Program-made: the position numbers and the translations under genes
The notes under the pieces: model-generated
The model's database searches: none
Told to the model about the DNA's origin: nothing
The model's input: the letters and a program-made list of their open reading frames with translations, nothing else
Shown: one piece after another, positions 1 through 64,000 of the stretch
How the letters are laid out: every line of letters begins with the position of its first letter
How positions within the stretch are numbered: the first letter of the stretch is position 1
Assembly (NCBI RefSeq): GCF_030013205.1
Contig: NZ_CP122648.1
DNA: 64,000 bases
Source: Escherichia coli
Lineage (GTDB): Bacteria; Pseudomonadota; Gammaproteobacteria; Enterobacterales; Enterobacteriaceae
Reading direction: 5' to 3' (one strand)

Positions 1-120
1 CATCAGGCTTATCTTCAGTATATAAACGCCGATACGTTTTTACATAACCTAATGTAAAGAAGTTTAAAGAAAAGCGCGCCGTAATGTGCCACTTTTTTAG
101 TGCAGAAACGGAGTTTTCGG

Positions 121-148
121 AAAAAGAAAAGGCGGCATTGCTGCCGCC
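121..148 (-). terminator. Rho-independent terminator downstream of mukB
   Basis: Hairpin GGCGGCAGCAATGCCGCC followed by TTTTCTTTTT on the minus strand, directly after the mukB stop. Confidence 0.6.
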
Positions 149-154
149 TTAAAC

Positions 155-3100
155 CTAGCTCGCCTGGGAAGGCGCTTCGTCAGTTCCTGGAAGCGTTTCA
201 GGGAGTTGCGGCGCAAAGCCACGCAGGCCGACGACGTGTACGTGTTCGGTATTCTGGAAGACTTTACGCACCAGTTTATAGGTGGTGCCTTTCTCCGGGC
301 TGATATTTTCCGGCGCTGCGATGATGAGCTGCATTTGCAAACGCTCACACAATTCAAACAGCGTGGCGATAGAACGAGCATCCAGTCGCGCTGCTTCATC
401 GAGGAACAGCAGGCGGCAAGGAGAGATATCTTTACCGCGCAGGCGGCGAGATTCATCTTCCCAGCTTTGTACCACCATCACCAGAATCGACATACCGGTA
501 CCAATCGCCTCACCGGTCGACAATGCACCAGACTCTGCGCGCAACCAGCCATCGGAACCACGGTTAACCTCAACTTCCATTTCCAGATAGTTGCGGTAAT
601 CCAGCAGTTCTTCGCCAATGGTCTGCGGCGTGCGCTGCCCCATATCAATCTGCGGATTAAGACGCTGATACAATTTCGCCAGCGCTTCCGAGAAGGTCAG
701 ACGGTTGCTGTTAAACAGATCCTGATGCTGCTCGTGCTGTTCAGAGAGCACATCCAGCAGCATGGCGTGCGTTTCACGTACGTTCACGTTCAGACGTACG
801 CTGTTTACCTGACCGAACGATACGTTCTGCAAGCCCTGGTTGAGCATACGGATACGGTTTTGCTCGCGCTGAATGGTTTTGCGAATAATGTTCGCCACGC
901 TGCGGGAACTGATCGCCAGTTTCTGTTCGCGGGAGGTTAACTCTTCGGTCAGACGGCTAAGTTCGATCTCCATCTGTTCGATAGCTTCCACCGGATCATC
1001 GGTACGAATAATATCCTGACGAATACGTTCACGCAGATGCTGATAAACCGCCACGAAGAACTGAATTTTACGTTCCGGACGTTTTGGATCTTCCGACATG
1101 CGCAGCACATCGCGCAGATGTTCGTTATCTGCCACTGCCAGACGCAGCGCACCTAACGCCTTATCCGACATGGAACGCAAATCATCAGCGGAGAGATAAG
1201 CCAGCTCACGACGGTGTAAGCGGCGCTCAACGCCGTTATCTTTCACCATGCGCATGACTGCACACCAGCCCGCTTTCGCGGTCACTACCTGCTCGCGCAT
1301 CTCAAAGTAATCCCGCTCCAGCTTGCGCAGTTTGCGGGTCAGGTTGTCCATCTCTGCTTCGCAGAAGGTAAGCGCTTTTTCCAGTTGATTGCGGCGTGAA
1401 CGGTTATTGCTCAGTTGCGCGTGCAGCTCGTCACGGCGAATACGCGCCCGCTCTTCTGCCCCGCTATCAGCTCGCACGCCGATATCCTGCAATTCACGTT
1501 GCAGATCATTGAGTAGCTCTTTTTTGGTGTCGTAAGAACTTTTCAGCGAAGCCAGCACCTGGTTGTACTGACTCAACTGCGCTGCGTGTCCGCGCAACGC
1601 TTCACGCGCGCGGGTACGCTCCGCTTCCGCCTGTTCCAGACGTTCACGCAGTTTTTCGTTGAGATCGCTGTTACCGCTAAGCATTTCTGCCGAGTCAGAG
1701 TAGCTAAAGTGCGCACGACGCTGCACCACTTCCGTCAGGGCAAACGCCTGCTGACGGGCATCGCGCTGCATCTGCTGAGAGTACGCGTAATCTTCTTTTA
1801 ACTGTTCGAACTGTTCCGGGTCACTCTGCAATACCGAAACGATCGGTTCCAGTTTCGCCAGTTGATTACCGAACTGCTGAACAAAACGCGCGGCTTCCTG
1901 GGCTTCATCCAGACGTTCGCGGATTTCATCGACGCGATCTGCCAGGCTGTCATCAGCCAACAGGTTGAGACGCGGCAGAATGCGGTTCAGCGCCGTAACG
2001 CCCACTTTCGCCTGCTCAAATTGAATACGCTGCTGCTGGTTATCATTTTCATGATTACTCAGCGCCCGCTCCAGTTCGACGCGACGGCTGTTCAGTTGAC
2101 GGATTTCTGCTTCCGGGTTAGACTCAAACGCCACCGCCAGATGACTACCGATAAAGCGGCTGAACGCCTGATGCAGACGCTGGGTTTTCTGTACATCAAA
2201 GGAGAGCGTGGCGAAGCGTTCGGAAAGCACTTCACGCTCGACATGGAGGCTTTCAATACGGCTTTCACGCGCAGCACGACCAAACAGCGGCACTTCCGGG
2301 AAACGTGAATAACGCCACTGACGATCGGCGATTTTCACCACCACCGCTTTTTCCAGCTCATCAACGCTGAACACGCTGTCATCGAATGACTGCGGATCCC
2401 CTTCGATCAGATAGAGATCTTCCGGGCAATCGGTCAAGCCTTCCAGGTGTTCGGTTACCTGTGACAGATCTGGCACCACGATGGCGTGGCGTGACGGGCC
2501 ATACAGCGCCGAGAAGTACGGCGCATCTTCCAGGCTAACGTCGTCATAAATTTCTGACAGCAGCACGCCGCCAAAACGCTCCGCCAGCGCATTCAAACGC
2601 TGGTCTTCAGAACCACCTGGCTGGCTTAAACGTTCGATCTCTTCATCGACGGCGTTTTTGCGCGCGCCTACTTCATCGCGTTCAACAATCGCCTCGCGCT
2701 CACGCTCCAGCAACTGTTGCAGATATTCGGTGACGTCCTGGCTGGAGGAGAACTCTTCGCCGCACTGTTCGCTCAACTGGTTGAGACTGTTTTGCGCAGC
2801 CAGCCAAACCGGCGCACGCTGCATCAAACTCTGAATGCGAGACTGCAGCTGTTCCTGCTCCTGACGCAGTGCCATACGCTCTTCGCGGGCGTTAGACACG
2901 CTATCGGAAAGAGAGGCAATGCGCGCTTCCAGCTCCTGATGCAGAGCTTCCAGTTCATCAATATCAAAATTCTTGCCCTGACGTTTGCAGAAATCTGCCA
3001 GCAGGCGTTCGGCTTCTTGCTGCTCGCGCAGACGCTGTTCCAGTTCGCTTAAGCGCATCCGCAACGGTTGAACCTGCTCTGCCAGGTGACGCTGATCGAC

Positions 3101-4615
3101 CCCTTCGCGCAGCAGTTCGCGAGCGACATCCCACGCCTCGTTACGCGCCAGCGGGCCGTTGATTGCCACCACCAGCTGATAAGCCTGCTCAAACTGGCTG
3201 TGCGCGGTTTGCGCCATGCTCATTTTCTGCTCAAGAGAGAGCATTTTTTCAGTCGCTTCCAGCTCTTTCGCCTGGAAGGTTTCCAGCCATTCGGCGGCGC
3301 TGTCGGCGGTTAAGTCCGGCAGATGGCACAGTTCTTTGGCACGATTAAGCGCAGCAACCGCCTGGTTATACTGGATCGCGCGCGTTTGCTGGACGTCCAG
3401 CGCCTGCTGATAGTCAGCAAGCTGGCTTTTCAGCTCGTCCACTTCCAGTTCGGCAGCTTCCGCACGAGCCTCGTTCTCTTCCTGGCGTTCGATGGCTTCT
3501 GCCACCACTTCGTTTTGCTCTTCCAGACGGATCTGCAGCTCATCGAGATCCGCTTCGTAACGTTCGATCTTCTCCTGCTGACGCAGTGCGGTTTGCACCA
3601 GGTTCAGGTGATCGCTGGCCGCCTGATAATCTGCTTCCAGATCGCCTTCGGCACCGTTGTGCTCTGCCAGCTCACGCGCCATATCGACGTGTTTGTACTG
3701 CTCAGCCGCCAGTTGCTGACGCGAAGTGTGTAGCTCGCGACGAAATTCCAGGGCTTTGTCGAGATGGACACGGCGCTCGTTGGCGTGACGCATGTAGTCC
3801 GCCGCCACGTAGTTGGTGGCTTCGCTGATCAGATGCTTAAACAGGTCACGGTCCGACTGGGTGACACGAATCGCTTCCAGCGTCATGCGGTTTTCGCGCA
3901 GCGCCGCTTCCATGTCCTGGAACGCTTTCCGCACGCCGCTGTTTTCCGGCAACAGGTAGTCGCGCAGAGAGCGCGTAATGGCGCTGGAGATCCCGCCGTA
4001 CAGCGAAGCTTCGATCAGACGATAGAATTTGCTACGGTCAGACGCTGAGCGCAGACGACGCGCGATGATGCCCAGATCGAACATCAGCGAGTGGTAATCG
4101 GTAATGGAGTTGAACTGCTTAAACTGCACGCCTTCCATCGCCTCGAGCTTGTCTTTCAGCTCGTTCAGCGGCAGTACACGCGCCTGGCGTTCGTTGAGGG
4201 TTTCGGTCACCAGCTGCGTCGGCAGCACCGACATCGGCAGGCCCTGAATGGCAAACGGTTTGATATCGACTTTACGATCGCGTCCGGCAACCTGTTGCAA
4301 ACGCACACCGACCACCACACGCTGGTGGCGCGAGTTAATGGTGTCGAGCATCGAATAACAGACACCCGCTTTCAGCTTACCGTGCAGACCTTTATCGCGC
4401 GAACCGCTGGTGGCCCCGGCTTCCGTGGTGTTACGGAAATGCAGCAGGGTCAGGTCGGGGATCAGCGCCGTAACGAACGCCGCCATGGTGGTGGATTTAC
4501 CCGCCCCGTTACCGCCGGAGAGCGTCGTAACCAGCTCATCGAGGTCAAAAGTTCGGGCAAAAAAGCCGTTCCAGTTAATCAGCGTCAGTGAGCGAAATTT
4601 ACCGCGTTCAATCAT
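155..4615 (-). CDS. mukB: Chromosome partition protein MukB (SMC-like condensin ATPase), 1486 aa
   Basis: Full-length ORF; N-terminal Walker A (GGNGAGKST), long coiled coils, C-terminal DEAARLD motif; synteny with mukE/mukF. Confidence 0.97.
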
Positions 4616-5319
4616 TATTCTTCCTCTCCGCTATCTGGCTGACTCTCTTCGGTTTCATCGTTGAGTTGCAGATGATTTTCAATCGGCATTGCTTCGCCAT
4701 CACGAATCAGGCGACGCTGTGCTTCACGGGGATCGTCGCCAGCACGCACATCGGCTCCGAAGCGGAACACCGATTCGGTAATGCGGAACTTGCTGCTGTC
4801 GTGGCCCATAAACCACACCATACCCAAACGACGCAGACGGTTGAGCGAAGAACGTACTTTTTCCTGCAACTTCTGGCGGTCAACGTCTGAACCGGTTGAA
4901 CGGTTGTTCACCAGTTTCAGCAGTTTCGCTTCATCGGCCAGGGTGAGCAGTTCGTCGTACAGTTCCTGCTGGGTGAAAATCCCCTCGTTCGCCAGCCGTT
5001 CCGGGCTGAGATAGAGATAACAGAGGATTTTCCCGACCATCATATCCAGTTCCGACAAGACGGAACGAGGGATCAGCGTGGTGGAACGTGGGCGTAAATA
5101 GAAGAACCCTTCCGGTGCACGAATAAGCTCAACGTTATAACGCGCGTAAAACTCTTCCAGATATTCCTGAAAATCCATCAGGAATGCATGATTATCCAGT
5201 TCGTCGAGGCCAATATGGCGGCCTGAACGTAAGGCGCTATCCAGCGCCGGAAATAACGGATTCGCCAGCGCCTGCGCCAGCTTAACCGGCATCACTTGTT
5301 CAATATTTGTCGATGACAT
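4615..5319 (-). CDS. mukE: Condensin subunit MukE (kleisin-interacting)
   Basis: ORF extends to 5346; start at MSSTNIEQ (5319) gives ~234 aa and a ~20-bp overlap with the mukF end as recalled for K-12. Confidence 0.9.
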
Positions 5320-6622
5320 GCGCCTGTACCTTGGCTCCGTAATCATTAATCGGCTGCCATTTCGCTGGCAGTCCGGTGAAATCTGCTTGCGCTACGCCAA
5401 GACGTACCGCCTGATCAATAACAATGCGCGCAACGTCAAAGTGACGTGCACGCGGATACTGTGACAGATATTCGCGTACCACCAGACCAAGATCCAGCGG
5501 CACTTGTCTGGTTTTGTACACGGCGAGTTGTTCTTCGATGATCGCCGCCAACTGTTCGCGGATCTCGTTAAACTCTTCGTACTCCAGATCCTCAGGAAGT
5601 TCTCCTGTCACTTCTTCATCGCGCAGAGCCATCTCTTCGTCACGCATATCCAACAGACGATCGGCATTGGCATAAGTTAGCGCCCACGGCTCATCAAAAT
5701 AGGTTTGTACCGACTGACGTAACCGCTGAGCAAAGACGCGGTTTTTATCCATATCGATCGCAGTACGAATAAATTTGTGTACGTGGCGGTCGTAGCCAAT
5801 CCACAAATCGATGGATTGCTGGCCCCAGCTGATAATACGGTCAAGTTTGCTCTGCAGATCGAATACCAGACGATCGACAAAATGCAGATCGTCATGGGTC
5901 ATCGTCGCATCCTGAATGCGTAACAGGTTGGCCTGCAATTTATCGCCTGCCGCTTCCAGCGTATCCTGCAATTCACGCAGCGTGCCGGAAGTTTCTGAAA
6001 GCAACAATTCACAGCTGGAAATCGCCGCCCGCCAGTCTTTGTTCAACAACTGGGCGATATCATCCTTCACCTGCTGCTGCTGTTCATCCATCAGACGTTG
6101 CGTCAGGTCGATACTGTCGAAAATTTCTGCTACCGAATATTTCAGTGGCGCATAAACATTACGGTGCCAGTGAAATTCATCACCGCCCTCTTCGGCGGCA
6201 TCTGCTGCGCGTTTGAGCTCACCCGCCACAATCGACAATTGCATAGAAAGGCGCAGCGTAGAAAACTCGCGCTGACGAATGTAATAGTCAGTGATGCCAA
6301 TGCCGAGCGGCGTCAGACGGTAAATTGCGTTCCCTTCCGCCTGCTCGCTGGTAAAGCGGTTCAGCAGACGTTGACGCACCATGTCGTTGATCGCGTTGTT
6401 GGCGCGCACGCCGATGGTTTCGCTGGTTTGCTCAAACGCATCACTCACATGGCGGAATGCATCCACCAGCTCGCCTTCACTCATCTCACCATCCAGACGC
6501 TCGCCGTTCAGCGTGGCAACCGCCAGCAGAAAAGAGAGTCGGTCTACCGGCAGCGAGATGGAGAAGTCATTTTTTCTGGCCCAGGCAACCAGTTCGGGGA
6601 CTGTCTGGGAAAATTCACTCAT
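5300..6622 (-). CDS. mukF: Condensin kleisin subunit MukF, 440 aa
   Basis: Full-length ORF, operon position between cmoM and mukE. Confidence 0.95.
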
Positions 6623-7404
6623 ACTTTATCCTTGCTCTGCGGTTTGCGCGCGGTGACATGAATATAACGCCCCAGGGTAATATACGGTTCCTGACGGCAA
6701 TAACGCGTTTCTAATTCAAGTAATGCTTCATAGCAGTCGCGCTGCTGGTGCTTCTCGCGCAGATAATCATGAAACACGCGAACGCCTGTCTTACCCATAA
6801 TTTGCCAACCAGCTTCTTCCAGCCACAGATAAACCTGCGCCGGGTCGCGTGGATAATCTGGCGAAAGCGTCCGTTTTTTCTTTTTCGGCATTCCCGCCTG
6901 CACGTAATCAAAATTCCCGGCGACCATGTTATGCATCAGCAAGCCGTGCGCATTGTAGAACATTAACGACAACACACCGCCTGGACGCAACACTGACCAC
7001 AGGGTCTGTAATACGCTGCGGGGATCGGCCACCCACTCGAGCACCGCATGGAACAATATCAGATCAACGGGCGTTTCCAAATGCGAAGCAACATCCTGAG
7101 CGGCGCAATGTATAAATTGCATGTTGTCGCTCACACCTTTTGCTTCTGCCGCCTGTTTTGCGCGGTCGATCATCTGCGCAGAAAGATCGCATAAAATGAC
7201 CTGATGCCCGCGCTCAGCCATTTTGATTGCGGTCTGCCCTTCTCCACCGCCAGCATCCAGCACACGCAGTTTTTGCGGGCCCATTTCCGCCAGCACGCGA
7301 TCGAGATCCTGCCACAGAATAGCCTGTCGAAGCTGCCCTTTGGTGGTGCCGTAAATGTTACGGGAAAACTTTTCCGCAATATCATCAAAATTGCGATCCT
7401 GCAT
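6619..7404 (-). CDS. cmoM: SAM-dependent tRNA methyltransferase CmoM (formerly SmtA)
   Basis: Methyltransferase motif VLDAGGGEG; 4-bp ATGA overlap with mukF; start taken at MQDRNFDD. Confidence 0.9.
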
Positions 7405-7539
7405 TGCTTTCTCCACCGGTTGGCTAAGACGTTTTCTGATAAAGACGCTATTTTGTCACAGCCACGGCGAGAATGAACCCGTCTGGTGTAATATCGCTGG
7501 CGATCCCTTGCTATATGGTTAAAAAAGGAACCAGAAAGG

Positions 7540-8319
7540 ATGCTTTTTACACTGAAAAAAGTGATTGGCAATATGTTGCTGCCACTTCCGCTAATGTTGT
7601 TGATTATTGGCGCTGGCCTGGCGCTGCTGTGGTTTAGCCGTTTTCAAAAAACCGGGAAGATTTTTATTAGCATTGGGTGGCTGGCGCTCTTGTTATTGAG
7701 TTTGCAACCGGTAGCCGACCGCCTGCTGCGTCCCATCGAAAGCACCTATCCGACATGGAATAATTCGCAAAAAGTGGACTATATCGTGGTGCTCGGAGGT
7801 GGTTATACCTGGAACCCGCAGTGGGCACCAAGCTCGAATTTAATCAATAACAGTCTGCCCCGCCTGAATGAAGGTATTCGCTTATGGCGCGAAAATCCGG
7901 GATCAAAACTGATCTTCACGGGAGGCGTAGCAAAAACCAATACGGTGAGTACAGCCGAAGTAGGTGCCCGAGTTGCGCAATCGCTGGGCGTGCCGCGCGA
8001 GCAAATTATCACTCTGGATTTGCCAAAAGATACCGAAGAAGAAGCTGCGGCAGTGAAACAGGCAATTGGTGACGCCCCTTTCCTGCTGGTGACATCCGCG
8101 TCTCATTTGCCGCGGGCGATGATCTTTTTTCAGCAGGAAGGGTTAAATCCGCTGCCAGCCCCGGCGAATCAGTTGGCCATCGACTCGCCGCTTAACCCGT
8201 GGGAACGGGCAATCCCTTCTCCAGTCTGGTTGATGCATAGCGATCGTGTTGGCTATGAAACGCTTGGCCGCATCTGGCAGTGGCTAAAAAGTTCGTCAGG
8301 CGAGCCACGGCAAGAGTGA
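7540..8319 (+). CDS. elyC: Envelope biogenesis factor ElyC (YcbC, DUF218), 259 aa
   Basis: N-terminal membrane segment plus DUF218-like body; divergent from cmoM as in K-12. Confidence 0.88.
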   Translation: MLFTLKKVIGNMLLPLPLMLLIIGAGLALLWFSRFQKTGKIFISIGWLALLLLSLQPVADRLLRPIESTYPTWNNSQKVDYIVVLGGGYTWNPQWAPSSNLINNSLPRLNEGIRLWRENPGSKLIFTGGVAKTNTVSTAEVGARVAQSLGVPREQIITLDLPKDTEEEAAAVKQAIGDAPFLLVTSASHLPRAMIFFQQEGLNPLPAPANQLAIDSPLNPWERAIPSPVWLMHSDRVGYETLGRIWQWLKSSSGEPRQE

Positions 8320-9189
8320 TTTTGATGCCAGATCGAAGTTGCGCCGACTAAATCGTCCGGTATTAACCAGTTGCGCAACTTCATCCCATAACACATACAA
8401 CCAACGCCGCCAGATGAACGACTCCGCCACTGGCGCGCGTTGCAGGTAACTCCAGAGCAAATCTTCCGCCAGAGAATTATCCATTAGTCGGAACAGTTCG
8501 TATTCTCGCGGTGCCCAAAGCATTAGTCCCGGCCCGACCATCGCCAGTAACTGATCGCTGCGCGAATCTTTCAGCATGCTGCGTAAACAGAAGTTACCGT
8601 GAATCAGCACACAATTGTCGTTAAAGCCTTCAAATAATGCCGGGAGACATTCGCGAGTACGAAACAGGATCCGCTTATCCTGCATCGTTAGACCGGTGTT
8701 ATTGAACTGATTGAGCGTGGTCCATAGCACTTCAACATGTTGCCGGTACCATGAGGGCCAGAAATTTTCCTGAGTATTGTCGACCGCGCCGACGCAACCG
8801 CGACTGTCCTGACGGTGCCAGGCCAGTAAGGCTTCAACGATTTGGTCTTTGAGTTGTTCCCAGCGTTCTGGTGTTCGGGCTGGTGCCTCCACCGAAACAC
8901 CACGCATCCGCTCCAGTAGCAGGACATCGGGGCCGGGGTGTTCTTCATGCGTCATCACACCATAAATAGTCGGCATACGGACAGTTCCACTTCTTGCCAG
9001 CATGGTGGTTTTCCATGCCAGTTGTCGGGCTTTTCCGGGCGTACTAAAGCTTCTTGCCATTAACGGCATTGGGTTTCCCTGGCTGTCATACAAAGCCCAC
9101 AACGCCGTATCCGCTTTTTCATTGACGCACTCAATACGACTGAGTTTTTCGCCCAGTAAATGGCTTAATTCGGCACGCAGCTGTTCCAT
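8296..9189 (-). CDS. ycbJ: Putative phosphotransferase/kinase YcbJ, 297 aa
   Basis: Full ORF at the expected position between elyC and kdsB. Confidence 0.85.
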   Translation of the reverse strand: MEQLRAELSHLLGEKLSRIECVNEKADTALWALYDSQGNPMPLMARSFSTPGKARQLAWKTTMLARSGTVRMPTIYGVMTHEEHPGPDVLLLERMRGVSVEAPARTPERWEQLKDQIVEALLAWHRQDSRGCVGAVDNTQENFWPSWYRQHVEVLWTTLNQFNNTGLTMQDKRILFRTRECLPALFEGFNDNCVLIHGNFCLRSMLKDSRSDQLLAMVGPGLMLWAPREYELFRLMDNSLAEDLLWSYLQRAPVAESFIWRRWLYVLWDEVAQLVNTGRFSRRNFDLASKSLLPWLA

Positions 9190-9342
9190 TCAGATTACCC
9201 TCATAAAAGCTACTGCTTTCATAATGAGCGCCAATATAAAAGATGTCACCTGAATGAGATCAATTGTTGAAAAGAAAAATTGAGGAAAATCGTAACGGTA
9301 CGACACTCCTCCCAAAATTGGCTGGAGTGTCGTGAAGTGAAA

Positions 9343-10268
<926 letters not shown>

Positions 10269-10319
10269 AGTTCCTCCAGATGGATCGGGTTATGAATGCA
10301 TAAATCTTATCATAATCAT

Positions 10320-11552
10320 TTATGCGACGGGGTCTATTTCCCAGCCAGTGCGGCAATCAGTAAAGAGACCTTGCGGGCAGCGTCCTAATGTCACTCGCGT
10401 TGCCTGCTGCCAGCTCGCGAAATCAGTAATCGCCTGACGTAACCCTTTTTGCAGCATTGTCGTTGGTTTAATGCCTTCCTGTAACCACAGAGAGATAACT
10501 TCAAGGATGCCTGTCTGGCGATGCATTTTGGCATCCATTCGCCCAACTAATTGCCCACGATGTAATAACGGCAGAACAAAATAGCCATACTGGCGTTTCG
10601 GCGCTGGGGTATAGCACTCCAGCCGGTAGCTAAAATCAAAAAGCTGCTCTGCGCGTTTGCGATCCCAGACAACAGGATCAAAAGGCGAAAGTACCGCGCT
10701 GTGCGTTGCAGTGAGCTTTCCGGCCAGCGCACGCTCGAGTAGCGGCAGCAAATCAGCATGCAGCCAAAGATTGCCCAATTTTTCAACATGCACAGCAATG
10801 ATTTGCTGCTGTTCAGCCCTCGCTTCGCGCCACGCCGCCAGTGCCGGACGTTTCAGTCGATAGTAATCTGCCAACCACTGTTCGCGGAATATGCCCAGGC
10901 TACGCGCACTGTTATCCAGCATGATGATTTCTGCTTCTGTTTGCGAAACGAGATCGCGCTCATCATCCCAGTCAGGCATGACACGATGGGTTAAATCATA
11001 AACGCGCTGGAAGTTGCGCCGTTCAATCACCATCACTTTCCCGGCTGTAAATAAACCTTCCAGATGCCGTTTATGCGGCTTCCATTCCCACCAGCCGCTT
11101 GCACCTTTACGAGGATGCTCAAAATCGGCTGAACGTACCGGCCCCTTATCATGAATATGCTGAATTAACTGTGCAATTTCCGCCGCATGTTCCTGCATCC
11201 AGGCGTTTTTGTATTTCCAGCCCATTTTTTCAGGTGCCAGCATGCGGTGGCGAATAAGACGAAAGTCGCTACGCGGCATAAAGCAGGCTTCATGCGCCCA
11301 GTATTCCATTAATTCGCCACGCGCCAGAGACTCATCCAGCCACTGCGCAGGATAATTTCCCAGACGACTGAAAAGCACCAGATATGGGCTACGGGCAACA
11401 ATATTGATGATATCGATTTGCAGCAAGGACATGCGGGAGATCGTTGCCGGAATATCCTCCAACGATGCTCGACGGCGGGGTTTGTTTAACAGGCCTTGCG
11501 CGGCAAGGTGAAGATTACGCGCATCAGCAAGGGAGATGTGCGGCAGCGACAT
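10320..11552 (-). CDS. ycaQ: YcaQ (winged-helix DNA glycosylase family, DUF1006), 410 aa
   Basis: Full ORF at the conserved position between lpxK and ycaR. Confidence 0.85.
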   Translation of the reverse strand: MSLPHISLADARNLHLAAQGLLNKPRRRASLEDIPATISRMSLLQIDIINIVARSPYLVLFSRLGNYPAQWLDESLARGELMEYWAHEACFMPRSDFRLIRHRMLAPEKMGWKYKNAWMQEHAAEIAQLIQHIHDKGPVRSADFEHPRKGASGWWEWKPHKRHLEGLFTAGKVMVIERRNFQRVYDLTHRVMPDWDDERDLVSQTEAEIIMLDNSARSLGIFREQWLADYYRLKRPALAAWREARAEQQQIIAVHVEKLGNLWLHADLLPLLERALAGKLTATHSAVLSPFDPVVWDRKRAEQLFDFSYRLECYTPAPKRQYGYFVLPLLHRGQLVGRMDAKMHRQTGILEVISLWLQEGIKPTTMLQKGLRQAITDFASWQQATRVTLGRCPQGLFTDCRTGWEIDPVA

Positions 11553-11588
11553 TCATGACTCCATCAATCGAACGCTGCCGCGGCGTAA

Positions 11589-12575
11589 CTAGTTGCCAGA
11601 AGCCAGCGAGGTTAGTTGCGCAAGCAGTTTCGCTGGTTCATCACCTAAAAGCTGTGCGTCAACAGGCAAATACCACCAATTTCCTTCGGCAAAGGCCAAG
11701 CATTTCACCGCATCTTTTTCAGTCATTACCAGCGTTTGCCCGGCGCTTACCAACGCGCTAACATCCGCATGGTTCAAAGACTGATGATCGGCCAGCGGTA
11801 CACATTTTTCCGGTTGTACGCCGCACATCTTCAGCGTGGCAAAAAAGCGCGGCGGATGTCCAATCCCCGCCATCGCCACTACATGTTCAAGCTGAGCAAC
11901 GTCACAACGCATACCGGTACGTAAATTCACCGCCTGACCCGGCAGCAGATGCATGGGGATTTCACCGCTGCGTGGGACACCGCCGTTGACGATTACCGCA
12001 TCAACCGACTTTAAGCGCCCCGCTCGCTCACGCATTGGCCCCGCCGGCAACCACCAGCCATTGCCAAAGCGACGCACACCATCAACAACGACAATTTCCA
12101 CATCACGCGCCAGACGGTAATGCTGTAAACCGTCGTCGGTTACGATGATCTGCACATCAGGGTGTTGCGCCAGAATGGCTTTTACCGCATCAGAACGCAC
12201 GGGAGAAACCGCAACGGGCGCGCCAGTGCGTTGATAAATCAACACAGGTTCATCACCCGCCTGTGCTGTGGTGGTATCTGCCGACAATAACAGCGGATAA
12301 GATTCAGCCTTACCACCATATCCCCGCGATACTACCCCCACGCGAATACCGCGCTGTTGCAGCTGTTCCACCAGCCAGACAACGACCGGGGTTTTTCCAT
12401 TGCCGCCTGCGGTGAGATTACCAACCACGACAACCGGTACGGGGGCACGCCAGGCGCGCTTCAGTTTTAGTTTATAGCAAAGACGGATCGCGCCACTCAC
12501 CAGGCCATACAACCAGGAGAGTGGCAGCAATAGCCGCCACAAAGGGGATTCACCAGACCAGATTTTTTCGATCAT
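11589..12575 (-). CDS. lpxK: Tetraacyldisaccharide 4'-kinase LpxK, 328 aa
   Basis: P-loop [12 protein letters not shown]; 4-bp overlap with msbA. Confidence 0.96.
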
Positions 12576-14320
12576 TGGCCAAACTGCATTTTGTGAAGTT
12601 GCGCGTAAACGCCACGGTGCTCAAGCAAATCGTTATGCGTACCGCGTTCCACAATGACACCATCCTCGACGACCACGATTTCGTCTGCCTTTTCAATGGT
12701 AGACAAGCGGTGGGCAATCACCAGAGAGGTACGGTTTTTCTGCAACTCATCCAATGCCGCCTGAATCGCACGTTCAGATTCGGTATCCAGCGCCGAGGTA
12801 GCTTCGTCCAGAATCAGAATCGGGCTATCACACAACAAGGCTCGAGCGATGGCAATACGCTGACGCTGACCGCCAGAGAGCAGCACGCCGTTTTCACCAA
12901 TCACTGTATCGAGACCGTTATCCATCTTATTGATGAAGTCCATGGCGTAGGCCATACGCGCCGCTTCTTCAATTTGCTCACGGCTGTACTGTTCAGTCCG
13001 TGCGTAAGCAATGTTGTTAGCAACAGTATCGTTAAACAAATGGACATTCTGCGACACCAGAGCAACCTGGTTACGTAACGACGCCAGGGTATACTCGCGC
13101 AGATCGTGACCATCCATCAGGATTTCGCCTTCATCAATATCGTAAAAACGCGTGATCAGGCTGGCGATGGTTGATTTACCCGAACCAGAGCGTCCAACCA
13201 GAGCAACCGTCTTCCCTGCCGGAATTTTCAGGTTGATGTTACGCAATGCGGGTACGTCACGTCCCGGATAAGTAAAGGTGACATTGCGGAATTCCACGTC
13301 GCCAGTCGCACGCTCGATCACGCGCTTACCTTCGTCTTTCTCCTGCTCACTGTCCAGAATGGTAAACAGCGTCTGACAAGCCGCCATACCGCGCTGGAAC
13401 TGGGCGTTAACGTTGGTCAGCGATTTCAGTGGACGCATCAGTGCAATCATTGAAGAGAAAACAACGGTAATCGTACCGGCAGTCAGGTTATCCATAACAC
13501 TTGGGAAGCTCGCCGCATACAGAACAAACGCCAGCGCCAAAGAGGCGATCAGCTGAATGATCGGATCAGAGATGGAAGAGGCTGAAACCATTTTCATCCC
13601 CTGAAGACGCATTCGGTTACTGACTTTATCGAAGCGTTTCGTTTCCACTTCCTGACCACCGAAAATCAATACTTCTTTGTGGCCCTTCAGCATTTGTTCT
13701 GCGCTGGTGGTCACCTGCCCCATGGTGTTCTGCATGTTTTTACTGATGTTACGAAAACGCTTCGATACAACGCGAATCGCAATCGAAACAATCGGTGCCA
13801 GCACAATCAAAATGATCGACAGTTGCCAGCTGTAATAGAACATCATGATGAACAGGCCGATGATCGACGCACCTTCACGCACAACAGTAATCAGTGCGCC
13901 GGAAGAAGAAGAAGCAACCTGTTCGGAATCGTAGGTGATACGTGACAACAGCGTACCCGTTGACTGTTTGTCAAAAAATGAAACAGGCATTCCCATCATG
14001 TGACCAAACAGGCGGCGACGCATGGTCATTACCACCTTTCCTGATACCCAGGAGATACAGTAGCTGGAGACATAGCTGGTGATACCACGTAAAATCATTA
14101 GCCCGATCACCACCAGCGGCATCCACACCAGCACGGAGCGATCTGTTTTACCAAAGCCATCATCAAGAAGTGGCTTAAGGAGCGATAACATGAAGGTATC
14201 GCTGGCTGCGTTGAGGATTAACGCTACGCCCGCCACGATCAGACCCGCTTTAAAAGGCGCAATGGTTGGCCACAGTCGGCGGAATGTCTGCCACGTAGAG
14301 AGATCTTTGTCGTTATGCAT
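12572..14320 (-). CDS. msbA: Lipid A/LPS flippase MsbA (ABC transporter), 582 aa
   Basis: Six TM helices plus ABC domain with Walker [10 protein letters not shown], signature LSGGQRQR and Walker [13 protein letters not shown]. Confidence 0.97.
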
Positions 14321-14356
14321 TCAAAAAACCAGCATTTGTTGAAATAGCCGCATATT

Positions 14357-16621
14357 CTACCCGTTATCCACTGGCACGCCAAACCACTGATGATACCAAC
14401 GAGGTAAAATTTGCTCCCTGAGGCTGCTAATCCGCCAGCCTTGCGCTGAAAAATTGACCGTTATTTGCCCCTGATGAGGAGTATCAAGCCACGTATAACC
14501 CTGTTGTTGATAGCGATGTTTAACTTTGCTTGAGGGCAATCGCCATGCGTTATAGCGCGATGCCGATGCGAGTGCCACTTTTCCATTCACTCGCTGAATT
14601 AATGGTAACGATGATGAGGTATTACTGCCATGATGAGGTACCTGAAGTAATGTTGCCTGCATTTGCTGCCAGTAACGGCTTAGCATCTTTTGTTCAGCAG
14701 GGGCTTCAATATCACCGGTTAGAAGAATGCTATTCGTCCCGTCATCAACCTTAACCACACAGGAATGGTTATTTCCTTTATCGTTGCTACCTTGTAAAGG
14801 CCAGTGCGCGCTGAAACGCAATCCTTGCCATTGCCACGCTTCGCCACGCACACAGGGCTGATGATGTTCCCAGTTTAACGGACTTCTGATCCATAACATC
14901 GGCCATATATGCAATATTGAATCCAGCCCTCCCCGGTGATCCAGATGTTCATGGCTCAGAATAACGCCTTCCGGTTCAAGATTATGCCAGTGGAGCCAAG
15001 GGATAATCAGTTGTTGCCCACTATCTCCTTCAGGCCAGGCCATTCCCGTGTCATAGAGAATCGCTTTGCCGTTTCTGGCTATCACCATTGCCAGCCCTTG
15101 CCCGACATCAAGCATGTACACTTGCCACTCGTCAGGTCGAGGTTTTTGCCACAGCGGCCAGCACATCAGCAAGCCTACAGCCACACACATTGCTGGCAAC
15201 GTTCGCCAGGCGTTTAATCGCCATACCACCAGTAAGAACCATGGGGAAAATGTTAGCCATTGCCAACGTTCAGCAATGTTGATCCACCCTTCCGGCAAAC
15301 TCTTTAACCCCCAGAAAAGTAAAGCTAAAGACCGGTCGGCAAGAAACCATAATCCCTCTTCCAGGATTAACGGCCCGCTTAAATGCACAACCATAGCGGC
15401 GAGGATCAACGGAACCGTGATAAATGTCACCAAGGGAATTGCAAATAGATTTGCAATAAACGAGGTCAGACTAATGCCATGAAATATGACGATTTGCACG
15501 GGCATAAGCAGGAGGGTGATTCCCAGCTGCAGATGGATGAGGGAAACAACCGCGCGCAATACCGGCGGCAGTTGCCACTCCGGACAGGGAAACCACTGAT
15601 ACCAAAAAATCAGTGCCGCGACCGCAGCGGCAGAGAGCCATAAACTTTGCGAGAGAATGGCAACAGGATCCATCAGCAAAATTGCCGCCAGACAACATAT
15701 CCATACATCCCAGCCACTCCACTGTCGCCCACTTAACTTAAGCATTCCCCACGTAGCAAGCGCCACCACGGTACGAAATGCAGGAGGTTGCATTCCCGTC
15801 AGCCAGGCATAAAAAGCAGCACAGCAGATTCCGCCAATTAATGGCATTTGCCAGTGGATCCAGCGCCCAGGCAGAAAAATTTGTCCACTGCGAATGAGTC
15901 CGGCAGCCAGCAACGCCGCAAAAGCGATATGCAATCCCGATATCGCCATTAAATGCGCCGTTCCAGTATCGCGCATGATATTTTTGATTTCTTTGGGAAC
16001 GGATAACCGTTCCCCCATACCTAAACCAAGAATAACCGCATTCCACGGATAGGGTTGCAGCGTTGTTTGTAATGACGCCAGATACTGTGCACGCAGGCTA
16101 CAATTCGGTTCAATGACACTTGCCTGCAGAAAGCGGCCGGTCAGCGGCTGATGCTGGGCAATGGCATAACGCTGGCTATCAAAGCCGCCATCATTAAGTT
16201 GGCCATGAACTGCACGAACTTTGAGTTTCATTGACCACAGTTGTCCAGCACAAACCGCTTGCGGAAGATATTCGCCATACAGCACGAGGCCTGGCGCAGG
16301 GAATATACGTCGACCTTGTAGATGAGTAATTTGACCGTAATGAGTGGTCATACCGTCAGTAGCAGTGATCTCAACAATTGCATCCTGCGTCGCGCCAGTT
16401 AAGGTTTCTCCTGCCCACAAAATTTGCTTTGCTGCTAATATGCCCCAAACGAAAAACAGCAACGTCAGCGCGATATAACGGACAGTTTTAAAAGGGATAA
16501 ATACCAGTACGCAGGCGAAGACGGTCAGAGACGCAAGGGTTAATGTCCCAGGCAATTGGGGCAAAATCAGCAACGGAAAAATTCCGCAAATTATGCATAC
16601 GCCGACTGTCGTTATTTTCAT
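14357..16621 (-). CDS. ycaI: ComEC/Rec2-family inner membrane protein YcaI with metallo-beta-lactamase domain
   Basis: Polytopic membrane region plus HEHLDHRGG motif; start taken at MKITTVG (ORF extends to 16699). Confidence 0.88.
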   Translation of the reverse strand: MKITTVGVCIICGIFPLLILPQLPGTLTLASLTVFACVLVFIPFKTVRYIALTLLFFVWGILAAKQILWAGETLTGATQDAIVEITATDGMTTHYGQITHLQGRRIFPAPGLVLYGEYLPQAVCAGQLWSMKLKVRAVHGQLNDGGFDSQRYAIAQHQPLTGRFLQASVIEPNCSLRAQYLASLQTTLQPYPWNAVILGLGMGERLSVPKEIKNIMRDTGTAHLMAISGLHIAFAALLAAGLIRSGQIFLPGRWIHWQMPLIGGICCAAFYAWLTGMQPPAFRTVVALATWGMLKLSGRQWSGWDVWICCLAAILLMDPVAILSQSLWLSAAAVAALIFWYQWFPCPEWQLPPVLRAVVSLIHLQLGITLLLMPVQIVIFHGISLTSFIANLFAIPLVTFITVPLILAAMVVHLSGPLILEEGLWFLADRSLALLFWGLKSLPEGWINIAERWQWLTFSPWFLLVVWRLNAWRTLPAMCVAVGLLMCWPLWQKPRPDEWQVYMLDVGQGLAMVIARNGKAILYDTGMAWPEGDSGQQLIIPWLHWHNLEPEGVILSHEHLDHRGGLDSILHIWPMLWIRSPLNWEHHQPCVRGEAWQWQGLRFSAHWPLQGSNDKGNNHSCVVKVDDGTNSILLTGDIEAPAEQKMLSRYWQQMQATLLQVPHHGSNTSSSLPLIQRVNGKVALASASRYNAWRLPSSKVKHRYQQQGYTWLDTPHQGQITVNFSAQGWRISSLREQILPRWYHQWFGVPVDNG

Positions 16622-16782
16622 GCACCCCTCCCTGTTTATGGAAAGTGTGCAACTTTGTTGAGCGGTTGTCTGGTGGGAATTTTGCGTTCCCCGAGGCACG
16701 TTCAGAAGAATTTAACGAGAGGGTGAAAACTGCTCAAAACTCTGCGAGGCAGCTTCCAGTTCCAGATTAGAGAAATGAAAAA

Positions 16783-16799
16783 AGCACCCGACAGGTGCT
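16783..16799 (-). terminator. Bidirectional hairpin terminator downstream of ihfB
   Basis: AGCACC-CGACA-GGTGCT stem-loop flanked by an A-run and a T-run. Confidence 0.6.
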
Positions 16800-16827
16800 T
16801 TTCTCGCGTTCAAGTTTGAGTAAAAAC

Positions 16828-17112
16828 TTAACCGTAAATATTGGCGCGATCGCGCAGTTCTTTACCTGGTTTAAAGTGAGGAACGTATTTTCCTTCCAGT
16901 TCTACTTTATCGCCAGTCTTCGGATTACGTCCGGTACGTGGTGCGCGGTAGTGCAAAGAGAAACTGCCGAAACCGCGGATTTCAATACGCTCGCCCTGCG
17001 CAAGAGTCGAGGCCATATGCTCCAGCATCTCTTTTACTGCATCTTCAACCGTCTTGGCGGGAATGTGCGATTGCTGGGTGGCAAGTCTTTCTATCAATTC
17101 TGACTTGGTCAT
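16828..17112 (-). CDS. ihfB: Integration host factor beta subunit, 94 aa
   Basis: [11 protein letters not shown]... HU/IHF fold sequence, downstream of rpsA. Confidence 0.97.
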
Positions 17113-17271
17113 GATTCCTCCGGTTCCTTAAAGGCAAATTTAGCGGCTGCTGTTGCTGCATTGATTAAGGGCGGCCGTAGCCGCCCTTAGTGCTTGATTA
17201 CAGGACGAAACCTGCAATCTGTCAAGTAAACTCAACAAACTTCGGAATAAAAATCCCGAAGAGTCAGAGAA

Positions 17272-18945
17272 TTACTCGCCTTTAGCTGCTTTGAAAGCTT
17301 CAGCCATTGCGTTGTTGGAGAAGTTTGCATCTTCCTGTTTGTTAACAGTTGCGATTGCATCTTTCTCGTCAGCTTCGTCTTTCGCACGAACAGACAGGCT
17401 GATTGCGCGGTTTTTACGATCAACGCCGGTGAATTTAGCTTCAACTTCGTCGCCAACGCTCAGAACCAGGGTAGCGTCTTCAACGCGGTCACGGGATGCT
17501 TCAGAAGCACGCAGGTAACCTTCAACGCCGTCAGCCAGTTCTACGGTTGCGCCTTTAGCGTCAACTGCAGTTACTTTACCGGTTACGATAGCGCCTTTCT
17601 TGTTCAGAGCAACCCAGTTGTTGAACGGATCTTCTGCGAGCTGTTTAACGCCCAGGGAGATACGTTCACGTTCTGCGTCAACCTGCAGAACAACTGCAGC
17701 GATTTCGTCGCCTTTTTTGTATTCACGAACTGCTTCTTCGCCTGCAACGTTCCAGGAGATGTCAGACAGGTGAACCAGGCCGTCGATGCCGCCGTCCAGG
17801 CCGATGAAGATACCGAAGTCAGTGATAGACTTGATTTTACCTTCAACACGGTCACCCTTGTTGTGGGTTTCCGCGAACTGCTGCCACGGGTTAGCTTTGC
17901 ACTGTTTCAGACCCAGGGAGATACGACGACGTTCTTCGTCGATATCCAGAACCATAACTTCCACTACATCGCCAACGTTAACAACTTTGGACGGGTGGAT
18001 GTTTTTGTTGGTCCAATCCATTTCGGAAACGTGTACCAGGCCTTCAACGCCTTCTTCGATTTCAACGAAGCAGCCGTAGTCGGTCAGGTTGGTCACGCGA
18101 CCAGTCAGTTTGGTACCTTCCGGATAACGTTTAGCGATAGCTACCCACGGATCTTCACCCAGCTGTTTCAGGCCCAGGGATACACGGGTACGTTCGCGGT
18201 CGAACTTCAGCACTTTAACAGTGATTTCATCGCCAACGTTGACGATTTCGCTCGGATGCTTAACGCGTTTCCAGGCCATGTCAGTGATGTGCAGCAGGCC
18301 GTCAACGCCGCCCAGATCAACGAATGCACCGTAGTCAGTGAGGTTCTTAACGATACCTTTAACTTCCATGCCTTCCTGCAGGTTTTCCAGCAGCTGATCG
18401 CGCTCTGCGCTGTTTTCGGATTCGATAACGGCACGACGAGAAACAACAACGTTGTTGCGCTTCTGATCCAGCTTGATTACTTTGAATTCAAGCTCTTTGC
18501 CTTCCAGGTGCAGAGTGTCACGCACCGGACGAACGTCTACCAGAGAACCTGGCAGGAACGCACGAATACCGTTCAGCTCAACAGTGAAGCCGCCCTTAAC
18601 TTTGCCGTTGATAACACCGGTAACAGTTTCAGCATCTTCGTAAGCTTTTTCCAGCGTGATCCAGGCTTCGTGACGTTTAGCTTTCTCACGGGACAGCAGA
18701 GTTTCACCGAAGCCGTCTTCTACTGCGTCCAGAGCAACGTCAACTTCGTCACCTACCTGGATTTCCAGCTCGCCCTGGGCGTTTTTGAACTGCTCAGCCG
18801 GGATGGCGGACTCAGATTTCAGACCAGCGTCAACCAGTACTACGTCTTTGTCGATAGCAACAACAACGCCACGAACGATAGAACCCGGGCGGGTTTCGAT
18901 TTCTTTTAAGGACTCTTCAAAGAGTTGAGCAAAAGATTCAGTCAT
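17272..18945 (-). CDS. rpsA: 30S ribosomal protein S1, 557 aa
   Basis: Six S1 repeats; N-terminus [14 protein letters not shown]. Confidence 0.98.
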
Positions 18946-19055
18946 GTTTAATCTTCAGGTTTATATTTAACGTCCACCTGGCTCCATGCCGGATGGGGTT
19001 GTTTAACATACCCGCTGTCATTCCATTGCAACGGGGGTACTGCAAATTCGGTCGC

Positions 19056-19739
19056 TTATGCGAGAGCCAATTTCTGGCGCGCGTATTGTAGCGCTTTTTC
19101 AATCACTTGCTCAATGCTTAAGGTGGTGGAATCCAACACTAAAGCATCGGCTGCCGGAACCAGTGGCGCTACCGCTCGGTTACGATCGCGGTCGTCGCGT
19201 TCTTTGATCTCGGCCAAAAGGCGCTCAAAGTTAACACTAAAGCCCTTCTCCTGCAACTGTAGCATGCGGCGATGCGCACGTTCTTCCGAGGAGGCGTCAA
19301 GGAAAATTTTCACTGGCGCATCAGGGAATACCACCGTTCCCATATCGCGGCCATCGGCAATCAAGCCTGGTAATTCGCGAAACGCGCGTTGGCGACGCAA
19401 TAATGCTTCACGAACGCGTGGGAATGCCGCGACTTGTGAAGCAGCATTCGCCACTTCCTGAGTACGAATTTCGCCGCTGACATCTTCCCCTTCGAGGATC
19501 ACTTCCAGATTGCCATTGGTCGACACAAAACGTACATCCAGATGGGATGCCAGCGGCACGAGCGCATCTTCCGATGCAACATCAACATGGTGATGTAATG
19601 CCGCCAGTGCCAGTACGCGATAAATTGCACCCGAGTCCAGCAGATGCCATTGCAACGCTTCCGCCATAGCCTTACACAAGGTGCCTTTCCCTGCACCGCT
19701 TGGGCCATCAATGGTAATAACCGGGGCAATTGCCGTCAT
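19056..19739 (-). CDS. cmk: Cytidylate kinase, 227 aa
   Basis: P-loop [13 protein letters not shown]. Confidence 0.97.
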
Positions 19740-19911
19740 CTTTATCTCCTTAAAACAGGCGTACCGTTAACATAACCGCGCGCATTATACGCGCCGACGC
19801 CACAAATCGTTAACGTTGTGTGCAAAAACCAGTTTTGTCTGTATTCAGATGGGGATTTATTGCGCAATTATAGCGGGCTGGCAGAAGACCAGCCCGAAAG
19901 ATGACAATGAT

Positions 19912-20676
19912 TTACTTACCAGAGGCGATACGATCACGGATGTGTTGCGCACGCTCTGTTGATGGTGGGTGAGAGTCAAACATGGACTGGGTACGACCGC
20001 CATCCAGGCTGGCCAATTTTTCAAAGCTGCCAACCAGCCCCTGGGTGCTGATGCCACGTTTCTTCAACAGTTCAAAGGAGAAATCATCTGCTTCGGACTC
20101 TTTATCGCGGGAGTATTTAGCATTGATCGCGCCTTCTGCGATATCACCTAATTGTGAGCGAGAAAGCTGGGAAGCCACACCGCTGGTAGCGGAAATCGCA
20201 TCACGTGCGGCAACGATCGCATAAGAAGCTTTCATTTCAGCCAGCGAGTGACCCAACGCGACGTGGCCCAGTTCATGACCCAGAACGCCTTCAATTTCGT
20301 TGTCGTTCATCATGTCCATCAGGCCACTGTAGACACGAACACAGCCGTTCGCCATCGCCCATGCGTTGACGTCGCTGGTCATATAAACCTTATAGTTGAC
20401 CGGCGTGCCATTAATATTGTTACCCAATGCTTTGGCGATTTTTGCCAGACGTTTACCGTACTTGCTGGATTTACTTGCGACTTGATTGCCGCTGTCCATT
20501 TCGGCACAGCCCTGATTGGCAATCGCTTTTGCATCAGCATCGCTTAACGTTGCTGCTTTATAGGCATTTAAACCTGAGCTGATAGCCATATTGGTATCAA
20601 TACCGTGGGTATTTTGACACCCTGTCAGTAATGCTGCAGAAGCCGCAATCGCCAGCAGTAATTTAGTATTCTTCAT
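19912..20676 (-). CDS. ycaL: Lipoprotein metalloprotease YcaL (M48 family)
   Basis: Lipobox LLTGC and HELGH zinc motif; start taken at MKNTKLL. Confidence 0.9.
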   Translation of the reverse strand: MKNTKLLLAIAASAALLTGCQNTHGIDTNMAISSGLNAYKAATLSDADAKAIANQGCAEMDSGNQVASKSSKYGKRLAKIAKALGNNINGTPVNYKVYMTSDVNAWAMANGCVRVYSGLMDMMNDNEIEGVLGHELGHVALGHSLAEMKASYAIVAARDAISATSGVASQLSRSQLGDIAEGAINAKYSRDKESEADDFSFELLKKRGISTQGLVGSFEKLASLDGGRTQSMFDSHPPSTERAQHIRDRIASGK

Positions 20677-20789
20677 GTGAATCATCCGTTGATTAATCAT
20701 ATATAAATATTATGTATCAACAACTTACATTGACAAGCGACGCTACCATTAATCAAAATGACTCACAAGGTCCGAATAAATATCCTCCG

Positions 20790-21520
20790 GCATAGCCGGA
20801 GGTTTTTCAAATGCGCCTATAAGGCTCTCTTACCAGCCGCGCCCTAACAGGCGCACACGATCTGACATTTGCATCCAACTTCGTTACTTACGGCCCGTAA
20901 ACGGGCTGCCCGGATAGGGAATCGATAACTGCTCTCCCATTTTATCCTCTTCAAGCTGGTGCTTTATGTAATCCTGTATCTTCGCCGTGTTCTTACCCAC
21001 CGTATCGACGTAGTACCCTCTGCACCAGAACTCTCTGTTCCTGTATTTGAATTTCAAATCACCAAACTGCTCGTAAAGCATCAGACTGCTTTTCCCTTTC
21101 AGATATCCCATAAAGCCGGATACGCTCATTTTGGGCGGGATCTCCACAAGCATATGGATATGATCTGCACAGCATTCAGCTTCAAGAATCCGTACGCTTT
21201 TCCACTCACACAGCTTTCTCAAAATACTGCCTATTGCTCTACGCTTCTCTCTGTAGAACACTTGTCTTCGGTATTTTGGCGCAAAAACTATGTGATATTT
21301 ACAGTTCCATCGGGTGTGCGCTAAGCTCTTTTCGTTCCCCATTGGGACCCCCTTTTGATTTCTTGTTTGACACTTGCAGTTGCCAGACCGCAAGGTGTTT
21401 TAACAAATCAAAAGGGGTTTTAATAACTGGCTCAAAGCTGAAAGCTTTCCGGAACCCCCAGCCTAGCTGGGGGTTTTCTGTGCACAAAAAAAACGCCGAC
21501 AATGTGCCGACGTTTTGATA
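20790..21520 (-). mobile_element. IS200-type insertion sequence (IS200/IS605 family); boundaries approximate
   Basis: The ycaL-aroA spacer is ~880 bp and contains a Y1 transposase ORF with flanking hairpins (e.g. CCCCCAGCCTAGCTGGGGG at ~21463-21485); ends not mapped precisely. Confidence 0.6.
20884..21342 (-). CDS. tnpA: IS200 transposase TnpA (HuH/Y1 single-strand transposase), 152 aa
   Basis: MGNEKSLAHTRWNCKYHIVFAPKYRR...ADHIHML (HuH motif)...; near-identical to recalled IS200 TnpA. Confidence 0.9.
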   Translation of the reverse strand: MGNEKSLAHTRWNCKYHIVFAPKYRRQVFYREKRRAIGSILRKLCEWKSVRILEAECCADHIHMLVEIPPKMSVSGFMGYLKGKSSLMLYEQFGDLKFKYRNREFWCRGYYVDTVGKNTAKIQDYIKHQLEEDKMGEQLSIPYPGSPFTGRK

Positions 21521-21555
21521 AAGAAAGATTTGGCTATTTATTGCCCGTTGTTCAT

Positions 21556-22839
21556 TCAGGCTGCCTGGCTAATCCGCGCCAGCTGCTCGAAATAATCCGG
21601 AAATGTTTTGGCCGTACATTTGGGATCAAGAATCGTCACTGGTGTATCTGACAACGCCACCAGCGAGAAACACATCGCCATCCGGTGATCATTGTATGTC
21701 GCGATCTCGGCAAAGTTCAGTTTTTCCGGTGGAGTGATACGAATGTAATCGTGCCCCTCTTCTACTTCCGCACCAACTTTACGCAGTTCTGTTGCCATCG
21801 CAAACAGGCGATCGGTCTCTTTAACACGCCAGTTATAGATATTGCGCAGCGTGGTGGTGCCTTTTGCAAATAACGCCGCCGTGGCAATGGTCATCGCCGC
21901 ATCGGGAATATGGTTCATATCCATATCAATAGCGTTCAGTTCACCACGCGTGCAGGAAATATAATCGTCGCCCCAGCAAATAGTCGCGCCCATTTTTTCC
22001 AGCACATCAGCAAAGCGAATATCACCCTGCATACTGTTGCGTCCAATGCCGGTCACTTTTACAGTGCCGCCTCTGATTGCTGCTGCTGCCAGGAAGTAAG
22101 AAGCCGAAGATGCATCGCCTTCGACCAAATAAGTACCCGGAGACTGATAAGACTGCCCGCCTTTTACGACAAATTGTTGATAGTGCTGATTTTCAATTTC
22201 AACACCAAACGTCTTCATCAGATTGAGTGTGATGTCGATATAAGGTTTAGAAACCAGATCGCCTTTAATACGAATAACCGTATCTTCCGGCGCAAGAGGC
22301 GCAGTCATTAATAGTGCGGTGAGGAACTGGCTGGAAACGGAGCCATCAACGTCAACGTTGCCGCCAGTAAAGCTGCCCTGTAAACGCAATGGCGGATAAT
22401 TTTCTTGTTCCAGGTAAGTGATCTTCGCCCCGCCCAGGCGCAGCGCATCCACCAGATGACCAATCGGGCGCTCTTTCATACGCGGCTCACCAGTCAGCAC
22501 AATATCATTGCTACCCAGACAAAGAGCTGCCGCCAGCGGGCGCATTGCCGTTCCGGCGTTTCCGAGGAACAACTCCAGGGCACCTTCTGCGTGTAATGGA
22601 CCGCCGTTACCGATAATTTCGCAACGCGTACGATCAGCTGAAAGCGTATAGCTTACCCCTAACGCTGCTAATGCATTCAGCATATGGCGCACGTCATCGC
22701 TATCCAGCAGATTGGTTAATACTGTTTTGCCGTGTGCTAATGCCGCCAGCAATAAAGCGCGGTTAGAAACGCTCTTGGAACCGGGCAGATTAATAGTGCC
22801 ATCGACACGAGCGATGGGTTGTAACGTCAGGGATTCCAT
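21556..22839 (-). CDS. aroA: 3-phosphoshikimate 1-carboxyvinyltransferase (EPSP synthase), 427 aa
   Basis: [23 protein letters not shown]... canonical AroA. Confidence 0.98.
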
Positions 22840-22860
22840 GAACTCAACTCTCTACAACAG

Positions 22861-22890
22861 AAATAAAAACCCCACAGGCTGGCTGTGGGG
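22861..22890 (-). terminator. serC-aroA intercistronic hairpin with T-run (attenuator/partial terminator)
   Basis: CCCCACAGCC-AGC-CTGTGGGG followed by TTTTTATTT on the minus strand, between the serC stop and aroA start. Confidence 0.55.
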
Positions 22891-22909
22891 ATTAAGCAAA
22901 ATTTCGGCA

Positions 22910-23998
22910 TTAGCCGTGACGGCGTTCGAACTCAATCATGAAGTCTGTCAGCGCTTTAACGCCTTCCAGTGGCATGGCGTTATAAATGGACGCACGCATT
23001 CCGCCGACCACACGGTGACCTTTCAGTGCATGAAGGCCAGCAGCAAAAGACTCTTCAAGGAACAATTTGTCAAGCGCACTGTCCGCCAACTGGAACGGCA
23101 CGTTCATCCGCGAACGGTTAGCTTTCGCCACGTCATTGCGGTAGAAATCGCTGTTATCAATCACCCCATACAGCAGTTCTGCTTTTTGCTGATTGATTTT
23201 ATCCATTTCAGCTACACCGCCGTTCGCTTTCAGCCATTTAAAGACCAGACCAGACAGATACCAGGCAAATGTCGGCGGCGTGTTAAACATGGAGCCGTTA
23301 TCGTTGAGGATGGAATAATCCAGAATCGACGGACACGCGATATTCGCTTTGCCCAGCAAATCTTCACGAACGATGACGATTGTCAGGCCTGCCGGGCCGA
23401 TATTTTTCTGCGCGCCAGCGTAAATCACGCCATAACGGCTGACGTCAATCGGACGGGAAAGAATGGTTGAAGAGAAGTCGGCGGCGACCACCACATCTTT
23501 GCCGAAGTCTGGCGTTTCGTCGATGGCGATACCGTCGATAGTTTCATTCGGGCAATAATGCATATAAGCAGCATTATCAGAGAGTTGCCATTCACGCATT
23601 GGTTTAACCGCGCGCAGACCATCAACAGTCACTTTGGCGTCAAAGACATTAGGCGTGCAGTATTTTTTCGCTTCTTTAATGGCACTTGCCGCCCAGTAAC
23701 CGGCATCAACATAATCTGCAGTGGTTTTATCACCGAGAATATTCAGCGGAACAGCAGCAAACTGACCGCGACCGCCGCCATGGCAGAACAATACCTTGTA
23801 GTTGGAGGGGACATTAAGAAGATCGCGAAAATCCTTCTCGGCTTCCTCTGCAACCTGAATGAACTCTTTGCCACGGTGACTCACTTCCATCACCGACGTA
23901 CCAAGACCGTTCCAGTCGCGCAGTTCCTGTTGAGCCTGTTTAAGCACCTCTGCCGGTAGCATTGCCGGACCAGAACTAAAATTGAAGATTTGAGCCAT
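22910..23998 (-). CDS. serC: Phosphoserine aminotransferase, 362 aa
   Basis: [15 protein letters not shown]... canonical SerC. Confidence 0.98.
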
Positions 23999-24196
23999 TT
24001 CCCCTCACCACGTTGCGTTGCTATTAACCCGCGGTCAATCGATTGCGACCACAGGTAATACATTATTCCTGTGGCTATCGGTTTTATCATTCAGTGACAC
24101 ACATCGCAATGAGTAAAACCGTTGAGGGCAAAAATGTGGCTTGCATCACACAAAAGAATCTCTCGGATTATTAGCAAAAAGCCGATGTTTTTACTG

Positions 24197-24889
24197 TCAC
24201 GTCACCCGTTTTGCCCGACTTGCCTTCGTCCATTCTGGATTTGCACAGCGCGGACATAATTGTTTTTCCCCCGCGTTCATATGAATGATTTCACTGCAAC
24301 GAATGCAGGCATAGTCCGCCGACTCCGGCACCACTTTGTAACGCTGAGTACAATCACTGGGTAAAATAAGTAAACCCGGTTTCACCTTGTCATCTTCAAA
24401 GAAATAGACACTGATTTGCCCGTTGGTTTCGAGAATCGCCAGACGTACCTGCCCCAACTGCTCTACACCGCGCAATCGTAGCTCCATAAAGAACTCAAAT
24501 TCCGTCATGTTGGAGTTATTGAGTTTTGACCAGGCCAGCTCGCCATCTTCAATAATGACAACCGGCTTGCCTTCCAGAAGATCTTCCAGTTTTTCACTGT
24601 GCGCCATCAACCACATTACCAGGCGGTATAACAACGCCAGAGTAATAAAGACGATAAGTACCGGGACCATCGGCACATCATCATAAAACGCCACATCTCC
24701 CGCCGCTGATCCCAGCGTCAGAATGATTAACACTTCAAAAAGCGACATCTGCCGCACACCGCGTCTTCCGGTCATTTTGAGGAACAAAAAAACCAGTACA
24801 AAGGTATAAAGACTACGTAGTGCCACTTCGCCAAGGAAATCAAAAGGCACTTTATCAAATGCCATACGGTGGAGATCGAACGCCTTCAT
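24197..24889 (-). CDS. ycaP: Inner membrane protein YcaP (DUF421), 230 aa
   Basis: Full ORF with TM helices at the conserved position. Confidence 0.85.
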   Translation of the reverse strand: MKAFDLHRMAFDKVPFDFLGEVALRSLYTFVLVFLFLKMTGRRGVRQMSLFEVLIILTLGSAAGDVAFYDDVPMVPVLIVFITLALLYRLVMWLMAHSEKLEDLLEGKPVVIIEDGELAWSKLNNSNMTEFEFFMELRLRGVEQLGQVRLAILETNGQISVYFFEDDKVKPGLLILPSDCTQRYKVVPESADYACIRCSEIIHMNAGEKQLCPRCANPEWTKASRAKRVT

Positions 24890-25018
24890 TTTTATGCTCT
24901 TATCGTGGTTTATCCACTAAAAGCATAGTCAACAGTTCATCGGCATGGCGGCGGTGATAGCGCCTTTGAGATAAAACCCGTATTATTGCGCGCTTTCCGT
25001 ACGACTAAAGTGATTTTC

Positions 25019-36778: not shown

Positions 36779-39223
36779 TTACACCTTTTCAACCTGAACA
36801 AGGTTTGTATGTGACGGATTCCCCTTAGCGAGAGGAGACGGACGTTGAGTGGTCAGTACGTTGATACAACCGCCCTTATCGACACGTTTTGCATCCGGGT
36901 CATACCAGGCACCTTCACCCAGTGCGACCACACCCGGCATCATTCGTGGCGTCACTTTCGCCTCAATATGAACTTCACCACGGTCATTAAAGATCCTGAC
37001 ATTATCGCCGTTGTTGATACCGCGTTTTTGTGCATCAAGCGGGTTGATCCACATTTCCTGACGGCAAGCTGCTTTCAGCACATCAACGTTGCCGTAAGTT
37101 GAGTGAACGCGAGATTTGTAGTGGAAGCCAGTAAGCTGCAGCGGATATTGTTTGTTCAGCGGATCCTGATAACTTTCAAAGCCCGGCGTATAGATCGGCA
37201 GTGGATCGATCACATCGCCTTCTGGCAATTCCCAGGTCACGGCAATGTCAGCCAGCGCCTGCGAATAAATCTCAATTTTACCCGATGGCGTGGTCAGTGG
37301 ATTTGCCTGAGGATCTTCACGGAAAGCTTTATAAGCAACGTGGTGCCCTTGTGGGTCGCGCTTTTTAAAGATCCCCTGCTTGCGGAACTCTTCAAACGTT
37401 GGCAGTTCAGGAATCGCTTCCCGCGACTGGGCATACAGATGCCGCATCCACTCTTCCTGTGTACGGCCTTCAGTAAACTGTTGCTCAACGCCAAGACGTT
37501 TTGCCAGTTCGCTGGTCATTTCATAGATGGTCTTACATTCAAAGCGCGGTTTAATCACCTGATCGTTGAAAATCACGTAAGACATATTCCCGCAGGATGC
37601 ATCCAGTGCAAAGTCCATCTGTTCGGAAGCGGTGCAGTCAGGCAGCAGGATGTCAGCATATTTCGCTGATGAGGTCATGTGGCAGTCGATAACCACAATC
37701 AGCTCGCACTTCTTATCATCCTGAAGGATTTCATGGGTACGGTTGATTTCAGAATGCTGGTTAATCAGGCAGTTACCGGCATAGTTCCAGATCATTTTGA
37801 TCGGCACATCCAGCTTATCTTTCCCGCGCACACCATCACGCAGCGCTGTCATTTCCGGGCCACGTTCAATGGCATCGGTCCACATAAACATCGAAATGCT
37901 GGTCTGGATCGGGTTTTCGAGGGTCGGCATACGGACAAACGGTAAGCTGTATGAACCTTCACGCGCGCCGCTGTTGCCTCCGTTAATACCAACGTTACCG
38001 GTCAGAATCGCCAGCATCGAGATAGCACGGGTTGCGATTTCACCGTTAGCGTGACGCTGCGGGCCCCATCCCTGGCTGATGAACGCCGGTTTGGTACTAC
38101 CGATTTCACGAGCCAATTTGATGATTTTGTCTGCCGGAACACCGGTGATTTGCGAGGCCCATTCCGGCGTTTTAGCCACGCCATCTGGCCCTTCACCCAG
38201 AATATAAGCTTTATAGTGACCATTTTTCGGCGCACTGGCTGGCAGTGTTTTCTCGTCGTAGCCAACGCAATATTTATCGAGGAATGCCTGATCCACCAGG
38301 TTTTCGGTGATCATGACATACGCCAGACCGTTAACCAGTGCGGCATCTGTTCCCGGACGAATAGGGATCCACTCATCTTCGCGCCCGGCACCGGTGTCGG
38401 TATAGCGCGGATCGATGATGATCATGCGAGCATTAGATTTCTGGCGCGCCTGTTCAAGATAGTAAGTCACCCCACCGCCACTCATTCGCGTTTCGCCAGG
38501 GTTATTACCAAACAGCACTACCAGTTTACTGTTTTCGATATCCGACGGGCTGTTACCATCTGCCCAGCCGCCGTAGGTATAGTTCAAACCTTCCGCAATT
38601 TGCGCGGAAGAGTAGTCACCGTAATGGTTCAGATAACCGCCGCAGCAGTTCATCAGGCGAGCGACCAGGGTATTTCCCGGCGGCCAGGAGCGGGTCATGG
38701 TGCCACCCAGCGTACCGGTGCCATAGTTCAGATAGATGGATTCGTTGCCGTACTCTTTGATCAGGCGCTGCATATTGGTCGCGATGATGTCGTAGGCTTC
38801 TTCCCAGCTAATGCGCTCGAATTTGCCTTCACCGCGCGCCCCGACTCGTTTCATCGGATATTTCAGGCGGTCCGGATTGTAGACACGGCGACGCATGGAA
38901 CGCCCACGCAGACAGGCGCGCACCTGGTGCAGGCCGTCATAGTTGTCATCGCCGGTATTATCCGTTTCAACATATTTAATTTCACCGTCCACAACGTGCA
39001 TACGTAGCGGGCAGCGACTACCACAGTTAACTGTACAGGCGCTCCAGATAACCTTTTCGTCTGATTTTGTTGGAATGGCGCTATCGACAGCGTGCGCAAT
39101 CCGACTAAAAGGTAATGTTAACGCGCTGCTTGCCATTGCCAGGCCGCCGATCGCTGTCGTTTTTACCAAACCACGGCGACTCACCTCAGCAGCCAATACC
39201 GCATCAGGGATTTTCGTTTTCAT
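36779..39223 (-). CDS. dmsA: DMSO reductase catalytic subunit DmsA (molybdopterin), 814 aa
   Basis: Tat signal (SRRGLVK), N-terminal Cys cluster, molybdopterin oxidoreductase body. Confidence 0.97.
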   Translation of the reverse strand: MKTKIPDAVLAAEVSRRGLVKTTAIGGLAMASSALTLPFSRIAHAVDSAIPTKSDEKVIWSACTVNCGSRCPLRMHVVDGEIKYVETDNTGDDNYDGLHQVRACLRGRSMRRRVYNPDRLKYPMKRVGARGEGKFERISWEEAYDIIATNMQRLIKEYGNESIYLNYGTGTLGGTMTRSWPPGNTLVARLMNCCGGYLNHYGDYSSAQIAEGLNYTYGGWADGNSPSDIENSKLVVLFGNNPGETRMSGGGVTYYLEQARQKSNARMIIIDPRYTDTGAGREDEWIPIRPGTDAALVNGLAYVMITENLVDQAFLDKYCVGYDEKTLPASAPKNGHYKAYILGEGPDGVAKTPEWASQITGVPADKIIKLAREIGSTKPAFISQGWGPQRHANGEIATRAISMLAILTGNVGINGGNSGAREGSYSLPFVRMPTLENPIQTSISMFMWTDAIERGPEMTALRDGVRGKDKLDVPIKMIWNYAGNCLINQHSEINRTHEILQDDKKCELIVVIDCHMTSSAKYADILLPDCTASEQMDFALDASCGNMSYVIFNDQVIKPRFECKTIYEMTSELAKRLGVEQQFTEGRTQEEWMRHLYAQSREAIPELPTFEEFRKQGIFKKRDPQGHHVAYKAFREDPQANPLTTPSGKIEIYSQALADIAVTWELPEGDVIDPLPIYTPGFESYQDPLNKQYPLQLTGFHYKSRVHSTYGNVDVLKAACRQEMWINPLDAQKRGINNGDNVRIFNDRGEVHIEAKVTPRMMPGVVALGEGAWYDPDAKRVDKGGCINVLTTQRPSPLAKGNPSHTNLVQVEKV

Positions 39224-39393
39224 AATGGCTCACTCAAGCTTGCTCACGATTGATTCCAGTAACAAACCGTATTGTGTAATTATTTCTATAGCAGGTCGCT
39301 ATATAGGCTTGTATACATCGAATAATTTGAAAATCAAAGAGATAGGTAGATTTTCACTCGAAAGTAGTATTACGTGTAAGTGAGGAGTAATTA

Positions 39394-39407
39394 TTGTTCG
39401 GTATCAA
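39394..39407 (-). promoter_or_regulatory. Putative FNR-like half-site pair upstream of dmsA
   Basis: TTGTT-CGGT-ATCAA resembles the FNR consensus; distance to the dmsA start (~180 bp) makes assignment uncertain. Confidence 0.25.
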
Positions 39408-39419
39408 AGGGAGACAAAA

Positions 39420-39439
39420 AAAGCGCCCGCAGGCGCTTT
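39420..39439. repeat. attL: 20-bp direct repeat AAAGCGCCCGCAGGCGCTTT (prophage boundary)
   Basis: Identical copy at 60471-60490; palindromic stem; here followed on the minus strand by a T-run, i.e. the intact host terminator context. Confidence 0.8.
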
Positions 39440-39522
39440 AACGTTTCTTGCTCCCCCTGATGATTTACTTATTTTTCAACGAATAAGCCAAAACAGGGGG
39501 AACAAATTAACACAAATTATAA

Positions 39523-40515
39523 CTAATCGATGGACAGTTTATGGACACTTTCAGCCAGCGGATTAAAGTTGATCGCGTCCTGTAAGAAGTCCGGCGAAAA
39601 ATGAGCGTACGTCATTGTTTGCTGAATCGTTGCGTGCCCCAGGATTCGTTGCAACGTAACAATATTTCCGCCATTCATCATAAAGTGTGTGGCAAATGTA
39701 TGACGCATGACATGCGTAGCCTGCCCCTTCGGCAAATCCGGTTTCACCTCCTGAAGAATCTCCCGGAACTTCAGATAATCAACCTGATACAATAACCCCG
39801 TTCGACGGGTTTTAATCAGAGGCACGACCGAATCCGCCACAGGAACCGAACGGGATTTTCCGTTTTTGGTGTTAAAGAACGTCACCCGGTTGCCAACGAT
39901 ATGCTCTCCACGTAGTTCCGATGCTTCACTCCATCGGGCACCAGTAGAAAGACACAGAATGGCAACACGACGCGCATCACCCTCCAGTCGCTCAAGAAGC
40001 CGTTCAATCTCATCATCAGAAAGAAAGGCCATCTCTGTGTTCTGAACTTTCAGTTTTCGTATACCGCGTACAGGGTTCGCGTTGTGAAAGACCTCAGCTT
40101 CAATCAGCACCGTGAACATGGTAGACAGTACGCATAAGTCACGATTAATACTGGACGGCATTAATCCGGCCTGTAATTTCTCTGACCGATATTCAAGCAT
40201 AAATTTTCGCGTCATCTGACTGGCGCGAGGATCTCCCATTTCACGAACAACCTTCCCTAGCCTAACCCTGTAGCTATCCCCGTAAGCCTGATTACGCCCA
40301 TCAAGCATCCACCACGCATCAAGCAGCTCTGATAATCGCCGCTGATCAGCTGGCTTAGCCTGCCATGGCTTGTCATGAAAGTTCTGTAACACATACTTCT
40401 CAAACTCCTGAGCCTTTGATTTCAGGGCAAAGATTTTTCGAATCCGCTTTCCTTCCGCCCCCTGCGGTCTGACATCGACCTGATAACGTCCGTCTTTGAG
40501 TTGCTTAATCGACAT
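39523..40515 (-). CDS. int: Phage integrase (tyrosine recombinase, P2 Int-like)
   Basis: N-terminus MSIKQLKDGRYQVDVRPQG resembles P2 Int; C-terminal catalytic region with HxxR...Y; adjacent to attL. Confidence 0.88.
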   Translation of the reverse strand: MSIKQLKDGRYQVDVRPQGAEGKRIRKIFALKSKAQEFEKYVLQNFHDKPWQAKPADQRRLSELLDAWWMLDGRNQAYGDSYRVRLGKVVREMGDPRASQMTRKFMLEYRSEKLQAGLMPSSINRDLCVLSTMFTVLIEAEVFHNANPVRGIRKLKVQNTEMAFLSDDEIERLLERLEGDARRVAILCLSTGARWSEASELRGEHIVGNRVTFFNTKNGKSRSVPVADSVVPLIKTRRTGLLYQVDYLKFREILQEVKPDLPKGQATHVMRHTFATHFMMNGGNIVTLQRILGHATIQQTMTYAHFSPDFLQDAINFNPLAESVHKLSID

Positions 40516-40584
40516 GATTAGCCCCTCCAACGGATAAATTAACTAAACACTCCTTGCGATATGTAATTCGCTCAATGTGTAGAG

Positions 40585-40926
40585 TCAGCCAACATTGCGG
40601 CCTGATCGGGGTGATTTTTGGGTAATACCGATTGAAACCTGATCGCCCTCCGACTGAATAGATCCATCAAGAGAGAGAGCCGGAGCAATCTGCCCGGCGA
40701 CAGGTAGCGTCTTATCTTTTATTAGCCACAGCATGTATTTTTCAAAGCGATCGACTTGCAGAACCGCCTCAACGATTTTTGCTCTAGCGTTCTTTTGCCC
40801 CGATTCGTAATTCCTTATGGTTGCCAAAGACAACCCAGTAATATCCGCAAACTGCTTTTGTGTTAACCCTTCCGCCTTACGTATCTGACGTAACTTTTTT
40901 GCATAGTCTATTGACAAGATAACCAT
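40585..40926 (-). CDS. Prophage repressor (P2 C-like, HTH)
   Basis: HTH LTQKQFADITGLSLATIRNYESG and C-terminal GQIAPAL motif resembling P2 C; start uncertain (ORF extends to 40980). Confidence 0.75.
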   Translation of the reverse strand: MVILSIDYAKKLRQIRKAEGLTQKQFADITGLSLATIRNYESGQKNARAKIVEAVLQVDRFEKYMLWLIKDKTLPVAGQIAPALSLDGSIQSEGDQVSIGITQKSPRSGRNVG

Positions 40927-40971
40927 TTGAGTATTAACCTCTCGCACAAAGATAACCGTTTGATTATCTTT

Positions 40972-40989
40972 ACAAACCAAAACAAACCA
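40972..40989. promoter_or_regulatory. Candidate operator: two 8-bp direct repeats ACAAACCA spaced 10 bp centre to centre
   Basis: Lies between the divergent repressor and early operon; P2 C binds direct repeats. Confidence 0.35.
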
Positions 40990-41030
40990 TCACAAGGCGC
41001 GACAAGCGCACCAACGCAAGAGGATAACAA

Positions 41031-41552
41031 ATGCGGGACTTCATTGCCGATAAAGAGTTATCTGACCACCAACCACTTCAGGAAAGTGACGCACTCAGCG
41101 GATCCATTGATGCCGCCAACGACGACGAACACGAAGAAAACAAGAAAAAGCGTTCCTACAAAAAAGGAGCGACTTTACGGCTGGATGGTCCGATCGCCGG
41201 GCTTTGCTCTCTGGAAAAAGGCGCGGCATATATTGGGCTAACAAAATCTGCACTGCGCGTAGCCATTCATCGCGGTCAAATGCCGGGACACAAGACGCGC
41301 ACAAACCCGGAAGATGAAAACTCAGACGGAGTATGGTGGTTTAACGCCAAAGAGTGGGACGCACTGGCTGACGAGCTACCGGAACTTGAGCCACCAGAAT
41401 GGCACAACTGGAAAAGTTACTGGACGTATGACCGCCAGAAAAGAAAGTTCTTTCCAGCTAATAAAGAAGACTGCCAGACCATTAACGGTAAGCGAGTTTA
41501 TACAGGCAGAAGCTCAAAACTGAACCAACTCAGAAACAACAGAGGCAACTAA
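41031..41552 (+). CDS. Early protein with excisionase/AlpA-like HTH (possible Cox analogue), 173 aa
   Basis: First gene of the rightward early operon with a good RBS; segment YIGLTKSALRVAIHRGQMPG resembles Xis/AlpA HTH. Confidence 0.5.
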   Translation: MRDFIADKELSDHQPLQESDALSGSIDAANDDEHEENKKKRSYKKGATLRLDGPIAGLCSLEKGAAYIGLTKSALRVAIHRGQMPGHKTRTNPEDENSDGVWWFNAKEWDALADELPELEPPEWHNWKSYWTYDRQKRKFFPANKEDCQTINGKRVYTGRSSKLNQLRNNRGN

Positions 41553-41556
41553 TCGT

Positions 41557-41979
41557 ATGAAAACAAACACGTCAGATTTCACAATAACTATTTCAAAAAA
41601 TGACCAAGCATTAATTGATAACCTGAAATACCTTGCGGAAAAACATAATAACGGACGAATTGCAATTAATTTACGACACATCACAGGAGTAACAATTGTA
41701 ACCAGTTACTGGCATCTATATCTAATCGCTAAATCAGTACTGGAAAACAAAGATTCTGTTGTCAATGGAAGAGATGTAGATACTCTTCCTGCACAAATCA
41801 AACCGATAGCCTATCAATTGCGTAATCGTTTTAAAAATGAAGGTGGGATTATATTTGACTTTCCCGCAGCTGTAGCCGTGAGCTTCTCTCGGGAGGATAT
41901 ACTTCACTCATTTCGTTTTGCTCTATCAGGTGACGAGACATTATGGCAGCTAGAAGATGCCGGGAGCAGCCCGGCATAA
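41557..41979 (+). CDS. Hypothetical protein, 140 aa, AT-rich cargo
   Basis: ORF starts 5 bp after the preceding gene; markedly AT-rich; no recognisable domain. Confidence 0.5.
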   Translation: MKTNTSDFTITISKNDQALIDNLKYLAEKHNNGRIAINLRHITGVTIVTSYWHLYLIAKSVLENKDSVVNGRDVDTLPAQIKPIAYQLRNRFKNEGGIIFDFPAAVAVSFSREDILHSFRFALSGDETLWQLEDAGSSPA

Positions 41980-41985
41980 ATCAAA

Positions 41986-42177
41986 TTAAAAATCAACCAG
42001 TTGTGTGACAGGTGGGTATTTACGCTGAATTTTGTCAGTTACTAACGCCAGTAATATATGAATCTCTGCGTTTAATGCGTCTTTATCACCCGTCGTTTTT
42101 ACCCTAGGAGGGTTAATGTTATCCAGAGCAGCACTAAGGTCACTCAACAAATTAACAACTTTTTTATCTTCTGACAT
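41986..42177 (-). CDS. Hypothetical small protein, 63 aa, convergent to the 140-aa ORF
   Basis: AT-rich ORF on the opposite strand inside the early region. Confidence 0.35.
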   Translation of the reverse strand: MSEDKKVVNLLSDLSAALDNINPPRVKTTGDKDALNAEIHILLALVTDKIQRKYPPVTQLVDF

Positions 42178-42312
42178 GAAAACCTCTAAACAATTTAATT
42201 AAACATAAGCCAGGACCTGAACCGGCCAGTCCAAGTCCTAGACACACAAAAAATACCACAAATCAATACAAGGTGACACGAGTACACCTTACCGAAGGTA
42301 CAGAGTTTTAAT

Positions 42313-42663
42313 ATGAAACTACAGCGCAATTCTTCACAGCCGCGCTTCCGCAACGGTGCGGAACGCCACGCTAACCGTTTCGCTACCAGTGCATCACGTA
42401 GCAACTCTCGCTACAGCCTGAGCGAAACACACGCAACGCCGGATGGCTACCCAGTAAAACAAATCGGCGAGCATACCTGGCTGATTGAGAAAGCTGGAAT
42501 TGTGGTCCACAAATGCCCACGCAATCCGTTTACCGGAAACCGCATTTTTGCATTGAGCTGCGGCGACAATCAGTTCGGGCAGGATTTCACATTATACGAA
42601 GCACTTCGCACGGTTGATCGTCTGCTTCGCGGGCAAAGTTTTATTAAACAGGCTGATTTATAA
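42313..42663 (+). CDS. Hypothetical phage early protein, 116 aa
   Basis: ORF in the early operon; start uncertain. Confidence 0.4.
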   Translation: MKLQRNSSQPRFRNGAERHANRFATSASRSNSRYSLSETHATPDGYPVKQIGEHTWLIEKAGIVVHKCPRNPFTGNRIFALSCGDNQFGQDFTLYEALRTVDRLLRGQSFIKQADL

Positions 42664-42673
42664 CAGGTGCGTT

Positions 42674-42961
42674 ATGACCAAAGAGCATGCACAAGGTGTA
42701 TTTATCCGTTTTATTGATTTTCGCGGTGAAATGTTATTACGCGCATCCGCTATTGATGGAGTGGCTCCAGCGGGTAAAAACGGAGCCAACGAAGCCACTT
42801 ACGTTTATCTGAACAGCACGCGACTGCTTGTGGAACTTCCGTACCAGACCGTACGAGAAATCATTAGTGAAGCTGAAAAGGCACGCCAGGCTAATGGCGA
42901 TAAACCCTATATCGAAATTATTTGTATGGATTCAGAAACTGAAATTCAGAAAGCAGATTAA
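42674..42961 (+). CDS. Hypothetical phage early protein, ~95 aa
   Basis: Start taken at MTKEHAQG; tight spacing with neighbours. Confidence 0.45.
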   Translation: MTKEHAQGVFIRFIDFRGEMLLRASAIDGVAPAGKNGANEATYVYLNSTRLLVELPYQTVREIISEAEKARQANGDKPYIEIICMDSETEIQKAD

Positions 42962-42972
42962 AGGGCGTTGCG

Positions 42973-43215
42973 ATGGGCAAAGAATATAAAACTCTCATTA
43001 ACAAAGCACTTGAGCGTTTTTATTTTCGCTTAAGTGCATCAGGCGCTCATGCTGAACGTGCAGCCCGTGACTCATTGACCAGGGCAATCCGGAGTCTGTA
43101 TGACGTGGCTTTTTACGCTGATGATCTGGATGCACTTAACGAACTTTCCGAGCTGATCTGTGCCGCAGAATGCGGGGAACATATTGAACCGTATAAGCTG
43201 GGGAATATCGCATGA
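42973..43215 (+). CDS. Hypothetical phage early protein, 80 aa
   Basis: ORF ending in an ATGA overlap with the following small ORF. Confidence 0.45.
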   Translation: MGKEYKTLINKALERFYFRLSASGAHAERAARDSLTRAIRSLYDVAFYADDLDALNELSELICAAECGEHIEPYKLGNIA

Positions 43216-43325
43216 GTATATTTATCTCGTGGCTTGTTCTGATTATTTCGGTGATCTGCGCTATTGGCATTATGCGAATTATTCATTCAGTGAAAAAGAT
43301 TGAGCGTTTTTTCTCTGACGAATAA
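43212..43325 (+). CDS. Small hydrophobic peptide, 37 aa (MSIFISWLVLIISVICAIGIMRIIHSVKKIERFFSDE)
   Basis: ATG overlaps the upstream stop (ATGA); single TM helix; below the ORF-track length cutoff. Confidence 0.35.
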   Translation: MSIFISWLVLIISVICAIGIMRIIHSVKKIERFFSDE

Positions 43326-43418
43326 CAGCACAAATAAAACACCAGATTAAATAAGAAAACGTGAAAACCATCCGAATTAACGGAGGCATTCACACACGTA
43401 AATAATGGAGATACAAAA

Positions 43419-43829
43419 ATGAACGCAAAAGAAAAAGGCATTATAACTGCGCTAAAAAATATATCGGAGACCGCAAACAGAGCCATTCAGGATGCAACAA
43501 ATGCAGGAATGATTGGGCCTGCCACCACAGCCATGATGATAGCAAGAGTAACCGCCGAAGCAGCCGAAATTATCGAAAAACAGGATGCTGAACTAACGGT
43601 TCTCAGAACACAATCAGTCACCGAACTGGATTTGTCTAACACCGGACGCCTTATTTACACAATTGGCTCGGAGCCACAGCAATACACCATTATCGTCGGA
43701 TTACAGGATAAATACCTGATCACTCCTCACCCCATAAGGGAATCAGAAATTCTGACAAATCTCCGCCTGATAGAGCGCTCTCAAGTCGCATTCATTGATG
43801 ACGCACAGCGCACCGTATTTAACGCATAG
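43419..43829 (+). CDS. Hypothetical phage protein, 136 aa
   Basis: ORF in the early operon. Confidence 0.45.
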   Translation: MNAKEKGIITALKNISETANRAIQDATNAGMIGPATTAMMIARVTAEAAEIIEKQDAELTVLRTQSVTELDLSNTGRLIYTIGSEPQQYTIIVGLQDKYLITPHPIRESEILTNLRLIERSQVAFIDDAQRTVFNA

Positions 43830-43853
43830 GGTTACTGGACAAAGGGGGGCGCA

Positions 43854-44057
43854 ATGGCAATTAAGCGTTTTTCCGTCATTCGTTTCACATCCAGAGGGCG
43901 TGAATACGAGGTTGACGAACGGCTGATTAAAACGCTCGACCGTCACCGTTCGCAACCTGACGCGCATCACATTTACCTCACTGACGACACTTACTTCTGC
44001 GCCACCAACGTGGTGCAGGTGAATCTTATCAGACAGGTACAGGAGTCACGCAGATGA
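43854..44057 (+). CDS. Hypothetical phage protein, 67 aa
   Basis: 4-bp overlap with the next gene. Confidence 0.45.
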   Translation: MAIKRFSVIRFTSRGREYEVDERLIKTLDRHRSQPDAHHIYLTDDTYFCATNVVQVNLIRQVQESRR

Positions 44058-44299
44058 CCATTCTGGACTACATCACAGCCAATCCGGGTTGTAGCGGTGG
44101 AGAAATCGCCGCCGCGCTGAATACCCCAACCACAGCCATTAATGCTGAGTTGCGCCGACTCTGGCGTGACGGCTTAGTCATCAGAGAAGAGCGCAAAACA
44201 GGCGGTCGGTTCTCTTACCAGGTAAACCCGATGCCGTTCGGGTGTGGCAACCCACTTACTCACATGTTTAACCAGCTACTGAAGGAAGCCAGAGCATGA
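44054..44299 (+). CDS. Small winged-helix-like DNA-binding protein, 81 aa
   Basis: Segment GCSGGEIAAALNTPTTAINAELRRLWRDGLV resembles a wHTH recognition helix; ATGA-coupled on both sides. Confidence 0.45.
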   Translation: MTILDYITANPGCSGGEIAAALNTPTTAINAELRRLWRDGLVIREERKTGGRFSYQVNPMPFGCGNPLTHMFNQLLKEARA

Positions 44300-44595
44300 G
44301 CACCATCAACCACCAGGAACTACGCGAACTGGCGACTGACCTGCAACGAATGGCAACGCATCAAAAATTACTGGCGTTTCGCGCAATGCTCTCGCCATCT
44401 GCCGTGTTGGCACTACTGGATGAGCTGGAGCACGCCAGAACCACAGCGCCAGCCATTCGCCTGACGCTCCATCATGAAATCGCTGATTTCTGTGCACCAC
44501 TGGGTTCACCTGGCGAACCGGAAACACCGGAAGCAATGCAGCGAGAGCTGCTGCAACGCATCGACAAGGTTTTTGATTTTTTCCTTAACCAGTAA
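44296..44595 (+). CDS. Hypothetical phage protein, 99 aa
   Basis: Coupled ORF. Confidence 0.45.
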   Translation: MSTINHQELRELATDLQRMATHQKLLAFRAMLSPSAVLALLDELEHARTTAPAIRLTLHHEIADFCAPLGSPGEPETPEAMQRELLQRIDKVFDFFLNQ

Positions 44596-44606
44596 GGGAT
44601 CGCAGC

Positions 44607-44810
44607 ATGAACAAAAAGACCTGGTTTCGCGCATACATGTGGGCGCTGGTATGCGTCCTCGTTTCTCTCATTCTGTATGCAGGACTCCTCCCCCGAATGA
44701 TTTCATCAGACAGCTCCTTCCTGGTATTGCTGGGCATTTTCATTGCCATGCTGTACCCGGCAGGCGTTGTTCGCCTTTTCAGTAAGTACATCAAGGAAAT
44801 CAAACAATGA
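44607..44810 (+). CDS. Small two-helix membrane protein, 67 aa (possible NfeD-like partner)
   Basis: Two hydrophobic helices; stop overlaps the start of the SPFH gene (ATGA). Confidence 0.5.
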   Translation: MNKKTWFRAYMWALVCVLVSLILYAGLLPRMISSDSSFLVLLGIFIAMLYPAGVVRLFSKYIKEIKQ

Positions 44811-45637
44811 AGAAATTCAAACTCTTTCAGATTATCCCTCTTTTTGCCGCCATCCTGCTGGTTGGTTGCGATCGTGTTGAGCCAGGTAATGTGGGCATCA
44901 AAGTCAACAAACTGGGCGACGACAAAGGCGTCGGTGAAGTGGTTGGTGTTGGCCGCTACTGGACTGGCTGGAATACCGAGGTTTACATCTTCCCGACCTT
45001 CAAACAAATGAAGACCTACGATGAGCCGTTCAGCTTCCAGATGAGTGACGGCACAACCATCGGCTATCACATCGGTGTGGCCTACAAGGTTGATCCATCC
45101 AAAGTTACTACAGTGTTTCAGACCTACCGCAAAGGCGTGGATGACATTACCGACACTGACCTGCGCCAGAAGATCGCCGATGCACTCAACCGACTGGCCA
45201 GCAAAATGACCACCGACAAATTTATCGACGGCGGGAAATCTGAACTACTGGATGCAGCTCTTAAAGACATTCAGGAGGAAATGACACCCATCGGTATTCA
45301 GGTAATGAGCCTCTCATATGTGGGTAAGCCGGAGTACCCGTCAACCGTTATCGACAGCATTAATGCCAAAGTCACGGCAAACCAGAAAACCCTGCAACGC
45401 GAACAGGAAGTCAAGCAACGTGAAGCAGAAGCCAACATGTTGCGCGCAGAAGCTGCCGGACAGGCTGATGCCATTCGCACAAAAGCCCAGGCTGAAGCCG
45501 ACGCCATTCGTTTACGCGGTGAAGCTCTGCGCCAGAATCCCGGCGTTATGGAGCTGGAAGCAATCAACAAATGGAACGGCACGCTGCCGCAATACATGAC
45601 CAGCAATACCGCTGTTCCGTTTGTTCCGGTGAAGTAA
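44807..45637 (+). CDS. SPFH/band-7 (stomatin/prohibitin-like) lipoprotein, 276 aa
   Basis: Lipobox LLVGC; SPFH-like core followed by an Ala/Glu-rich coiled coil (REAEANMLRAEAAGQADAIRTKAQAEADAIRLRGEA). Confidence 0.65.
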   Translation: MKKFKLFQIIPLFAAILLVGCDRVEPGNVGIKVNKLGDDKGVGEVVGVGRYWTGWNTEVYIFPTFKQMKTYDEPFSFQMSDGTTIGYHIGVAYKVDPSKVTTVFQTYRKGVDDITDTDLRQKIADALNRLASKMTTDKFIDGGKSELLDAALKDIQEEMTPIGIQVMSLSYVGKPEYPSTVIDSINAKVTANQKTLQREQEVKQREAEANMLRAEAAGQADAIRTKAQAEADAIRLRGEALRQNPGVMELEAINKWNGTLPQYMTSNTAVPFVPVK

Positions 45638-46004
45638 TTAAACCCGGCCAGTGAAAATCACTGGCCGGAGCAGTATCAGGATTTTTTAGTATGCCGTTCT
45701 CACAAAAAAACCGCTTGCCATGCCGCAATCAGTCAGGTTACATTTCCGCTGCACCTCATAAAACGGGTGCCGGGATTTCCACCCCGCTGACAACCAAAGC
45801 GCACAACCGCGCCAGCGGTTTTTTTGTGCGTACCGTATCGCCACGTCTTTTTCGCACACGAATTATGGTGGGGCGTATGGGGCCGACTTCGGTCGGGCCG
45901 GGTTCTTTGGTTGCCGGTTGTGGAAACCCTGTACGTCTCACCACCCCGAGTTTTCCACCTCTGGATGGTGAGTTTTCAAAACTTACAACCAAAGAGGCCA
46001 CACC

Positions 46005-46235
46005 ATGGCAAACCGCAAACAACAGCGCACATACGCTGCGCGTCGTCACATCCAGACTGAAATCAACCGCAGACTTTTCCGCGCATTCCGCGTCGCGCAA
46101 ATCATGCACATCAATATGCTGCATGAACGCAGTCACGCACTATCGAACAGCTATTCCGCCTCTGTTTTCAGCTATCTGGCGGATGATCTGCGCGAGCTTC
46201 AGCAGCTCATCCAGCAGCAAAACAAACTCCATTAA
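46005..46235 (+). CDS. Hypothetical small basic protein, 76 aa
   Basis: ORF downstream of a structured non-coding stretch. Confidence 0.35.
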   Translation: MANRKQQRTYAARRHIQTEINRRLFRAFRVAQIMHINMLHERSHALSNSYSASVFSYLADDLRELQQLIQQQNKLH

Positions 46236-46307
46236 TTCCTGTTCCGGGCCTTTCCTGCACCTTGCGGCGGGAGGCCTTCGCACATCTGTAACAAGAGGAG
46301 TGCCGCA

Positions 46308-46673
46308 ATGATTCTCGCCAACGACTTTCTTGAATACCTGCTCAACACAGAGCGTGATCTTGCCGTTCGCGTGCGTGACCGTTATGACATGTACCTGAAA
46401 TCCCTGCCTGTACCGCAGCTCGCTGACGGAAAGATTGTTATTGATGGCCGCTACATGATTGACAGCCACGAGGGAAATTACAGGCTTTACCGCATTGAAG
46501 GCGGCACCCCGTCCGTTATTGGCATTTACCAGCGCCCATCCTCTGCGATCGTCGATGTGATTGCAGACAGCATCCGCATCACACATCACTATGCCGACAC
46601 AGAAGACACCGTGCTGGAAATTCAGCGGCTGGCTACAGTCTGCCGCGACACCCTGAATGGCATGACGAAGTAA
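46308..46673 (+). CDS. Hypothetical phage protein, 121 aa
   Basis: Tightly packed with downstream ORFs. Confidence 0.45.
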   Translation: MILANDFLEYLLNTERDLAVRVRDRYDMYLKSLPVPQLADGKIVIDGRYMIDSHEGNYRLYRIEGGTPSVIGIYQRPSSAIVDVIADSIRITHHYADTEDTVLEIQRLATVCRDTLNGMTK

Positions 46674-46679
46674 ATCACT

Positions 46680-46967
46680 ATGACAGCAGAGTACATCAGG
46701 GACTGGCAACAACCGCGCCACGCAGTGGGGCGTGAAGGAACGGGGATCCCTGCTCCTGAAGCGGTGGAAGGTGTCGCAACGTCACAGGCCGACATTATCG
46801 ACCGTTTTAATGCGCTGGAAACCCGCCATCAGCAGGACAGCCAGAAAATCACTTTACTGACCACAGAGCTGACAGCACTGAAGGAAAAACTGCGCACGCA
46901 GGACGGCGATCCGCAGAACCGGTTCACCGCAACGGGCGCAGCCTCCGATCAACTGGCTGACTTCTGA
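46680..46967 (+). CDS. Hypothetical phage protein, 95 aa
   Basis: Tightly packed ORF. Confidence 0.45.
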   Translation: MTAEYIRDWQQPRHAVGREGTGIPAPEAVEGVATSQADIIDRFNALETRHQQDSQKITLLTTELTALKEKLRTQDGDPQNRFTATGAASDQLADF

Positions 46968-46990
46968 TAAGACAAAGGAGCAAATTTTTT

Positions 46991-47254
46991 ATGAATCTGG
47001 TGATGTCAGATATTACCCGCAACAAGCTGGGTTGCTATATGGCGCAGCAGGCGTCGCTTAACAACATCCCGGTATCTGCACTGGTATCGCGATTTACCGT
47101 GGAACCCTCGGTGTCCGCCATTGCTGCCGCACTGCATGTGCACGGTGTGCAACGCGTGGAAATAATCGAACCCACACAGAATATGGCCATCAGCGACATA
47201 CAGGCGGCGCGCTGTGAGTCATTCACCATCAGCGAAGGTGGACGCAATGAGTAA
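46991..47254 (+). CDS. Short ORF (87 aa) overlapping the gpI start; possibly a 3' remnant of baseplate gene J
   Basis: 8-bp overlap with gpI as expected for a J/I junction; far shorter than P2 J (~300 aa). Confidence 0.35.
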   Translation: MNLVMSDITRNKLGCYMAQQASLNNIPVSALVSRFTVEPSVSAIAAALHVHGVQRVEIIEPTQNMAISDIQAARCESFTISEGGRNE

Positions 47255-47774
47255 TTCGCTGTTACCACCATCAGCCAGCAATTTCATGCGTTGTGCCGAA
47301 GCCGTCGGGACACGCATTACAGACATTCCGGTAGACCTCAACACGCTGTGGTCGCCGGATACCTGCCCGGTGCATCTGCTGCCTTATCTCGCCTGGGCAT
47401 TTTCCGTTGACCGCTGGGATCGCAACTGGCCGGAAGAGACAAAGCGACAGGTGATTCGTGATGCATGGCTGATACACCGACACAAGGGAACCATCAGCGC
47501 ACTGCGCCGGGCCATTGAGCCGCTGGGATATCTCATTCGTGTGTCTGAGTGGTGGGAGTTCGACGGCGAACCCGGAACATTCAAGGTTGATGTTGGCACG
47601 CTGGACAGTGGTGTGACCGAGGAAATGTATCTGGAAATGGAACGGCTGATTGCCGATGCCAAACCCGCAAGTCGCCACCTTATCGGCCTGAACATTATCC
47701 AGGACATTCCTGGCTATCTGTATACAGGCGGTGTGGTCTGTGATGGTGATGTTATTACTGTTTATCCCGGATAA
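47247..47774 (+). CDS. Baseplate/tail protein I (P2 gpI family), 175 aa
   Basis: MSNSLLPP...LWSPDTCPVHLLPYLAWAFSVDRWD...ERLIADAKPASRHLIGLNI matches recalled P2 gpI. Confidence 0.85.
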   Translation: MSNSLLPPSASNFMRCAEAVGTRITDIPVDLNTLWSPDTCPVHLLPYLAWAFSVDRWDRNWPEETKRQVIRDAWLIHRHKGTISALRRAIEPLGYLIRVSEWWEFDGEPGTFKVDVGTLDSGVTEEMYLEMERLIADAKPASRHLIGLNIIQDIPGYLYTGGVVCDGDVITVYPG

Positions 47775-47784
47775 GTGAGAAACA

Positions 47785-50442
47785 ATGAGCACGAAATTTA
47801 AAACCGTTATCACTACTGCCGGAGCCGCGAAGCTGGCAGCCGCCACTGTCCCCGGCGGGAAAAAAGTAACTCTGTCTGCAATGGCCGTGGGTGACGGTAA
47901 TGGCAAATTGCCGGTGCCGGATGCCGGTCAGACGAAACTGGTGCATGAGGTCTGGCGTCACGCTCTGAATAAAGTCAGCGTGGATAACAAGAATAAAAAC
48001 TATATCGTGGCTGAACTGGTTGTACCGCCAGAAGTGGGCGGCTTCTGGATGCGTGAGCTGGGTCTGTATGACGATGCCGGAACACTGATTGCGGTCGCTA
48101 ACATGGCGGAAAGCTATAAACCTGAACTCGCTGAAGGCTCCGGGCGCGCGCAGACCTGCCGCATGGTTATTATTGTCAGCAACGTGGCGTCCGTTGAGCT
48201 GAGTATTGATGCCAGCACAGTGATGGCGACGCAGGATTACGTCGATGACAAAATCGCAGAGCATGAGCAGTCCCGCCGCCATCCTGACGCCACGCTGACA
48301 GAAAAAGGTTTTACTCAGTTAAGTAGCGCAACAAACAGCACCAGTGAAGAGCTGGCGGCAACGCCAAAGGCAGTAAAAGCAGCCTATGACAATGCTGAAA
48401 AACGTATGCAGAAAGACCAGAACGGTGACGATATTCCAGATAAGGGCGCTTTTCTGGACAACGTTGGCGTTACCAGCCTGACGTTTATGAAAAACAATGG
48501 CGAAATGCCGCTTGATGCTGACTTGAATACATTTGGTCCCGTTAAGGCTTATCTTGGCATCTGGTCTAAAGCAACATCCACCAACGCAACACTGGAGAAA
48601 AATTTCCCGGAAGATAATGCTGTCGGTGTGCTTGAGGTTTTTGCAGCTGGCAATTTTGCAGGCACGCAACGTTTTATCACGAGAGACGGCAATGTATACA
48701 TGCGTAAACTCGCCAATAAGTGGAATGGCACTGATGGTCCGTGGGGCGTATGGCGTCACACTCAATCAGCTACCCGCCCTTTGAGTACGACTATAGACCT
48801 GAATACGCTTGGAGCCGCTGAGCATCTTGGTTTATGGCGTAACAGTAGCTCGGCTATAGCTTCATATGAACGCAATTATCCAGAGGAAGGCGGCTTTGCT
48901 CAGGGGACGCTTGAGATCCTCGAAGGCGGGAATTATGGAAGAACGCAACGTTATACCACTCGTCGTGGGAATATGTACGTTCGCTGCCTTGCGGCAAGCT
49001 GGGATGCATCAAATCCGCAGTGGGAACCGTGGTTAAGAGTCGGTCATCAGTCAGAGAGCCGTTATTACGAAGGTGATTTGAATGTTCTAACCGACCCCGG
49101 TATTTACAGTGTTACAGGAAAGGCGACAAACGGTCCGATGCTGGACGCTGCTGGGGCGACATTGCTTGGGATACTGGAAGTAATCAGGCGTTTTGATGGT
49201 GTATCTGTCTGGCAGCGTTACACAACCACAGGGAAATCAGAAACCACACAGGGGCGCACTTTTGAGCGCGTCTACGCCGGGAGCACATGGACCGAATGGC
49301 GAGAAGTGTATAACTCCTTTTCGTTGCCCCTGAATATGGGGATCGGTGGCGCAGTGGCAAAACTCACCAGCCTGGACTGGCAGACCTACGATTTTGTGCC
49401 GGGCAGTCTGATAACCGTTCGGCTTGATAACATGACCAATATTCCCGACGGTATGGACTGGGGCGTCATTGATGGCAACCTGATAAACATCGCTGTTGGT
49501 CCGAGTGATGATTCCGGTACGGGGCGCTCAATGCATGTATGGCGCAGCACTGTAAGTAAAGCGAATTACCGCTTTTTTATGGTTCGCATTTCAGGAAATC
49601 CGGGAAGCCGCACGATTACGACAAGACGTGTGCCAATTATCGACGAAGCTCAGACATGGGCGGCGAAACAGACATTCAGCGGTGGTCTTTCTGGCGAACT
49701 ATCCGGCAATGCTGCTACAGCAACAAAGCTGAAAACGGCAAGGACAATTAACGGCGTAAAATTTGACGGCTCGGCAAATATTGAAGCGTTTCCGCCAGGT
49801 GTTCCGCTGCCGTGGCCATCAGATACTGTGCCGTCTGGTTACGCCCTGATGCAGGGACAGACTTTTGATAAATCTGCATACCCGAAACTTGCAGTCGCTT
49901 ATCCGTCAGGCGTGATCCCGGATATGCGTGGCTGGACAATCAAGGGCAAACCCGCCAGTGGTCGGGCCGTATTGTCTCTGGAACAGGACGGCATTAAATC
50001 GCACACCCACAGTGCCAGCGCATCCAGTACGGATTTGGGTACGAAAACCACATCGTCGTTTGATTACGGTACTAAATCAACGAATAACACAGGTGCACAT
50101 ACCCACAATGTATCTGGTACTGCAAATAGTGCTGGCGCACATACTCATACCGTTCCATTAAGGAGACCAAACAGTGGCGGTATGAATTTCGACTGGCTGG
50201 ATGGTGCATCAAGTGGCACGGTGGTGGGGAATGGAACTGTGCCTTCTTCTGGCGCACATACCCACTCAGTATCAGGTACCGCTACAAGTGCTGGGGCACA
50301 TGCACACACTGTTGGTATTGGCGCTCATACGCACTCTGTTGCGATTGGTTCACATGGACACACCATCACCGTTAACGCTGCTGGTAACGCGGAAAACACC
50401 GTTAAAAACATCGCATTTAATTATATTGTGAGGCTTGCATAA
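47785..50442 (+). CDS. Tail fiber protein (P2 gpH-like), 885 aa
   Basis: Conserved N-terminal fiber domain ([20 protein letters not shown]...), internal repeats, C-terminal HxH repeats (GAHTHxVSGTAxSAGAH) ending [11 protein letters not shown]. Confidence 0.9.
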
Positions 50443-51059
50443 TGGCATTCAGAATGAGTGAACAATCACGTACTGTAAAAATTTATAACCTGCTGGCCGG
50501 AACTAATGAGTTTATTGGTGAAGGTGACGCATATATTCCACCTCATACAGGGCTGCCAGCCAATTCTACAGATATCGCCCCACCGGAAATTCCTGCTGGC
50601 TTTGTGGCAGTTTTTAACAGTGAAAATGAATCGTGGAATATTGTTGAAGACCATCGTGGTAAAACGGTCTATGACGTGGCATCGGGGGACGCGTTGTTTA
50701 TTTCTGAACCCGGACCGCTACCAGAGAATGTCACCTGGTTGTCGCCAGCAGGGGAGTATCAGAAGTGGGACGGCGTATCCTGGGTGAAGGATGAGGAAGC
50801 AGAAAAACTGTTTCGGATACGGGAAGCGGAAGAGAAAAAGGCAAGGTTGATCCAGGAAGCAACAGATAACATCGCAATTCTGCAGGATGCAGTTAATCTT
50901 GAAATAGCAACAAACGAGGAAAATTCACAACTGGATTCCTGGAGAAAATACAGAGTATTAGTGAGTAGAATTGACACCAGTACAGCTCCGGATATCGTAT
51001 GGCCAGAGCTGATGAATCAGGGTTATGTGCGGGAGGACGAGCAGATAACTTCAGACTGA
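50442..51059 (+). CDS. Tail fiber assembly chaperone (P2 gpG/Tfa-like), 205 aa
   Basis: TAATG-coupled to the fiber gene; Tfa-like sequence. Confidence 0.8.
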
Positions 51060-51586
51060 AATTTAGTGATGAATGTTGAATCATCTGGAATATCATGCAA
51101 TACCAATGCATGAGCACCTATTGTGACATTGTTTCCTATACGCACTTTGCCACCAAGAATGGTGGCATTACAACCAATGGTCACATTATGTCCTATAACA
51201 ATATCCATATCATTAAAATCACCACGCAGCCCAATAGTTACCCCTGGTTTTATTGAACAATTTTCACCGATTGTTACTTTGTGACCGATAACAACACTGT
51301 TGAGATAAGAAATATCAAAGCCTTTCCCTATATTTACAGTTAAAGGGACTGTTACATTATATTTATCAAGAATGAAACGTTCTATTTTCCCCGCAATCTT
51401 CCGACAGCATCCGCCTTTATCAAAAAGGTATTTGGCTATGCGCCACCAAAATAAATAACGAACTCTTCTATGTTTTATTGCGCGAACAATTGCCTTTCGC
51501 CAGGAGAAAGGACGCTCGCTACCGATTACTTCATAGTGAATACAATCTTTAAGTTCATTAATATTCATATCTCTATTATTCAGCAT
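51023..51586 (-). CDS. Hexapeptide-repeat O-acetyltransferase (WcaB/CysE-like), 187 aa
   Basis: Left-handed beta-helix repeats ([45 protein letters not shown]); AT-rich; 37-bp convergent overlap with the fiber assembly gene. Confidence 0.75.
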
Positions 51587-51756
51587 AAGATAATCATGTG
51601 ACCAATTATTGTAATAATTTTAATGGTATGTTTCTACTGGCTATCCAGCGTGTCTGATGTCCAGTAACAAATCGTTAACACTGGTGCAATCAAATGGTGA
51701 GTGTTAAGACTGGCCACTTATTACCAGGTATGAGGGTATGAGTGGCCAGCATTAAA

Positions 51757-52251
51757 TCAGAACAGCCCTTTAACTGAACTGGCCGCGCTGTTAAGGGATG
51801 ATGTCACTTTATCTTTGAAGCCGGACAGCATATCGCTGAACGATGAGGATTGCAGGCGCTCCCGCAAATCCTCATCACAGCGTTCAAGGGTCAGTGAAAA
51901 TTCTATCTTTTTCGCCTTACCGTAGCGATCAAACTCGGAACGGGTCGTATTCGTTTCGGTCAGGACATACATGCCGTAAATCTGCCCGACGCCATCAATA
52001 AGAGGCCAGGGGCGTCCTGTATACGCCTGCGTGGTCAGCAGCGACAGCGACACTTCGCCACCTGTAATTTCAGGATAAAGCACACCAGAAAGAACGATGC
52101 GATCATCACCTGCACCGATATACTGCCAGCTTGCTGAACGGTTAACGCGTTCATTTTTCACATGCCGCCAGCTTTTGTTTTGCTGTAACTGCTGATGCGG
52201 CAGCGTGCGCAGCTCAAAAACAAACATGCCGTAGATCATCATCATGGCCAT
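51757..52251 (-). CDS. Tail protein U (P2 gpU-like)
   Basis: MMMIYGMFVFELRTLPHQQLQQNKSWRH...VLSGVLYPEITGG...PLIDGVGQIYGMYV matches recalled P2 gpU. Confidence 0.88.
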   Translation of the reverse strand: MAMMMIYGMFVFELRTLPHQQLQQNKSWRHVKNERVNRSASWQYIGAGDDRIVLSGVLYPEITGGEVSLSLLTTQAYTGRPWPLIDGVGQIYGMYVLTETNTTRSEFDRYGKAKKIEFSLTLERCDEDLRERLQSSSFSDMLSGFKDKVTSSLNSAASSVKGLF

Positions 52252-52257
52252 GACTCC

Positions 52258-55074
52258 TCAATCTTTATCGTAAAAACTGCCACGCCCGGCACGGGCGCGC
52301 CGTTCCATTTCTGCCCTGACCATTTCACCGACCAGTTTCGCCAGTTCGCGGGGATTCTGCGTAACAACGTTATGCAGATGAACATGAATTTCACCACCAA
52401 ATCCGGAGGCAACAGGCTCCCGGTTACGGGAAGTTACAGGAACTGATGCCACTGGAGATCGTATGGCCTCCGCCACCGGGCGGGAGCTGGCCGCAACAAC
52501 AGGGACCAGCGCCGGAGGCAGCGGAGCCGGGACCACGGGTGTGATATTAATTGCGGGGGCAGGCTTACTGACCTGCGCAATCTTCCGCTCCTGCCACTCT
52601 CCACGAACAGCAAGTGCGCGGGGCAGGTTCTTAAAGACAATATCGCCGGGGCCAATGCGTTTTTTCGTCTCATCAACCAGCTTACCTGTGTTATCAGCAA
52701 TTTTGCTGAGTCTGCGTAGCGTCCCGGTATTGCTGTCTGTGAGCGGTTTGTTGTCTTTGGGTTTATTACCTCCGGTGCCATTGCCATTTTCCACAGGCTT
52801 CGGCGGATTGATTTTCGCCAGGTCACCCTGAAGCAAGGCAACCTTGTCCTGAAGAATGGCCGCACGCTGTGCGTCTTCGATTTTCTTGCGCGCCCTTTCC
52901 GCTTCATCCGGAAGGACGCCAAGTTTTTCAAGTATCCACGCCAGCGTATCCAGTAGCATTTTTGCAGGTGTCAGAACAAGCTGTAACGCACCGCCAAGAA
53001 CGTTACCGAATATCTCGCCAGCACTGGTACATTTATCCAGCGTTTCCTTGCTGGACTCCATCGGTGACAGCAGCGATTTAAACCAGTTAAACACCTGGCT
53101 GATCCCGCTTCCGATTGTGTCAAAAACAGGACCAAACCGTTCAAAGGTTTCGCGCAACGGGGTCAGCCTTTCCATAATCCCGCTGAACACCCCGGCAAAA
53201 AATGCCCTGATGGGATCCCAGTATTTCCAGATAAGAACGGCAGCTCCGGCAAGCGCAGCCACGATAAGACCAACCGGACTGAACAACGCCCCGATGGCGC
53301 CTCCCAGTAAAGAAACGGAACCCGTCACCATTCCCCACAGCGCAGGCAACACCCTGACGACATTCATTGACCGGGTAAGAATGTCAAAACCAAGACGCAG
53401 GGTGGCCAGCTTCCCGTAAAGCACCCCAATAACCAGCGACAACGAGCCAATCGTTGCAGTCATTGCCAGCAACGCACCGCCTGCTATCAGTAGCTGGCGC
53501 GTCAGTACCGGATGGGCCTGCGCCAGCGAGGTGATTTTTTCAAGCACCCGCGTGAGCCACTGCGTGACAGAACGCAGCGGACCGTCAACCAGATCACTGA
53601 TGCGAATACGAAGACCTTCCCATGCGCTGTCGAGATTTTTCAGGTCCCCATCAAGATTATCGGCCATTACTTTTGCGACGCGATCGGCCTCTCCCCTTGC
53701 CCCCTGCAATTCTCTGGTCAGTTTTTGCAGCTCTCCTGAACCAGCCGCCGCAACAAGCGTCTGCAAACCAACGAACGCCTCTTCTCCGGCGATGTCCTTG
53801 AAGAAGGAAACCTGGTCCACCTGTCCGTATTTTTGTGTCGCCTTATAGAGATCAAGCAGCACATCCTCCATCGGGCGCATTTTGCCTCTGGCGTCAGCAA
53901 CTGACACCCCCAGCTCTTTCAGTGCATCAGCCGCAGCTTTTGGCGGTGATGCAAGGCGGGACAGACTTGCGCGCATGGCCGTACCAGCATCGCTTCCGCG
54001 AAGACCATTATTGGCAAGCATCCCGGCCATGGCCGCCGCTTCTTCAAGACTGATACCAAGTTTTGCGGCAACCGGACCGGTATACTTCATGGTTTCGCCC
54101 AGCGCGCGTAAATCAGTATTGGTCCGGGTGAATGCTGCTGTCAGCGTATCGCCAACACGGTCCATTTGATCGGCTGTCAGGTTGAACTGTGTGAGGATAT
54201 TGGAGCCTATATCAGCCGTCTCGCCGAGTTCGACGCCACCTGCCAGCGCCATATTAAGAACACCGGGCAATGCGGCCTGAATGGCCTGCGGAGTAAAACC
54301 AGCCATTGCCAGAAAGCTCTGCCCACTGGCGGCATCACTCGCAGTAAACTGTGTTTCAGAGCCAAGTTTTAACGCCTGCTCACGCAGCGCCTTAAACTGC
54401 GGGCTGTTTTTGTCGATTCGCGTCAGTGCCTGAACGCGGGACATCTCTTTGCCGAACCCGATCGCAGGCTGCAAAAAACGCCCGGCAGCATAGCCGCCCG
54501 CCGTTGCCGCACCAATTGCCAGCGCACCACCTGTTTTCAGTTTTCCCGCTGTTTCCTGCGCGCGCGAATACCGCTCACGCGCCCGTGTTACACGCGCAAG
54601 CGCCTGCCGTTCGCGTTCAAGCTGGTTGTTGTACTGTTCGGTGCGTCTGATGGCCTGCTGGATGGTGTTATCGCTGCCTGTCAGGGAAATGCCGTGGCGT
54701 TTCAGCTCTCCGCCAAGCTCCCGCATTTTCTGAATTTCCCGTGTGCGCGATTCATTCAGGCGTTCAAGCCGGGTGCTTAACTGCTGCATCAGCTTTTGTT
54801 GTTTTTCGCTGAGCACTGTACCCGTGCGTTGTAACTGATTAAGGGCGTTAAGCTGGCGTCGTGCTTTCAATATGCCAGCATCCGCTTTACTGACAGCGTC
54901 ACGGGCGCGCTCAAATGAACGCGCCTGACGCTCGAGATTTTTGATCGCCCCCTGCGTTCGCTGGATGGAGTCACCAAACTGCCCCATCAGGCGGCGGGCG
55001 TTTTCGGCAGGCCGGGTCAGCCTGTCAACGGCGCTGAAAGCGACCCGGATGTCAAGAGTCTTCATTGTCTGCAT
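52258..55074 (-). CDS. Tail tape measure protein (P2 gpT-like)
   Basis: Long coiled-coil/TM-rich protein between E' and U; start uncertain (ORF extends to 55101). Confidence 0.85.
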   Translation of the reverse strand: MQTMKTLDIRVAFSAVDRLTRPAENARRLMGQFGDSIQRTQGAIKNLERQARSFERARDAVSKADAGILKARRQLNALNQLQRTGTVLSEKQQKLMQQLSTRLERLNESRTREIQKMRELGGELKRHGISLTGSDNTIQQAIRRTEQYNNQLERERQALARVTRARERYSRAQETAGKLKTGGALAIGAATAGGYAAGRFLQPAIGFGKEMSRVQALTRIDKNSPQFKALREQALKLGSETQFTASDAASGQSFLAMAGFTPQAIQAALPGVLNMALAGGVELGETADIGSNILTQFNLTADQMDRVGDTLTAAFTRTNTDLRALGETMKYTGPVAAKLGISLEEAAAMAGMLANNGLRGSDAGTAMRASLSRLASPPKAAADALKELGVSVADARGKMRPMEDVLLDLYKATQKYGQVDQVSFFKDIAGEEAFVGLQTLVAAAGSGELQKLTRELQGARGEADRVAKVMADNLDGDLKNLDSAWEGLRIRISDLVDGPLRSVTQWLTRVLEKITSLAQAHPVLTRQLLIAGGALLAMTATIGSLSLVIGVLYGKLATLRLGFDILTRSMNVVRVLPALWGMVTGSVSLLGGAIGALFSPVGLIVAALAGAAVLIWKYWDPIRAFFAGVFSGIMERLTPLRETFERFGPVFDTIGSGISQVFNWFKSLLSPMESSKETLDKCTSAGEIFGNVLGGALQLVLTPAKMLLDTLAWILEKLGVLPDEAERARKKIEDAQRAAILQDKVALLQGDLAKINPPKPVENGNGTGGNKPKDNKPLTDSNTGTLRRLSKIADNTGKLVDETKKRIGPGDIVFKNLPRALAVRGEWQERKIAQVSKPAPAINITPVVPAPLPPALVPVVAASSRPVAEAIRSPVASVPVTSRNREPVASGFGGEIHVHLHNVVTQNPRELAKLVGEMVRAEMERRARAGRGSFYDKD

Positions 55075-55288
55075 TCCCGCTGCGAAGTGCCGCCCGCTCA
55101 CGCCAGCTAACCACTTCGCCGGGCGTCATCATGAAGATTTCGGCGGGCGACCAGTTAAAAATGGCGGCGATATCTGCCACCAGATCTTCGATGTGCTCAA
55201 AGCACACCAGGGTGATTACGCTGCCGTCTCCTGCACGCTCTTCGCGCCAGAGTCTGGCTCGCTCATAAAATTTACAGCCACAGCGCAC
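55052..55288 (-). CDS. E' frameshift extension of tail assembly chaperone (P2 E+E'-like)
   Basis: Overlapping -1 frame ORF continuing past the E stop; joined via a slippery heptamer. Confidence 0.6.
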   Translation of the reverse strand: MRCGCKFYERARLWREERAGDGSVITLVCFEHIEDLVADIAAIFNWSPAEIFMMTPGEVVSWRERAALRSGNADNEDS

Positions 55289-55590
55289 AACTGAATAAAA
55301 TCGCGTGACGACATTTTTTTAATCATCACTTCATCCAGTCGTGGCGAGGTCACGCGAGGCAACAGCGTGAACATGGTATCCGCTTTCAGATTCAGCACAT
55401 CAGACAGCGACAGACCACGCAGGGATCCAGCCTGTTCAATAGCCCCGGTGATCTCCACATACGTGATTTTTTCGCCACCACGCTCAATTGGTCGGGTCAG
55501 TTTTACGCCACGTTCGACAGCCATATCCTCACCTGCCGTCACATCATCCGCCACGGTGTTATTCCGGGTTTCAGTATCGATGTCTTTCAT
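55216..55590 (-). CDS. Tail assembly chaperone E (P2 gpE-like)
   Basis: Small acidic ORF between the tail tube and tape measure genes; start uncertain. Confidence 0.75.
   Translation of the reverse strand: MKDIDTETRNNTVADDVTAGEDMAVERGVKLTRPIERGGEKITYVEITGAIEQAGSLRGLSLSDVLNLKADTMFTLLPRVTSPRLDEVMIKKMSSRDFIQLCAVAVNFMSEPDSGAKSVQETAA
55267..55273 (-). promoter_or_regulatory. Candidate -1 programmed frameshift slippery site A_AAT_TTT (E to E')
   Basis: Heptamer of the form X_XXY_YYZ in the E frame, located where the E' frame opens. Confidence 0.45.
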
Positions 55591-55645
55591 CAGTTGTCTC
55601 CTTTTCAGTCAGAGGCGACGCACTGCGCCGCCTGCATATTACTTA

Positions 55646-56158
55646 TCAGCCAAGCCCGAGCGCGGAACGGATGCGATCGGGCACAATGTCCTTGCCGTCC
55701 TTCCGGTAAATGAAGTTCAGCAGGTCAATCTCCCACAACGGGCGATCGTTAACACTCAGCTTGTAGTAGGTGTTTTTAATGGCGTAAGTGTGTGATGTGG
55801 CTTCGCCCTGTTTGGCTTCCCCCATATCAATTTCCGTCACACGTCCGCGCATTTCGACTTCATACAGGTCGCTTTCTGCATCGGTGTAGTATTCACCCGC
55901 AAAACGCAGCAGCGTGCCGTCAATCGTGCCGCCATACTTAAGGAACAGCTCACGAACTGCGCCCCCCATGACAAAGCTCGCATCAAGCGCGGAGTCGTCC
56001 AGACCGAGATCAATACTTACCGCACCCATCATGCCACCACCCCGGTAGCTGTCGGTTTTGCGCGTCAGCTTAGGCAGAGTGACGGACGTCACCTTACCCA
56101 CTTCGTTTTCACCATCCACAAACAGCGTAAAAAAGCGAAGATGTTTTGGTACAGCCAT
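55646..56158 (-). CDS. Tail tube protein (P2 gpFII-like), 170 aa
   Basis: ...VTLPKLTRK...YRGGGM...DLGLDD... matches recalled P2 FII; TGATG-coupled to the sheath gene. Confidence 0.9.
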   Translation of the reverse strand: MAVPKHLRFFTLFVDGENEVGKVTSVTLPKLTRKTDSYRGGGMMGAVSIDLGLDDSALDASFVMGGAVRELFLKYGGTIDGTLLRFAGEYYTDAESDLYEVEMRGRVTEIDMGEAKQGEATSHTYAIKNTYYKLSVNDRPLWEIDLLNFIYRKDGKDIVPDRIRSALGLG

Positions 56159-57345
56159 CAGGCACCTCCCAGCACCGCAAATGCGGGACCAAAGAATTCA
56201 TCAGTAAACGACTGATAAAGCTCCATGTCTTCCAACGGGGGAACAGGCGTATATTTGTAGCGAATACGCACGCGCCCCTGACGTAAATCCGTGGTGCTGT
56301 TATCCACCACGTCATACCAGCACTCCGCGCCAATCAGTTTCCCGGCAGTCACCAGTGAATCCAGTTTTGCCCTGATGGCACTGATAACATCCTTCACGTT
56401 CGCAGGCGTCAGTGGACTGTCGATGGTTTCAAACTGCGCTTCCGCAATTGAATCAGCCAGCACCTGTGCGGTTCGGGTATACACCTCAAAGATGTAGGCG
56501 TTCGTTTCCGGTGTGCGGTTGCCCCAGAAGCGGAACCCGTTGCGACGAATAATGGTCGTGATTTCTTTGTTGTTGAGGCTGTTGGCATCGCTGTCTTCGG
56601 CCTGCAACGACCAGAACACATGCCTCGACATCCCCAGCACATTTTTAACAGGAACGTTGGACAGTGATTTGTGCCAGCCCTGCTCATGGTCAATGTACGC
56701 ACGAAGGCCGCACGCATAGGCAGGCGCGGGGAACGTTTCGTTTTTGCCACTTTTCGGGTTGTAGGCGATGAAGTCCGGCCATAAGAGCATCACCTCACGT
56801 TCGTTGAATTTCTGGCGGTAGGTAATCGCATCAGCCATCGTGTCACAGCCATGACATGAGGCATACACAAACGCGCGCAGTTTACCCGCAATCACGCACA
56901 GGGATTTTGTCACCGCCTCCGTGTCCAGCTCCGGCGCGGCCAGAATACGCGGACGGTATCCGATGCTTTCATCCTGCTCTGCAACAAGCAGCGCATACAT
57001 CCCCGTATAGCTGCCGTCAGATTCAGAACCACCGATAACCAGTTGATCCTGCGTCTTTCCGTCTTCTTCTTTGTGTTCAGCCACGCGAACGACGATCACC
57101 TTTGTGCTCACCTGGTCTGCGATAGCCTTAAGCGCACGATAAAGCGTCCCCGTTGTCCCGCATTTTCCCAGCACGTCATTGACGCGGGTCAGCAGTGTGG
57201 GCTTGTTCAGCGGGAACAGCTTCGCGTCCGCATCATCCGCCGTTGCCACGATACCGATAACACTGGAATCAACATCATTAATCGCTGTTACCAGGTCGGT
57301 ATTTTCCGTAACACGGGCACCATGAAAACGAGTTTCACTCATAGC
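56158..57345 (-). CDS. Contractile tail sheath protein (P2 gpFI-like), 395 aa
   Basis: Start taken at MSETRFHGARV; size and sequence typical of a myovirus sheath. Confidence 0.9.
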   Translation of the reverse strand, partial: AMSETRFHGARVTENTDLVTAINDVDSSVIGIVATADDADAKLFPLNKPTLLTRVNDVLGKCGTTGTLYRALKAIADQVSTKVIVVRVAEHKEEDGKTQDQLVIGGSESDGSYTGMYALLVAEQDESIGYRPRILAAPELDTEAVTKSLCVIAGKLRAFVYASCHGCDTMADAITYRQKFNEREVMLLWPDFIAYNPKSGKNETFPAPAYACGLRAYIDHEQGWHKSLSNVPVKNVLGMSRHVFWSLQAEDSDANSLNNKEITTIIRRNGFRFWGNRTPETNAYIFEVYTRTAQVLADSIAEAQFETIDSPLTPANVKDVISAIRAKLDSLVTAGKLIGAECWYDVVDNSTTDLRQGRVRIRYKYTPVPPLEDMELYQSFTDEFFGPAFAVLGGA

Positions 57346-57499
57346 TTCAGCCCCTTGTATCCGTAAAATGATTCGGCAACAATCATCACCCACCACGCGC
57401 GTAATCTCACCCCTGCGCCGTTCTCCCGACCCGGCGACAACAAAAAGCAGTAACCCCCTCCGCACGCACATGCGACCATGCCGCACAGGGAGGGAACAG

Positions 57500-58609
57500 A
57501 TGACCGATACCACCATGCAATTGCTCAGTCAGGGCACAGACCCCGTGAAAATGCCGGATTTTGATATTCTCGCGGAGGGTAAAACGCTGTCAGGCGTGGC
57601 AGAGCGCCTGATGAGCCTGTCACTGACCGACAACCGGGGATTTGAGGCGGACCAGCTCACCATCACGCTGGATGATGCGGATGGTCAGTTGCAGCTACCG
57701 CCACGGGGCGCGCGCCTGACGGTTCTCATTGGCTGGAAAGGAGAACCGCTGACAGAAAAAGGCACTTACATTGTTGATGAAATCGCTCACGAAGGACCGC
57801 CGGACAGGCTGACTGTTTCAGCCAGAAGCGCAGATTTTCGGGATGAATTTAACGTTAAACGTGAGGTGTCCTGGCATGATGTGACCGTTGAGCGTGTGGT
57901 ATCCGCCATCGCTCATCGGTACGGCCTGAAACCGCAAATCAGCGAAATGCTGATGGATATCGAAATCGACCACGCCGACCAGACCGAAGAAAGCGACATG
58001 TCCTTTCTTACGCGCATGGCGGAAATGCTGGGCGCAATCACCACGGTAAAAAGCGGTAATCTGTTATTCATTATGCCAGGCGGTGGCGTGAACGCACAGG
58101 GCCAGCCGTTGCCCTCGTTCGCCATTACACGCAGCAGCGGCGATCGCCATCAGTTCCGTATTGCTGACCGCGAGGCGTATACGGGGGTACGCGCCTACTG
58201 GCTTGATCTTAATTACGGGAAAAAGAAAAAAGTCAGCGTGAAACGCCGTAAACCGCCAAAACCCAAAAAGGAGAAAAGCAGCAGCCGTGAAGGTGATTAT
58301 ATGGAAGGCGCGGAAGGCAATGTGTTTGTGTTACGCAAGACTTATCAGAACGAGCAGGCAGCAAGACGCGCAGCGGCGGCAAAGTGGCAGCAGCTACAAC
58401 GCGGAGCCGCATCATTCTCCATCACGCTGGCGCGTGGACGTGCAGAACTCTACCCTGAAATGCATGGCACGGTGACAGGCTTTAAAAGTGACATCGACAA
58501 TCAGGACTGGATTATTGCAAAAGCCGAGCACACCATTGATAACAGCGGCTTTACCACGCAGCTTGAGCTTGAAGCAAAAATCCCAGAATGGATAGCAGAA
58601 ACAGAGTAA
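57500..58609 (+). CDS. Tail protein D (P2 gpD-like), 369 aa
   Basis: Start at MTDTTMQLL with RBS AGGGAGGG; gpD-like sequence; ORF track extends upstream to 57368. Confidence 0.85.
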   Translation: MTDTTMQLLSQGTDPVKMPDFDILAEGKTLSGVAERLMSLSLTDNRGFEADQLTITLDDADGQLQLPPRGARLTVLIGWKGEPLTEKGTYIVDEIAHEGPPDRLTVSARSADFRDEFNVKREVSWHDVTVERVVSAIAHRYGLKPQISEMLMDIEIDHADQTEESDMSFLTRMAEMLGAITTVKSGNLLFIMPGGGVNAQGQPLPSFAITRSSGDRHQFRIADREAYTGVRAYWLDLNYGKKKKVSVKRRKPPKPKKEKSSSREGDYMEGAEGNVFVLRKTYQNEQAARRAAAAKWQQLQRGAASFSITLARGRAELYPEMHGTVTGFKSDIDNQDWIIAKAEHTIDNSGFTTQLELEAKIPEWIAETE

Positions 58610-58785
58610 ACAACTTAGATGCATTAGCCCTGACATTTGCTAACGCGCCTACAGCAAGAATCATAATCAATCTGACAGCCTACCCGGTGTCAAAATCAGA
58701 AGTACCTTACATTAGAATATGTTAATTTGTAGCAAACAAATTTACACACAAATAATTACTGCTGAAATAGCGCCCCATAAATGCC

Positions 58786-59469
58786 ATGTCAGAGGACCAT
58801 GTTATGAATATGCAAATTTTTATTGGACCAACAGCCACAGTTGCCGCGGTCTGCCTTGCTGCATATTTTGCTTTACGAAATGAGCGTAAAAAGAAAGCGC
58901 TTGAGATTAGAACAACTCAACTAGATCGAATATCTGAGCTAGTAAGCAGAGCATCTACCAATTTGATGCAATATACAGGTACTCTTGCCTCTATACTGGA
59001 AGCGCACACCAAAGAAAATTATCTACCAGACCACAAATTTAACATTAATGAAATTAGCAAATGGAAAAATGATCTCGATAAGAGAGAAGATTGGGCTATT
59101 GATATACAGCAACTAAGAACATGCCAGCACAACCTGGAGTTTCATCGTGAAAAAGAATGGGCTGAATGGGAAAAAATAATTCCACCATTACTTGATAAAA
59201 TTAACCAATTTTTTCTCATATCCAAGCCGGGGCAACCTGTTACGCTTATAAATGGTCAAAATAAAACAGTCGATGAACTGATTGCTTTCTCAATATACTT
59301 ACAACAACAAACAGAAGAAATTAAAGCGGTACGTAAGCTGCTACTTTCTCAAATGAGAGAAGAATTCATCGAGTTAACTAGCTTTGAACCTGTCACAATA
59401 TTTAGCTTATTAAAATCAATAAAGAAAAGTGTCCTGCAATTTTTCTGTATCAGTGCTCTTAAAAATTGA
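58786..59469 (+). CDS. Membrane-anchored hypothetical protein, 227 aa, AT-rich cargo between D and ogr
   Basis: N-terminal TM helix (IFIGPTATVAAVCLAAYFAL) then ~190-aa charged helical domain; low GC; followed by a hairpin terminator at ~59483-59512. Confidence 0.6.
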   Translation: MSEDHVMNMQIFIGPTATVAAVCLAAYFALRNERKKKALEIRTTQLDRISELVSRASTNLMQYTGTLASILEAHTKENYLPDHKFNINEISKWKNDLDKREDWAIDIQQLRTCQHNLEFHREKEWAEWEKIIPPLLDKINQFFLISKPGQPVTLINGQNKTVDELIAFSIYLQQQTEEIKAVRKLLLSQMREEFIELTSFEPVTIFSLLKSIKKSVLQFFCISALKN

Positions 59470-59618
59470 CGCTCTGTTACAAGCAACCCCAGTGTTAAAC
59501 TGGGGTTATTCTTGCTAAGAGACCTTTATACGGCATAAGTAAACAAAGAGAACTATCAGTTGGAGTCTGGGCAAGTTCAGCCTAAACTAGCGACAGTACC
59601 ACGTTAAGGGAGGTCGCT

Positions 59619-59879
59619 ATGTTCCGTTGTCCGCTTTGTGGCGCATCTGCCCGTATCCGCACCAGTCGTCCGGAAAATGATTCAAACACCGTGCGGCAAA
59701 AGTATTACCAGTGCAACAACCTGGAATGCGGCGTATGCTTCTCAACACTGGAAGCTTTCCATAAATTCACATCGAAACACGCCTCCGGCATCCACTCTTC
59801 AGAAGGTATCCCGTGGCATGAGCTGCCAGCTTCACACAGGGGAAACAATCAGATGAGCTTGCCTTTACCTCAGAATTAA
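59619..59879 (+). CDS. ogr: Ogr/Delta-like zinc-finger late gene activator, 86 aa
   Basis: MFRCPLCGASARIRTSR...QKYYQCNNLECG: CxxC...CxxC arrangement as in P2 Ogr. Confidence 0.8.
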   Translation: MFRCPLCGASARIRTSRPENDSNTVRQKYYQCNNLECGVCFSTLEAFHKFTSKHASGIHSSEGIPWHELPASHRGNNQMSLPLPQN

Positions 59880-59939
59880 CAGGCAGAATTGCCGGAGTAA
59901 CAAAAAAGCGATAGATTACGCGCGGGTGCCTTTCGGCTG

Positions 59940-60152
59940 ATGGTCGGAGGGAATACCCGAAGGCCGGATGTGGAAAGGCCCCGGAAAACATTTTTGTTTA
60001 ACCGAGGCCCTGACCATACAACCTTCGCAAGTCGTAGGTTAGCGCCTCTCCAACAAAGGAGCAAGCGCTATGTCGCAAAAATCGCTTATGGCCATCACGT
60101 TCTGCGTGACGGTAATCCTCATCATCTGGATGCTGCACGGTTCGCTGTGTGA
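59940..60152 (+). CDS. Mok-like reading frame overlapping the hok-like toxin gene
   Basis: 70-codon ORF in another frame, starting upstream of and ending within the toxin ORF, as in hok/mok loci. Confidence 0.4.
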   Translation: MVGGNTRRPDVERPRKTFLFNRGPDHTTFASRRLAPLQQRSKRYVAKIAYGHHVLRDGNPHHLDAARFAV

Positions 60153-60210
60153 AATACGGATGAGCTTCTGGGGAGCGGAGTTTGCGGCGTTCTTACAGTG
60201 TAAGCAGTAA
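60070..60210 (+). CDS. Hok/Gef-family type I toxin, 46 aa (MSQKSLMAITFCVTVILIIWMLHGSLCEIRMSFWGAEFAAFLQCKQ)
   Basis: N-terminal TM helix then SLCEIR and AAF motifs characteristic of Hok-family toxins; RBS AAGGAG 8 nt upstream; below the ORF-track length cutoff. Confidence 0.75.
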   Translation: MSQKSLMAITFCVTVILIIWMLHGSLCEIRMSFWGAEFAAFLQCKQ

Positions 60211-60302
60211 GGAAACCGCGACGGGGGAGCAATCCCCCGTCAATCGGTTGCCAGGGTAAAGGTCGAAAAGGCACCCTATTTCCAGTTGACGTGAACAACA
60301 AG

Positions 60303-60336
60303 CCCGCAGCGTAAAAACTGCGGGTTTTCTTTTTGG
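60303..60336 (+). terminator. Rho-independent terminator, likely 3' end of the hok-like mRNA
   Basis: CCCGCAG-loop-CTGCGGG followed by TTTTCTTTTT. Confidence 0.6.
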
Positions 60337-60367
60337 TTCCCTCACTCATGAGGAAACCAAAAACAAA

Positions 60368-60396
60368 GCCCACAGCATAGAAGCTGTGGGCTTTTT
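60368..60396. terminator. Bidirectional hairpin terminator between the hok-like locus and serS
   Basis: GCCCACAGC-ATAGAA-GCTGTGGGC with T-runs on both strands. Confidence 0.55.
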
Positions 60397-60470
60397 GCAT
60401 TCAAAGATGGACGTTATATGGACACTTAAAAATAAAATCCATTTATTTTCAAATGATTAAACCTCTACTT

Positions 60471-60490
60471 AAAGCGCCCGCAGGCGCTTT
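60471..60490. repeat. attR: 20-bp direct repeat AAAGCGCCCGCAGGCGCTTT
   Basis: Identical to 39420-39439; 23 bp downstream of the serS stop. Confidence 0.8.
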
Positions 60491-60512
60491 TTAGATTCAG
60501 AAAAATTGGGTA

Positions 60513-61826
<1,314 letters not shown>

Positions 61827-61895
61827 TTAAATGGGAGATGTGGCCACAGCCTGCGACCACAGGGATACAGTAACAACATTACCGCAACGATAACA

Positions 61896-63239
61896 TTAAC
61901 GGTAGCGTTTTATGGGGCTATTTTGATCCTGTTCAGCCAGCCAGGCGAGCTTTTCGCCAATCTTGCCTTCAAGGCCCCTGTTTGTCGGGAAATAATAGCG
62001 TGTTTGTGCTATTTCCGGCGGGAAGTAAACCTCACCGGCAGCATAAGCGTTTGCTTCATCATGAGCGTAACGATATTCCTGCCCGTAGCCCATTTCCTTC
62101 ATTAATTTCGTCGGCGCATTACGCAAATGAACCGGCACGTCATAATCCGGACGTTCGCGAGCATCCGCCAGCGCGGCTTTAAACGCAGTGTAGACAGCGT
62201 TGCTTTTTGGCGCGCAGGCCAGGTAAACAATCGCCTGAGCAATGGCGCGTTCTCCTTCCGCCGGGCCAACTCGGGTAAAGCAATCCCAGGCCGCAATTGC
62301 CACCTGCATCGCTCGTGGATCAGCATTACCCACATCTTCCGACGCTATCGCCAGACAGCGACGCGCGACATATAACGGATCGCCACCGGCAGTAATAATT
62401 CGCGCATACCAGTACAGCGCCGCATCGGGTGCGCTACCACGTACCGACTTATGCAGTGCGGAAATGAGATCGTAAAAGCGATCGCCTTTGTTATCAAAGC
62501 GGGCGCTACGTTCACCGGCGATTTCGGTCAGTAATTCAGGCTTCAGGACCCGCTTACCGCTATCATCGACTTCGGCCATATCCGCCATCATTTCCAGCGT
62601 ATTTAACGCCCGGCGCGCGTCGCCATTCACCAGTTCAGCAATGGCGCGTCGCGTTTCATCTGGCAGAACTATATCCTGACCACCATAGCCACGGGTTTTG
62701 TCTTCCATCGCCTGAGTAAGCACCTGCTCAATATCCTCTGTACTCAGGGATTTCAGCAGATAGACACGGGCACGGGAAAGCAGTGCCGAGTTAAGTTCAA
62801 ACGACGGGTTTTCAGTGGTTGCGCCAATAAAAGTGATGGTGCCGTCTTCAATATGTGGCAGAAATGCATCCTGCTGGCTTTTGTTGAATCGGTGAACTTC
62901 GTCAACAAAAAGAATAGTGCGGCGACCAGCATTGCGGTTTTGCCGAGCGCGCTCGATCGCCTCGCGAATCTCTTTCACGCCAGAAGTAACGGCAGAAATA
63001 CGTTCCACATCAGCGTTCGCATAGCGGGCAATCACTTCAGCGAGGGTTGTTTTGCCGGTACCCGGTGGCCCCCAGAGGATCATAGAATGCAAATGCCCGG
63101 CTTCGATAGCACGCGGCAACGGCTTCCCCGCAGCCAACAAATGTTGCTGGCCGATATACTGTGCTAAATTTTCTGGCCGCATACGCGCGGCCAGAGGTTG
63201 AAAAGTATTATCCGAAAAATCGAGCGACAGATTGCTCAC
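61896..63239 (-). CDS. rarA: Replication-associated recombination protein A (AAA+ ATPase), 447 aa
   Basis: Walker [10 protein letters not shown]; MgsA/RarA family. Confidence 0.96.
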
Positions 63240-63249
63240 TCAGGTGCCT

Positions 63250-63861
63250 CTACTTACGTTGATCATCTACCGTTACGCCTTGCGGCGGGGTGAAGGTAAA
63301 TTTCGCTGCATCCACAGTCCCATTTTGCTGGGATTTCAGCTGATAACTGCTGCGCTGATCGTCCTGCTCCACCGCGCTAAACTGATGGATTGTGCCATCA
63401 CGTCCCACGTTAATGGTGAACTGCTTCAGATTGCCATTGCTGGCTTTCGGCGTCAGGACAAAGTCATCGCCATTCTGTTTGATATTGTACTGCTGCCAGT
63501 CGCTGGACTGGTTGCGGGCAATCAGCATAAACGGCGTATTACCGGTGGCATCTTTCAGCCAGGTTGCCGTAGCTTGCTCAACGAACGGGTTATAGAACCA
63601 CAGTGTTTTACCGTCAGAAACCAGAATGCTTTCATCAGGTTGAGTCATATGCCAGTTGAATAAGTTTGGACGTTTCACCCACAGATCGCCCTGGCCTTCC
63701 TGCACCGCCGCGCCGCTACCGTCAGTCACTTTTTGTGTGAAGCTGGCGTGGAAGCTGCTGACTTTATCCAGGCGGCTTTTAAGATCGCTTGCGGCATCAG
63801 CCCAAACGCTGCTTGCTACTAAGCTTGAGAGTAATGCACAGGTGATGGCAATTTTTTTCAT
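63250..63861 (-). CDS. lolA: Outer-membrane lipoprotein carrier protein LolA
   Basis: Signal peptide [21 protein letters not shown] then LolA body; ORF has one extra upstream Met. Confidence 0.95.
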
Positions 63862-64000
63862 CATTATTCCTCAAATTACGTCACTCCCGATCGGGAGTTC
63901 CCTCTACTCTCTATTCCAGGCTAATAATCAGCTTGAGGAAAGAAGAAAATACTGAATTTTCAGTTGTTAGAGTGCCGGATGCGACGCTACCGAGCCTTAT

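Follow-up and report, generated by a model that had tools for sequence, protein, structure and literature searches.

A probable IsrK-C4 RNA switch ahead of an epsilon-like gene in a defective P2-like prophage of Escherichia coli

The locus and its two RNAs

In a 64,000-nucleotide stretch of Escherichia coli DNA (referred to as the window), the stop codon of an SPFH gene is followed by a G+C-rich hairpin, a promoter-like site, two structured RNAs and two small ORFs, and a 206-codon frame runs across most of this interval (Table 1). The host of this IsrK-C4 cassette is a P88-like remnant of a P2-family prophage, in whose early operon the cassette lies. The prophage repressor is P2 C-like (40585-40926 in the window), a class targeted by Eps. 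The prophage is defective: gene A breaks off at ~46763 and continues into GPO and capsid fragments. Two independent ETEC isolates from pigs had exactly the same locus sequence, and three places in the host genome matched the query. Copies related to the locus were found in 1283 of 5426 complete E. coli genomes (~24%), and 1,478 E. coli copies were counted. Neither isrK nor C4 was detected in the early region of P2 (24.5-30.5 kb); the cassette is thus a feature of the P88-like lineage and not general to P2-like phages.

In the genome annotation, PGAP lists an "ash family protein" pseudogene at this locus, with both RNAs missing. Two minus-strand ORFs across the interval, one of 126 aa at 45756-46136 and one of 62 aa that is annotated in P88, had no family matches and were taken as chance ORFs. 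A tRNA/tmRNA scan of 45500-46200 found none. Terminator-like sites were over-represented at 44400-47000 (13 found, 2.9 ± 1.7 expected), and the fold of the leader at 45751-46020 had a z score of -3.9.

Table 1. Positions of the sequence features, numbered from the first base of the window.
Feature	Position	Strand	Description
Hairpin 1	45643..45669	+	G+C-rich stem-loop, 11-12 bp, 6 nt past the SPFH stop codon
Ash / P4 Eta-like frame, 206 codons	45691..46311	+	ORF list; Pfam Phage_ASH
Putative isrK promoter	45715..45744	+	-35 TTGCCA, 18-nt spacer, -10 TACATT (promoter scan, consensus match only)
IsrK sRNA (seqA / a1b1 equivalent)	45751..45825	+	75 nt; Rfam RF01394
a1 site UUUCCAC	45776..45782	+	loop of the second hairpin within IsrK; complementary to C4 a'
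b1 site CAACCAAAG	45791..45799	+	single-stranded in IsrK; complementary to the C4 b' loop
IsrK intrinsic terminator	45805..45825	+	hairpin 2 + U7; terminator scan; final helix of the isrK model in Rfam
C4-type antisense RNA (P4 CI / Salmonella STnc1160 equivalent)	45861..45948	+	88 nt; Rfam RF01695
b' recognition loop GUUCUUUGGUUG	45902..45913	+	12-nt C4 loop
a' recognition segment GUGGAAA	45920..45926	+	unpaired junction between the second C4 hairpin and the outer stem
a2 site UUUCCAC	45952..45958	+	loop of a hairpin formed by the C4 outer-stem 3' strand CUCACCA and downstream UGGUGAG
b2 site CAACCAAAGA	45986..45997	+	overlaps the Shine-Dalgarno AAGAGG (45992-97) of the 76-aa ORF
76-aa ORF (ORF76)	46005..46235	+	P4 epsilon "helper derepression" homologue; Pfam PF25738, phrog_3688
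121-aa ORF (ORF121)	46308..46673	+	second gene under the switch; phrog_3237, E 4e-54

A preliminary description of this sequence had listed three strong hairpins, all of which were present at the positions it gave, and had proposed either a small RNA or a terminator cluster. The small RNA was borne out twice over. The Rfam scan and RNA folding that it had suggested as a check matched two families, isrK (45751-45825) and C4 (45861-45948), both above the gathering score, and both structures carried compensatory changes in 18 homologues. The isrK match covered the full model (1-77/77) with 64.3 bits (gathering score 50, E 1e-12). The RNA consists of a 5' hairpin, a second hairpin with the a1 site, a single-stranded b1 site and an intrinsic terminator. 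The terminator is the second hairpin of the preliminary description, ACCGC-GCCA-GCGGT at 45806-45819, followed by seven T residues at 45819-45825; the terminator scan lists it at 45805-45820, and two of its pairs covary. The isrK structure as a whole comprises 16 pairs that were 97.6% paired in the 18 homologues, with 7 pairs doubly changed, a covariation score reached by 0 of 500 shuffles. The upstream sites were also considered as a member of the Rfam family c4-a1b1 (RF03163, threshold 46.7 bits), which scored 42-48 bits at other loci; this assignment was rejected, since the model had no match at E <= 1 in 44000-47500, though the a1 and b1 sites are present.

Transcription from the putative isrK promoter is predicted to start 6-7 nt downstream of it, which is the first base of the isrK match. 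This site matches the consensus at 9 of 12 positions, in a scan whose sites were no more numerous than expected by chance. By eye, a -35/-10 pair lies at an equal distance from the isrK +1 position in most other loci (e.g., TTGACT-17-TATATT and TTGACA-17-TATATT), the phiV10 pair being not clear-cut.

The C4 RNA starts 35 nt past the end of IsrK and was matched over the full model (1-87/87) with 80.5 bits (gathering score 45, E 2e-15). A 17-bp outer stem (45866-82 with 45927-43) encloses the UUCG hairpin CCGAC-TTCG-GTCGG (45883-45896) as well as another hairpin (45897-45918), and b' is the 12-nt loop of the latter. The minimum free energy fold of the 88 nt reproduced the three helices of the Rfam structure at -43.2 kcal/mol (z = -3.4; 0 of 200 shuffles). 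All 27 pairs were 100% paired in the 18 homologues, 13 of them doubly changed (0 of 500 shuffles), and slid controls were 35-47% paired. In P1 and P4, a stable C4-type RNA of ~77 nt is produced by RNase P processing of a longer transcript; only insofar as RNase P acts on it in relatives can C4 loosely be called tRNA-like. IsrK followed by C4 was found in 17 of 17 fetched phage loci and in P4, with a spacer of 23-35 nt (~107 nt in P4). Phage P88, which has been sequenced and was obtained as infective particles (PMC5285337), has the same Rfam scores as the locus.

Hairpin 1, with the sequence CCGGCCAGTGA-AAA-TCACTGGCCGG at 45644-45668 and an 11-bp stem, folded at -23.9 kcal/mol in its 63-nt context (z = -4.6), a stability that 0 of 200 shuffles reached. 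The terminator scan scored it as terminator-like on the minus strand only, and the T-run on the plus strand begins 13 nt beyond the stem. It is present in P88 and E. coli 89-3156 with wobble-compatible changes and missing in the relatives without the SPFH cassette. Hairpin 1 is the 3' end of the inserted SPFH cassette and unrelated to the RNA switch, and it probably acts as an mRNA-stabilising hairpin or a weak bidirectional terminator. The hairpins do not form the proposed terminator cluster: only the second one is a canonical intrinsic terminator, that of IsrK, the UUCG hairpin lies inside C4, and hairpin 1 lacks an adjoining U-run on the plus strand.

Recognition sites and their covariation

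Two segments of C4 have perfect complements of 7 nt and 9-10 nt on both sides of the RNA, at 45776-82, 45791-99, 45952-58 and 45986-95. The predicted duplexes of b' had energies of -13.9 kcal/mol with b1 and -14.2 kcal/mol with b2, and those of a' had energies of -8.3 kcal/mol with a1 and -8.2 kcal/mol with a2. Across the 64-kb window, the b 9-mer has no occurrences besides the three at b1, b' (as its complement) and b2. When 45751-46020 was folded as one molecule, a1 and b1 were paired with a' and b' in the minimum free energy structure and b' was paired with b2 in the centroid. The stem flanking a2, taken from the fold of 45930-46010, covaries by eye in N15 and Ss-VASD.

The same arrangement was found across 19 loci, in spite of 12 variants of a' and 15 variants of b' among them. 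A 7-nt complement of a' was located at a fixed position of isrK and again 2-7 nt past C4 in all 19, and a complement of the b' loop was located 5-14 nt before the downstream ATG in 18 of the 19, the exception being cdtI, where the longest exact b' complement lies elsewhere. The duplex with the own target had an energy of about -22 kcal/mol, compared with -12 to -13 kcal/mol for non-cognate targets; among the non-cognate pairs (n = 320), none reached the median cognate value for isrK and 0.9% reached it for the downstream sites. Twelve near-identical P88-like sequences contained 10 different a/b combinations, in which the three copies of each site co-vary, and the variation among these twelve was 6.6-fold enriched in the six recognition sites (p 1e-9). 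In P88 itself, b' is GUUCUGUAGUUG.

By analogy with the relatives studied by experiment, the specificity of immunity would be set by the a and b sequences, which are UUUCCAC and CAACCAAAG in the present locus. The antisense/target logic of a1/b1, a'/b' and a2/b2 had been overlooked in the preliminary description. It joins the separate pieces and extends them to the start of the next gene.

Downstream genes, the Ash frame and alternative readings

The Shine-Dalgarno sequence AAGAGG beneath b2 lies 7 nt before the ATG of ORF76 at 46005. ORF76 had a weak match to the Derepression family PF25738 (29 bits, cut-off 27), a full-length match to phrog_3688 (E 8e-45), and 30% identity to P4 Eps over 66 aa by BLASTP (E 3e-8). 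Its reading frame had a pN/pS of 0.3-0.55 and a third-position bias. Judging from the complementarity of b' and b2, C4 can occlude the ribosome-binding site of ORF76, a putative anti-repressor. ORF121, whose start codon shares bases with the stop codon of the Ash/Eta-like frame, had no match in Pfam or NCBIfam and no similarity to P4 ORF151; the parallel with P4 therefore ends at epsilon. Neither ORF matched the Icd, Ant, KilA or Bro families in Pfam, PHROGs or NCBIfam, and a search of both ORFs and the Ash frame against NCBIfam returned nothing meaningful.

The Ash frame starts upstream of the putative isrK promoter, behind an SD-like AGGA (45679-82), covers isrK, C4, a2/b2 and, in another frame, the entire 76-aa gene, and ends with a TGA that overlaps the ATG of ORF121 (ATGA). 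Relative to it, the ORF76 ATG is in frame +2. It matched Phage_ASH (PF10554) with 30 bits (cut-off 26) over aa 17-111 as well as PHROGs 995, 6928 and 821, and P4 Eta matched Phage_ASH with 82 bits over the equivalent span. Among the P88-like relatives, the frame was open and free of indels over 617 nt in 11 relatives, the ATGA end was kept in 11 of 12 sequences (not in L026), and the probability that no substitution would create a stop was ~0.005. Its pN/pS, with ranges taken over all pairs differing by >5 nucleotides, was ~0.7-1 over the RNAs and 1.1-3.4 over the overlap with the 76-aa gene. To the preliminary description, this frame looked non-coding. The frame is real and shows no amino acid-level selection, but "non-coding" is too simple a label for a Phage_ASH / P4 Eta-like frame. 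A frame conserved in homologues, which that description had named as evidence against an RNA, was in formal terms found; the RNA reading is unharmed by it, as the frame is not under amino acid-level selection and owes its conservation to the RNAs that it overlaps. An open frame of this kind fits, on the substitution patterns, a regulatory translation in the style of P4.

The structured stretch is a known phage RNA switch, composed of the decoy IsrK, the antisense RNA C4 and their target sites. We read the interval as the controlling part of an RNA-based IsrK-C4 immunity cassette of the P1 c4 / P4 seqA-CI-seqC type, with a probability of about 0.8. The annotation instead implies a gene for a 206-aa transcriptional regulator of the "Ash family" at 45691-46311, in whose mRNA the hairpins would be incidental. 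In favor of such a gene are the above-threshold Phage_ASH match, the PHROG families named "transcriptional regulator/repressor", the calling of the ORF by PGAP and by phage annotators, and the open frame with its SD-like AGGA and its stop-start overlap with the next gene in the relatives examined. However, substitutions are spread evenly over its codon positions (12/13/12), the amino acid identity (0.75) falls below the nucleotide identity (0.85), and its pN/pS of 0.7-0.95 in the RNA part and 1.1-3.4 in the ORF76 part contrasts with the low values in the ORF76 frame. The variation in sequence follows RNA pairing and antisense/target covariation. Wherever it was found, in P4 Eta and in every long ORF, the Phage_ASH domain falls precisely on the RNA module, and in 5 of the 19 loci (F039, N15, Gifsy-1, phiV10 and PhiR12_2) the frame is interrupted despite intact RNAs. 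In Gifsy-1, orf45 is likewise conserved in nucleotides and variable in amino acids (PMC4825925). A conventional protein gene was rejected on the substitution patterns, and we consider the annotated regulator improbable.

Another reading, in which the stretch merely holds terminators that insulate the SPFH cassette from the downstream genes and produces no discrete regulatory RNA, could draw on the terminator-like hairpins at 45643-69 and 45805-25 on the plus-strand side and on the enrichment of such sites in the region. It is very improbable, given that hairpin 1 has no adjacent U-run on that strand, that the entire isrK-C4 block is kept in relatives without the SPFH cassette, that the UUCG hairpin sits in a three-helix RNA closed by 17 bp with 13 covarying pairs, and that a terminator model leaves the triple covariation of the a/b sites unexplained. 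The cassette might alternatively be an intact-looking relic that controls nothing important, or at most acts in trans on prophages of the same specificity. The truncation of gene A has removed the main downstream output, and the three matching places in the host genome mean that targets in trans may exist. On the other hand, the RNA pairs, the six recognition sites, the promoter-like site, ORF76 and ORF121 are all undamaged, the Rfam scores are the same as in an infective phage, and two independent isolates carry the identical sequence. A relic of this kind is a serious candidate, though on balance we think it unlikely.

Relation to known switches and proposed regulation

The locus is an ordinary representative of an already known system, in which IsrK corresponds to seqA and C4 to CI, and which has been named the "IsrK-C4 immunity system" (PMC3632133); both RNAs belong to curated Rfam families. 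As in the P4 immunity region, isrK-type and C4-type RNAs occur in matching order on one strand, target sites flank the antisense RNA on both sides, a long Phage_ASH frame that starts upstream of the internal promoter runs over the RNAs, and an epsilon-family gene, an ORF of unknown function and a replication gene follow. The two differ in the isrK-C4 spacer (35 nt here and ~107 nt in P4) and in the first gene past b2, which is the epsilon homologue outside the Ash frame here and kil, in-frame within eta, in P4. The replication gene encodes a P2-type A endonuclease here and the alpha primase in P4. Furthermore, P4 is a satellite with RNA as its sole immunity factor, whereas the present element is of the full-size P2-like phage type with a P2 C-type protein repressor.

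The immI region of P1/P7 (a1 b1 - c4 - a2 b2 - icd - ant) shares the Rfam C4 family, the a/b logic, a b2 site that covers the ribosome-binding site of the ORF next downstream, the definition of specificity by a few loop bases, from which P1/P7 heteroimmunity arises, and an anti-repressor as the regulated output. Heteroimmunity of P1 and P7 rests on c4, which blocks the ant ribosome-binding site (PMC12197685). Unlike P1/P7, the present locus has no Icd or Ant homologue in NCBIfam or Pfam searches, its candidate anti-repressor is epsilon-like and encoded by the first rather than the second ORF, and its upstream a1/b1 copy lies within a terminated sRNA, IsrK.

The Gifsy-1 isrK-orf45-anrP-isrJ module, from which IsrK, orf45, AnrP and a processed STnc1160 species of ~80 nt have been described (Hershko-Shalev et al., 2016, PMC4825925), contains the same isrK and C4 (STnc1160) families, and IsrK is complementary to the C4 region in both. 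In both, moreover, the outer stem of C4 has a pair of AUGs in one frame on its 5' strand (AUGGUGGGGCGUAUG; 45865 and 45877 here), with an ORF from a C4 AUG whose stop overlaps the next start (AUGA). That ORF has 45 codons in Gifsy-1, but 148 codons here, where a real gene lies across it in another frame. The two loci encode unrelated proteins downstream, AnrP being an ORF6N protein, no match to isrJ was found in the window by Rfam search, and the Gifsy-1 module does not lie inside an Ash frame that starts upstream. The anti-immunity system of N15 (CA RNA - icd - antA/B/C) and the isrK-C4 modules found in Stx/lambdoid prophages also have both Rfam families and a/b covariation, and both ncRNAs are annotated already in one Stx2 phage record (LC710660). 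The downstream genes of these systems, in contrast, are of the Rha/Ant type and are read in the same frame as Ash, and their hosts are lambdoid or telomere phages, not P2-like phages.

Most likely, the switch keeps the anti-repressor gene of this defective prophage silent. By analogy with P1, P4, N15 and Gifsy-1, transcripts from the internal promoter would mostly end at the IsrK terminator, and those that read through would be processed into stable C4 RNA, as in the relatives that have been studied. C4 may then pair with a2/b2 on further read-through transcripts and block translation of the 76-aa anti-repressor homologue. Polarity or Rho-dependent termination could silence the 121-aa gene as well, together with the replication gene A where a relative is intact. 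IsrK, which has both sites, would be a decoy that titrates C4 or competes with the pairing in cis, so the balance between IsrK and C4 would set the switch. Candidate outcomes of the pairing are a translational block as in P1, termination as in P4 and an activation driven by IsrK as in Gifsy-1. Transcripts from the upstream early promoter would include the ATG at 45691, and ribosomes translating the Ash/Eta-like frame through the RNAs may render these transcripts insensitive to the switch, as for P4 eta. According to the summary of Forti et al. (1999) in PMC10111431, translation of the long ORF from the upstream promoter suppresses immunity-specific termination in the eta/kil/CI region of P4.

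We tentatively suggest, as a possibility that goes well beyond the assignment of the cassette, that IsrK-C4 in P88-like phages may be the true decision point for induction or for helper-satellite conflict, which gates an epsilon-type anti-repressor against P2 C-type repressors of the phage itself or of rival prophages, with the a/b loops as a combinatorial RNA immunity code and the Ash frame kept open solely as a ribosome track by which transcripts from the early promoter bypass the switch. If so, Pfam Ash would be the shadow of an RNA module in protein space and not a usual protein family. As the Ash domain fell on the RNA module in every case examined, inferences of a "transcriptional regulator" from an Ash match are unsafe. 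With related copies in so many E. coli genomes, the annotation of such loci as "ash family protein" pseudogenes without their RNAs is a widespread error. A P2-like phage that carries the RNA switch of P4 together with an epsilon homologue ties the anti-helper weapon of a satellite to an ordinary gene cassette of helper-type phages. The specificity loops are highly diversified among otherwise near-identical prophages, and immunity groups at the RNA level could thus be read simply from the sequence.

IsrK and C4 RNAs in the early operon of a prophage remnant

Two full-length Rfam matches above the curated thresholds were found downstream of the SPFH gene: isrK, a probable decoy RNA equivalent to P4 seqA, and the C4 antisense RNA, equivalent to P4 CI. 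The Rfam scan had been proposed in the preliminary description, whose suggestion of a small RNA was borne out. A tRNA/tmRNA scan of the interval found none. All three hairpins described there were located at their positions. The second, together with its T-run, is the isrK terminator, and the UUCG hairpin forms the first of the inner C4 hairpins, within an 88-nt structure (fold z = -3.4). The 270-nt leader had a fold z of -3.9, and terminator-like sites were over-represented in 44400-47000 (13 observed vs 2.9 expected). A promoter-like site, recognized by consensus match only, ends 6 nt ahead of the first base of isrK, and in most other homologous loci a -35/-10 pair was seen by eye at the same distance.

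Both structures were established directly from alignments of 18 sequences. All cells of the 27 C4 pairs were paired (100%), with compensatory double changes in 13 pairs, and the covariation score was reached by 0 of 500 shuffles; when the structure was slid by one to three columns as a control, only 35-47% were paired. The 16 isrK pairs were 97.6% paired, seven of them with double changes. We consider it nearly certain (probability about 0.95) that the module is IsrK-C4.

Features of the interval and its surroundings (window positions; gene layout from the RefSeq annotation of a genome identical to the window)
Feature	Position	Remarks
Integrase, P2 C-like repressor, cox, several early genes		First in the annotated layout, ahead of the SPFH gene
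SPFH cassette	44596-45690	67-aa membrane ORF, SPFH gene, hairpin 1
SPFH lipoprotein gene	44807-45637	RefSeq
Hairpin 1	45644-45668	11-bp stem; fold z-score of context -4.6
Ash/Eta-like frame	45691-46311 (+)	206 codons
'ash family protein' pseudogene	45691-45963	RefSeq
Promoter-like site	45715-45744	TTGCCA-18-TACATT
isrK	45751-45825	RF01394, 64.3 bits (threshold 50)
a1	45776-45782	UUUCCAC, loop of second IsrK hairpin; exact complement of a'
b1	45791-45799	CAACCAAAG, inside IsrK; exact complement of b'
Hairpin 2	45806-45819	Seven T directly after
C4	45861-45948	RF01695, 80.5 bits (threshold 45)
UUCG hairpin	45883-45896	
b'	45902-45913	GUUCUUUGGUUG, 12-nt loop of second C4 hairpin, unpaired
a'	45920-45926	GUGGAAA, C4 junction, unpaired
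Alternative a2 hairpin	45935-45973	CUCACCA with UGGUGAG
a2	45952-45958	Downstream of C4; exact complement of a'
b2	45986-45995	CAACCAAAGA, downstream of C4; exact complement of b'
76-aa ORF (ORF76)	46005-46235	RefSeq
121-aa ORF (ORF121)	46308-46673	RefSeq
Replication gene A, truncated and fused to scaffold/capsid gene fragments; tail genes next		After ORF121; RefSeq

The interval was 100% identical in the chromosomes of the pig ETEC isolates ETEC4079 and ETEC1701 and 96% identical in phage P88 (P2 family, genus Xuanwuvirus). It lies in the prophage early operon, directly upstream of the start of gene A in intact relatives. Gene A is truncated here and joined to scaffold and capsid fragments, with tail genes next, which identifies the prophage as a remnant. 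A 95-aa ORF (46680-46967) is a chimera of the first ~26 gene A codons and the C-terminus of the GPO scaffold protein, its Pfam Phage_GPO match covering positions 200-267 of 268, with a capsid-gene fragment and then tail genes on its 3' side (46680-47254 region); thus, a large internal deletion took out replication and most head genes. The repressor is P2 C-like, with 35% identity here and 45% for P88. Two further Rfam matches scored above gathering, STnc490 (21352-21475, -, 146 bits) and STnc130 (39314-39448, +, 136 bits), the latter just outside the integrase gene, possibly where the attachment site lies.

Hairpin 1 is distinct from the RNA switch. It belongs to the SPFH cassette, an insertion that exactly abuts the stop of an Ea22-like gene on one side and the Ash/Eta-like ATG on the other. 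The cassette is missing from most relatives, among them phage 569R5, phage PhiR44_2 and the majority of sampled E. coli copies, which have an 11-nt junction at the site. No U-run adjoins the hairpin on the + strand, and at best it terminates weakly or in both directions, or stabilises the mRNA end. P1-like phages match the SPFH gene in its final 38 nt.

Recognition sites and probably regulated genes

C4 carries two recognition segments, a' and b', with exact complements inside IsrK (a1, b1) and downstream of C4 (a2, b2). Site b2 overlaps the ORF76 Shine-Dalgarno sequence AAGAGG, and the b 9-mer occurs in the 64-kb window only at b1, b' and b2. Among 19 loci, 12 a' and 15 b' variants were found; the a' complement was present at a constant isrK position and 2-7 nt past C4 in all 19, and the b' complement 5-14 nt ahead of the downstream ATG in 18. 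The mean duplex energy was -22 kcal/mol for cognate and -12 to -13 kcal/mol for non-cognate pairs; among the latter (n = 320), none reached the median cognate energy for the isrK target and 0.9% did so for the downstream target. Of the predicted folds, the minimum-energy structure joined a1/b1 to a'/b' and the centroid joined b' to b2.

The P88-like set comprised 12 sequences without indels between them, namely the window and 11 loci (L002-L005, L020-L026) at 84-96% identity to it. These contained 10 a/b combinations built from four a types and eight b types, which have apparently been reassorted, and the three copies of each site co-varied in all 12. Variable columns were 6.6-fold enriched in the six sites (Fisher p 1e-9). 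Relative to the window, P88 has two changed bases in each of the b1, b' and b2 sites, and in Citrobacter phage Shae_phiSM the changes affect a1, a' and a2. As read from the sequences, this co-variation is the signature of RNA-defined immunity specificity, for which P1/P7 heteroimmunity is the precedent (PMC12197685). One of the a types in the P88-like set, GUUGAGAA, also occurs in phage N15. In the C4 outer stem, the 3' strand can alternatively pair with a downstream segment, leaving a2 in a hairpin loop; the arms of this hairpin covary by eye in N15 (CUACCACC/GGUGGUAG) and in Shigella phage Ss-VASD (CCACCGC/GCGGUGG), which points to a conserved alternative fold of the transcript before processing.

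ORF76 matched the Pfam 'Derepression' family barely over the cut-off and P4 epsilon with 30% identity over 66 aligned residues (E 3e-8); its own frame is under purifying selection (pN/pS 0.3-0.55, third-position bias). P4 epsilon is the protein by which the satellite derepresses a P2 prophage. ORF121 is a conserved phage protein with no function assigned; in comparison with P4 ORF151 it showed no similarity.

By analogy with P1, P4, N15 and Gifsy-1, the switch probably works as follows. The internal promoter would fire constitutively, the majority of transcripts would terminate as IsrK, and read-through transcripts would be processed to C4. Pairing of C4 with a2/b2 would keep ORF76 from being translated and exert polarity on ORF121 and, in intact phages, gene A, while IsrK, having identical sites, would compete for C4. 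Transcripts from the early promoter would escape because ribosomes would translate the Ash/Eta-like frame across the region.

The Ash/Eta-like frame

The preliminary description had found the 206-codon frame to look non-coding and regarded a conserved coding frame in homologues as evidence against an RNA. Such a frame is formally present. It matched Pfam Phage_ASH with 30 bits (cut-off 26), the matching residues 17-111 coinciding exactly with isrK, C4 and the sites downstream, and is annotated as a 205-aa gene in two relatives. A conserved protein found no support. Substitutions in the P88-like sequences were even across codon positions (12/13/12), pN/pS was 0.7-0.95 over the RNAs and 1.1-3.4 over the ORF76 overlap, amino-acid identity was below nucleotide identity, and the frame was broken in five loci with intact RNAs. 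Therefore, the RNA reading stands. Judged from sequence comparison, the frame is nevertheless unlikely to be open by accident. Over 617 nt, 11 relatives have at least 222 substitution events but neither a stop nor an indel; under neutrality, a complete lack of stop-creating changes would have a probability of about 0.005. An overlapping frame, with the ORF76 protein sequence and local codon usage held constant, would be open with a chance of ~0.1 in the window type and 0.01 in the divergent Shae type. Of 12 relatives, 10 have the ATG ahead of the isrK promoter, and in 11 of 12 the stop and the next start codon overlap in the sequence ATGA, among them relatives in which another gene follows.

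This persistence agrees with reported P4 eta behaviour. According to the summary of Forti et al. (1999) in PMC10111431, eta, which harbours the CI RNA and an internal promoter that is constitutive, is translated solely from an upstream promoter, and this translation keeps immunity-specific termination from occurring. The persistence likewise agrees with Gifsy-1 orf45, which is conserved in nucleotide and variable in amino-acid sequence, is coupled translationally to the next gene through AUGA, and begins at the same pair of AUGs on the 5' side of the C4 stem (PMC4825925). The long lambdoid ORFs examined also carry the Ash domain on the stretch holding the module, with a similar pattern: upstream of isrK, the frame of an annotated 383-aa ORF was under no selection (pN/pS about 0.9; other frame about 0.42), and this ORF was selected as a gene (Rha domain, pN/pS 0.23) only past b2. 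Such ~383-aa 'antirepressor/transcriptional regulator' ORFs (homologous loci L007, L012, L013, L015, L016) reach ~360 nt upstream of isrK (-363 to -45) and are open even across lineages 28% diverged; the alternative frame there is a 59-aa ORF annotated in phage 1720a-02.

Phage_ASH (PF10554) fell on the isrK-C4-target module in every protein examined (window 45739-46023; P4, L019, 8329-8704; L015, L012, L018, L008, L010). The best score was that of P4 Eta, 82 bits over the seqA-CI-seqC region. PHROG families 995, 6928 and 821 ('transcriptional regulator/repressor') match the same stretch of the window frame. The Phage_ASH family looks like a translated shadow of the RNA module, which would make functional labels derived from it doubtful.

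Relation to known systems and distribution

Of the systems described so far, the P4 immunity region is closest, having the same RNAs and Ash/Eta frame, with epsilon next. Unlike in P4, the first regulated gene here is read in a different frame from Ash, the replication gene is of the P2 A type, and the element has its own protein repressor. P1 immI and Gifsy-1 isrK-orf45-anrP share the RNA logic but not the proteins. No isrK/C4 was found in the P2 early region. The equivalence of IsrK/C4 with seqA/CI and the presence of these RNAs in lambdoid prophages are published (PMC3632133, PMC10111431), and no description of the cassette in P88-like phages was found in the searchable literature; consequently, it was rated a member of a known system.

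By a sensitive DNA search, the block was recovered from 173 phage records, which comprise P88-like, Stx-converting and other lambdoid phages, N15, Gifsy-1, ST64B, phiV10 and one Hafnia phage. In all 17 fetched loci and P4, isrK preceded C4 on the same strand, all matches being above threshold, and both RNAs are already annotated in one Stx2 phage record. Ss-VASD (L008) also has an sRNA-Xcc1 match (RF02221, 2524-2607, 79.6 bits) ~130 nt past the isrK-C4-regulated gene, just before an anti-repressor gene. Related copies occurred in 1283 of 5426 complete E. coli genomes, in at most four places per genome. The source genome (NZ_CP122643.1, ETEC4079) has the module in three places, and if its other two copies share the specificity of the one in the window, cross-immunity would be implied.

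Follow-up and report, generated by a model that had tools for sequence, protein, structure and literature searches.

Base-resolution comparison with an intact allele points to two microhomology-level deletions in a P88-like prophage of Escherichia coli ETEC4079

Phages P2 (Peduovirus P2, NC_001895) and P88 (Escherichia phage, NC_026014) are the reference points for the prophage described here. The intact form of this prophage shares with P2 the gene families A, Q, P, O, N, M, L, X, the lysis genes, R, S, V, W, and J, further shares I, H, G, FI, FII, E, T, U, D, and ogr, and follows the same late-gene logic. Two differences in layout set P2 apart. In P2, the genes from FI to D are co-directional with H and G, whereas the FI-to-U block is inverted in the P88 genus; and P2 carries orf30 and a separate pV promoter between S and V, which are contiguous in the intact allele of E. 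coli strain ETEC1701. P88 has the same gene order as our locus, with a minus-strand U-T-E'-E-FII-FI block opposite H, G, and D, and it also shares a pair of SPFH genes, a 121-residue gene upstream of gpA, and a terminal hok/gef gene.

Defective ("grounded" or cryptic) prophages that arise by deletion have been reviewed (PMC6379469). The element studied here is of the same kind, as internal deletion has stripped it of essential lytic functions but spared its integrase, immunity, and cargo genes; it differs from the usual case in being unusually clean, with an intact near-identical allele available, and very young. A second P88-like remnant, in strain 165 (NZ_CP020509; locus L003), carries an independent deletion from about codon 172 of N to about codon 24 of gpI, which removes M, L, X, the lysis genes, R, S, V, W, and J. 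Its breakpoints differ from those in ETEC4079, and it keeps Q, P, and O in the 12-kb stretch covered, which ends upstream in a partition-family gene and leaves gpA outside. Because the strain 165 deletion is independent, the segment from N to the baseplate genes, with its lysis cassette, has disappeared on more than one occasion in this phage lineage.

The window, by which we mean the whole 64,000-nucleotide stretch of E. coli DNA that was analyzed, contains core chromosome from mukB to dmsA at positions 1–39223, all of it outside the prophage. Positions 39400–60500, used as a 21.1-kb query, matched the chromosome of the pig E. coli strain ETEC4079 (NZ_CP122643.1, a finished circular chromosome record) with 100% identity. 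According to RefSeq annotation, a P2-family prophage lies here between dmsA and serS and runs from an integrase gene to hok/gef. The element measures 21,071 bp (~21.1 kb) and is delimited by two copies of a 20-bp direct repeat, at 39420 and 60471; no longer exact match is shared by the two prophage borders. The left copy (AAAGCGCCCGCAGGCGCTTT; 39420–39439), a candidate attL, sits ~85 bp beyond the 3' end of the integrase gene, and the right copy (60471–60490), a candidate attR, directly precedes serS. These copies flank the int-to-hok stretch and are candidates for the att core, nominated by a repeat search.

Multiple comparisons support assignment of this element to the P88-like phages. First, the region from the sheath gene to D is 96–97% identical to P88 DNA, and identities of 95–98% over 1.7–1.8 kb were found to P88, P884B11, 520873, 500465-2, and PhiR44_2. 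Second, P2-specific Pfam families matched gpI, gpU, gpD, and gpO. Based upon these similarities, we classify the element as the defective remnant of a P88-like prophage (Xuanwuvirus, Peduoviridae, P2 family). The preliminary description, made from the letters of the window alone, had also called it defective, and comparison with the intact allele bore this out.

The left part of the element is undamaged. The integrase gene (39523–40515, minus strand) encodes WP_000023738.1, a protein identical to that of the intact ETEC1701 prophage. The immunity switch (40585–41552; RefSeq annotation, with matches to PHROGs transcriptional regulators phrog_147 and phrog_23196) consists of a C-type HTH repressor (40585–40926, minus strand) and a Cox-family protein (41031–41552, plus strand). 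It is followed on the plus strand by early-operon accessory genes (41557–46235), all common to the intact ETEC1701 allele, which include a pair of SPFH lipoproteins (44607–45637, plus strand), an Ash pseudogene, and a derepression-family protein (46005–46235, plus strand).

The right part begins with gpI (47247–47774, plus strand; Pfam Tail_P2_I, E = 7e-52), the tail-fiber gene gpH (47785–50442, plus strand), and the fiber-assembly gene gpG (50442–51059, plus strand), all three intact and encoding proteins whose accessions are shared with ETEC1701. At the position of P2 Z/fun lies a cargo gene for a hexapeptide-repeat acetyltransferase (51023–51568, minus strand; "serine acetyltransferase" in RefSeq; Pfam Hexapep, E = 1e-12), where P88 has an invertible fiber segment and a DNA invertase. 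The minus-strand tail block (51757–57342) contains U (Phage_P2_GpU, E = 6e-39), the tape measure T, E', E, the tube gene FII, and the sheath gene FI, with proteins identical to those of ETEC1701. We considered whether the U-to-sheath block is a damaging inversion, but this idea was ruled out; P88 and strain 165 share the layout, and the minus-strand block is thus native to the genus. Beyond gpD (57500–58609, plus strand) are an orphan gene of 221 codons (58804–59469, plus strand; RefSeq annotation), the late activator gene ogr (59619–59879, plus strand), and the toxin gene hok/gef (60070–60210, plus strand), the latter two also from RefSeq annotation. The orphan, an extra ~1-kb gene between D and ogr that P88 lacks, had no match in Pfam, PHROGs, or PADLOC.

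ETEC1701, a further Belgian pig isolate and a sister strain of ETEC4079, has this prophage at the identical dmsA/serS location in an intact form of ~36 kb, with 99.7–99.98% identity, 55 annotated features, and a full set of virion, lysis, and replication genes. Because an intact prophage occupies the same site in ETEC1701, the damage in ETEC4079 could be mapped at base resolution. We aligned the ETEC4079 locus (L001, identical to the window; window position = L001 position + 37,899) with the ETEC1701 locus (L002), used as the reference intact allele. The blastn alignment consisted of exactly three collinear blocks, between which ETEC1701 has 14,887 extra bases. Block 1 joined positions 1–8861 of L001 to positions 1–8861 of L002 with 2 mismatches, block 2 joined L001 8859–9214 to L002 17138–17493 with 100% identity, and block 3 joined L001 9210–24101 to L002 24097–38988.

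The first deletion spans 8,279 bp, from codon 27 of gpA to codon 210 of gpO, and its joint at 46758–46760 has a 3-bp microhomology, GAA. The second spans 6,608 bp, from codon 41 of gpN to codon 252 of gpJ, and its joint at 47112–47113 has a 2-bp microhomology, TG, within an imperfect 5-mer (CGGTG versus CGTTG, 47109–47113). Between the joints a 356-bp island (46758–47113, plus strand), 100% identical to L002 17138–17493, retains the 3' end of gpO, the 23-bp O-N spacer, and the 5' end of gpN. The A', 'O, N', and 'J fragments that remain match the corresponding ETEC1701 genes with 100% identity and are joined at non-homologous points. Alignment and annotation revealed no IS element, longer repeat, recombinase site, or recombinase gene at either joint. 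By our own calculation, which assumes equal base frequencies, a microhomology of at least 3 bp is expected by chance with P ~0.05 and one of at least 2 bp with P ~0.16. The observed 3 and 2 bp thus exceed chance only modestly and constrain the mechanism of deletion weakly; they are compatible with illegitimate recombination of the RecA-independent type but do not single out a mechanism.

Based upon these results, we consider it very probable that the interval from the 121-residue ORF to the start of gpI is the scar of two illegitimate, microhomology-level deletions in a P88-like prophage of ETEC4079. In this model, deletion 1 fused replication-endonuclease gene A at codon 27 to scaffold/protease gene O at codon 210, and deletion 2 fused capsid gene N at codon 41 to baseplate gene J at codon 252. 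The deletions could have occurred in either order, or both in one complex event. As it happens, each joint is in frame, giving chimeric ORFs of 95 and 87 codons. No allele with a single deletion, as expected of an intermediate, was found among 5,426 complete E. coli genomes.

The preliminary description had proposed a single junction in a truncated baseplate region, with the 87-codon ORF as a plain gpJ remnant preceded by two small genes of unknown family. Part of this reading holds, as one breakpoint interrupts gpJ shortly before gpI begins and the 87-residue protein ends with 46 residues of the gpJ C-terminus. One deletion nevertheless appears most unlikely, as the alignment yields three blocks and two junctions, with the O'-N' island between them; residues 1–41 of the same protein come from gpN, and the 95-residue protein is a gpA::gpO fusion.

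A different concern is that the prophage is truly intact in ETEC4079 and that the assembler skipped 8.3 and 6.6 kb of it. The allele is indeed unique to one assembly, and a 761-bp query matched three places in the ETEC4079 record, so other P2-family sequence could have confused the assembler. Assembly collapse between similar prophages joins homologous positions. The positions joined here are non-homologous and share only 2–3 bp, which makes an artifact unlikely; moreover, the record is a finished circular chromosome, and strain 165 shows comparable real deletions in the same phage lineage. We therefore regard misassembly as very unlikely.

Translation and profile searches show the make-up of each of the three small ORFs upstream of gpI, which are present where the preliminary description had placed them. 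First, the 95-residue ORF (46680–46967, plus strand) encodes gpA residues 1–27, identical to ETEC1701, followed by gpO residues 210–278, with a suffix of 69 residues plus the stop codon identical to ETEC1701 gpO. Its residues 27–94 aligned with positions 200–267 of the 268-position Pfam Phage_GPO profile, and PHROGs matched it to the head-scaffolding family phrog_73 (profile positions 211–281 of 287). Second, the 87-residue ORF (46991–47254, plus strand) encodes gpN residues 1–41, again identical, followed by gpJ residues 253–298, and its suffix of 46 residues plus the stop codon is identical to ETEC1701 gpJ. Residues 5–43 aligned with the major head protein family phrog_70 (profile positions 1–38 of 345) and residues 40–86 with the baseplate protein family phrog_4226 (profile positions 181–227 of 228) and also with phrog_6. 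The ORF overlaps the gpI start (47247) by 8 nucleotides, as J overlaps I in the intact phage. Judged by these alignments, the 87-residue protein is only half a J remnant, residues 42–87, and is best described as an in-frame gpN::gpJ chimera. Third, the 121-residue ORF (46308–46673, plus strand) encodes WP_040090118.1 in both strains, matched phrog_3237 with E = 4e-54, lies directly upstream of gpA in ETEC1701 and P88, and corresponds in position and size to P88 gp15. These properties identify it as an intact, normal early gene. Thus, neither of the two supposedly unknown genes is one, as the first is a gpA::gpO chimera and the second is native. Finally, the four gene fragments (A, O, N, and J) were already flagged as pseudogenes by PGAP/RefSeq. 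When homologs of capsid and terminase genes were sought among the small ORFs, capsid and scaffold fragments did turn up, but these are deletion scars and support the deletion model.

Compared to ETEC1701 and P88, 19 genes have been lost or truncated. Deletion 1 took A (81 nucleotides left), ParM and its partner, the portal gene Q, the large-terminase gene P, and three-quarters of O. Deletion 2 took N (123 nucleotides left), M, L, X, the holin and M15 endolysin genes, two spanin-like genes (lysB-like and lysC), R, S, V, and W; it also removed 756 of the 897 nucleotides of gpJ (five-sixths), and 46 C-terminal codons survive inside the chimera. No portal, terminase, capsid, holin, endolysin, replication-endonuclease, V, or W gene was found in the element by RefSeq annotation or by PHROGs and Pfam searches of the small ORFs, and the remaining ORFs had no match to a head, terminase, lysis, or replication family in Pfam or PHROGs. 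These sources agree with the absence of such genes proposed in the preliminary description, and its suggestion that capsid, terminase, lysis, replication, and V/W/J genes were lost by deletion is confirmed by the 14,887 extra bases of ETEC1701, which hold exactly those genes.

The genes that remain include I, H, G, U, T, E', E, FII, and FI, all with ETEC1701 protein accessions, as well as D, ogr, int, cox, the repressor, and several cargo genes. The tail module had been described as near-complete, but 10 of 16 tail genes are left when counted against the P2 set of X, R, S, V, W, J, I, H, G, FI, FII, E, E+E', T, U, and D; the missing genes comprise the baseplate core (the spike and wedge genes V, W, and most of J), the tail-completion genes R and S, and X, and the P2 annotation (NC_001895) lists them as essential. 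In the absence of these genes, the element should therefore be unable to form a baseplate. This result also bears on whether the locus is a domesticated tail-only element of the R-type tailocin kind, kept for bacterial competition. Although sheath, tube, tape measure, E/E', U, D, I, H/G, and ogr are intact and head genes are absent, as such an element would have it, V, W, J, R, S, and X are deleted, only I remains among V, W, J, and I, and the holin, M15 endolysin, lysB-like, and lysC genes fell within deletion 2, leaving no lysis homolog. In addition, the allele is present in 1 of 5,426 genomes and is not conserved as a tail-only locus, and I, H, and G appear to be without their native upstream late-promoter region. 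We regard a tailocin-like function as exceedingly unlikely.

Using P2 gene functions as annotated in NC_001895, we expect that the remnant would be incapable of replication, of head and baseplate assembly, of DNA packaging, and of cell lysis. Gene A of P2 contains the ori nick site, and cos of P2 is found in a non-coding region beside the 3' end of the portal gene. By analogy, a P2-type ori inside A, the divergent late-promoter region between P and O, and the portal-adjacent cos region would all fall within deletion 1. Direct searches for cos and for Ogr-type sites gave negative results. Neither exact nor fuzzy searches matched the P2 cos 19-mer, blastn with the P2 cos region gave no detectable match in P88-like DNA, and strict Ogr-type dyads (TGT-N12-ACA) were absent from the relevant intergenic regions of both alleles. 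When the P/O and FI/D intergenic regions were aligned locally, the score exceeded that of shuffled sequences by only ~2.5 standard deviations.

It is conceivable that the element is satellite-like and relies on another P2-family phage in the same cell to supply replication, heads, and packaging, as it keeps int, cox, repressor, and ogr genes and as ETEC4079 holds other P2-family sequence. However, just 27 codons of gpA are left, and a search of the ORFs revealed neither a primase nor a replicase; the portal-adjacent non-coding region, which is the place of cos in P2, lies inside deletion 1, as judged by synteny only; no satellite hallmark gene was detected in Pfam, PHROGs, or PADLOC scans; and the intact parent allele marks the element as a freshly truncated phage. 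A satellite lifestyle is vanishingly unlikely on this evidence.

Genes I, H, and G are probably cut off from their native upstream late promoter. Together with the two chimeric ORFs, each of which still has its own original ribosome-binding site, these genes have come to follow the early (Cox-side) operon without any intervening gene. Simple scans of the plus strand from 45902 to 47900 detected no terminator-like site, nor did they detect a new promoter at either joint; expression of I, H, and G, if any, would therefore depend on transcripts reading through from the early operon. Other functions may persist. The remnant probably still confers immunity, and it may still excise, because Int, Cox, and both repeat copies are present. 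An excised circle would be expected not to replicate, making the element a dead end. The locus is thus predicted to yield no phage in ETEC4079, and tail-like particles are not expected from this locus alone.

How common and how old is this allele? The intact 15.2-kb block was present at ≥80% coverage in 1,025 of 5,426 complete E. coli genomes (~19%), and, as regards a second P88-like prophage that might complement the remnant in trans, ETEC4079 was absent among the 60 matches listed of these 1,025. By contrast, the allele with both junctions occurred in one of the 5,426 genomes, that of ETEC4079. The chimeric proteins were absent from a collection of ~15 billion proteins, and a 29-mer across junction 2 was absent from metagenome and viral contigs. 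In the left arm, ETEC4079 and ETEC1701 differ by 2 SNPs in 8,861 bp. Because the allele is private to one strain and its flanks are near-identical to those of the sister strain, the event appears to be very recent, with no sign of selection for retention. A literature search found no paper on strains ETEC4079 or ETEC1701.

The chimeric proteins raise one further possibility. Residues 195–284 of P2 gpO form the internal scaffolding domain (PMC7552001). The 95-residue product holds most of the C-terminal scaffolding domain of gpO, and the 87-residue product holds the N-arm of gpN. If expressed, these chimeras could conceivably act as dominant-negative decoys that disturb capsid assembly by superinfecting P88- or P2-like phages, and the scar would then be an accidental anti-phage interference module. 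We consider such activity highly improbable. Two in-frame joints have a chance expectation of 1 in 9, and with this expectation and an allele private to one strain there is no sign of selection for a decoy role. PADLOC found no homologs of defense systems among the cargo genes and chimeras.

We view the locus as routine, textbook prophage decay, of little import beyond correct annotation, in which the gene fragments were already pseudogenes in the public record. Its sole distinction is that both scars can be read at base resolution via the intact allele, providing a clean example of the inactivation of a common type of E. coli prophage. The intact fiber genes would remain available for recombination with incoming phages.

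Two annotations change as a consequence of this work, the small ORFs being chimeric, as described above, and the start of gpD being misplaced. PGAP places this start at 57809, giving a protein of 266 residues, and the Pfam profile match covers positions 48–304 only, suggesting a truncated gene. Truncation was ruled out, however, as gpD aligns along the whole of P88 gp51. On the basis of this alignment, we assign the true start to 57500, making the PGAP start too late; the resulting intact protein of 369 residues is 99% identical (365/369) across the full 366 residues of P88 gp51.

Within the right arm of the ETEC4079 prophage remnant, the 14.9-kb block 3' of the second deletion that can be aligned with the intact prophage of the sister strain ETEC1701, 39 of the 40 real SNPs between the two strains were packed into 2.5 kb (window 57262-59768). 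This cluster spans the 5' end of the sheath gene, gene D, an orphan gene, and ogr. Over 1.4 kb of comparison, phage P88 had 38 and 29 mismatches to the two strains' alleles, with neither allele nearer identity. The cluster looks like a recombination patch that one of the two strains exchanged with a different phage of the P2 family.

The gpD open reading frame (57500-58609) aligned from position 57500 with all 366 amino acids of P88 gpD, an extent of alignment which argues that the RefSeq start, placed by PGAP at 57809 to give a 266-residue protein labeled 'VgrG/Pvc8 family', is probably wrong. Between gpD and ogr, the ETEC4079 element carries an insertion of ~1 kb that P88 lacks and that contains the orphan gene (221 amino acids, 58804-59469), which had no match in Pfam, PHROGs, or PADLOC. 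This orphan may be a cargo or defense candidate in a variable spot.

Gene content also differed between gpG and gpU, where the ETEC4079 element encodes a hexapeptide-repeat acetyltransferase on the minus strand (51023-51568; serine acetyltransferase in the PGAP annotation). By contrast, P88 has an invertible fiber segment and a DNA invertase at this position, and the related prophage remnant of E. coli strain 165 has a family-9 glycosyltransferase. The gpG-gpU position is a variable cargo slot, and its cargo may act in cell-surface modification.

In the early region, a Cox-family protein, which has 173 residues in the ETEC4079 element and 141 in P88, is followed by a 140-residue ORF on the plus strand and a 63-residue ORF on the minus strand (41031-42177 for all three). 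Neither small ORF matched PHROGs or had a P88 counterpart, and this stretch is another small early-region insertion. The early operon also contains a 67-residue membrane protein paired with a 276-residue SPFH-domain lipoprotein (44607-45637); P88 conserves this pair as gp11-gp12, and a PADLOC scan gave no match to it. An Ash-family pseudogene (45691-45963) is common to ETEC4079 and ETEC1701. Terminator-like hairpins on both strands numbered 8 between 45600 and 47900, compared to an expected 2.3, and nearly all fell at 45643-46083, in the region of this pseudogene.

The P88-like remnant of strain 165 (NZ_CP020509) has an independent internal deletion (positions 6234-7208 of the extracted locus), which left the first 516 nt of capsid gene N fused to a gpI that lacks its N-terminus; Q, P, and O are retained. 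A pseudogene-style capsid label like that in strain 165 was seen in several other clinical isolates, which may share the N-gpI deletion.

A 761-bp query spanning the two deletion junctions of the ETEC4079 element matched three places in the ETEC4079 chromosome (NZ_CP122643.1), and a 21-kb query matched seven. Thus, other P2-family sequence is present in this strain and might supply the missing functions in trans. Elsewhere, in the core chromosome, an IS200C-family transposase gene (20884-21342) is inserted between ycaL and aroA.

Follow-up and report, generated by a model that had tools for sequence, protein, structure and literature searches.

The window, a 64,000-nucleotide stretch of Escherichia coli chromosomal DNA, carries a tail fiber gene of the gpH type whose 885-aa open reading frame is present exactly as the initial annotation had placed it. 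The gene lies between a gene for a gpI-type baseplate protein and a gene for a tail fiber assembly chaperone (Tfa):

47214..47774, plus strand: gpI-type baseplate protein gene, directly upstream of the fiber gene (Pfam Tail_P2_I, E = 8e-52; annotation of an identical locus)
47785..50442, plus strand: tail fiber gene (gpH type), 885 aa, stop codon included (ORF list; phrog_295, phrog_4618, and phrog_381, all tail fiber)
50442..51059, plus strand: Tfa gene (Pfam Caudo_TAP, E = 1.6e-39)

The gap between the gpI homologue, whose start is annotated at 47247 in the identical locus of E. coli strain ETEC4079, and the fiber ORF is 10 nt, and the fiber stop codon and the Tfa start codon overlap by 1 nt (TAATG). 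A position between baseplate gene I and a fiber assembly gene is that of a P2 gpH-type gene, and the order gpI, fiber, Tfa is also found in the apparently complete prophage of strain 631 (NZ_CP040263). Separate PHROGs tail fiber families match separate parts of the 885-aa protein, which already points to mosaicism.

The first part of the protein consists of an attachment domain followed by a shaft repeat:

47785..48237, plus strand: N-terminal baseplate-attachment domain, aa 1-151 (Pfam PF12571, Phage_tail_fib, N-terminal tail-collar fiber domain, E = 1e-57)
48286..48477, plus strand: shaft repeat, aa 168-231 (Pfam Phage_fiber_2, match at aa 170-210, E = 8.5e-22)

The Pfam match agrees with the initial annotation, which had described a conserved N-terminal domain. 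By BLASTP, aa 1-204 are 86% identical to residues 1-204 of P2 gpH (NP_046775, 669 aa), which occupies the same gene position after gpI and before the assembly gene, and no similarity to canonical P2 H was detected beyond aa 204. Whereas P2 gpH lacks both the knob array and the gp37-type tip described below, the present fiber lacks the P2 H-type C-terminal receptor-binding region and the P2 G chaperone. The conserved N-terminal part is all that the fiber shares with canonical P2 H, with a breakpoint at aa ~204, and the proposal that the fiber is mosaic relative to P2 H was borne out. This boundary was taken from BLASTP; when the DNA was aligned globally with that of canonical P2 H, identity fell to 0% throughout, and this alignment was disregarded. 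The shaft repeat is common to the tail fiber S of phage Mu (PDB 8JU3, E = 3e-16; 5YVQ, E = 2e-14) and to lambdoid Stf proteins, with 74% identity to residues 506-567 of PhiR68_2 Stf.

The middle of the fiber (aa ~237-618) contains four tandem domains, K1 to K4, whose limits were defined by the match boundaries of 286 relatives retrieved with aa 225-655 from a search of 1.84 billion representative proteins:

48493..48762, plus strand: knob-like domain K1, aa ~237-326 (Smith-Waterman and hhalign versus K2)
48778..49044, plus strand: knob-like domain K2, aa ~332-420 (Smith-Waterman, hhalign, relatives, pLDDT)
49054..49329, plus strand: knob-like domain K3, aa ~424-515 (hhalign versus K1 and K2; pLDDT 86-91)
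49333..49638, plus strand: knob-like domain K4, aa ~517-618 (resemblance to K1-K3 in fold alone)

The initial annotation had quoted two related internal segments, which lie within K1 and K2, respectively. Their relationship is real: the Smith-Waterman score between aa 232-332 and aa 333-428 is 180, compared with 26 ± 4.7 for shuffled sequences (z = 32), and profile comparison of K1 with K2 by hhalign gave a probability of 99.9% (E = 9e-31). The count of "at least two" segments was correct as a minimum, but the array is larger, with a third domain recognized by profile and a fourth by fold. K3 is linked to K1 with a probability of 93.4% and to K2 with 95.2% (E = 2e-7 to 2e-8). The K3-K4 comparison was weak (E = 0.002, probability 14%), and comparison of the K1 and K2 sub-alignment profiles with that of K4 gave no similarity; on these hhalign results, K4 was dropped as a sequence homologue of K1-K3 and was accepted as knob-like on fold alone. 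A self-BLASTP of the fiber returned the identity match only, the off-diagonal matches probably having been culled, and segment-wise Smith-Waterman and profile comparison were used instead. No DNA tandem repeat with the ~280-nt knob period was found by TRF, suggesting that the knob duplication is old.

The domains behave as separable units among the relatives. K1 (pLDDT about 90 in the model of the present fiber described below) occurs there as an independent module, many of them lack K2, leaving K3 directly after K1, and the number and order of modules vary: some fibers run from K1 straight into K3-K4, and others have three K1-like or three K4-like copies. In a sliding window, the K3 allele is locally divergent, with DNA identity of 66-83% to the fibers of phage vB_EcoM-613R2 (613R2) and P2SIDE7 and 88-98% to that of Yersinia phage vB_YpM_22 (YpM22). 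The array also occurs at 55% identity in a T-even "large distal tail fiber subunit" of Shigella phage JK23, which indicates that the knob array is itself portable.

Scans of single middle segments with Pfam and NCBIfam at permissive E-values gave no model matching aa 232-651, and as the curated models are silent on this region, evidence from fold was needed. An AlphaFold2 monomer model of aa 225-655, built from a 28-sequence alignment, has a mean pLDDT of 81.5 and a pTM of 0.40. It shows a string of four beta-rich, well-folded beads, and pLDDT drops only in the three interdomain linkers and the C-terminal linker. When the whole model was compared with the PDB by Foldseek, the top matches were the R1 and R2 pyocin fibers (E = 1e-6 and 5e-6), and staphylococcal phage receptor-binding proteins came next. 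TM-scores were low (0.19-0.23), as expected for a monomeric beads-on-a-string model. The structural neighbors that Buth et al. listed for the pyocin knobs are the same set (PMC6116203). The predicted structure thus has the antiparallel beta-sheet fold of a knob, as in R-pyocin Knob1/2 and phi11 gp45. Many close relatives (80-97% identical) are named "pyocin knob domain-containing protein" by NCBI, a label that presumably derives from a CDD model outside the Pfam and NCBIfam libraries used here. The assignment of K1-K3 as knobs, resting on these names and on the low-TM match of the whole model, is best read as a prediction. Compared with the R1/R2 pyocin fibers (6CL5, 6CL6, and 6CU2) and the staphylococcal receptor-binding proteins (phi11 gp45, 5EFV; phi812; 80alpha), which are the best fold matches and likewise carry tandem beta knobs along a trimeric fiber, the present protein has four knobs rather than two and shares only 9-17% sequence identity. 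These comparators, moreover, end in a lectin-like foot and have one HxH site, whereas the present fiber has a gp37 needle with seven HxH motifs.

The knob array is connected to the tip through a linker:

49645..49782, plus strand: linker with conserved motif at aa 646-666 (DNA identity collapse; motif shared with YpM22)

The motif, ATKLKTAR(T/K)IN(G/N)V(K/S)FDG..(N/D)I, is present in two types of fibers. The H fibers of a group of Peduovirus phages (YpM22, P24E6b, Escherichia phages D8/12W, and "P2SIDE7") are 92-95% identical to the present fiber over aa 1-~650, a span that includes the four knobs and the linker motif; YpM22, P24E6b, and D8 are isolated, plaque-forming phages. DNA identity to the H genes of YpM22 and P2SIDE7 collapses at nt ~1950 of the fiber gene, and the YpM22 sequence parts from ours immediately after the shared motif. 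Past this point, the fibers of the YpM22 group differ from the present one in having a P2-H-type C-terminus of ~260 aa (...KYINGTWYNVAQV) and a P2-G-type chaperone. Other fibers carry as many as 11 copies of the motif. From these alignments, the linker motif is the predicted site at which recombination joined the knob array to the gp37-type tip. That one knob array is found with two unrelated C-termini suggests that the C-terminus is the exchanged specificity unit.

Downstream of the linker, aa 653-885 match the crystal structure of the T4 gp37 tip (2XGF) with a phmmer E-value of 4e-84, and in a pairwise alignment they correspond end to end to gp37 residues 785-1026 with ~60% identity over 250 columns. 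The homology spans a whole tip (~215-240 aa, with collar and conserved C-terminus), and overall tip identity is 60% to T4, 66% to the lambda-like HK629 Stf, and 75% to PhiR68_2 Stf. The tip was divided into four sub-regions with operational boundaries read off the alignment:

49783..49989, plus strand: Collar domain of gp37-type tip, aa ~667-735 (Pfam Collar PF07484 at aa 672-719; aligned to 2XGF)
49990..50148, plus strand: descending needle arm, aa ~736-788 (HxH at 740, 772, and 786)
50149..50250, plus strand: hypervariable head segment, 34 aa, aa ~789-822 (identity drop; predicted receptor-contact tip)
50251..50439, plus strand: ascending needle arm, aa ~823-885 (HxH at 825, 839, 848, and 857; conserved 11-aa end)

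Amino acid identity differs sharply between these sub-regions:

Collar (aa 667-735): T4 80%, HK629 Stf 87%, PhiR68_2 Stf 88%, 613R2 Stf 91%
Descending arm (aa 736-788): T4 72%, HK629 83%, PhiR68_2 85%, 613R2 100%
Head segment (aa 789-822): T4 9%, HK629 32%, PhiR68_2 26%, 613R2 97%
Ascending arm (aa 823-885): T4 76%, HK629 89%, PhiR68_2 94%, 613R2 98%

The seven HxH motifs (aa 740, 772, 786, 825, 839, 848, and 857) all fall within aa 740-859, where the initial annotation had noted a C-terminus dense in such motifs. Shuffling the protein gave a mean of 0.52 motifs, and none of 20000 shuffles reached 7. In the T4 needle, seven iron atoms are each coordinated by HxH motifs (PMC6116203; Islam et al. 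2019), and all seven motifs of the present fiber align with the seven iron-site motifs of T4 gp37. The suggested resemblance to T-even fibers was thus exceeded: the region is a ~60%-identical homologue of the T4 gp37 tip in which all seven HxH motifs keep their register. The C-terminus contains six matches to the 14-aa Pfam repeat Phage_fiber, and in the DNA the His boxes show up as repeats spaced 42 nt apart and as a 63-nt pair (78% identity) that links the ascending arm to the descending arm. Homology to 2XGF suggests that the tip forms a homotrimeric needle and coordinates iron.

In T4 gp37, the counterpart of the head segment is residues 932-963, a span that takes in I933-Y953, the residues that have been found experimentally to contact LPS and OmpC (Islam et al. 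2019); residue numbering was cross-checked with G921, H929, I933 to Y953, and G964 of that study. The initial annotation had regarded the distal part as the likely receptor-binding, host-range-determining region, and the hypervariability of the head exactly where the T4 receptor-contact residues map fits that view. A receptor of the OmpC or LPS-core type would be the obvious guess, and the head is unlike any characterized one. With the T4 gp37 tip and the family of lambda Stf/ORF314, PhiNP ORF6, and SEN5, the present tip shares the collar, the seven HxH motifs, and the conserved 11-aa C-terminus; divergence is confined to the head, and the assembly gene lies directly downstream in both. However, the head is unrelated to that of T4 (9%), and the tip is mounted on a P2-type fiber rather than on a T-even distal half-fiber. 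The chaperone differs as well, being of the lambda Tfa type (about 80% identity) rather than of the T4 gp38 type (28% identity, E = 2e-18).

This cognate chaperone of the gp38/Tfa family is encoded directly downstream of the tip. The Tfa is 99% identical to that of 613R2, and its resemblance to P2 G is limited to aa 126-190 (last ~65 aa). Tip and Tfa together are 97-99% identical to those of 613R2, and to judge from these alignments, the two travel jointly as a cassette in which Tfa co-varies with the tip. The pattern fits the "T4- and lambda-based RBP family", in which the last ~215 aa of the fibers are shared by >200 phages, divergence is centered on the T4 specificity region, and the cognate assembly gene lies directly downstream (Magaziner & Salmond 2022; PMC9659904). 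The similarity to 613R2 Stf (ON470591) extends over aa ~177-885 (nt 531-2658) and Tfa at 91-99% identity (91.5% for the fiber overall), covering the same knob array, tip, and chaperone, whereas the attachment domain is divergent (DNA identity of 35-55% across the initial ~520 nt), implying that the 613R2 fiber docks on a different baseplate lineage. The initial annotation had implied that no single known fiber would match over the full length. This held among phage records, but identical full-length proteins do occur in E. coli prophages.

Taken together, we consider it highly probable that the gene encodes the homotrimeric side tail fiber of a P2-like myovirus, recombined from three portable modules. 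In the mechanism that we propose, aa 1-204 would dock the fiber on a P2-type baseplate next to gpI and gpJ, and aa ~237-618 would form an extended rod of four tandem knob-like beta-domains, of which K1 and K2 may stem from a recent duplication and K3 may be older, with K4 recognizable only by fold. By analogy with R-pyocins and the staphylococcal phage receptor-binding proteins, the knobs would lengthen the fiber and may bind surface glycans. The T4 gp37-type tip at aa 653-885 would consist of a collar followed by a six-stranded needle, the trimer core of which is predicted to be stapled by seven octahedral, axial His6-metal (iron) sites, with one HxH motif per chain per site. The small distal head, aa ~789-822, would contact the host receptor and set the host range, and the co-transferred, translationally coupled Tfa chaperone would fold the tip.

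Part of this model depends on where specificity resides, and the knob array could instead be the main determinant by binding sugars of the LPS or O-antigen, as has been proposed for Knob2 of R-type pyocins, leaving the tip a conserved mechanical or secondary role. Buth et al. found Knob2 to be the most diverse part of R-pyocin fibers and pointed out that knob-like domains in the K1F endosialidase bind sugar (PMC6116203), and in our comparison relatives differ by shuffling, duplication, and deletion of knob modules, with K3 showing allele-like divergence (66-83% DNA identity) between fibers that are otherwise 95-100% identical. However, the sharpest divergence in the protein is in the 34-aa head (9-32% identity to T4, HK629, and PhiR68_2), which aligns with the OmpC/LPS-binding residues of T4, and one knob array pairs with either a P2-H-type or a gp37-type C-terminus; a primary role of the knobs in specificity is therefore unlikely in our judgment. 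A dual-specificity adhesin is a comparably tentative proposal, in which the knobs would scan O-antigen or LPS-core glycan reversibly, the head would bind a porin or the inner core, and the tip-Tfa cassette, preserved intact in decayed prophages, would serve as a standing reservoir from which co-resident P2-like phages switch host range by recombining at the linker. The HxH-rich C-terminus might also be read as a low-complexity or chance His-rich tract devoid of structural metal sites. Only its repetitive look, rich in Gly, Ser, Thr, Ala, and His, speaks for this, and with seven motifs where shuffles predict fewer than one, all aligned with the iron-coordinating motifs of 2XGF, such a reading is exceedingly improbable and, by homology, effectively refuted.

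Every module of the fiber belongs to a described family. Specific to the present fiber are the combination of a P2-type N-terminus, four knobs, and a gp37-type tip; a head-segment variant unlike characterized ones of that tip; and a clean natural junction motif. It is well established that P2, lambda, and T-even phages exchange fiber tips horizontally, and classic sequence work on P2 H/G in the early 1990s reportedly dealt with the horizontal exchange of fiber tips. The fiber opens no new biological question and illustrates the exchange of host-range modules, with one linker through which shared knobs are joined to a tip of the P2 type or of the T4/lambda type, each with its own chaperone. Its practical value lies in fiber engineering, such as the retargeting of P2 or of pyocins, for which it supplies a naturally occurring and presumably functional junction, along with a new head variant of the gp37-type tip.

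The status of this particular copy is a separate matter. The fiber gene is 100% identical to copies in E. coli strains ETEC4079 and ETEC1701, the protein is 100% identical to WP_000104716.1 of E. coli genomes (RefSeq name, tail fiber), and of 5426 complete E. coli genomes, 159 contain at least 80% of the gene. The ETEC4079 element is a P2-like prophage, located between dmsA and serS, in which most of the genes for head, lysis, and baseplate are gone: in the identical locus, the genes for replication, scaffold, and capsid are fragments, and the stretch from the terminase small subunit through gpJ is missing upstream of gpI. In the window, too, the head genes and V, W, and J are absent from the prophage; the copy thus cannot belong to a self-encoded virion and probably persists as a relic, or as a reservoir for recombination, and not as a component of a functional virion. 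The stronger reading takes the gene for a non-functional remnant within a decayed prophage, with a frame that is still intact through recent decay and not through selection, and draws on the fragmentation and the terminase-to-gpJ loss in the ETEC4079 locus as compared with the complete prophage of strain 631. Against it, the fiber ORF, Tfa, and their 1-nt overlap are all intact, and the identical protein WP_000104716.1 sits in the apparently complete P2-like prophage of strain 631. On balance, we lean toward the relic reading, which is likely true of the copy in the present genome; it concerns the status of that one copy and is compatible with the fiber having been assembled from portable modules.

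Two further ideas, both on the inverted FI-U tail block on the minus strand of the prophage, were set aside. That the block is bounded by inverted repeats was rejected, as no convincing flanking inverted repeats were found, and that it truncates gpD was dropped, as gpD aligns to P2 D residues 15-384. An acetyltransferase gene adjoins the fiber and Tfa genes, an arrangement shared with 613R2.

The P2-like prophage that carries the mosaic tail fibre gene (H) is decayed in the window, as is seen when its gene content is set beside the E. coli loci compared, those of ETEC4079 and strain 631. The prophage and its features are as follows.

~43800-47250 and 47214-59900, decayed P2-like prophage
44607-44810, small hydrophobic ORF preceding the SPFH/band-7 gene
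44807-45637 (+), SPFH/band-7 domain protein with a lipoprotein-like N terminus, among the prophage early genes
47214-51059 (+), I-H-Tfa
51023-51586 (-), hexapeptide-repeat acetyltransferase (phrog_2154, annotated serine acetyltransferase/transferase)
51757-57342 (-), tail block FI-FII-E-E'-T-U
57500-59879 (+), D-ogr

Upstream of gpI, everything from terminase/portal through gpJ is absent, and the replication, gpO, and gpN genes persist only as fragments. The integrase, repressor/cox, I-H-Tfa, the tail sheath-to-U block, D, and ogr are retained. The gpD gene is full length, its product sharing 49% identity with residues 15-384 of P2 D, although the PGAP annotation covers only 801 bp of it. In strain 631, the same fibre is housed in a prophage that looks complete.

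While P2 has its tail block, I-H, and D-ogr all in one direction, FI-FII-E-E'-T-U is reversed in the window and lies on the strand opposite to both I-H-Tfa and D-ogr. No convincing inverted repeats were found flanking the reversed block. Because the complete-looking prophage of strain 631 has the identical arrangement, the reversal is a feature of the lineage rather than an assembly error.

Where P2 has fun(Z), the window prophage instead carries the acetyltransferase gene, which is low in GC (35-39%) and convergent with the fibre assembly chaperone gene Tfa, overlapping its 3' end by 37 nt. In Escherichia phage vB_EcoM-613R2, the same gene adjoins Tfa. It is possibly a lysogenic-conversion moron, a candidate, for example, for acetylation of surface polysaccharide.

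The four-knob array of the fibre is also present, at 55% identity, in the large distal tail fibre subunit of the T-even Shigella phage JK23 (P0108), and the number and order of knob modules vary widely among relatives, including three K1-like or three K4-like copies. The knob is thus a unit shuffled freely between phage families.

Follow-up and report, generated by a model that had tools for sequence, protein, structure and literature searches.

An inverted FI–U tail-gene block shared by an Escherichia coli prophage and the P88-like branch of the P2 family

Introduction

The late genes of phage P2 (NC_001895) are ordered V-W-J-I-H-G, fun(Z) and FI-FII-E/E'-T-U-D-ogr, and all except fun(Z), which lies on the opposite strand, are read from one strand. 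FI-FII-E-T-U-D form a single transcription unit from the promoter PF, co-directional with V-W-J-I-H-G. This canonical layout is not found in the prophage considered here, which lies in a 64,000-nucleotide stretch of the chromosome of E. coli ETEC4079 (NZ_CP122648.1; the whole stretch is referred to below as the window). Genes I, H and G are on the plus strand, FI, FII, E/E', T and U (51757–57342) are on the minus strand and D and ogr are on the plus strand. The questions raised are whether this arrangement arose in one strain, or in its assembly, and how D is transcribed. An earlier note, made from the sequence alone, took the arrangement to imply an inversion with breakpoints near 51590–51756 and 57346–57499, which had left D without its operon promoter.

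Gene content of the late region

The late region was mapped using an ORF listing, Pfam and tblastn. The prophage sits between dmsA and serS and is a deletion remnant, in which two large deletions have removed A(3')-Q-P-O(5') and N(3')-M-L-X-lysis-R-S-V-W-J. Approximately 15 kb of its genome is missing, and the replication, head, lysis and baseplate genes of P88 are absent from the remnant. The retained late region is 93–95% identical to P88, a figure that refers to the late region only; the ICTV genus criterion is approximately 70% nucleotide identity over the full genome length.

The first intact late gene past the internal deletion junction (47109–47113) is the tail/baseplate gene I (47247–47774, plus strand; RefSeq 'phage tail protein I'), with 67% amino-acid identity to P2 I and 99% to PhiR44_2 I. 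The tail-fibre gene H follows (47785–50442, plus strand; Pfam Phage_tail_fib, Phage_fiber_2 and Collar). It is 86% identical to P2 H in the N-terminus only; the N-terminus is P2-like and the C-terminus is an exchangeable cassette. A G-like tail-fibre assembly gene (50442–51059, plus strand; Pfam Caudo_TAP, E = 1.6e-39) completes the rightward group.

The minus-strand block consists of U (51757–52251; Pfam Phage_P2_GpU; 46% identity to P2 U and 99% to P88 U), the tape-measure gene T (52258–55101; Pfam PhageMin_Tail; 33% to P2 T and 95% to P88 T), which starts at 55065 in RefSeq as opposed to 55101 in the ORF map, the tail-chaperone genes E' (55052–55207) and E (55216–55590; Pfam Phage_TAC_7), whose joint span 55052–55590 includes a RefSeq 'GpE family' CDS, the tail-tube gene FII (55646–56158; Pfam Phage_tube; 100% amino-acid identity to P88 FII) and the tail-sheath gene FI (56158–57342; Pfam sheath domains; 45% to P2 FI and 98% to P88 FI). 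The heptamer AAATTTT at 55267–55273 is a candidate −1 slippery site, and frame analysis finds the −1 frame open from there into E', which suggests a −1 frameshift at this position. The slippery sequence of P2 E/E' is TTTTTTG; the frameshift logic is alike. Compared with NC_001895, the map bears out that FI–U is inverted with its inner order canonical and that FI is divergent from D. A coordinate of the earlier note needs correction, in that FI starts at 57342 and not at 57345.

The range given in that note, 51023–57499, also takes in a 187-residue ORF at 51023–51586 on the minus strand. This ORF encodes a hexapeptide-repeat acetyltransferase (Pfam Hexapep; PHROG 2154; RefSeq 'serine acetyltransferase') with a GC content of 39%, and is a moron in the hotspot between G and the tail operon, outside the inverted block. 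The Pfam assignment rules it out as a Hin/Gin-type invertase, and PADLOC gave no defence-system match. The cassette made up of the H C-terminus, G and the acetyltransferase recurs in the unrelated myovirus vB_EcoM-613R2. Directly past the U stop codon there is an inverted repeat (51704–51755, minus strand) that folds as an RNA hairpin (−22.5 kcal/mol, z = −2.95, no T-run), possibly a weak end of the FI–U transcript; P88 and PhiR44_2 have a bidirectional terminator in its place. P88 homology picks up again at 51752.

To the right of the block, a spacer of 157 nt (57343–57499, assigned to no strand), a putative divergent control region, separates FI from D. The tail/baseplate hub gene D (57500–58609, plus strand; Pfam Phage_GPD) is intact, with 49% identity to P2 D and 99.5% identity over 369 residues to D of the Xuanwuvirus P884B11; the RefSeq annotation covers only 57809–58609. 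A gene for an Ogr/Delta-like zinc-finger late activator lies at 59619–59879 on the plus strand (named as such in RefSeq; PHROG 603, transcriptional regulator). Its product of 86 residues has the cysteine spacing CX2CX24CX4C and 42% identity to P2 Ogr. Between D and ogr is a low-GC insertion of 968 bp (58620–59587, plus strand; GC 35–41%), which is absent from P88 and PhiR44_2, where the gap is 42 bp. It contains an ORF of 227 residues (58786–59469), with no match in Pfam, PHROGs or PADLOC, and a terminator-like hairpin (59485–59507), and may uncouple ogr from D in the window.

Occurrence of the layout among related phages

A single colinear alignment of 6,882 bp (51752–58619, 93% identity) to P88 and PhiR44_2 spans the FI–U block, the right junction and D. 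Alignments to I, the 5' part of H and ogr keep the same order as well. The order and strands of the window are those annotated in both phages. The P88 group (Xuanwuvirus, including PhiR44_2, P884B11 and 500465-2) has I-H-G on the plus strand, U-T-E'-E-FII-FI on the minus strand and D-ogr on the plus strand, with 93–94% nucleotide identity over the colinear 6.9 kb and the same 157-nt spacer and dyad. The window carries the extra D–ogr insertion, and where it has the acetyltransferase, between G and U, P88 has an invertible tail-fibre segment and an invertase.

Annotations and tblastn place the same order in Salmonella phage SEN4 (Senquatrovirus), Klebsiella phage Kp4848-1 (Reipivirus) and Serratia phage KSP20. 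These phages have other hosts and other morons between G and U, and their FI and D proteins are 55 and 63% (SEN4), 70 and 71% (Kp4848-1) and 68 and 75% (KSP20) identical to those of the window. FI is divergent and directly upstream of D in all 80 IMG/VR loci in which D is at least 70% identical. Of 5426 complete E. coli genomes, 1376 have any match at all, and 1357 (approximately 25% of the total) carry an intact FI–D junction; the matches in the other 19 are partial. An 8.3-kb query spanning both junctions was covered to at least 80% in 1101 E. coli genomes. We note that the layout also occurs in prophages of well-studied strains, for example E2348/69, O157:H7, O104:H4 and ST131.

The orientation follows the identity of FI. 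In every record checked with FI at least 54% identical, FI and D are divergent, whereas they are co-directional in all records below 50% for which strands were compared (P2, L-413C, P22H1, Klebsiella Kp4876-1, Ralstonia, Burkholderia, Yersinia, Vibrio MAR, Aeromonas and Wolbachia WO). These identity bands suggest that the phages with the divergent arrangement are monophyletic. The FI to D proteins of the window are just 33–49% identical to those of P2, and the split is therefore old. The P88-like branch of the Peduoviridae comprises Xuanwuvirus, with Senquatrovirus, Reipivirus and Serratia phage KSP20.

These observations bear on three other accounts of the inverted block. The first, a recent flip of FI–U within this isolate in a prophage otherwise ordered like P2, or else an assembly artefact, draws only on the contrast with the P2 order, although the prophage does also bear other strain-level damage in its two large deletions. 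We consider it scarcely credible: the layout is identical in phages that were independently isolated and sequenced and throughout the IMG/VR loci and E. coli genomes surveyed, the alignment is colinear across the junctions, and the proteins are too far from P2 for a P2 derivative. The earlier note had itself named such sharing by related intact phages as what would speak against its reading. Nothing has been rearranged in this strain, and the layout is neither an event of the isolate nor an assembly error. A segment programmed to invert by a site-specific DNA invertase of the Hin/Gin type is brought to mind by the P88 invertase gene, which lies 35 nt from the end of U, and by the ORF beside U in the window, which is of invertase size. 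That ORF is the acetyltransferase, however, and the P88 invertase adjoins the alternative tail-fibre segment of P88 itself. No invertase gene is annotated in the prophage, and the window, PhiR44_2 and SEN4 share the layout without one. The earlier note had proposed searching the two junctions for short inverted repeats or recombinase sites; a search of 50900–58700 for inverted repeats returned only chance-level pairs, none linking 51.6–51.8 kb with 57.3–57.5 kb, and neither junction has recombinase sites. With one orientation only in 80 loci and 1357 genomes, programmed switching deserves almost no weight.

An account without a simple inversion, in which the divergent layout is ancestral and that of P2 derived, or in which D-ogr or FI–U was acquired separately by modular exchange, is improbable to a lesser degree. 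In its favour, the left junction is a moron hotspot from which the original breakpoint sequence is long gone (PMC3573123), and the tail operon has been rearranged in other ways in further P2-like phages, for example Smp131. Against this, the co-directional order occurs in very distant relatives (Wolbachia WO, Vibrio and Aeromonas) and is thus likelier to be ancestral, FI and D have diverged at a similar pace within the clade, which argues against separate origins, and the distance from the dyad in the FI–D spacer to the FI ATG (80–88 nt) equals that at P2 PF (83 nt), which is what a move of PF along with the block would give. An un-inverted comparator with the same H-G-acetyltransferase cassette was sought, but the sole phage match was vB_EcoM-613R2, another kind of myovirus and uninformative on orientation.

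The FI–D spacer

P2 late promoters are Ogr-dependent and have the consensus TGT-N12-ACA (PMC3931495). The FI–D spacer of the window contains a dyad of this type, TCT-N12-ACA, at 57422–57439, with one mismatch to TGT-N12-ACA. The spacer is 157 nt in the window, P88 and PhiR44_2, 151–157 nt in SEN4, Kp4848-1 and KSP20, where a TGT/TCT-N12-ACA dyad is again central, and 147–157 nt in 78 IMG/VR loci (67 unique sequences). Each of these 78 loci has one T(G/C)T-N12-ACA dyad, centred 80–88 nt from the FI ATG and 64–73 nt from the D ATG. Among the 67 unique spacers, conservation extends to the half-sites and ACAACAAAAAG but not to N12, which varies. The left half-site of the window is TCT; SEN4, KSP20 and many of the IMG/VR loci have a true TGT-N12-ACA aligned with the dyad of the window. 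P88 provides an internal comparison, in that its own P–O site, TCT-N12-ACAACAAAAG, matches its FI–D site.

On both sides, nAnnAT hexamers lie 52–57 nt from the outer T of the dyad. In the window these −10-like elements are GATGAT for FI (57382–57387, minus strand; predicted start near 57375) and GACCAT for D (57474–57479, plus strand; predicted start near 57486), the latter being weak. A Shine–Dalgarno sequence, GGGAGGG, stands just upstream of the D ATG on the plus strand. In P2 the mapped PP and PO starts share a single site and lie 64 nt from its outer T on either side, and the PF start lies 65 nt away from the outer T of its site; the spacer geometry equals that of PP/PO and PF. Features of an Ogr-type late promoter are thus present in the window: a dyad approximately 55 nt upstream of a predicted start and a zinc-finger activator encoded by the element. 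The claim that D was left without a promoter is therefore probably wrong.

A generic σ70 promoter and terminator scan found no promoter in the spacer. This null result is uninformative because activator-dependent late promoters match σ70 poorly. It could be set beside the poor match of the D-side hexamers to TATAAT as an indication that the dyad serves the FI operon only, with D having an Ogr-independent promoter of its own or being only weakly transcribed. P2 late promoters, however, likewise fit σ70 poorly and depend on Ogr; the D-side CGCGCGCG-N-AAcCAT block, which resembles the P side of the P88 P–O region, and its 52–57-nt spacing to the dyad are conserved across the 67 unique sequences; and D, an essential tail gene of P2, must be made late with the other tail proteins. 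We regard service to FI alone as a minority possibility, though one with appreciably more in its favour than the accounts of the layout rejected above. Our preference, by a modest margin, is for a symmetric bidirectional Ogr-dependent late promoter built on the single dyad, with the inversion tolerated and then fixed because the palindromic activator site of PF came to lie beside D. The P2 PP/PO region is the model for such an arrangement, since two divergent late operons flank a single dyad activator site there, but it drives head and packaging genes and was mapped experimentally, whereas the FI/D pair is predicted from sequence conservation only. No description of a shared bidirectional FI–D late promoter was found in the papers searched.

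Conclusions

In our view, the data strongly favour the inverted block as the standard, long-fixed late-gene layout of the P88-like branch, derived from an ancestral inversion, with one dyad most likely activating both promoters. In the ancestor of the branch, the FI-FII-E/E'-T-U segment would have inverted together with PF. One breakpoint would have been the moron site that follows G and the other the U–D boundary, both where the earlier note had placed them, and the inversion would have put the activator site of PF directly upstream of D before becoming fixed. The single site, because it is a dyad, would then most likely activate both promoters, leftwards into the FI-to-U operon and rightwards into D and, by read-through, ogr. 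The comparison with the P2 F operon is one of like genes in like inner order, with an Ogr-type activator gene downstream of D in each; but in P2 all seven genes including D are co-directional with H-G in one operon and the U stop overlaps the D start, whereas in the window FI–U is flipped and D begins its own transcription unit.

The arrangement is already known, in that it is visible in annotated reference genomes such as those of P88 and SEN4. An explicit account of the inversion, orientation or synteny was not found in the P88 paper (PMC5285337), a 2026 survey of P2-like viruses (PMC13100340) or the SEN4 paper (PMC5261728), and 'known' therefore rests on the annotated records.

The practical value of the result is negative knowledge: differences from the P2 order at this place should not be flagged as rearrangement or misassembly, and P2 serves poorly as a template for P88-like phages. 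If the bidirectional promoter is real, D and, by read-through, ogr gain a late promoter of their own, and the activator gene comes under its own positive control. A shared FI–D late promoter would explain the correct timing of an essential gene that has been cut from its operon, and this reading would extend to the prophages of roughly one E. coli genome in four.

Gene organization of the late region

The ORF map and the Pfam assignments agree with the gene calls of the earlier note. I (47247-47774), H (47785-50442) and a G-like tail-fibre assembly gene (50442-51059) lie on the plus strand and are followed on the minus strand by U (51757-52251), T (52258-55101), E/E' (55052-55590), FII (55646-56158) and FI (56158-57342), after which D (57500-58609) and an Ogr/Delta-like gene (59619-59879) are again on the plus strand. 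In the annotated P2 reference FI-FII-E/E'-T-U-D-ogr share a strand with V-W-J-I-H-G, whereas FI-U of the window do not; this comparison bears out the reading of FI-U, and not D and ogr, as inverted relative to P2. The block is internally whole, with no interrupted ORF, and a candidate -1 slippery heptamer (AAATTTT, 55267-55273, minus strand) joins E to E'; the heptamer at the matching position in P2 is TTTTTTG. RefSeq annotates D from 57809 only (266 aa, 'VgrG/Pvc8 family') and adds a spurious minus-strand pseudogene (57756-57848), but the complete 369-aa D ORF is intact in the window and shares 99.5% identity with D of Xuanwuvirus P884B11. The 5' region of D at the FI/D junction carries the label 'hypothetical protein' in many E. 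coli genomes.

The region matches the chromosome of the porcine strain E. coli ETEC4079 at 100% identity. According to the RefSeq annotation, the P2-family prophage lies between dmsA and serS (39523-60300 in the window) and contains integrase, repressor, cox and early genes, which are followed by mere fragments of the replication gene, O and N and then by I. Deletion junctions are located near 46680-46760 and at 47109-47113, the latter placed by alignment with the P88-like phage PhiR44_2. The prophage lacks the replication gene, Q, P and the 5' part of O; the deletion at 47109-47113 has also removed the stretch that runs from the 3' part of N to J, with its head, lysis, tail-completion and baseplate genes. 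The 5-bp overlap at this junction suggests a microhomology-mediated deletion. The prophage is thus a defective remnant; the sheath, tube, tape-measure, D and ogr genes survive in it intact. We note that a Hok/Gef-family toxin gene (60070-60210) occupies the right end of the prophage directly before serS, as it does in P88.

Distribution of the layout

The best phage matches to the region are P88-like phages. Gene order and strands are identical in the GenBank annotations of P88 (Xuanwuvirus) and PhiR44_2 (grown on E. coli C), and U to D, including the FI/D junction, align colinearly with these phages in one stretch of 6,882 bp (51752-58619, 93% identity). Searches with the window proteins (tblastn) found a matching layout in Salmonella phage SEN4 (Senquatrovirus), Klebsiella phage Kp4848-1 (Reipivirus) and a fragment of Serratia phage KSP20. 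FI was directly upstream of D on the opposite strand in all 80 IMG/VR loci retained from a scan with a D-protein alignment (D at least 70% identical). Among 5426 complete E. coli genomes, 1101 covered at least 80% of an 8.3-kb query across both junctions in one place. A 758-bp query centred on the FI/D junction was intact, at 95-100% identity, in 1357 of the 1376 E. coli genomes with any match, including E2348/69, O26:H11 11368, O104:H4, O157:H7 and ST131 strains. The P2 orientation was not seen in any close relative among the phage records, the 80 IMG/VR loci or the complete E. coli genomes.

The earlier note had treated the block as an anomaly, a reading that does not survive the finding of related intact phages with the same arrangement. 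Misassembly is excluded, as the layout is common to independent phages, IMG/VR loci and E. coli genomes, and an inversion specific to this isolate is ruled out by the colinearity with P88 and PhiR44_2 and by the wide distribution. Programmed reversible inversion was also considered. The note had proposed a search of the junctions for short inverted repeats or recombinase sites; no inverted repeats pairing the two junctions were found, and neither Pfam nor the RefSeq annotation places an invertase gene in this prophage. An invertase does adjoin U in P88, but it belongs to that phage's own alternative tail-fibre segment, and the layout is unchanged in the window, PhiR44_2 and SEN4, which are without one. 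Programmed inversion is therefore rejected. The layout is the ordinary, database-annotated organization of P88-like Peduoviridae, found here in a decayed prophage.

Age and implied breakpoints of a probable inversion

Identities to P2 are 45% for FI, 42% for FII, 35% for E, 33% for T, 46% for U and 49% for D. We compared the strands of FI and D in a set of phage-database records binned by FI identity. Every compared record with FI identity of at least 54% was divergent (P88-like phages, Klebsiella Kp48xx phages, KSP20 and SEN4/SEN5), whereas every one below 50% was co-directional (P2, L-413C, P22H1, Klebsiella Kp4876-1, Yersinia, Ralstonia and Burkholderia phages, Vibrio MAR, an Aeromonas phage and Wolbachia WO). 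Judged from these identity bands rather than a rooted tree, these results agree with a single ancient inversion that became fixed in one branch within the Peduoviridae, the P2 order being ancestral. The implied breakpoints would be the U/D boundary and the site between G and the tail operon, where insertion of morons (extra genes or cassettes) has been described in P2-like phages (PMC3573123). Breakpoints at these gene ends would agree with two features of the proteins: D shows no conservation over its N-terminal ~18-30 residues, even inside the clade, and the alignment with P2 U stops after residue 127 of 159-164.

P88 and PhiR44_2 have a hairpin 6 nt past the U stop that carries T-runs on both strands and has the appearance of a bidirectional terminator separating the convergent H-G and FI-U units. 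In the window this hairpin, the H C-terminus and G are replaced by a cassette (48316-51751) comprising an H C-terminus, the G-like gene and a minus-strand acetyltransferase, with another hairpin past U (51704-51755; -22.5 kcal/mol, z = -2.95) that has no T-run. The acetyltransferase ORF (51023-51586; GC 39%), which falls in the range given by the earlier note, overlaps the end of G by 37 bp and is a hexapeptide-repeat protein, neither a tail protein nor an invertase (Pfam; PHROG 2154, function unassigned there). The cassette is present at 94% identity in the myovirus vB_EcoM-613R2, the tail-gene layout of which is quite different. In P88-type phages ogr lies 42 bp downstream of D, whereas the window has a 968-bp insertion here (58620-59587, GC 35-41%), absent from P88 and PhiR44_2, with a 227-aa ORF (58786-59469) that has no Pfam, PHROG or PADLOC match and a terminator-like hairpin (59485-59507). 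This insertion is a moron; to our knowledge, the D-ogr gap is not usually listed among P2 hotspots.

Two IMG/VR relatives (L039 and L042) carry a ~1.2-kb insertion inside D (locus coordinates about 2282-3499, equivalent to window ~57767) encoding a 383-aa transposase, presumably IS30-like. In P88 (L002) and PhiR44_2 (L001) the S and V genes (6403-7616) overlap. P2 has orf30 and a separate V promoter region between them and the P88-like phages have neither, so the head/lysis and baseplate/fibre genes of the latter may form one long rightward late operon.

The FI-D spacer and predicted divergent promoters

The FI-D spacer measures 157 nt in the window, P88, PhiR44_2 and SEN4, 154 nt in Kp4848-1, 151 nt in KSP20 and 147-157 nt across 78 IMG/VR loci (67 unique sequences). 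Every spacer sequence examined contains a T(G/C)T-N12-ACA dyad (57422-57439 in the window, predicted to act in both directions), with distances from its centre of 80-88 nt to the FI ATG and 64-73 nt to the D ATG. The N12 is free to vary, while the half-sites and flanking ACAACAAAAAG are nearly invariant, the pattern expected for a putative protein-binding site. The Ogr-dependent late promoters of P2 have TGT-N12-ACA as their consensus (PMC3931495). The P88 P-O intergenic site, TCT-N12-ACAACAAAAG, matches the P88 FI-D site; the strict TGT-N12-ACA form is absent from the 22.6-kb P88 late region, where TCT is used.

When the sequences are anchored on the dyad, -10-like nAnnAT hexamers are found on both sides, 52-57 nt from its outer T: GATGAT, GAATAT or AATGAT on the FI side, and GACCAT, AATCAT or AACCAT, preceded by a conserved CGCGCGCG block, on the D side. 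In P2 PP and PO share one activator site, and the annotated start of each promoter is 64 nt away from the outer base of that site; the PF start lies 65 nt from its own. From the matching hexamer distances on its two sides, the FI-D spacer therefore repeats the PP/PO geometry of P2. The predicted -10 elements of the window are at 57382-57387 for FI (minus strand, start near 57375) and 57474-57479 for D (plus strand, start near 57486); the predicted D start is 14 nt before the ATG, with the GGGAGGG ribosome-binding site inside the leader. The claim that D was left without its operon promoter is thus probably wrong, and D probably has a promoter in this spacer. The inversion would have brought PF beside D, and the symmetry of the dyad likely let one activator site serve both directions. 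In our view, this predicted bidirectional FI/D late promoter, built on a single dyad, would be the sole modestly new element of the arrangement.

Follow-up and report, generated by a model that had tools for sequence, protein, structure and literature searches.

A phage-borne gene for a CysE/WcaB-fold protein with an altered active site, carried with tail fibre genes in Escherichia coli prophages

What is the function of a small hexapeptide-repeat protein encoded at the end of a prophage tail fibre operon, and why is its gene found there? The question is raised by a gene in a 64,000 nucleotide stretch of DNA from Escherichia coli (RefSeq assembly GCF_030013205.1, contig NZ_CP122648.1), the whole of which is referred to below as the window and is 100% identical to the chromosome of strain ETEC4079 (NZ_CP122643.1). 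A first-pass annotation had described the gene as AT-rich cargo encoding a CysE/WcaB-like O-acetyltransferase, located in the equivalent of the Z/fun slot of phage P2 and overlapping the tail fibre assembly gene on the opposite strand. Here acT is used as a working name for the phage-borne family of small CysE/WcaB-fold proteins to which the gene in the window belongs.

The hexapeptide reading frame is present as described. In the ORF listing the longest acT ORF extends from 51023 to 51586 on the minus strand (187 codons, 187 aa), and its product matches the Pfam family Hexapep (PF00132) with 47.5 bits, above the gathering score of 27. The true start is likely the methionine at codon 7 (M7, position 51568), giving a protein of 181 aa, since codon 1 of the longest ORF is a leucine codon and not ATG in a lambdoid relative (L019, 84% identical), all homologues begin at the position of M7, and M7 is the start annotated in RefSeq. 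The coding sequence and the codons upstream of it are as follows:

51023..51568, minus strand: probable acT coding sequence, 181 aa from M7, with four helices at the N-terminus and then a left-handed beta-helix (ORF, RefSeq CDS in the identical record, Pfam, NCBIfam, AlphaFold2, Foldseek, dN/dS)
51569..51586, minus strand: the six extra codons of the longest acT ORF (MLNNRD), probably untranslated (codon 1 of L019, starts of the homologues)

The GC content of acT is 37.2%, compared with 46% in tfa, 51% in H, 50.5% in U and 50% in the prophage, in agreement with the AT-richness noted earlier. Between copies with a dS of 0.12–0.31 the dN/dS ratio is 0.057–0.096, and the gene is still intact in several heavily decayed prophages. 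Judged from its sequence, acT is a real accessory ("moron") gene under selection. Its earlier description as cargo is supported by the foreign composition and by its location in a hypervariable slot 3' of gene G, which is described below.

The AlphaFold2 monomer model of the protein (mean pLDDT 90, pTM 0.83) consists of four N-terminal helices and a left-handed beta-helix (LbH). A Foldseek comparison of this model with the PDB gave 88 matches at E≤1e-3, the best of which were serine acetyltransferases (CysE) with TM scores of 0.67–0.74. The CysE/WcaB-like LbH fold that had been read from the sequence is thus borne out by the model and by the PDB matches. Pfam gave matches of the Hexapep type only, and none to Acyl_transf_3, the family of the membrane-bound O-antigen acetyltransferases of the Oac/OafA type. 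Among the curated NCBIfam models the best were those for EpsC, CysE, WcaB and NeuD, but all scored below their cut-offs: 80 bits against 150 for EpsC, 70.1 against 210.65 (TIGR01172) and 44.1 against 397 (PRK11132) for CysE, and 62.3 against 196 and 60.1 against 194.65 for the two WcaB models. Models for Vat, CatB, LacA and Maa reached 25–32 bits against cut-offs of 300–475. A search with the defence-protein models of PADLOC-DB gave no family at E≤0.01, and a known defence system was ruled out on this ground. The protein matches PHROG 2154, which is annotated as "unknown function", and no useful match to the model was found among the viral structures in BFVD.

The RefSeq product name of acT is "serine acetyltransferase". 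This name is misleading, as it is contradicted by a comparison of the active-site residues with those of CysE and WcaB from E. coli K-12, based on HMMER and MAFFT alignments. In CysE, His158 and Asp143 form the catalytic dyad, whereas Asp157, Glu166, Arg192 and His193 belong to the pocket (NgSAT equivalents) (PMC8786284). CysE residues D143, D157, H158, E166, R192 and H193 correspond to T79, S93, Y94, H102, M127 and D128 in acT, and His74 of WcaB also aligns with Tyr94. A catalytic histidine has been described as common to all crystallised LbH enzymes (PMC3046976). At the position of this residue His is found in 63 of 73 homologues, and Tyr in exactly the eight closest ones (53–97% identity). 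When the best 147 representatives from 1.84 billion proteins were examined, 137 had His and four had Tyr, two of the four belonging to the acT clade. Across these two sets Tyr at this position is limited to the close clade and two distant sequences. The same division is seen in IMG/VR, where all loci of at least 86% identity in which the site is covered encode Thr and Tyr, and all loci at 34–52% identity encode Asp or Glu together with His. Both kinds of allele are found linked to fibre genes: those of JL22, O157 and phiNP are of the His type, those of the window and of phage yong2 of the Tyr type. Within the Tyr clade Tyr94 is invariant, and His102, at the position of CysE Glu166, is confined to a subclade of at least 66% identity.

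The label "O-acetyltransferase" was therefore an assumption: in this clade Tyr stands at the position of the catalytic His, and Thr at that of its acidic partner. The low dN/dS together with the invariance of Tyr94 nevertheless argues for a functional protein. Its chemistry may involve a different acceptor, one that would need no general base, a relocated base such as His102, or binding without catalysis. As far as can be judged from curated scores and aligned residues, acT is neither CysE nor WcaB.

The element carrying acT is a doubly defective P2-like prophage of strain ETEC4079, located between dmsA and serS. It has lost the V-W-J genes, gpD is truncated, and what is left of A, O and N is fused. 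Its genes follow the order I-H-G on the plus strand, acT on the minus strand, U-T-E-FII-FI on the minus strand and D on the plus strand. In this P2-like lineage FI-FII-E-T-U are located on the opposite strand, and the intact prophage of strain E5 is arranged in the same way. A local scramble of the tail genes was ruled out, as the inverted FI-U layout is found in the E5 prophage and in about 1,400 genomes. On the side of gpU the following features were identified:

51657..51751, no strand: backbone-specific spacer between the cassette and gpU (homology limits)
51704..51755, minus strand: hairpin with 18-nt arms directly 3' of the gpU stop, largely inside the spacer (inverted repeat I2)
51757..52251, minus strand: gpU, last gene of the inverted FI-FII-E-T-U block (Pfam Phage_P2_GpU 5.5e-39; layout of the E5 prophage)

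The proposed equivalence to the Z/fun slot holds in part. Like fun(Z) of P2, acT lies directly 3' of G and is antisense, but the far flank of the slot is the 3' end of gpU and not FI, since the F block is inverted in this lineage. About 1,430 genomes have this gpU, and only 120 of them have this acT allele adjoining it. Homology of the backbone with sister prophages restarts only at 51752. In one sister P2-like prophage this slot is taken up by tfa, tfa', part of a fibre' and a recombinase, and in O157:H7 strain TW14359 the slot is occupied by tfa and an acT allele that is only 38% identical. From these comparisons the G-U slot is hypervariable.

On its other side acT adjoins the tail fibre genes, where the following features were identified:

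47785..50442, plus strand: tail fibre gene H, 885 aa (Pfam Phage_tail_fib, Phage_fiber_2, Collar)
49810..50442, plus strand: 3' end of H encoding the collar and tip (last ~210 aa), at the left of the mobile cassette (homology starts at 49810 in L004 and at 49791 in L019)
50442..51059, plus strand: tfa, G-like tail fibre assembly gene (Pfam Caudo_TAP 1.6e-39)
51012..51059, plus strand: C-terminal extension of Tfa, 15 codons and stop (2-bp deletion at the ancestral stop, alignment with L019)
51023..51059, no strand: convergent 3'-end overlap of acT and tfa, 37 bp (ORF coordinates; absent in relatives)

The tip of the fibre is 68–70% identical to lambda Stf over the last 210 aa. Receptors of the lambda Stf class include OmpC as well as LPS.

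The 37-bp overlap with the G-like gene on the opposite strand, as reported in the first-pass annotation, is real, the two ORFs sharing positions 51023–51059, but it is secondary. In the lambdoid relative L019, Tfa ends in ...VWPEL* and is followed by a 10-nt spacer before the acT stop codon, and other Tfa proteins stop 2–6 residues past the WP motif. The region of the tfa stop reads GAGCTGTGA in L019 and GAGC--TGATG in the window, corresponding to a deletion of 2 bp in the window lineage. As a result of this deletion Tfa runs 15 codons into acT antisense, which creates the overlap. Relatives have a gap of 10–43 bp between acT and tfa instead, and the overlap as a designed feature was ruled out by these gaps and the deletion. 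A scan for terminators found no recognisable terminator-like site between tfa and acT, and the transcripts of the two genes would thus overlap. The sole Rfam match in the region was a sub-threshold IS009 inside tfa.

The association of acT with the fibre genes extends beyond the P2-like prophages. In a P1-like plasmid of 97 kb (L004) homology to the window covers 49810–51656 (94.8%), and in the lambdoid prophage L019, with the gene order J-lom-stf-tfa-acT, it covers 49791–51637 (87.5%). A phage-plasmid of 47 kb shares a longer block, 48299–51847 (93.6%), in which a fragment of gpU is retained. These limits define a shared unit consisting of the last ~210 aa of the fibre, Tfa, acT and about 50–70 bp upstream of acT. 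Taken together, the homology limits indicate that acT stands last among the genes of a 1.85-kb mobile cassette, which comprises fibre tip, Tfa, acT and a promoter-like site, and that this cassette recombines among P2-like prophages, lambdoid prophages, 47-kb phage-plasmids and P1-like phage-plasmids. The acT gene is present with every tfa allele that is at least 90% identical over its full length; the common tfaQ/tfaR alleles match only over the first 400–507 nt and are without acT. Just upstream of the lambdoid acT copies there is a remnant of the C-terminus of a Cin/Pin-type invertase; a search of the window revealed no invertase.

The promoter-like site of the cassette is located immediately upstream of the gene:

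51608..51636, minus strand: sigma-70-like promoter candidate TAGAAA-17-TACAAT, which moves with acT (consensus scan, conservation)

It is conserved in the copies from the P2-like prophage, the 47-kb plasmid, the P1-like plasmid and phage 613R2, and in the P1-like copy the -10 element is TATAAT. The site lies inside the cassette, the homology of which ends just upstream at 51637 or 51656. As a consensus match it is regarded as a candidate promoter only. Long-range inverted repeats at 51167–51219 and 51593–51630 were judged to be chance matches in AT-rich sequence; their arms pair in crossing order, which excludes one nested hairpin. No tandem array of the kind expected for phase-variable repeats was found by TRF in 51023–51700.

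The family is common in E. coli. The window-type acT allele was found in 183 of 5,426 complete genomes, in a total of 214 places, with two or three copies in about 15% of the carrier genomes. The lambdoid subtype is present in at least 59 further genomes, among them that of ETEC H10407, and the 38%-identical allele in 530 of the 5,426, including O157:H7, O111:H8 and O104:H4. This amounts to roughly one in seven complete E. coli genomes, and the carriers span many serotypes. A look-up of the exact protein yielded two short contigs only.

Homologues of 37–53% identity that are convergent to tfa were identified in Hafnia phage yong2, Citrobacter phage phiNP and the P1-like JL22, in the latter inside the cin-invertible segment. 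The IMG/VR set comprised 80 acT loci, of which 39 were close copies and 39 could be assessed at 34–52% identity. In nearly all of the close copies a convergent tfa overlaps the gene or lies within about 12 bp of it. Among the more distant loci, a Tfa-like ORF is convergent within 92 bp in 21 of the 39, three more have a fibre gene in the position of tfa and two are located near a fibre or invertase module, whereas about four adjoin an integrase, as in phage ESSI2_ev015. The synteny suggests that members of the acT family tend to sit where the tfa' of an invertible fibre segment would be. Some homologues are found in a chromosome with no phage genes nearby. The distant cellular relatives P0035, P0079 and P0027 are part of polysaccharide clusters, together with glycosyltransferase, Wzx/Wzy, sugar-nucleotide and NeuB/epimerase genes.

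A literature search did not reveal any published functional study of the acT family. [quoted passage not shown] Acetyltransferases are nowhere mentioned in the papers on P2 hotspots. A study of Klebsiella reported an association of prophage acetyltransferases with capsule type, without tests (PMC13123978).

We tentatively propose that the acT protein is made in the lysogen and modifies an envelope glycan precursor in the cytoplasm, with an effect on phage adsorption. This reading is the best supported one because of the relatives in polysaccharide clusters, the antisense promoter-like site, the foreign composition, the retention in decayed prophages and the fibre linkage. The gene would be transcribed from its own sigma-70-like candidate promoter, antisense to the late fibre operon, so that it would be expressed in the lysogen and not with the virion genes. 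The protein, soluble and presumably trimeric, would act in the cytoplasm on a nucleotide-sugar or lipid-linked precursor of LPS core, O-antigen, ECA or colanic acid. Phage adsorption would change on a surface altered in this way, amounting to lysogenic conversion or receptor masking. The cellular relatives in polysaccharide clusters and the link to receptor-binding fibre modules would both fit surface modification or receptor masking. There are precedents for such cargo: prophage CUS-3 encodes the LbH polysialate O-acetyltransferase NeuO (PMC3046976), and the fun locus of P2 is a defence/cargo hotspot, a second defence-enriched site (PMC9519451).

Several observations run counter to a glycan-modifying role. 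The canonical His is Tyr and its acidic partner is Thr, and OmpC, as a receptor of the class concerned, is a protein that a cytoplasmic acetyltransferase could not modify. Some homologues are found next to an integrase or with no phage genes nearby, and the 3' end of a fibre operon is a generally permissive moron site. The wide range of serotypes among the carriers argues against an O-antigen-specific target, and the 214 acT places in 183 genomes argue against strict self-exclusion. An extension of the glycan-modifier reading, which we consider unlikely, is that the Stf/Tfa cassettes have a built-in self-exclusion. Each acT allele would alter the glycan used by its co-inherited fibre, or in the Tyr clade block it without catalysis, and tip, chaperone and modifier would move and diversify as a unit, like a toxin-immunity pair. 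On this extension the Tyr94/Thr79 clade would represent either a new LbH chemistry or a pseudoenzyme.

It is possible, although on balance doubtful, that the proteins of the Tyr clade are pseudoenzymes or binders without transferase activity, acting for example by sequestration of a lipid-linked glycan intermediate or of a partner protein; surface and phage sensitivity would still be changed. No member of the clade at 53–99% identity retains the His or its acidic partner (T/K/V79 with Y94), all other phage and cellular relatives examined keep the acidic residue and His, or at least His, and strong purifying selection persists. However, the C-terminal coils with their conserved LbH motifs are well kept, the invariance of Tyr94 suggests a functional active-site residue, His102 aligns with the active-site Glu166 of CysE in the subclade of 66–99% identity, and some LbH N-acyltransferases work without a catalytic base. 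Rather more unlikely is an acetyltransferase acting on a small molecule, such as a xenobiotic, an antibiotic or a metabolite, with no relation to the fibre and with the site 3' of tfa being permissive only. Such an enzyme would be consistent with the weak Vat, CatB, LacA and Maa matches and with the homologues located away from fibres, but those matches (25–32 bits against 300–475) are far exceeded by the requirements of the models, and best matches and fold are of the CysE/EpsC/WcaB type. The fibre linkage recurs in at least five phage backbones, down to 34–38% identity, and the cellular relatives are found in polysaccharide clusters, neither of which is in favour of a small-molecule substrate.

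The adjacency to tfa could also have another explanation, namely that the acT protein modifies the fibre or Tfa of the phage itself, or that the main role of the gene is antisense transcription silencing leaky H-G expression in lysogens. The adjacency is obligatory and the genes are convergent with no recognisable terminator between them, in line with both versions. We nevertheless hold them to be improbable: co-expression with the fibres is unlikely for a gene that runs antisense to the late operon behind a promoter-like site of its own, purifying selection at the protein level is not explained by a purely RNA role, and the family is also found away from fibres. A genuine serine O-acetyltransferase, boosting cysteine synthesis as an auxiliary metabolic gene, agrees with the RefSeq product names and with CysE being the best match among solved structures. 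The case that the first-pass annotation had named as refuting its reading, a CysE paralogue with intact serine-binding residues, did not arise. The scores are low (70 bits against 210.65 and 44 against 397), the residues corresponding to D143, D157, H158, E166, R192 and H193 are all replaced, and the protein has neither a SATase_N match nor a long N-terminal domain and terminates in SSSRT. Curated scores and active-site residues rule out the CysE auxiliary metabolic gene for practical purposes, and we regard serine acetylation as exceedingly improbable.

Compared with known systems, acT is ordinary in kind, a prophage moron of the LbH superfamily. The neuO gene adjoins a tailspike gene, and acT, as a prophage cargo gene adjoining a receptor-binding tail gene, shows the same type of placement. 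Both encode soluble, prophage-borne LbH proteins that are dispensable for phage growth (the prophage being CUS-3 of E. coli K1 for NeuO), and NeuO modifies surface polysaccharide (PMC3046976). NeuO belongs to another LbH branch, however, the LacA and Maa models giving only about 31 bits on acT, and it keeps the catalytic His and Trp whereas acT has Tyr at the position of His. Phase variation of the NeuO type was ruled out for acT, as no phase-variable heptanucleotide or tandem repeats were found. WcaB, WcaF and proteins of the EpsC type resemble acT in length (162–190 aa) and in having a short helical N-terminus followed by the LbH, and they gave the best curated HMM matches. These matches are nevertheless at 60–80 bits against cut-offs of 150–196, the identity to WcaB is 27–30% in multiple alignments, and the WcaB gene is part of the wca cluster of K-12, whereas acT is found in a phage cassette and not in a biosynthetic cluster. 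CysE is the closest solved fold (TM 0.67–0.74) and the source of the RefSeq name, but with 273 aa it is longer than acT (181–187 aa), which lacks the first part of the SATase domain: Pfam gives no SATase_N match, and nothing in acT corresponds to the Asp92 region. The C-terminal tail of CysE, which ends in Ile, is also missing from acT, which ends in ...SSSRT.

With regard to position, fun(Z) of P2 likewise follows G directly on its 3' side and runs antisense to the late operon; the content of its slot also varies among related prophages, and fun(Z) is AT-rich as acT is. Going by the P2 record, it is a different kind of gene of about 1.6 kb, in contrast to the 181-aa LbH protein of acT. The P2 slot is bounded by the FI promoter, that of acT by the 3' end of gpU. 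In this lineage the acT slot is otherwise occupied by an invertible fibre segment, accompanied by its invertase. Relative to the invertible segments Mu G/gin, P1 C/cin and e14 P/pin, acT is placed and oriented like the alternative tfa'. Unlike these segments, the window contains neither an invertase nor an alternative fibre, so that no inversion is possible.

What is unusual about acT is, as far as the homology limits indicate, its constant place in a fibre host-range cassette that moves across at least four phage backbones. It is also unusual as a common family with an uncharacterised function and a misleading name, including a clade in which the canonical His is replaced. If acT modifies a surface glycan, there would be widespread hidden variation in surface chemistry and phage susceptibility that is missed by O/K typing. 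If so, acT would also ride along with engineered or natural fibre swaps, which is relevant to phage therapy and to delivery vectors based on P1 or P2. The clade with Tyr in place of His furthermore constitutes a natural experiment on LbH catalysis. The chromosome of ETEC4079 itself contains two further places matching acT.

The G-U slot, the variable site between the fibre assembly gene tfa and gpU that is filled in the window by the acetyltransferase-like gene acT, holds different genes in different P2-like prophages. In a sister prophage, from strain E94 (L107 3785-5970), tfa' is found there together with part of an alternative fibre and a recombinase (invertase), and this is an invertible fibre segment of the Mu G / P1 C type, in a P2-like phage. 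In the P2-like remnant of O157:H7 TW14359 the slot is occupied by an acT allele with His at the catalytic position (His type; L108 5277-5849), which is 38% identical to the acT of the window and 97% identical to SacF of the P1-like phage JL22. This O157:H7-type allele was found in 530 of 5,426 genomes; O111:H8 and O104:H4 are among the carriers.

Invertase sequence is also found in the lambdoid copies of the cassette that carries fibre tip, tfa and acT. What survives there of a Cin/Pin-type invertase is limited to its last 31-35 codons, located 90-190 bp upstream of acT:

L019 8235-8327, divergent from acT: Cin/Pin-type invertase remnant
L050-L057, divergent from acT: Cin/Pin-type invertase remnant
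L106 5640-5732, divergent from acT: Cin/Pin-type invertase remnant

On the ETEC4079 chromosome (NZ_CP122643.1) acT was matched at three places, and approximately 15% of the carrier genomes have more than one copy. The gene is split by IS1 insertions in several strains (H34, H35, H53) and is therefore dispensable in those backgrounds. In Enterobacteriaceae bacterium BIT-l23 (L014 6001-7697) a His-type homologue with 49% identity opens a tandem array of three LbH genes, and no phage genes were found near this chromosomal array.

Two further signals were detected around tfa and acT. The Rfam family IS009 (RF02111) matches window 50785-50983 (+), within the tfa coding region, with 80.8 bits (E 4.6e-18), below the threshold of 117 bits; the match is probably explained by homology to K-12 prophage tfa sequence and not by an RNA gene. 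The acT coding sequence (51167-51219) and the acT 5' region (51593-51630) are joined by two neighbouring pairs of inverted repeats, one of 23 nt at 83% and the other of 14 nt at 93%. Their arms pair in crossing order, and the pairs are therefore probably due to chance in AT-rich DNA.

Beyond the slot, H-G and D are encoded on one strand and the entire FI-FII-E-T-U block (51757-57342) on the other. A local inversion was considered and rejected, since the same layout is common to approximately 1,430 E. coli genomes and is thus a lineage trait. The block is followed by a hairpin:

51704-51755, immediately downstream of the gpU stop: hairpin with a 16-nt loop and 18-nt arms that are 83% complementary

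This hairpin, which has no clear T-run, may serve as terminator for the inverted block. It is retained, along with a gpU fragment, by the 47-kb plasmid.

The P2-like prophage of the window is defective twice over (46680-47113 and 57756-58609). Of replication gene A, scaffold O and capsid N only fused remnants are left, gpD lacks its N-terminus and the V-W-J genes are absent; all of these, with a complete gpD, are present in an intact relative in strain E5. In another assembly (L104 805-1644) an identical acT adjoins a called gene fusing P2 capsid and Caudo_TAP domains; this arrangement represents one more deletion variant of the same prophage. The right end, adjoining serS, carries two genes:

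59619-59879: ogr/delta zinc-finger gene
60070-60210: hok/gef toxin gene

What the first reader, a model, noticed from the sequence alone, without database searches (positions are those of the whole stretch)
55216..55288. Candidate -1 programmed ribosomal frameshift producing an E+E' tail chaperone
An overlapping -1 frame ORF (to 55052) continues past the E stop, and a heptamer A_AAT_TTT of the X_XXY_YYZ form lies at 55267-55273 exactly where that frame opens. This mirrors the conserved chaperone frameshift of P2 E/E' and lambda G/GT.
Basis: partly seen in the sequence, partly recalled or inferred. Interest (0 to 1): 0.35.

Follow-up and report, generated by a model that had tools for sequence, protein, structure and literature searches.

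The report
Tail-chaperone frameshift in P88-like prophage
This is the expected -1 ribosomal frameshift that lets a P2-type prophage make a short and a long form of its tail-assembly chaperone; it is a known mechanism, but this lineage slips one codon upstream of the site used by phage P2, and public annotations miss it.

Summary
On the minus strand, gene E (55590..55216) lies between the tail tube and tape-measure genes. A -1 frame ORF runs past its stop to 55052 and carries the Pfam Phage_P2_GpE domain (E=3e-12). A_AAT_TTT (55273..55267) is in phase with E and is the only canonical X_XXY_YYZ heptamer in the overlap. One detail is wrong: the -1 frame opens at 55318, not at the heptamer.

- The conceptual fusion (179 aa) aligns collinearly with P2 E+E' through the junction (E=1e-28).
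- All 166 analysable homologous loci have a canonical heptamer at the same conserved Phe codon.
- Most lineages have no start codon for E', and none has a Shine-Dalgarno sequence.
- A conserved -1 peptide begins right after the slip site.

The twist is that P2's proven T_TTT_TTG is destroyed here (TTG->ATG). Only the overlapping upstream heptamer remains, and a Klebsiella-phage lineage shows the same pattern (C_CCT_TTC). Reporter data rate A_AAU_UUU more slippery than U_UUU_UUG when stimulated, yet I found no stimulatory RNA structure. Phage phiSM, with the identical junction, is fully infectious.

Verdict: an ordinary mechanism and a new, unannotated member of a known kind. The fusion protein is absent from public protein sets. 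Low to moderate interest.

The parts
55216..55590 (-). Gene E: tail assembly chaperone, short form, 124 aa, made by standard decoding
   Evidence: ORF. PHROG 103 'tail protein', E=1e-36. Weak PF10109 Phage_TAC_7 hit at 20.6 bits, below the cut-off of 25. Aligns with P2 gpE. Lies between the tube and tape-measure genes.
55267..55273 (-). Slippery heptamer A_AAT_TTT (zero frame GT[A AAT TTT] ATG); proposed site of the -1 shift
   Evidence: In phase with E. Only canonical heptamer in the overlap. Sits at the Phe codon conserved in 166 of 166 loci. A_AAU_UUU gave 11.4% frameshifting with the IS3 pseudoknot in E. coli reporters.
55052..55267 (-). E' extension read in the -1 frame after the shift (first codon TAT at 55267-55265; 71 aa; stop TGA at 55054-55052). 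E+E' = join(55590..55267, 55267..55052), 179 aa, junction ...AVAVNF|YERARLW...
   Evidence: Translation. Conserved -1 peptide F-x4-G-x-W-x2-ER-x-GDG begins at the slip site. Collinear alignment with P2 E+E'.
55219..55318 (-). Overlap in which the -1 frame is open while E is still being read; the window within which a productive shift must happen
   Evidence: -1 frame stop TAA at 55321-55319 and E stop at 55218-55216. In relatives L042 and the L072 group the -1 frame opens 1 nt before the Phe codon, which pins the site.
55073..55180 (-). Phage_P2_GpE domain (PF06528) within E'
   Evidence: hmmscan E=2.9e-12, 46.3 bits against a cut-off of 23, covering residues 47-82 of the -1 translation that starts at 55318.
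55052..55207 (-). Stand-alone 51-aa 'GpE family phage tail protein' ORF as RefSeq annotates it (GTG start); judged an annotation artefact
   Evidence: PGAP annotation of an identical copy. No SD upstream, and the start is not conserved in relatives.
52258..55065 (-). Tape-measure gene T; its ATG overlaps the E' stop by 14 nt
   Evidence: PF10145, E=1.6e-56. Start taken from PGAP and P88 annotation.
55646..56158 (-). Tail tube gene FII, immediately upstream of E
   Evidence: PF04985, E=7.5e-47.
56158..57342 (-). Tail sheath gene FI, first gene of the cassette
   Evidence: PGAP annotation of the homologous copy. The ORF is listed.
51757..52251 (-). Tail gene U, last gene of the cassette
   Evidence: PF06995, E=5.5e-39.

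Best explanation
E and E+E' are the two forms of the tail-assembly chaperone of a P88-like (Xuanwuvirus, Peduoviridae) prophage.

Most ribosomes translate E (124 aa) and stop at 55218-55216. A minority slip back one base on A_AAT_TTT (55273-55267), with tRNA-Asn in the P site and tRNA-Phe in the A site. tRNA-Asn re-pairs AAU->AAA and tRNA-Phe re-pairs UUU->UUU. Those ribosomes then read TAT GAG... in the -1 frame to 55052, giving a 179-aa fusion (...AVAVNF-YERARLW...) whose C-terminal part is the GpE domain.

By analogy with lambda G/GT and P2 E/E+E', the shared E part binds the tape-measure protein T, and the E' part recruits the tube protein so that the tail polymerises to the correct length. 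Neither form ends up in the virion.

Shown here:
- frame geometry;
- homology of both parts to P2;
- conservation of a heptamer at this codon;
- absence of an independent start for E';
- conservation of the -1 peptide from the slip site onward.

Inferred:
- that slippage actually occurs, and its efficiency;
- that the heptamer (two-tRNA slip) is used rather than the U_UUU tetramer alone;
- the chaperone roles.
For: - Synteny tube-E-E'-T-U and the Pfam hits.
- PF06528 lies in the -1 frame.
- P2's record annotates a -1 shift at GG[T TTT TTG]. The window's Phe codon is homologous to it.
- 166 of 166 analysable loci carry an in-phase canonical heptamer at that Phe codon. In L042 and the L072 group the -1 frame opens 1 nt before it.
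- The two lineages that lost T_TTT_TTN (19 window-type and 16 Klebsiella-type loci) all keep X_XXT_TTY one codon upstream.
- Most lineages have no ATG, GTG or TTG in the -1 frame before the E' domain, and no candidate start has an SD.
- Across the Phe codon, frame-0 amino-acid identity goes 0.51->0.44 and frame -1 goes 0.29->0.58, with conserved W, ER and GDG residues upstream of the E stop.
- Sharma et al. 2014 Table S3: A_AAU_UUU gives 11.4% with a pseudoknot against 0.77% for U_UUU_UUG, and AAAUUUU in this phase is strongly avoided in E. coli genes, z=-9.1. R_RR.U_UU.Y motifs are singled out as shift-prone.
- phiSM has the identical junction (L002) and is a fully functional plaque-forming temperate phage (PMC6456863).
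- The variant junction is kept in 597 of 5426 complete E. coli genomes.
Against: - There is no direct evidence here, such as protein or ribosome profiling data, that the fusion is made.
- Without a stimulator A_AAU_UUU gave only 0.07% in reporters, close to background.
- I found no stimulatory structure. Local folds in the window have z of -0.5 to -1.4. The family median z is about 0. The consensus fold is -3.6 kcal/mol with no informative covariation near the site. No SD-like element was seen upstream by inspection.
- Only two independent lineages show loss of the P2-type heptamer on a background that already had the upstream one. That pattern is suggestive, not statistically strong.
- The crude synonymous-site measure does not separate frame -1 from frame +1 in the overlap.
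Confidence: 0.88

Rival explanations
1. The frameshift happens at the same place but by single-tRNA slippage of tRNA-Phe on the U_UUU tetramer (AA[T TTT]). The upstream AAA is incidental. The protein product would be identical.
For: The T-run and Phe codon are the universally conserved element, while the XXX part varies or is absent where T_TTT_TTN is present. The U_UUU tetramer is measurably shift-prone: 0.8% with a pseudoknot against a background of about 0.07% (Table S2).
Against: The heptamer A_AAU_UUU is about 14 times better than the U_UUU tetramer in the same study (11.4% against 0.8%). In both lineages that lost T_TTT_TTN, the full XXX is kept in every locus (35 of 35), including GTA/ATA and GTC, where the third codon base is otherwise free.
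Confidence: 0.15
2. E' is a separate small gene translated from its own start (GTG at 55207 as RefSeq annotates, or GTG at 55288), with no frameshift.
For: RefSeq and several GenBank phage records annotate it this way. Two GTG codons exist in the -1 frame in the window.
Against: Neither GTG has a Shine-Dalgarno sequence. Most related lineages have no ATG, GTG or TTG at all before the E' domain. Public annotations disagree on the start, giving 78, 51 and 42 aa versions. The conserved -1 peptide lies upstream of 55207. P2 E' is recorded as a -1 extension sharing gpE's amino terminus (PMC3091744).
Confidence: 0.04
3. The shift occurs elsewhere in the 100-nt overlap, for example on the AAAAAAA run at 55320-55314 (zero frame AAA AAA A) where the -1 frame opens.
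For: Runs of A are slippery. The -1 frame is open from 55318 in this lineage.
Against: In phase the motif is T_AAA_AAA, which is not canonical. In P88-type relatives the -1 frame is closed there, with overlaps of only 82 nt, 52 nt in L042 and 34 nt in P2. The -1 peptide between 55318 and the heptamer is not conserved: identity 0.29, the same as the control frame.
Confidence: 0.03
4. The TTG->ATG change killed the P2-type site, E+E' is no longer made, and the prophage tail module is defective.
For: The experimentally defined P2 heptamer T_TTT_TTG is absent. A_AAU_UUU alone is near background in reporters.
Against: phiSM with the identical junction is fully infectious. The -1 ORF is intact and the junction is maintained in 597 complete E. 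coli genomes. A competent replacement heptamer is present.
Confidence: 0.03

Closest known systems
Bacteriophage P2 E / E+E' -1 programmed frameshift (Christie et al. 2002; annotated in NC_001895)
   Same: Homologous proteins: 33% identity, one collinear alignment through the junction, E=1e-28. Same gene position between FII and T. Same E' domain (PF06528). The shift is at the homologous Phe codon near the C-terminus of E. The E' stop overlaps the T start. No downstream RNA structure.
   Different: P2 slips on T_TTT_TTG (Phe in the P site, Leu in the A site). Here that heptamer is broken (TTT ATG), and the only canonical site is A_AAT_TTT one codon 5' (Asn in the P site, Phe in the A site). 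E is longer here (124 against 91 aa), and the overlap between slip site and E stop is longer (51 against 24 nt). The FI-U cassette is on the opposite strand from H/G and D.
Phage P88 and other Xuanwuvirus (KP063541; Chuche; 500465-2)
   Same: Same genus-level group, 84-86% DNA identity, with the same gene order and the same A_AAT_TTT.
   Different: These carry the compound site A_AAT_TTT_TTG with both heptamers. The window lineage (P884B11, phiSM, 520873, 503458) has only the upstream one.
Phage lambda G / GT tail assembly chaperone frameshift (G_GGA_AAG)
   Same: Same logic: two overlapping ORFs between the major tail and tape-measure genes, a low-level -1 shift, and a fixed ratio of short to long chaperone (PMC5009743).
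   Different: No detectable sequence homology was tested or claimed. The heptamer differs. Lambda has a non-contractile tail. The P2-group efficiency is reported as 2- to 3-fold higher than lambda's.
Klebsiella phage ST16-OXA48phi5.4 lineage (Reipivirus)
   Same: An independent case of the same event: the P2-type heptamer is lost (TTT->TTC) and only the heptamer one codon upstream is kept (C_CCT_TTC), in 16 of 16 loci.
   Different: X is C instead of A, and the loss is by a synonymous change in the Phe codon rather than a change in the following codon.

Membership tests
P2-type E/E+E' tail assembly chaperone pair with -1 programmed frameshift | Two overlapping ORFs located between the tail tube (FII) gene and the tape-measure (T) gene | tested here: met
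   FII 56158..55646, E 55590..55216, E' to 55052, T from 55065.
P2-type E/E+E' tail assembly chaperone pair with -1 programmed frameshift | The upstream ORF is homologous to gpE (tail assembly chaperone, PF10109 / PHROG 103) | tested here: met
   BLASTP against P2 E+E' covers the E part, E=1e-28. PHROG 103, E=1e-36. The Pfam PF10109 hit is only 20.6 bits, below the cut-off of 25. NCBIfam gave no hit.
P2-type E/E+E' tail assembly chaperone pair with -1 programmed frameshift | The downstream ORF is in the -1 frame relative to E and carries the GpE domain (PF06528) | tested here: met
   Frame arithmetic. PF06528 E=2.9e-12, 46.3 bits against a cut-off of 23.
P2-type E/E+E' tail assembly chaperone pair with -1 programmed frameshift | E' lacks its own translation initiation site | tested here: met
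   No SD before either GTG in the window. No start codon at all in most related lineages.
P2-type E/E+E' tail assembly chaperone pair with -1 programmed frameshift | An in-phase slippery heptamer in the overlap, conserved in position among homologues | tested here: met
   A_AAT_TTT at 55273-55267. A heptamer sits at the homologous Phe codon in 166 of 166 loci.
P2-type E/E+E' tail assembly chaperone pair with -1 programmed frameshift | The specific P2 heptamer T_TTT_TTG | tested here: not met
   The window has T_TTT_ATG at that position. This feature defines the P2 site but not the family: TTA, TTC and C_CCT_TTC variants also occur.
P2-type E/E+E' tail assembly chaperone pair with -1 programmed frameshift | The fusion protein is actually produced, and E' is essential for tail assembly | not testable with these tools
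   Indirect evidence only: phiSM with the identical junction is infectious.
Stimulated -1 PRF (heptamer plus downstream hairpin or pseudoknot, or upstream SD, as in dnaX and IS911/IS3) | A stable, conserved RNA structure 5-9 nt downstream of the heptamer | tested here: not met
   Window z of -0.5 to -1.4. Family median z about 0 across 46 sequences. Consensus fold -3.6 kcal/mol with nothing in the first 35 nt.

The most novel reading that the evidence does not exclude
The programmed slip site has migrated by one codon within a single protein family. P88-like and Novemvirus-like phages carry a compound 10-nt slippery sequence (X_XXT_TTT_TTG) that holds two overlapping heptamers. Two lineages, the window's and a Klebsiella-phage group, independently lost the ancestral P2-type heptamer and now depend on the upstream one.

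This upstream heptamer is intrinsically more slippery than P2's when stimulated, yet it is near background unstimulated and has no RNA structure nearby. That would imply a still unidentified, non-structural stimulator, such as flanking sequence or the nascent chain, shared by the P2 group.
Probability: 0.45. Interest if true: 0.4.

Novelty: new member of a known kind. Interest (0 to 1): 0.25.

Why it matters
Practical value is mainly in annotation. This locus is in about a quarter of complete E. coli genomes (1373 of 5426), and the exact variant junction is in 597. Even so, RefSeq and phage records either split E' off as a small gene with arbitrary starts (78, 51 or 42 aa) or omit it, and the 179-aa fusion is absent from a 15-billion-protein collection. 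Correct annotation needs join(55590..55267, 55267..55052) with ribosomal slippage.

Biologically, it gives a natural comparison of three arrangements on one protein scaffold: P2-type only, both heptamers, and upstream only. That comparison could be used to ask what sets frameshift efficiency when no RNA structure is present. phiSM is a tractable, infectious phage in E. coli K-12 that carries the upstream-only arrangement.

Tried and rejected
- **Downstream stimulatory structure.** I folded 36-120 nt after the heptamer. Only the 120-nt fold stood out (z -2.8), and it relies on long-range pairs to the conserved NW(S/P)P codons. RNAalifold on 43 distinct homologues gave -3.6 kcal/mol, with pairs only between invariant columns. 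Z-scores across 46 sequences centre on 0. Rejected as a conserved stimulator.
- **Local hairpin.** The hairpin CUCU.GCGCG...CGUGC.AGGAG in the window is not kept in P88 by inspection of the aligned sequences.
- **Upstream SD-like stimulator.** None seen by inspection of the 25 nt 5' of the heptamer in the window and relatives.
- **Independent start for E'.** Rejected.
- **AAAAAAA run as the slip site.** Rejected: the phase is wrong, the -1 frame is closed there in relatives, and the peptide is not conserved.
- **Transcriptional slippage.** Rejected from general knowledge: runs of A3 and T4 are too short.
- **Synonymous versus non-synonymous counting in the overlap.** It showed that frame 0 loses its dominance, but it could not separate frame -1 from frame +1. 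I do not lean on it.
- **Christie et al. 2002 (PMC135442).** Not held. Its content is cited through the P2 record, PMC3091744 and PMC5009743.
- **NCBIfam.** No hit for E or for the fusion.

Full report
**What is in the sequence**

The finding lies on the minus strand inside a P2-type contractile-tail cassette:

| Gene | Coordinates (minus strand) | Evidence |
|---|---|---|
| Sheath FI | 57342..56158 | PGAP annotation of a homologous copy |
| Tube FII | 56158..55646 | PF04985, E=7.5e-47 |
| E | 55590..55216 | see below |
| Tape measure T | 55065..52258 | PF10145, E=1.6e-56 |
| U | 52251..51757 | PF06995, E=5.5e-39 |

The region is 99% identical to Xuanwuvirus P884B11 and Citrobacter phage phiSM, and about 84% identical to phage P88. 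It is therefore a P88-like member of the Peduoviridae, not P2 itself.

E is 124 aa, with GGAG 8 nt before its ATG. The zero-frame codons near its end are GCT GTA AAT TTT ATG AGC. A_AAT_TTT at 55273-55267 is therefore a genuine X_XXY_YYZ heptamer in the right phase.

The -1 frame is open from 55318, after TAA at 55321-55319, to TGA at 55054-55052. The frame opens 45 nt upstream, and the GTG at 55288 is simply the first start-type codon in it.

A_AAT_TTT is the only in-phase canonical heptamer in the overlap. The base rate in 45 gene-like ORFs of the window is 0.0025 per codon. That predicts about 0.08 per overlap of this size, or 0.017 for efficient heptamers. The motif alone is suggestive rather than decisive.

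**Identity of the two parts**

- The -1 ORF carries Pfam PF06528 (Phage_P2_GpE) at E=2.9e-12 and PHROG 1756 at E=8e-38.
- E matches PHROG 103 at E=1e-36. It hits PF10109 (tail assembly chaperone E/41/14) only weakly, at 20.6 bits against a cut-off of 25.
- The conceptual fusion made by a -1 shift on the heptamer is 179 aa (...AVAVNF|YERARLW...). It aligns with P2 E+E' as one collinear BLASTP segment running straight through the junction (33% identity, E=1e-28).

**Comparison with P2**

The P2 RefSeq record annotates E+E' as a two-piece CDS that 'shares amino terminus with gpE; -1 frameshift', and it marks the shift site. The sequence there is GTC GGT TTT TTG TCG, which gives T_TTT_TTG. This agrees with PMC3091744.

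In the protein alignment, P2's ...VVGFL... lines up with the window's ...AVNFM.... The Phe codon and its T-run are homologous, but the window has ATG where P2 has TTG. The P2 heptamer is therefore destroyed, and the remaining canonical heptamer starts one codon further 5'.

I analysed 87 loci on the window's side of the family (44-100% identity). I then analysed 79 on the P2 side (69-100% identity to P2 E+E').

- All 166 analysable loci have an in-phase canonical heptamer at the conserved Phe codon.
- 131 have T_TTT_TTN.
- The other 35 form two lineages. The window type is GTA AAT TTT ATG (19 loci). A Klebsiella Reipivirus type is GTC CCT TTC TTG (16 loci).
- All 35 of these carry X_XXT_TTY one codon upstream.
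- Their nearest relatives (P88, Chuche, Novemvirus-like phages) carry both heptamers as a compound X_XXT_TTT_TTG. By parsimony the P2-type site is ancestral, and it was lost twice on backgrounds that already had the upstream heptamer.

With only two independent events, this pattern is suggestive, not statistically strong.

In L042 and the nine-locus L072 group the -1 frame opens one nucleotide before the Phe codon. This pins the family's shift site to that spot.

**Is E' translated on its own?**

RefSeq annotates a 51-aa 'GpE family phage tail protein' from GTG at 55207. Other records use GTG at 55288 (78 aa) or a 42-aa version. Several arguments count against any of these starts:

- Neither GTG has a Shine-Dalgarno sequence.
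- Most related lineages contain no ATG, GTG or TTG at all in the -1 frame between its opening and the E' domain.
- The distance from the Phe codon to the E' motif is fixed at 77 nt in nearly all lineages.
- A conserved -1 peptide (F-x4-G-x-W-x2-E-R-x-G-D-G) starts immediately after the slip site, upstream of the E stop.
- Across the Phe codon, mean pairwise amino-acid identity goes from 0.51 to 0.44 in frame 0 and from 0.29 to 0.58 in frame -1.

The crude synonymous-fraction measure did not separate frame -1 from frame +1, so I do not rely on it.

**Competence of the heptamer**

Sharma et al. 2014 (PMC4066793) measured all 64 heptamers in E. coli. Their Table S3 gives:

| Heptamer | No stimulator | IS911 stimulators | IS3 pseudoknot |
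|---|---|---|---|
| A_AAU_UUU (window) | 0.07% | 0.36% | 11.4% |
| U_UUU_UUG (P2 type) | 0.12% | 0.25% | 0.77% |
| C_CCU_UUC (Klebsiella type) | 0.19% | 1.4% | 23% |

AAAUUUU in this phase is strongly under-represented in E. coli genes (z=-9.1). The authors single out R_RR.U_UU.Y motifs as shift-prone. The window's heptamer is thus at least as competent as P2's when stimulated, but close to background on its own.

**Stimulators**

I found none.

- Folds of 36-90 nt after the heptamer are no more stable than shuffles (z -0.5 to -1.4). A 120-nt fold reaches z -2.8 through long-range pairs.
- The consensus fold of 43 distinct homologues is -3.6 kcal/mol. It has nothing in the first 35 nt, and its pairs join only invariant columns.
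- Across 46 distinct sequences the median z is about 0 at 40, 60 and 90 nt.

This matches the reported absence of structures in P2 and Burkholderia P2-like phages. P2-group frameshifting is nevertheless reported as 2- to 3-fold more efficient than lambda G/GT (PMC5009743). What raises efficiency in the native context is unexplained, both here and in P2.

**Functional support**

phiSM has exactly the same junction (L002). It was shown to be a fully functional, plaque-forming, lysogenising phage on E. coli K-12 (PMC6456863).

The locus occurs in 1373 of 5426 complete E. coli genomes. The window-type junction occurs in 597 of them, and 525 records match exactly over 55 nt. The variant is therefore maintained and compatible with infectious particles. 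This argues against the idea that losing T_TTT_TTG disabled the module.

**Mechanism proposed**

1. Standard decoding yields E.
2. A minority of ribosomes shift -1 on A_AAU_UUU, with tRNA-Asn re-pairing AAU->AAA in the P site and tRNA-Phe re-pairing UUU->UUU in the A site.
3. These ribosomes continue to 55052 and yield E+E'.

By analogy with lambda G/GT and P2, the shared E part binds the tape measure T, and the E' part recruits the tube protein.

The frame geometry, homology, site conservation and lack of a separate start are shown here. The occurrence and rate of slippage, the two-tRNA mechanism as against a tetramer mechanism, and the chaperone roles are inferred.

**Novelty and verdict**

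The kind of element is well known and expected in any P2-like phage. Two things are new:

- In this widespread lineage it is unannotated. The fusion is absent from a 15-billion-protein collection.
- The slip site sits one codon upstream of the experimentally defined P2 site.

I classify it as a new member of a known kind, of low to moderate interest. The main loose end is how a stimulator-free site reaches useful efficiency.

Noticed in passing
window 55052-55065 (minus strand); P2 locus L007 2851-2858: The E' stop codon overlaps the tape-measure start by 14 nt (ATGAAGACTCTTGA). P2 has the same kind of overlap (ATGAGTAA). Only ribosomes that have frameshifted translate right up to the T start, so T synthesis could be translationally coupled to E+E'. 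This is speculation.
   Followed up: no
window about 55226-55236 (minus strand), alignment A2 columns 45-55: A nearly invariant nucleotide block GGCGGAGACGG lies 35-45 nt 3' of the heptamer in 43 distinct homologues, but is absent in P2. Dual coding (E: ..ET..; E': ..GDG..) probably explains it. The only pairing found for it was to the equally invariant CCGCCC of the NWPP codons, with no covariation.
   Followed up: partly
window 55314-55321 (minus strand): A run of seven A residues (zero frame AAA AAA A) lies exactly where the -1 frame opens (TAA at 55321-55319). In phase it is a non-canonical T_AAA_AAA.
   Followed up: yes
window 47785-58609: The FI-FII-E-E'-T-U cassette (minus strand) is on the opposite strand from tail fibre genes H and G (47785-51059, +) and the gpD-like gene (57368-58609, +). 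In P2, FI through D form one co-linear operon. A hexapeptide-repeat acetyltransferase (51023-51586, minus) sits between U and G as a likely moron.
   Followed up: no
locus L002 (Citrobacter phage Shae_phiSM) and PMC6456863: phiSM was described by electron microscopy as a siphovirus with long non-contractile tails. Its genome, like this window, encodes a P2-type sheath (FI) and tube (FII). The published morphology and the gene content disagree.
   Followed up: no
locus L024 1492-1632: This viral contig carries the window-type ATG variant (GTA AAT TTT ATG) on a downstream sequence that is otherwise P88-like. It is either a recombinant with a breakpoint next to the slip site or an independent T->A change.
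   Followed up: no
window 55052-55288; clusters: Public annotations call E' as a free-standing protein with at least three different starts (78, 51 and 42 aa), and some records label it 'tail fiber protein'. This is a systematic mis-annotation affecting hundreds of genomes.
   Followed up: yes
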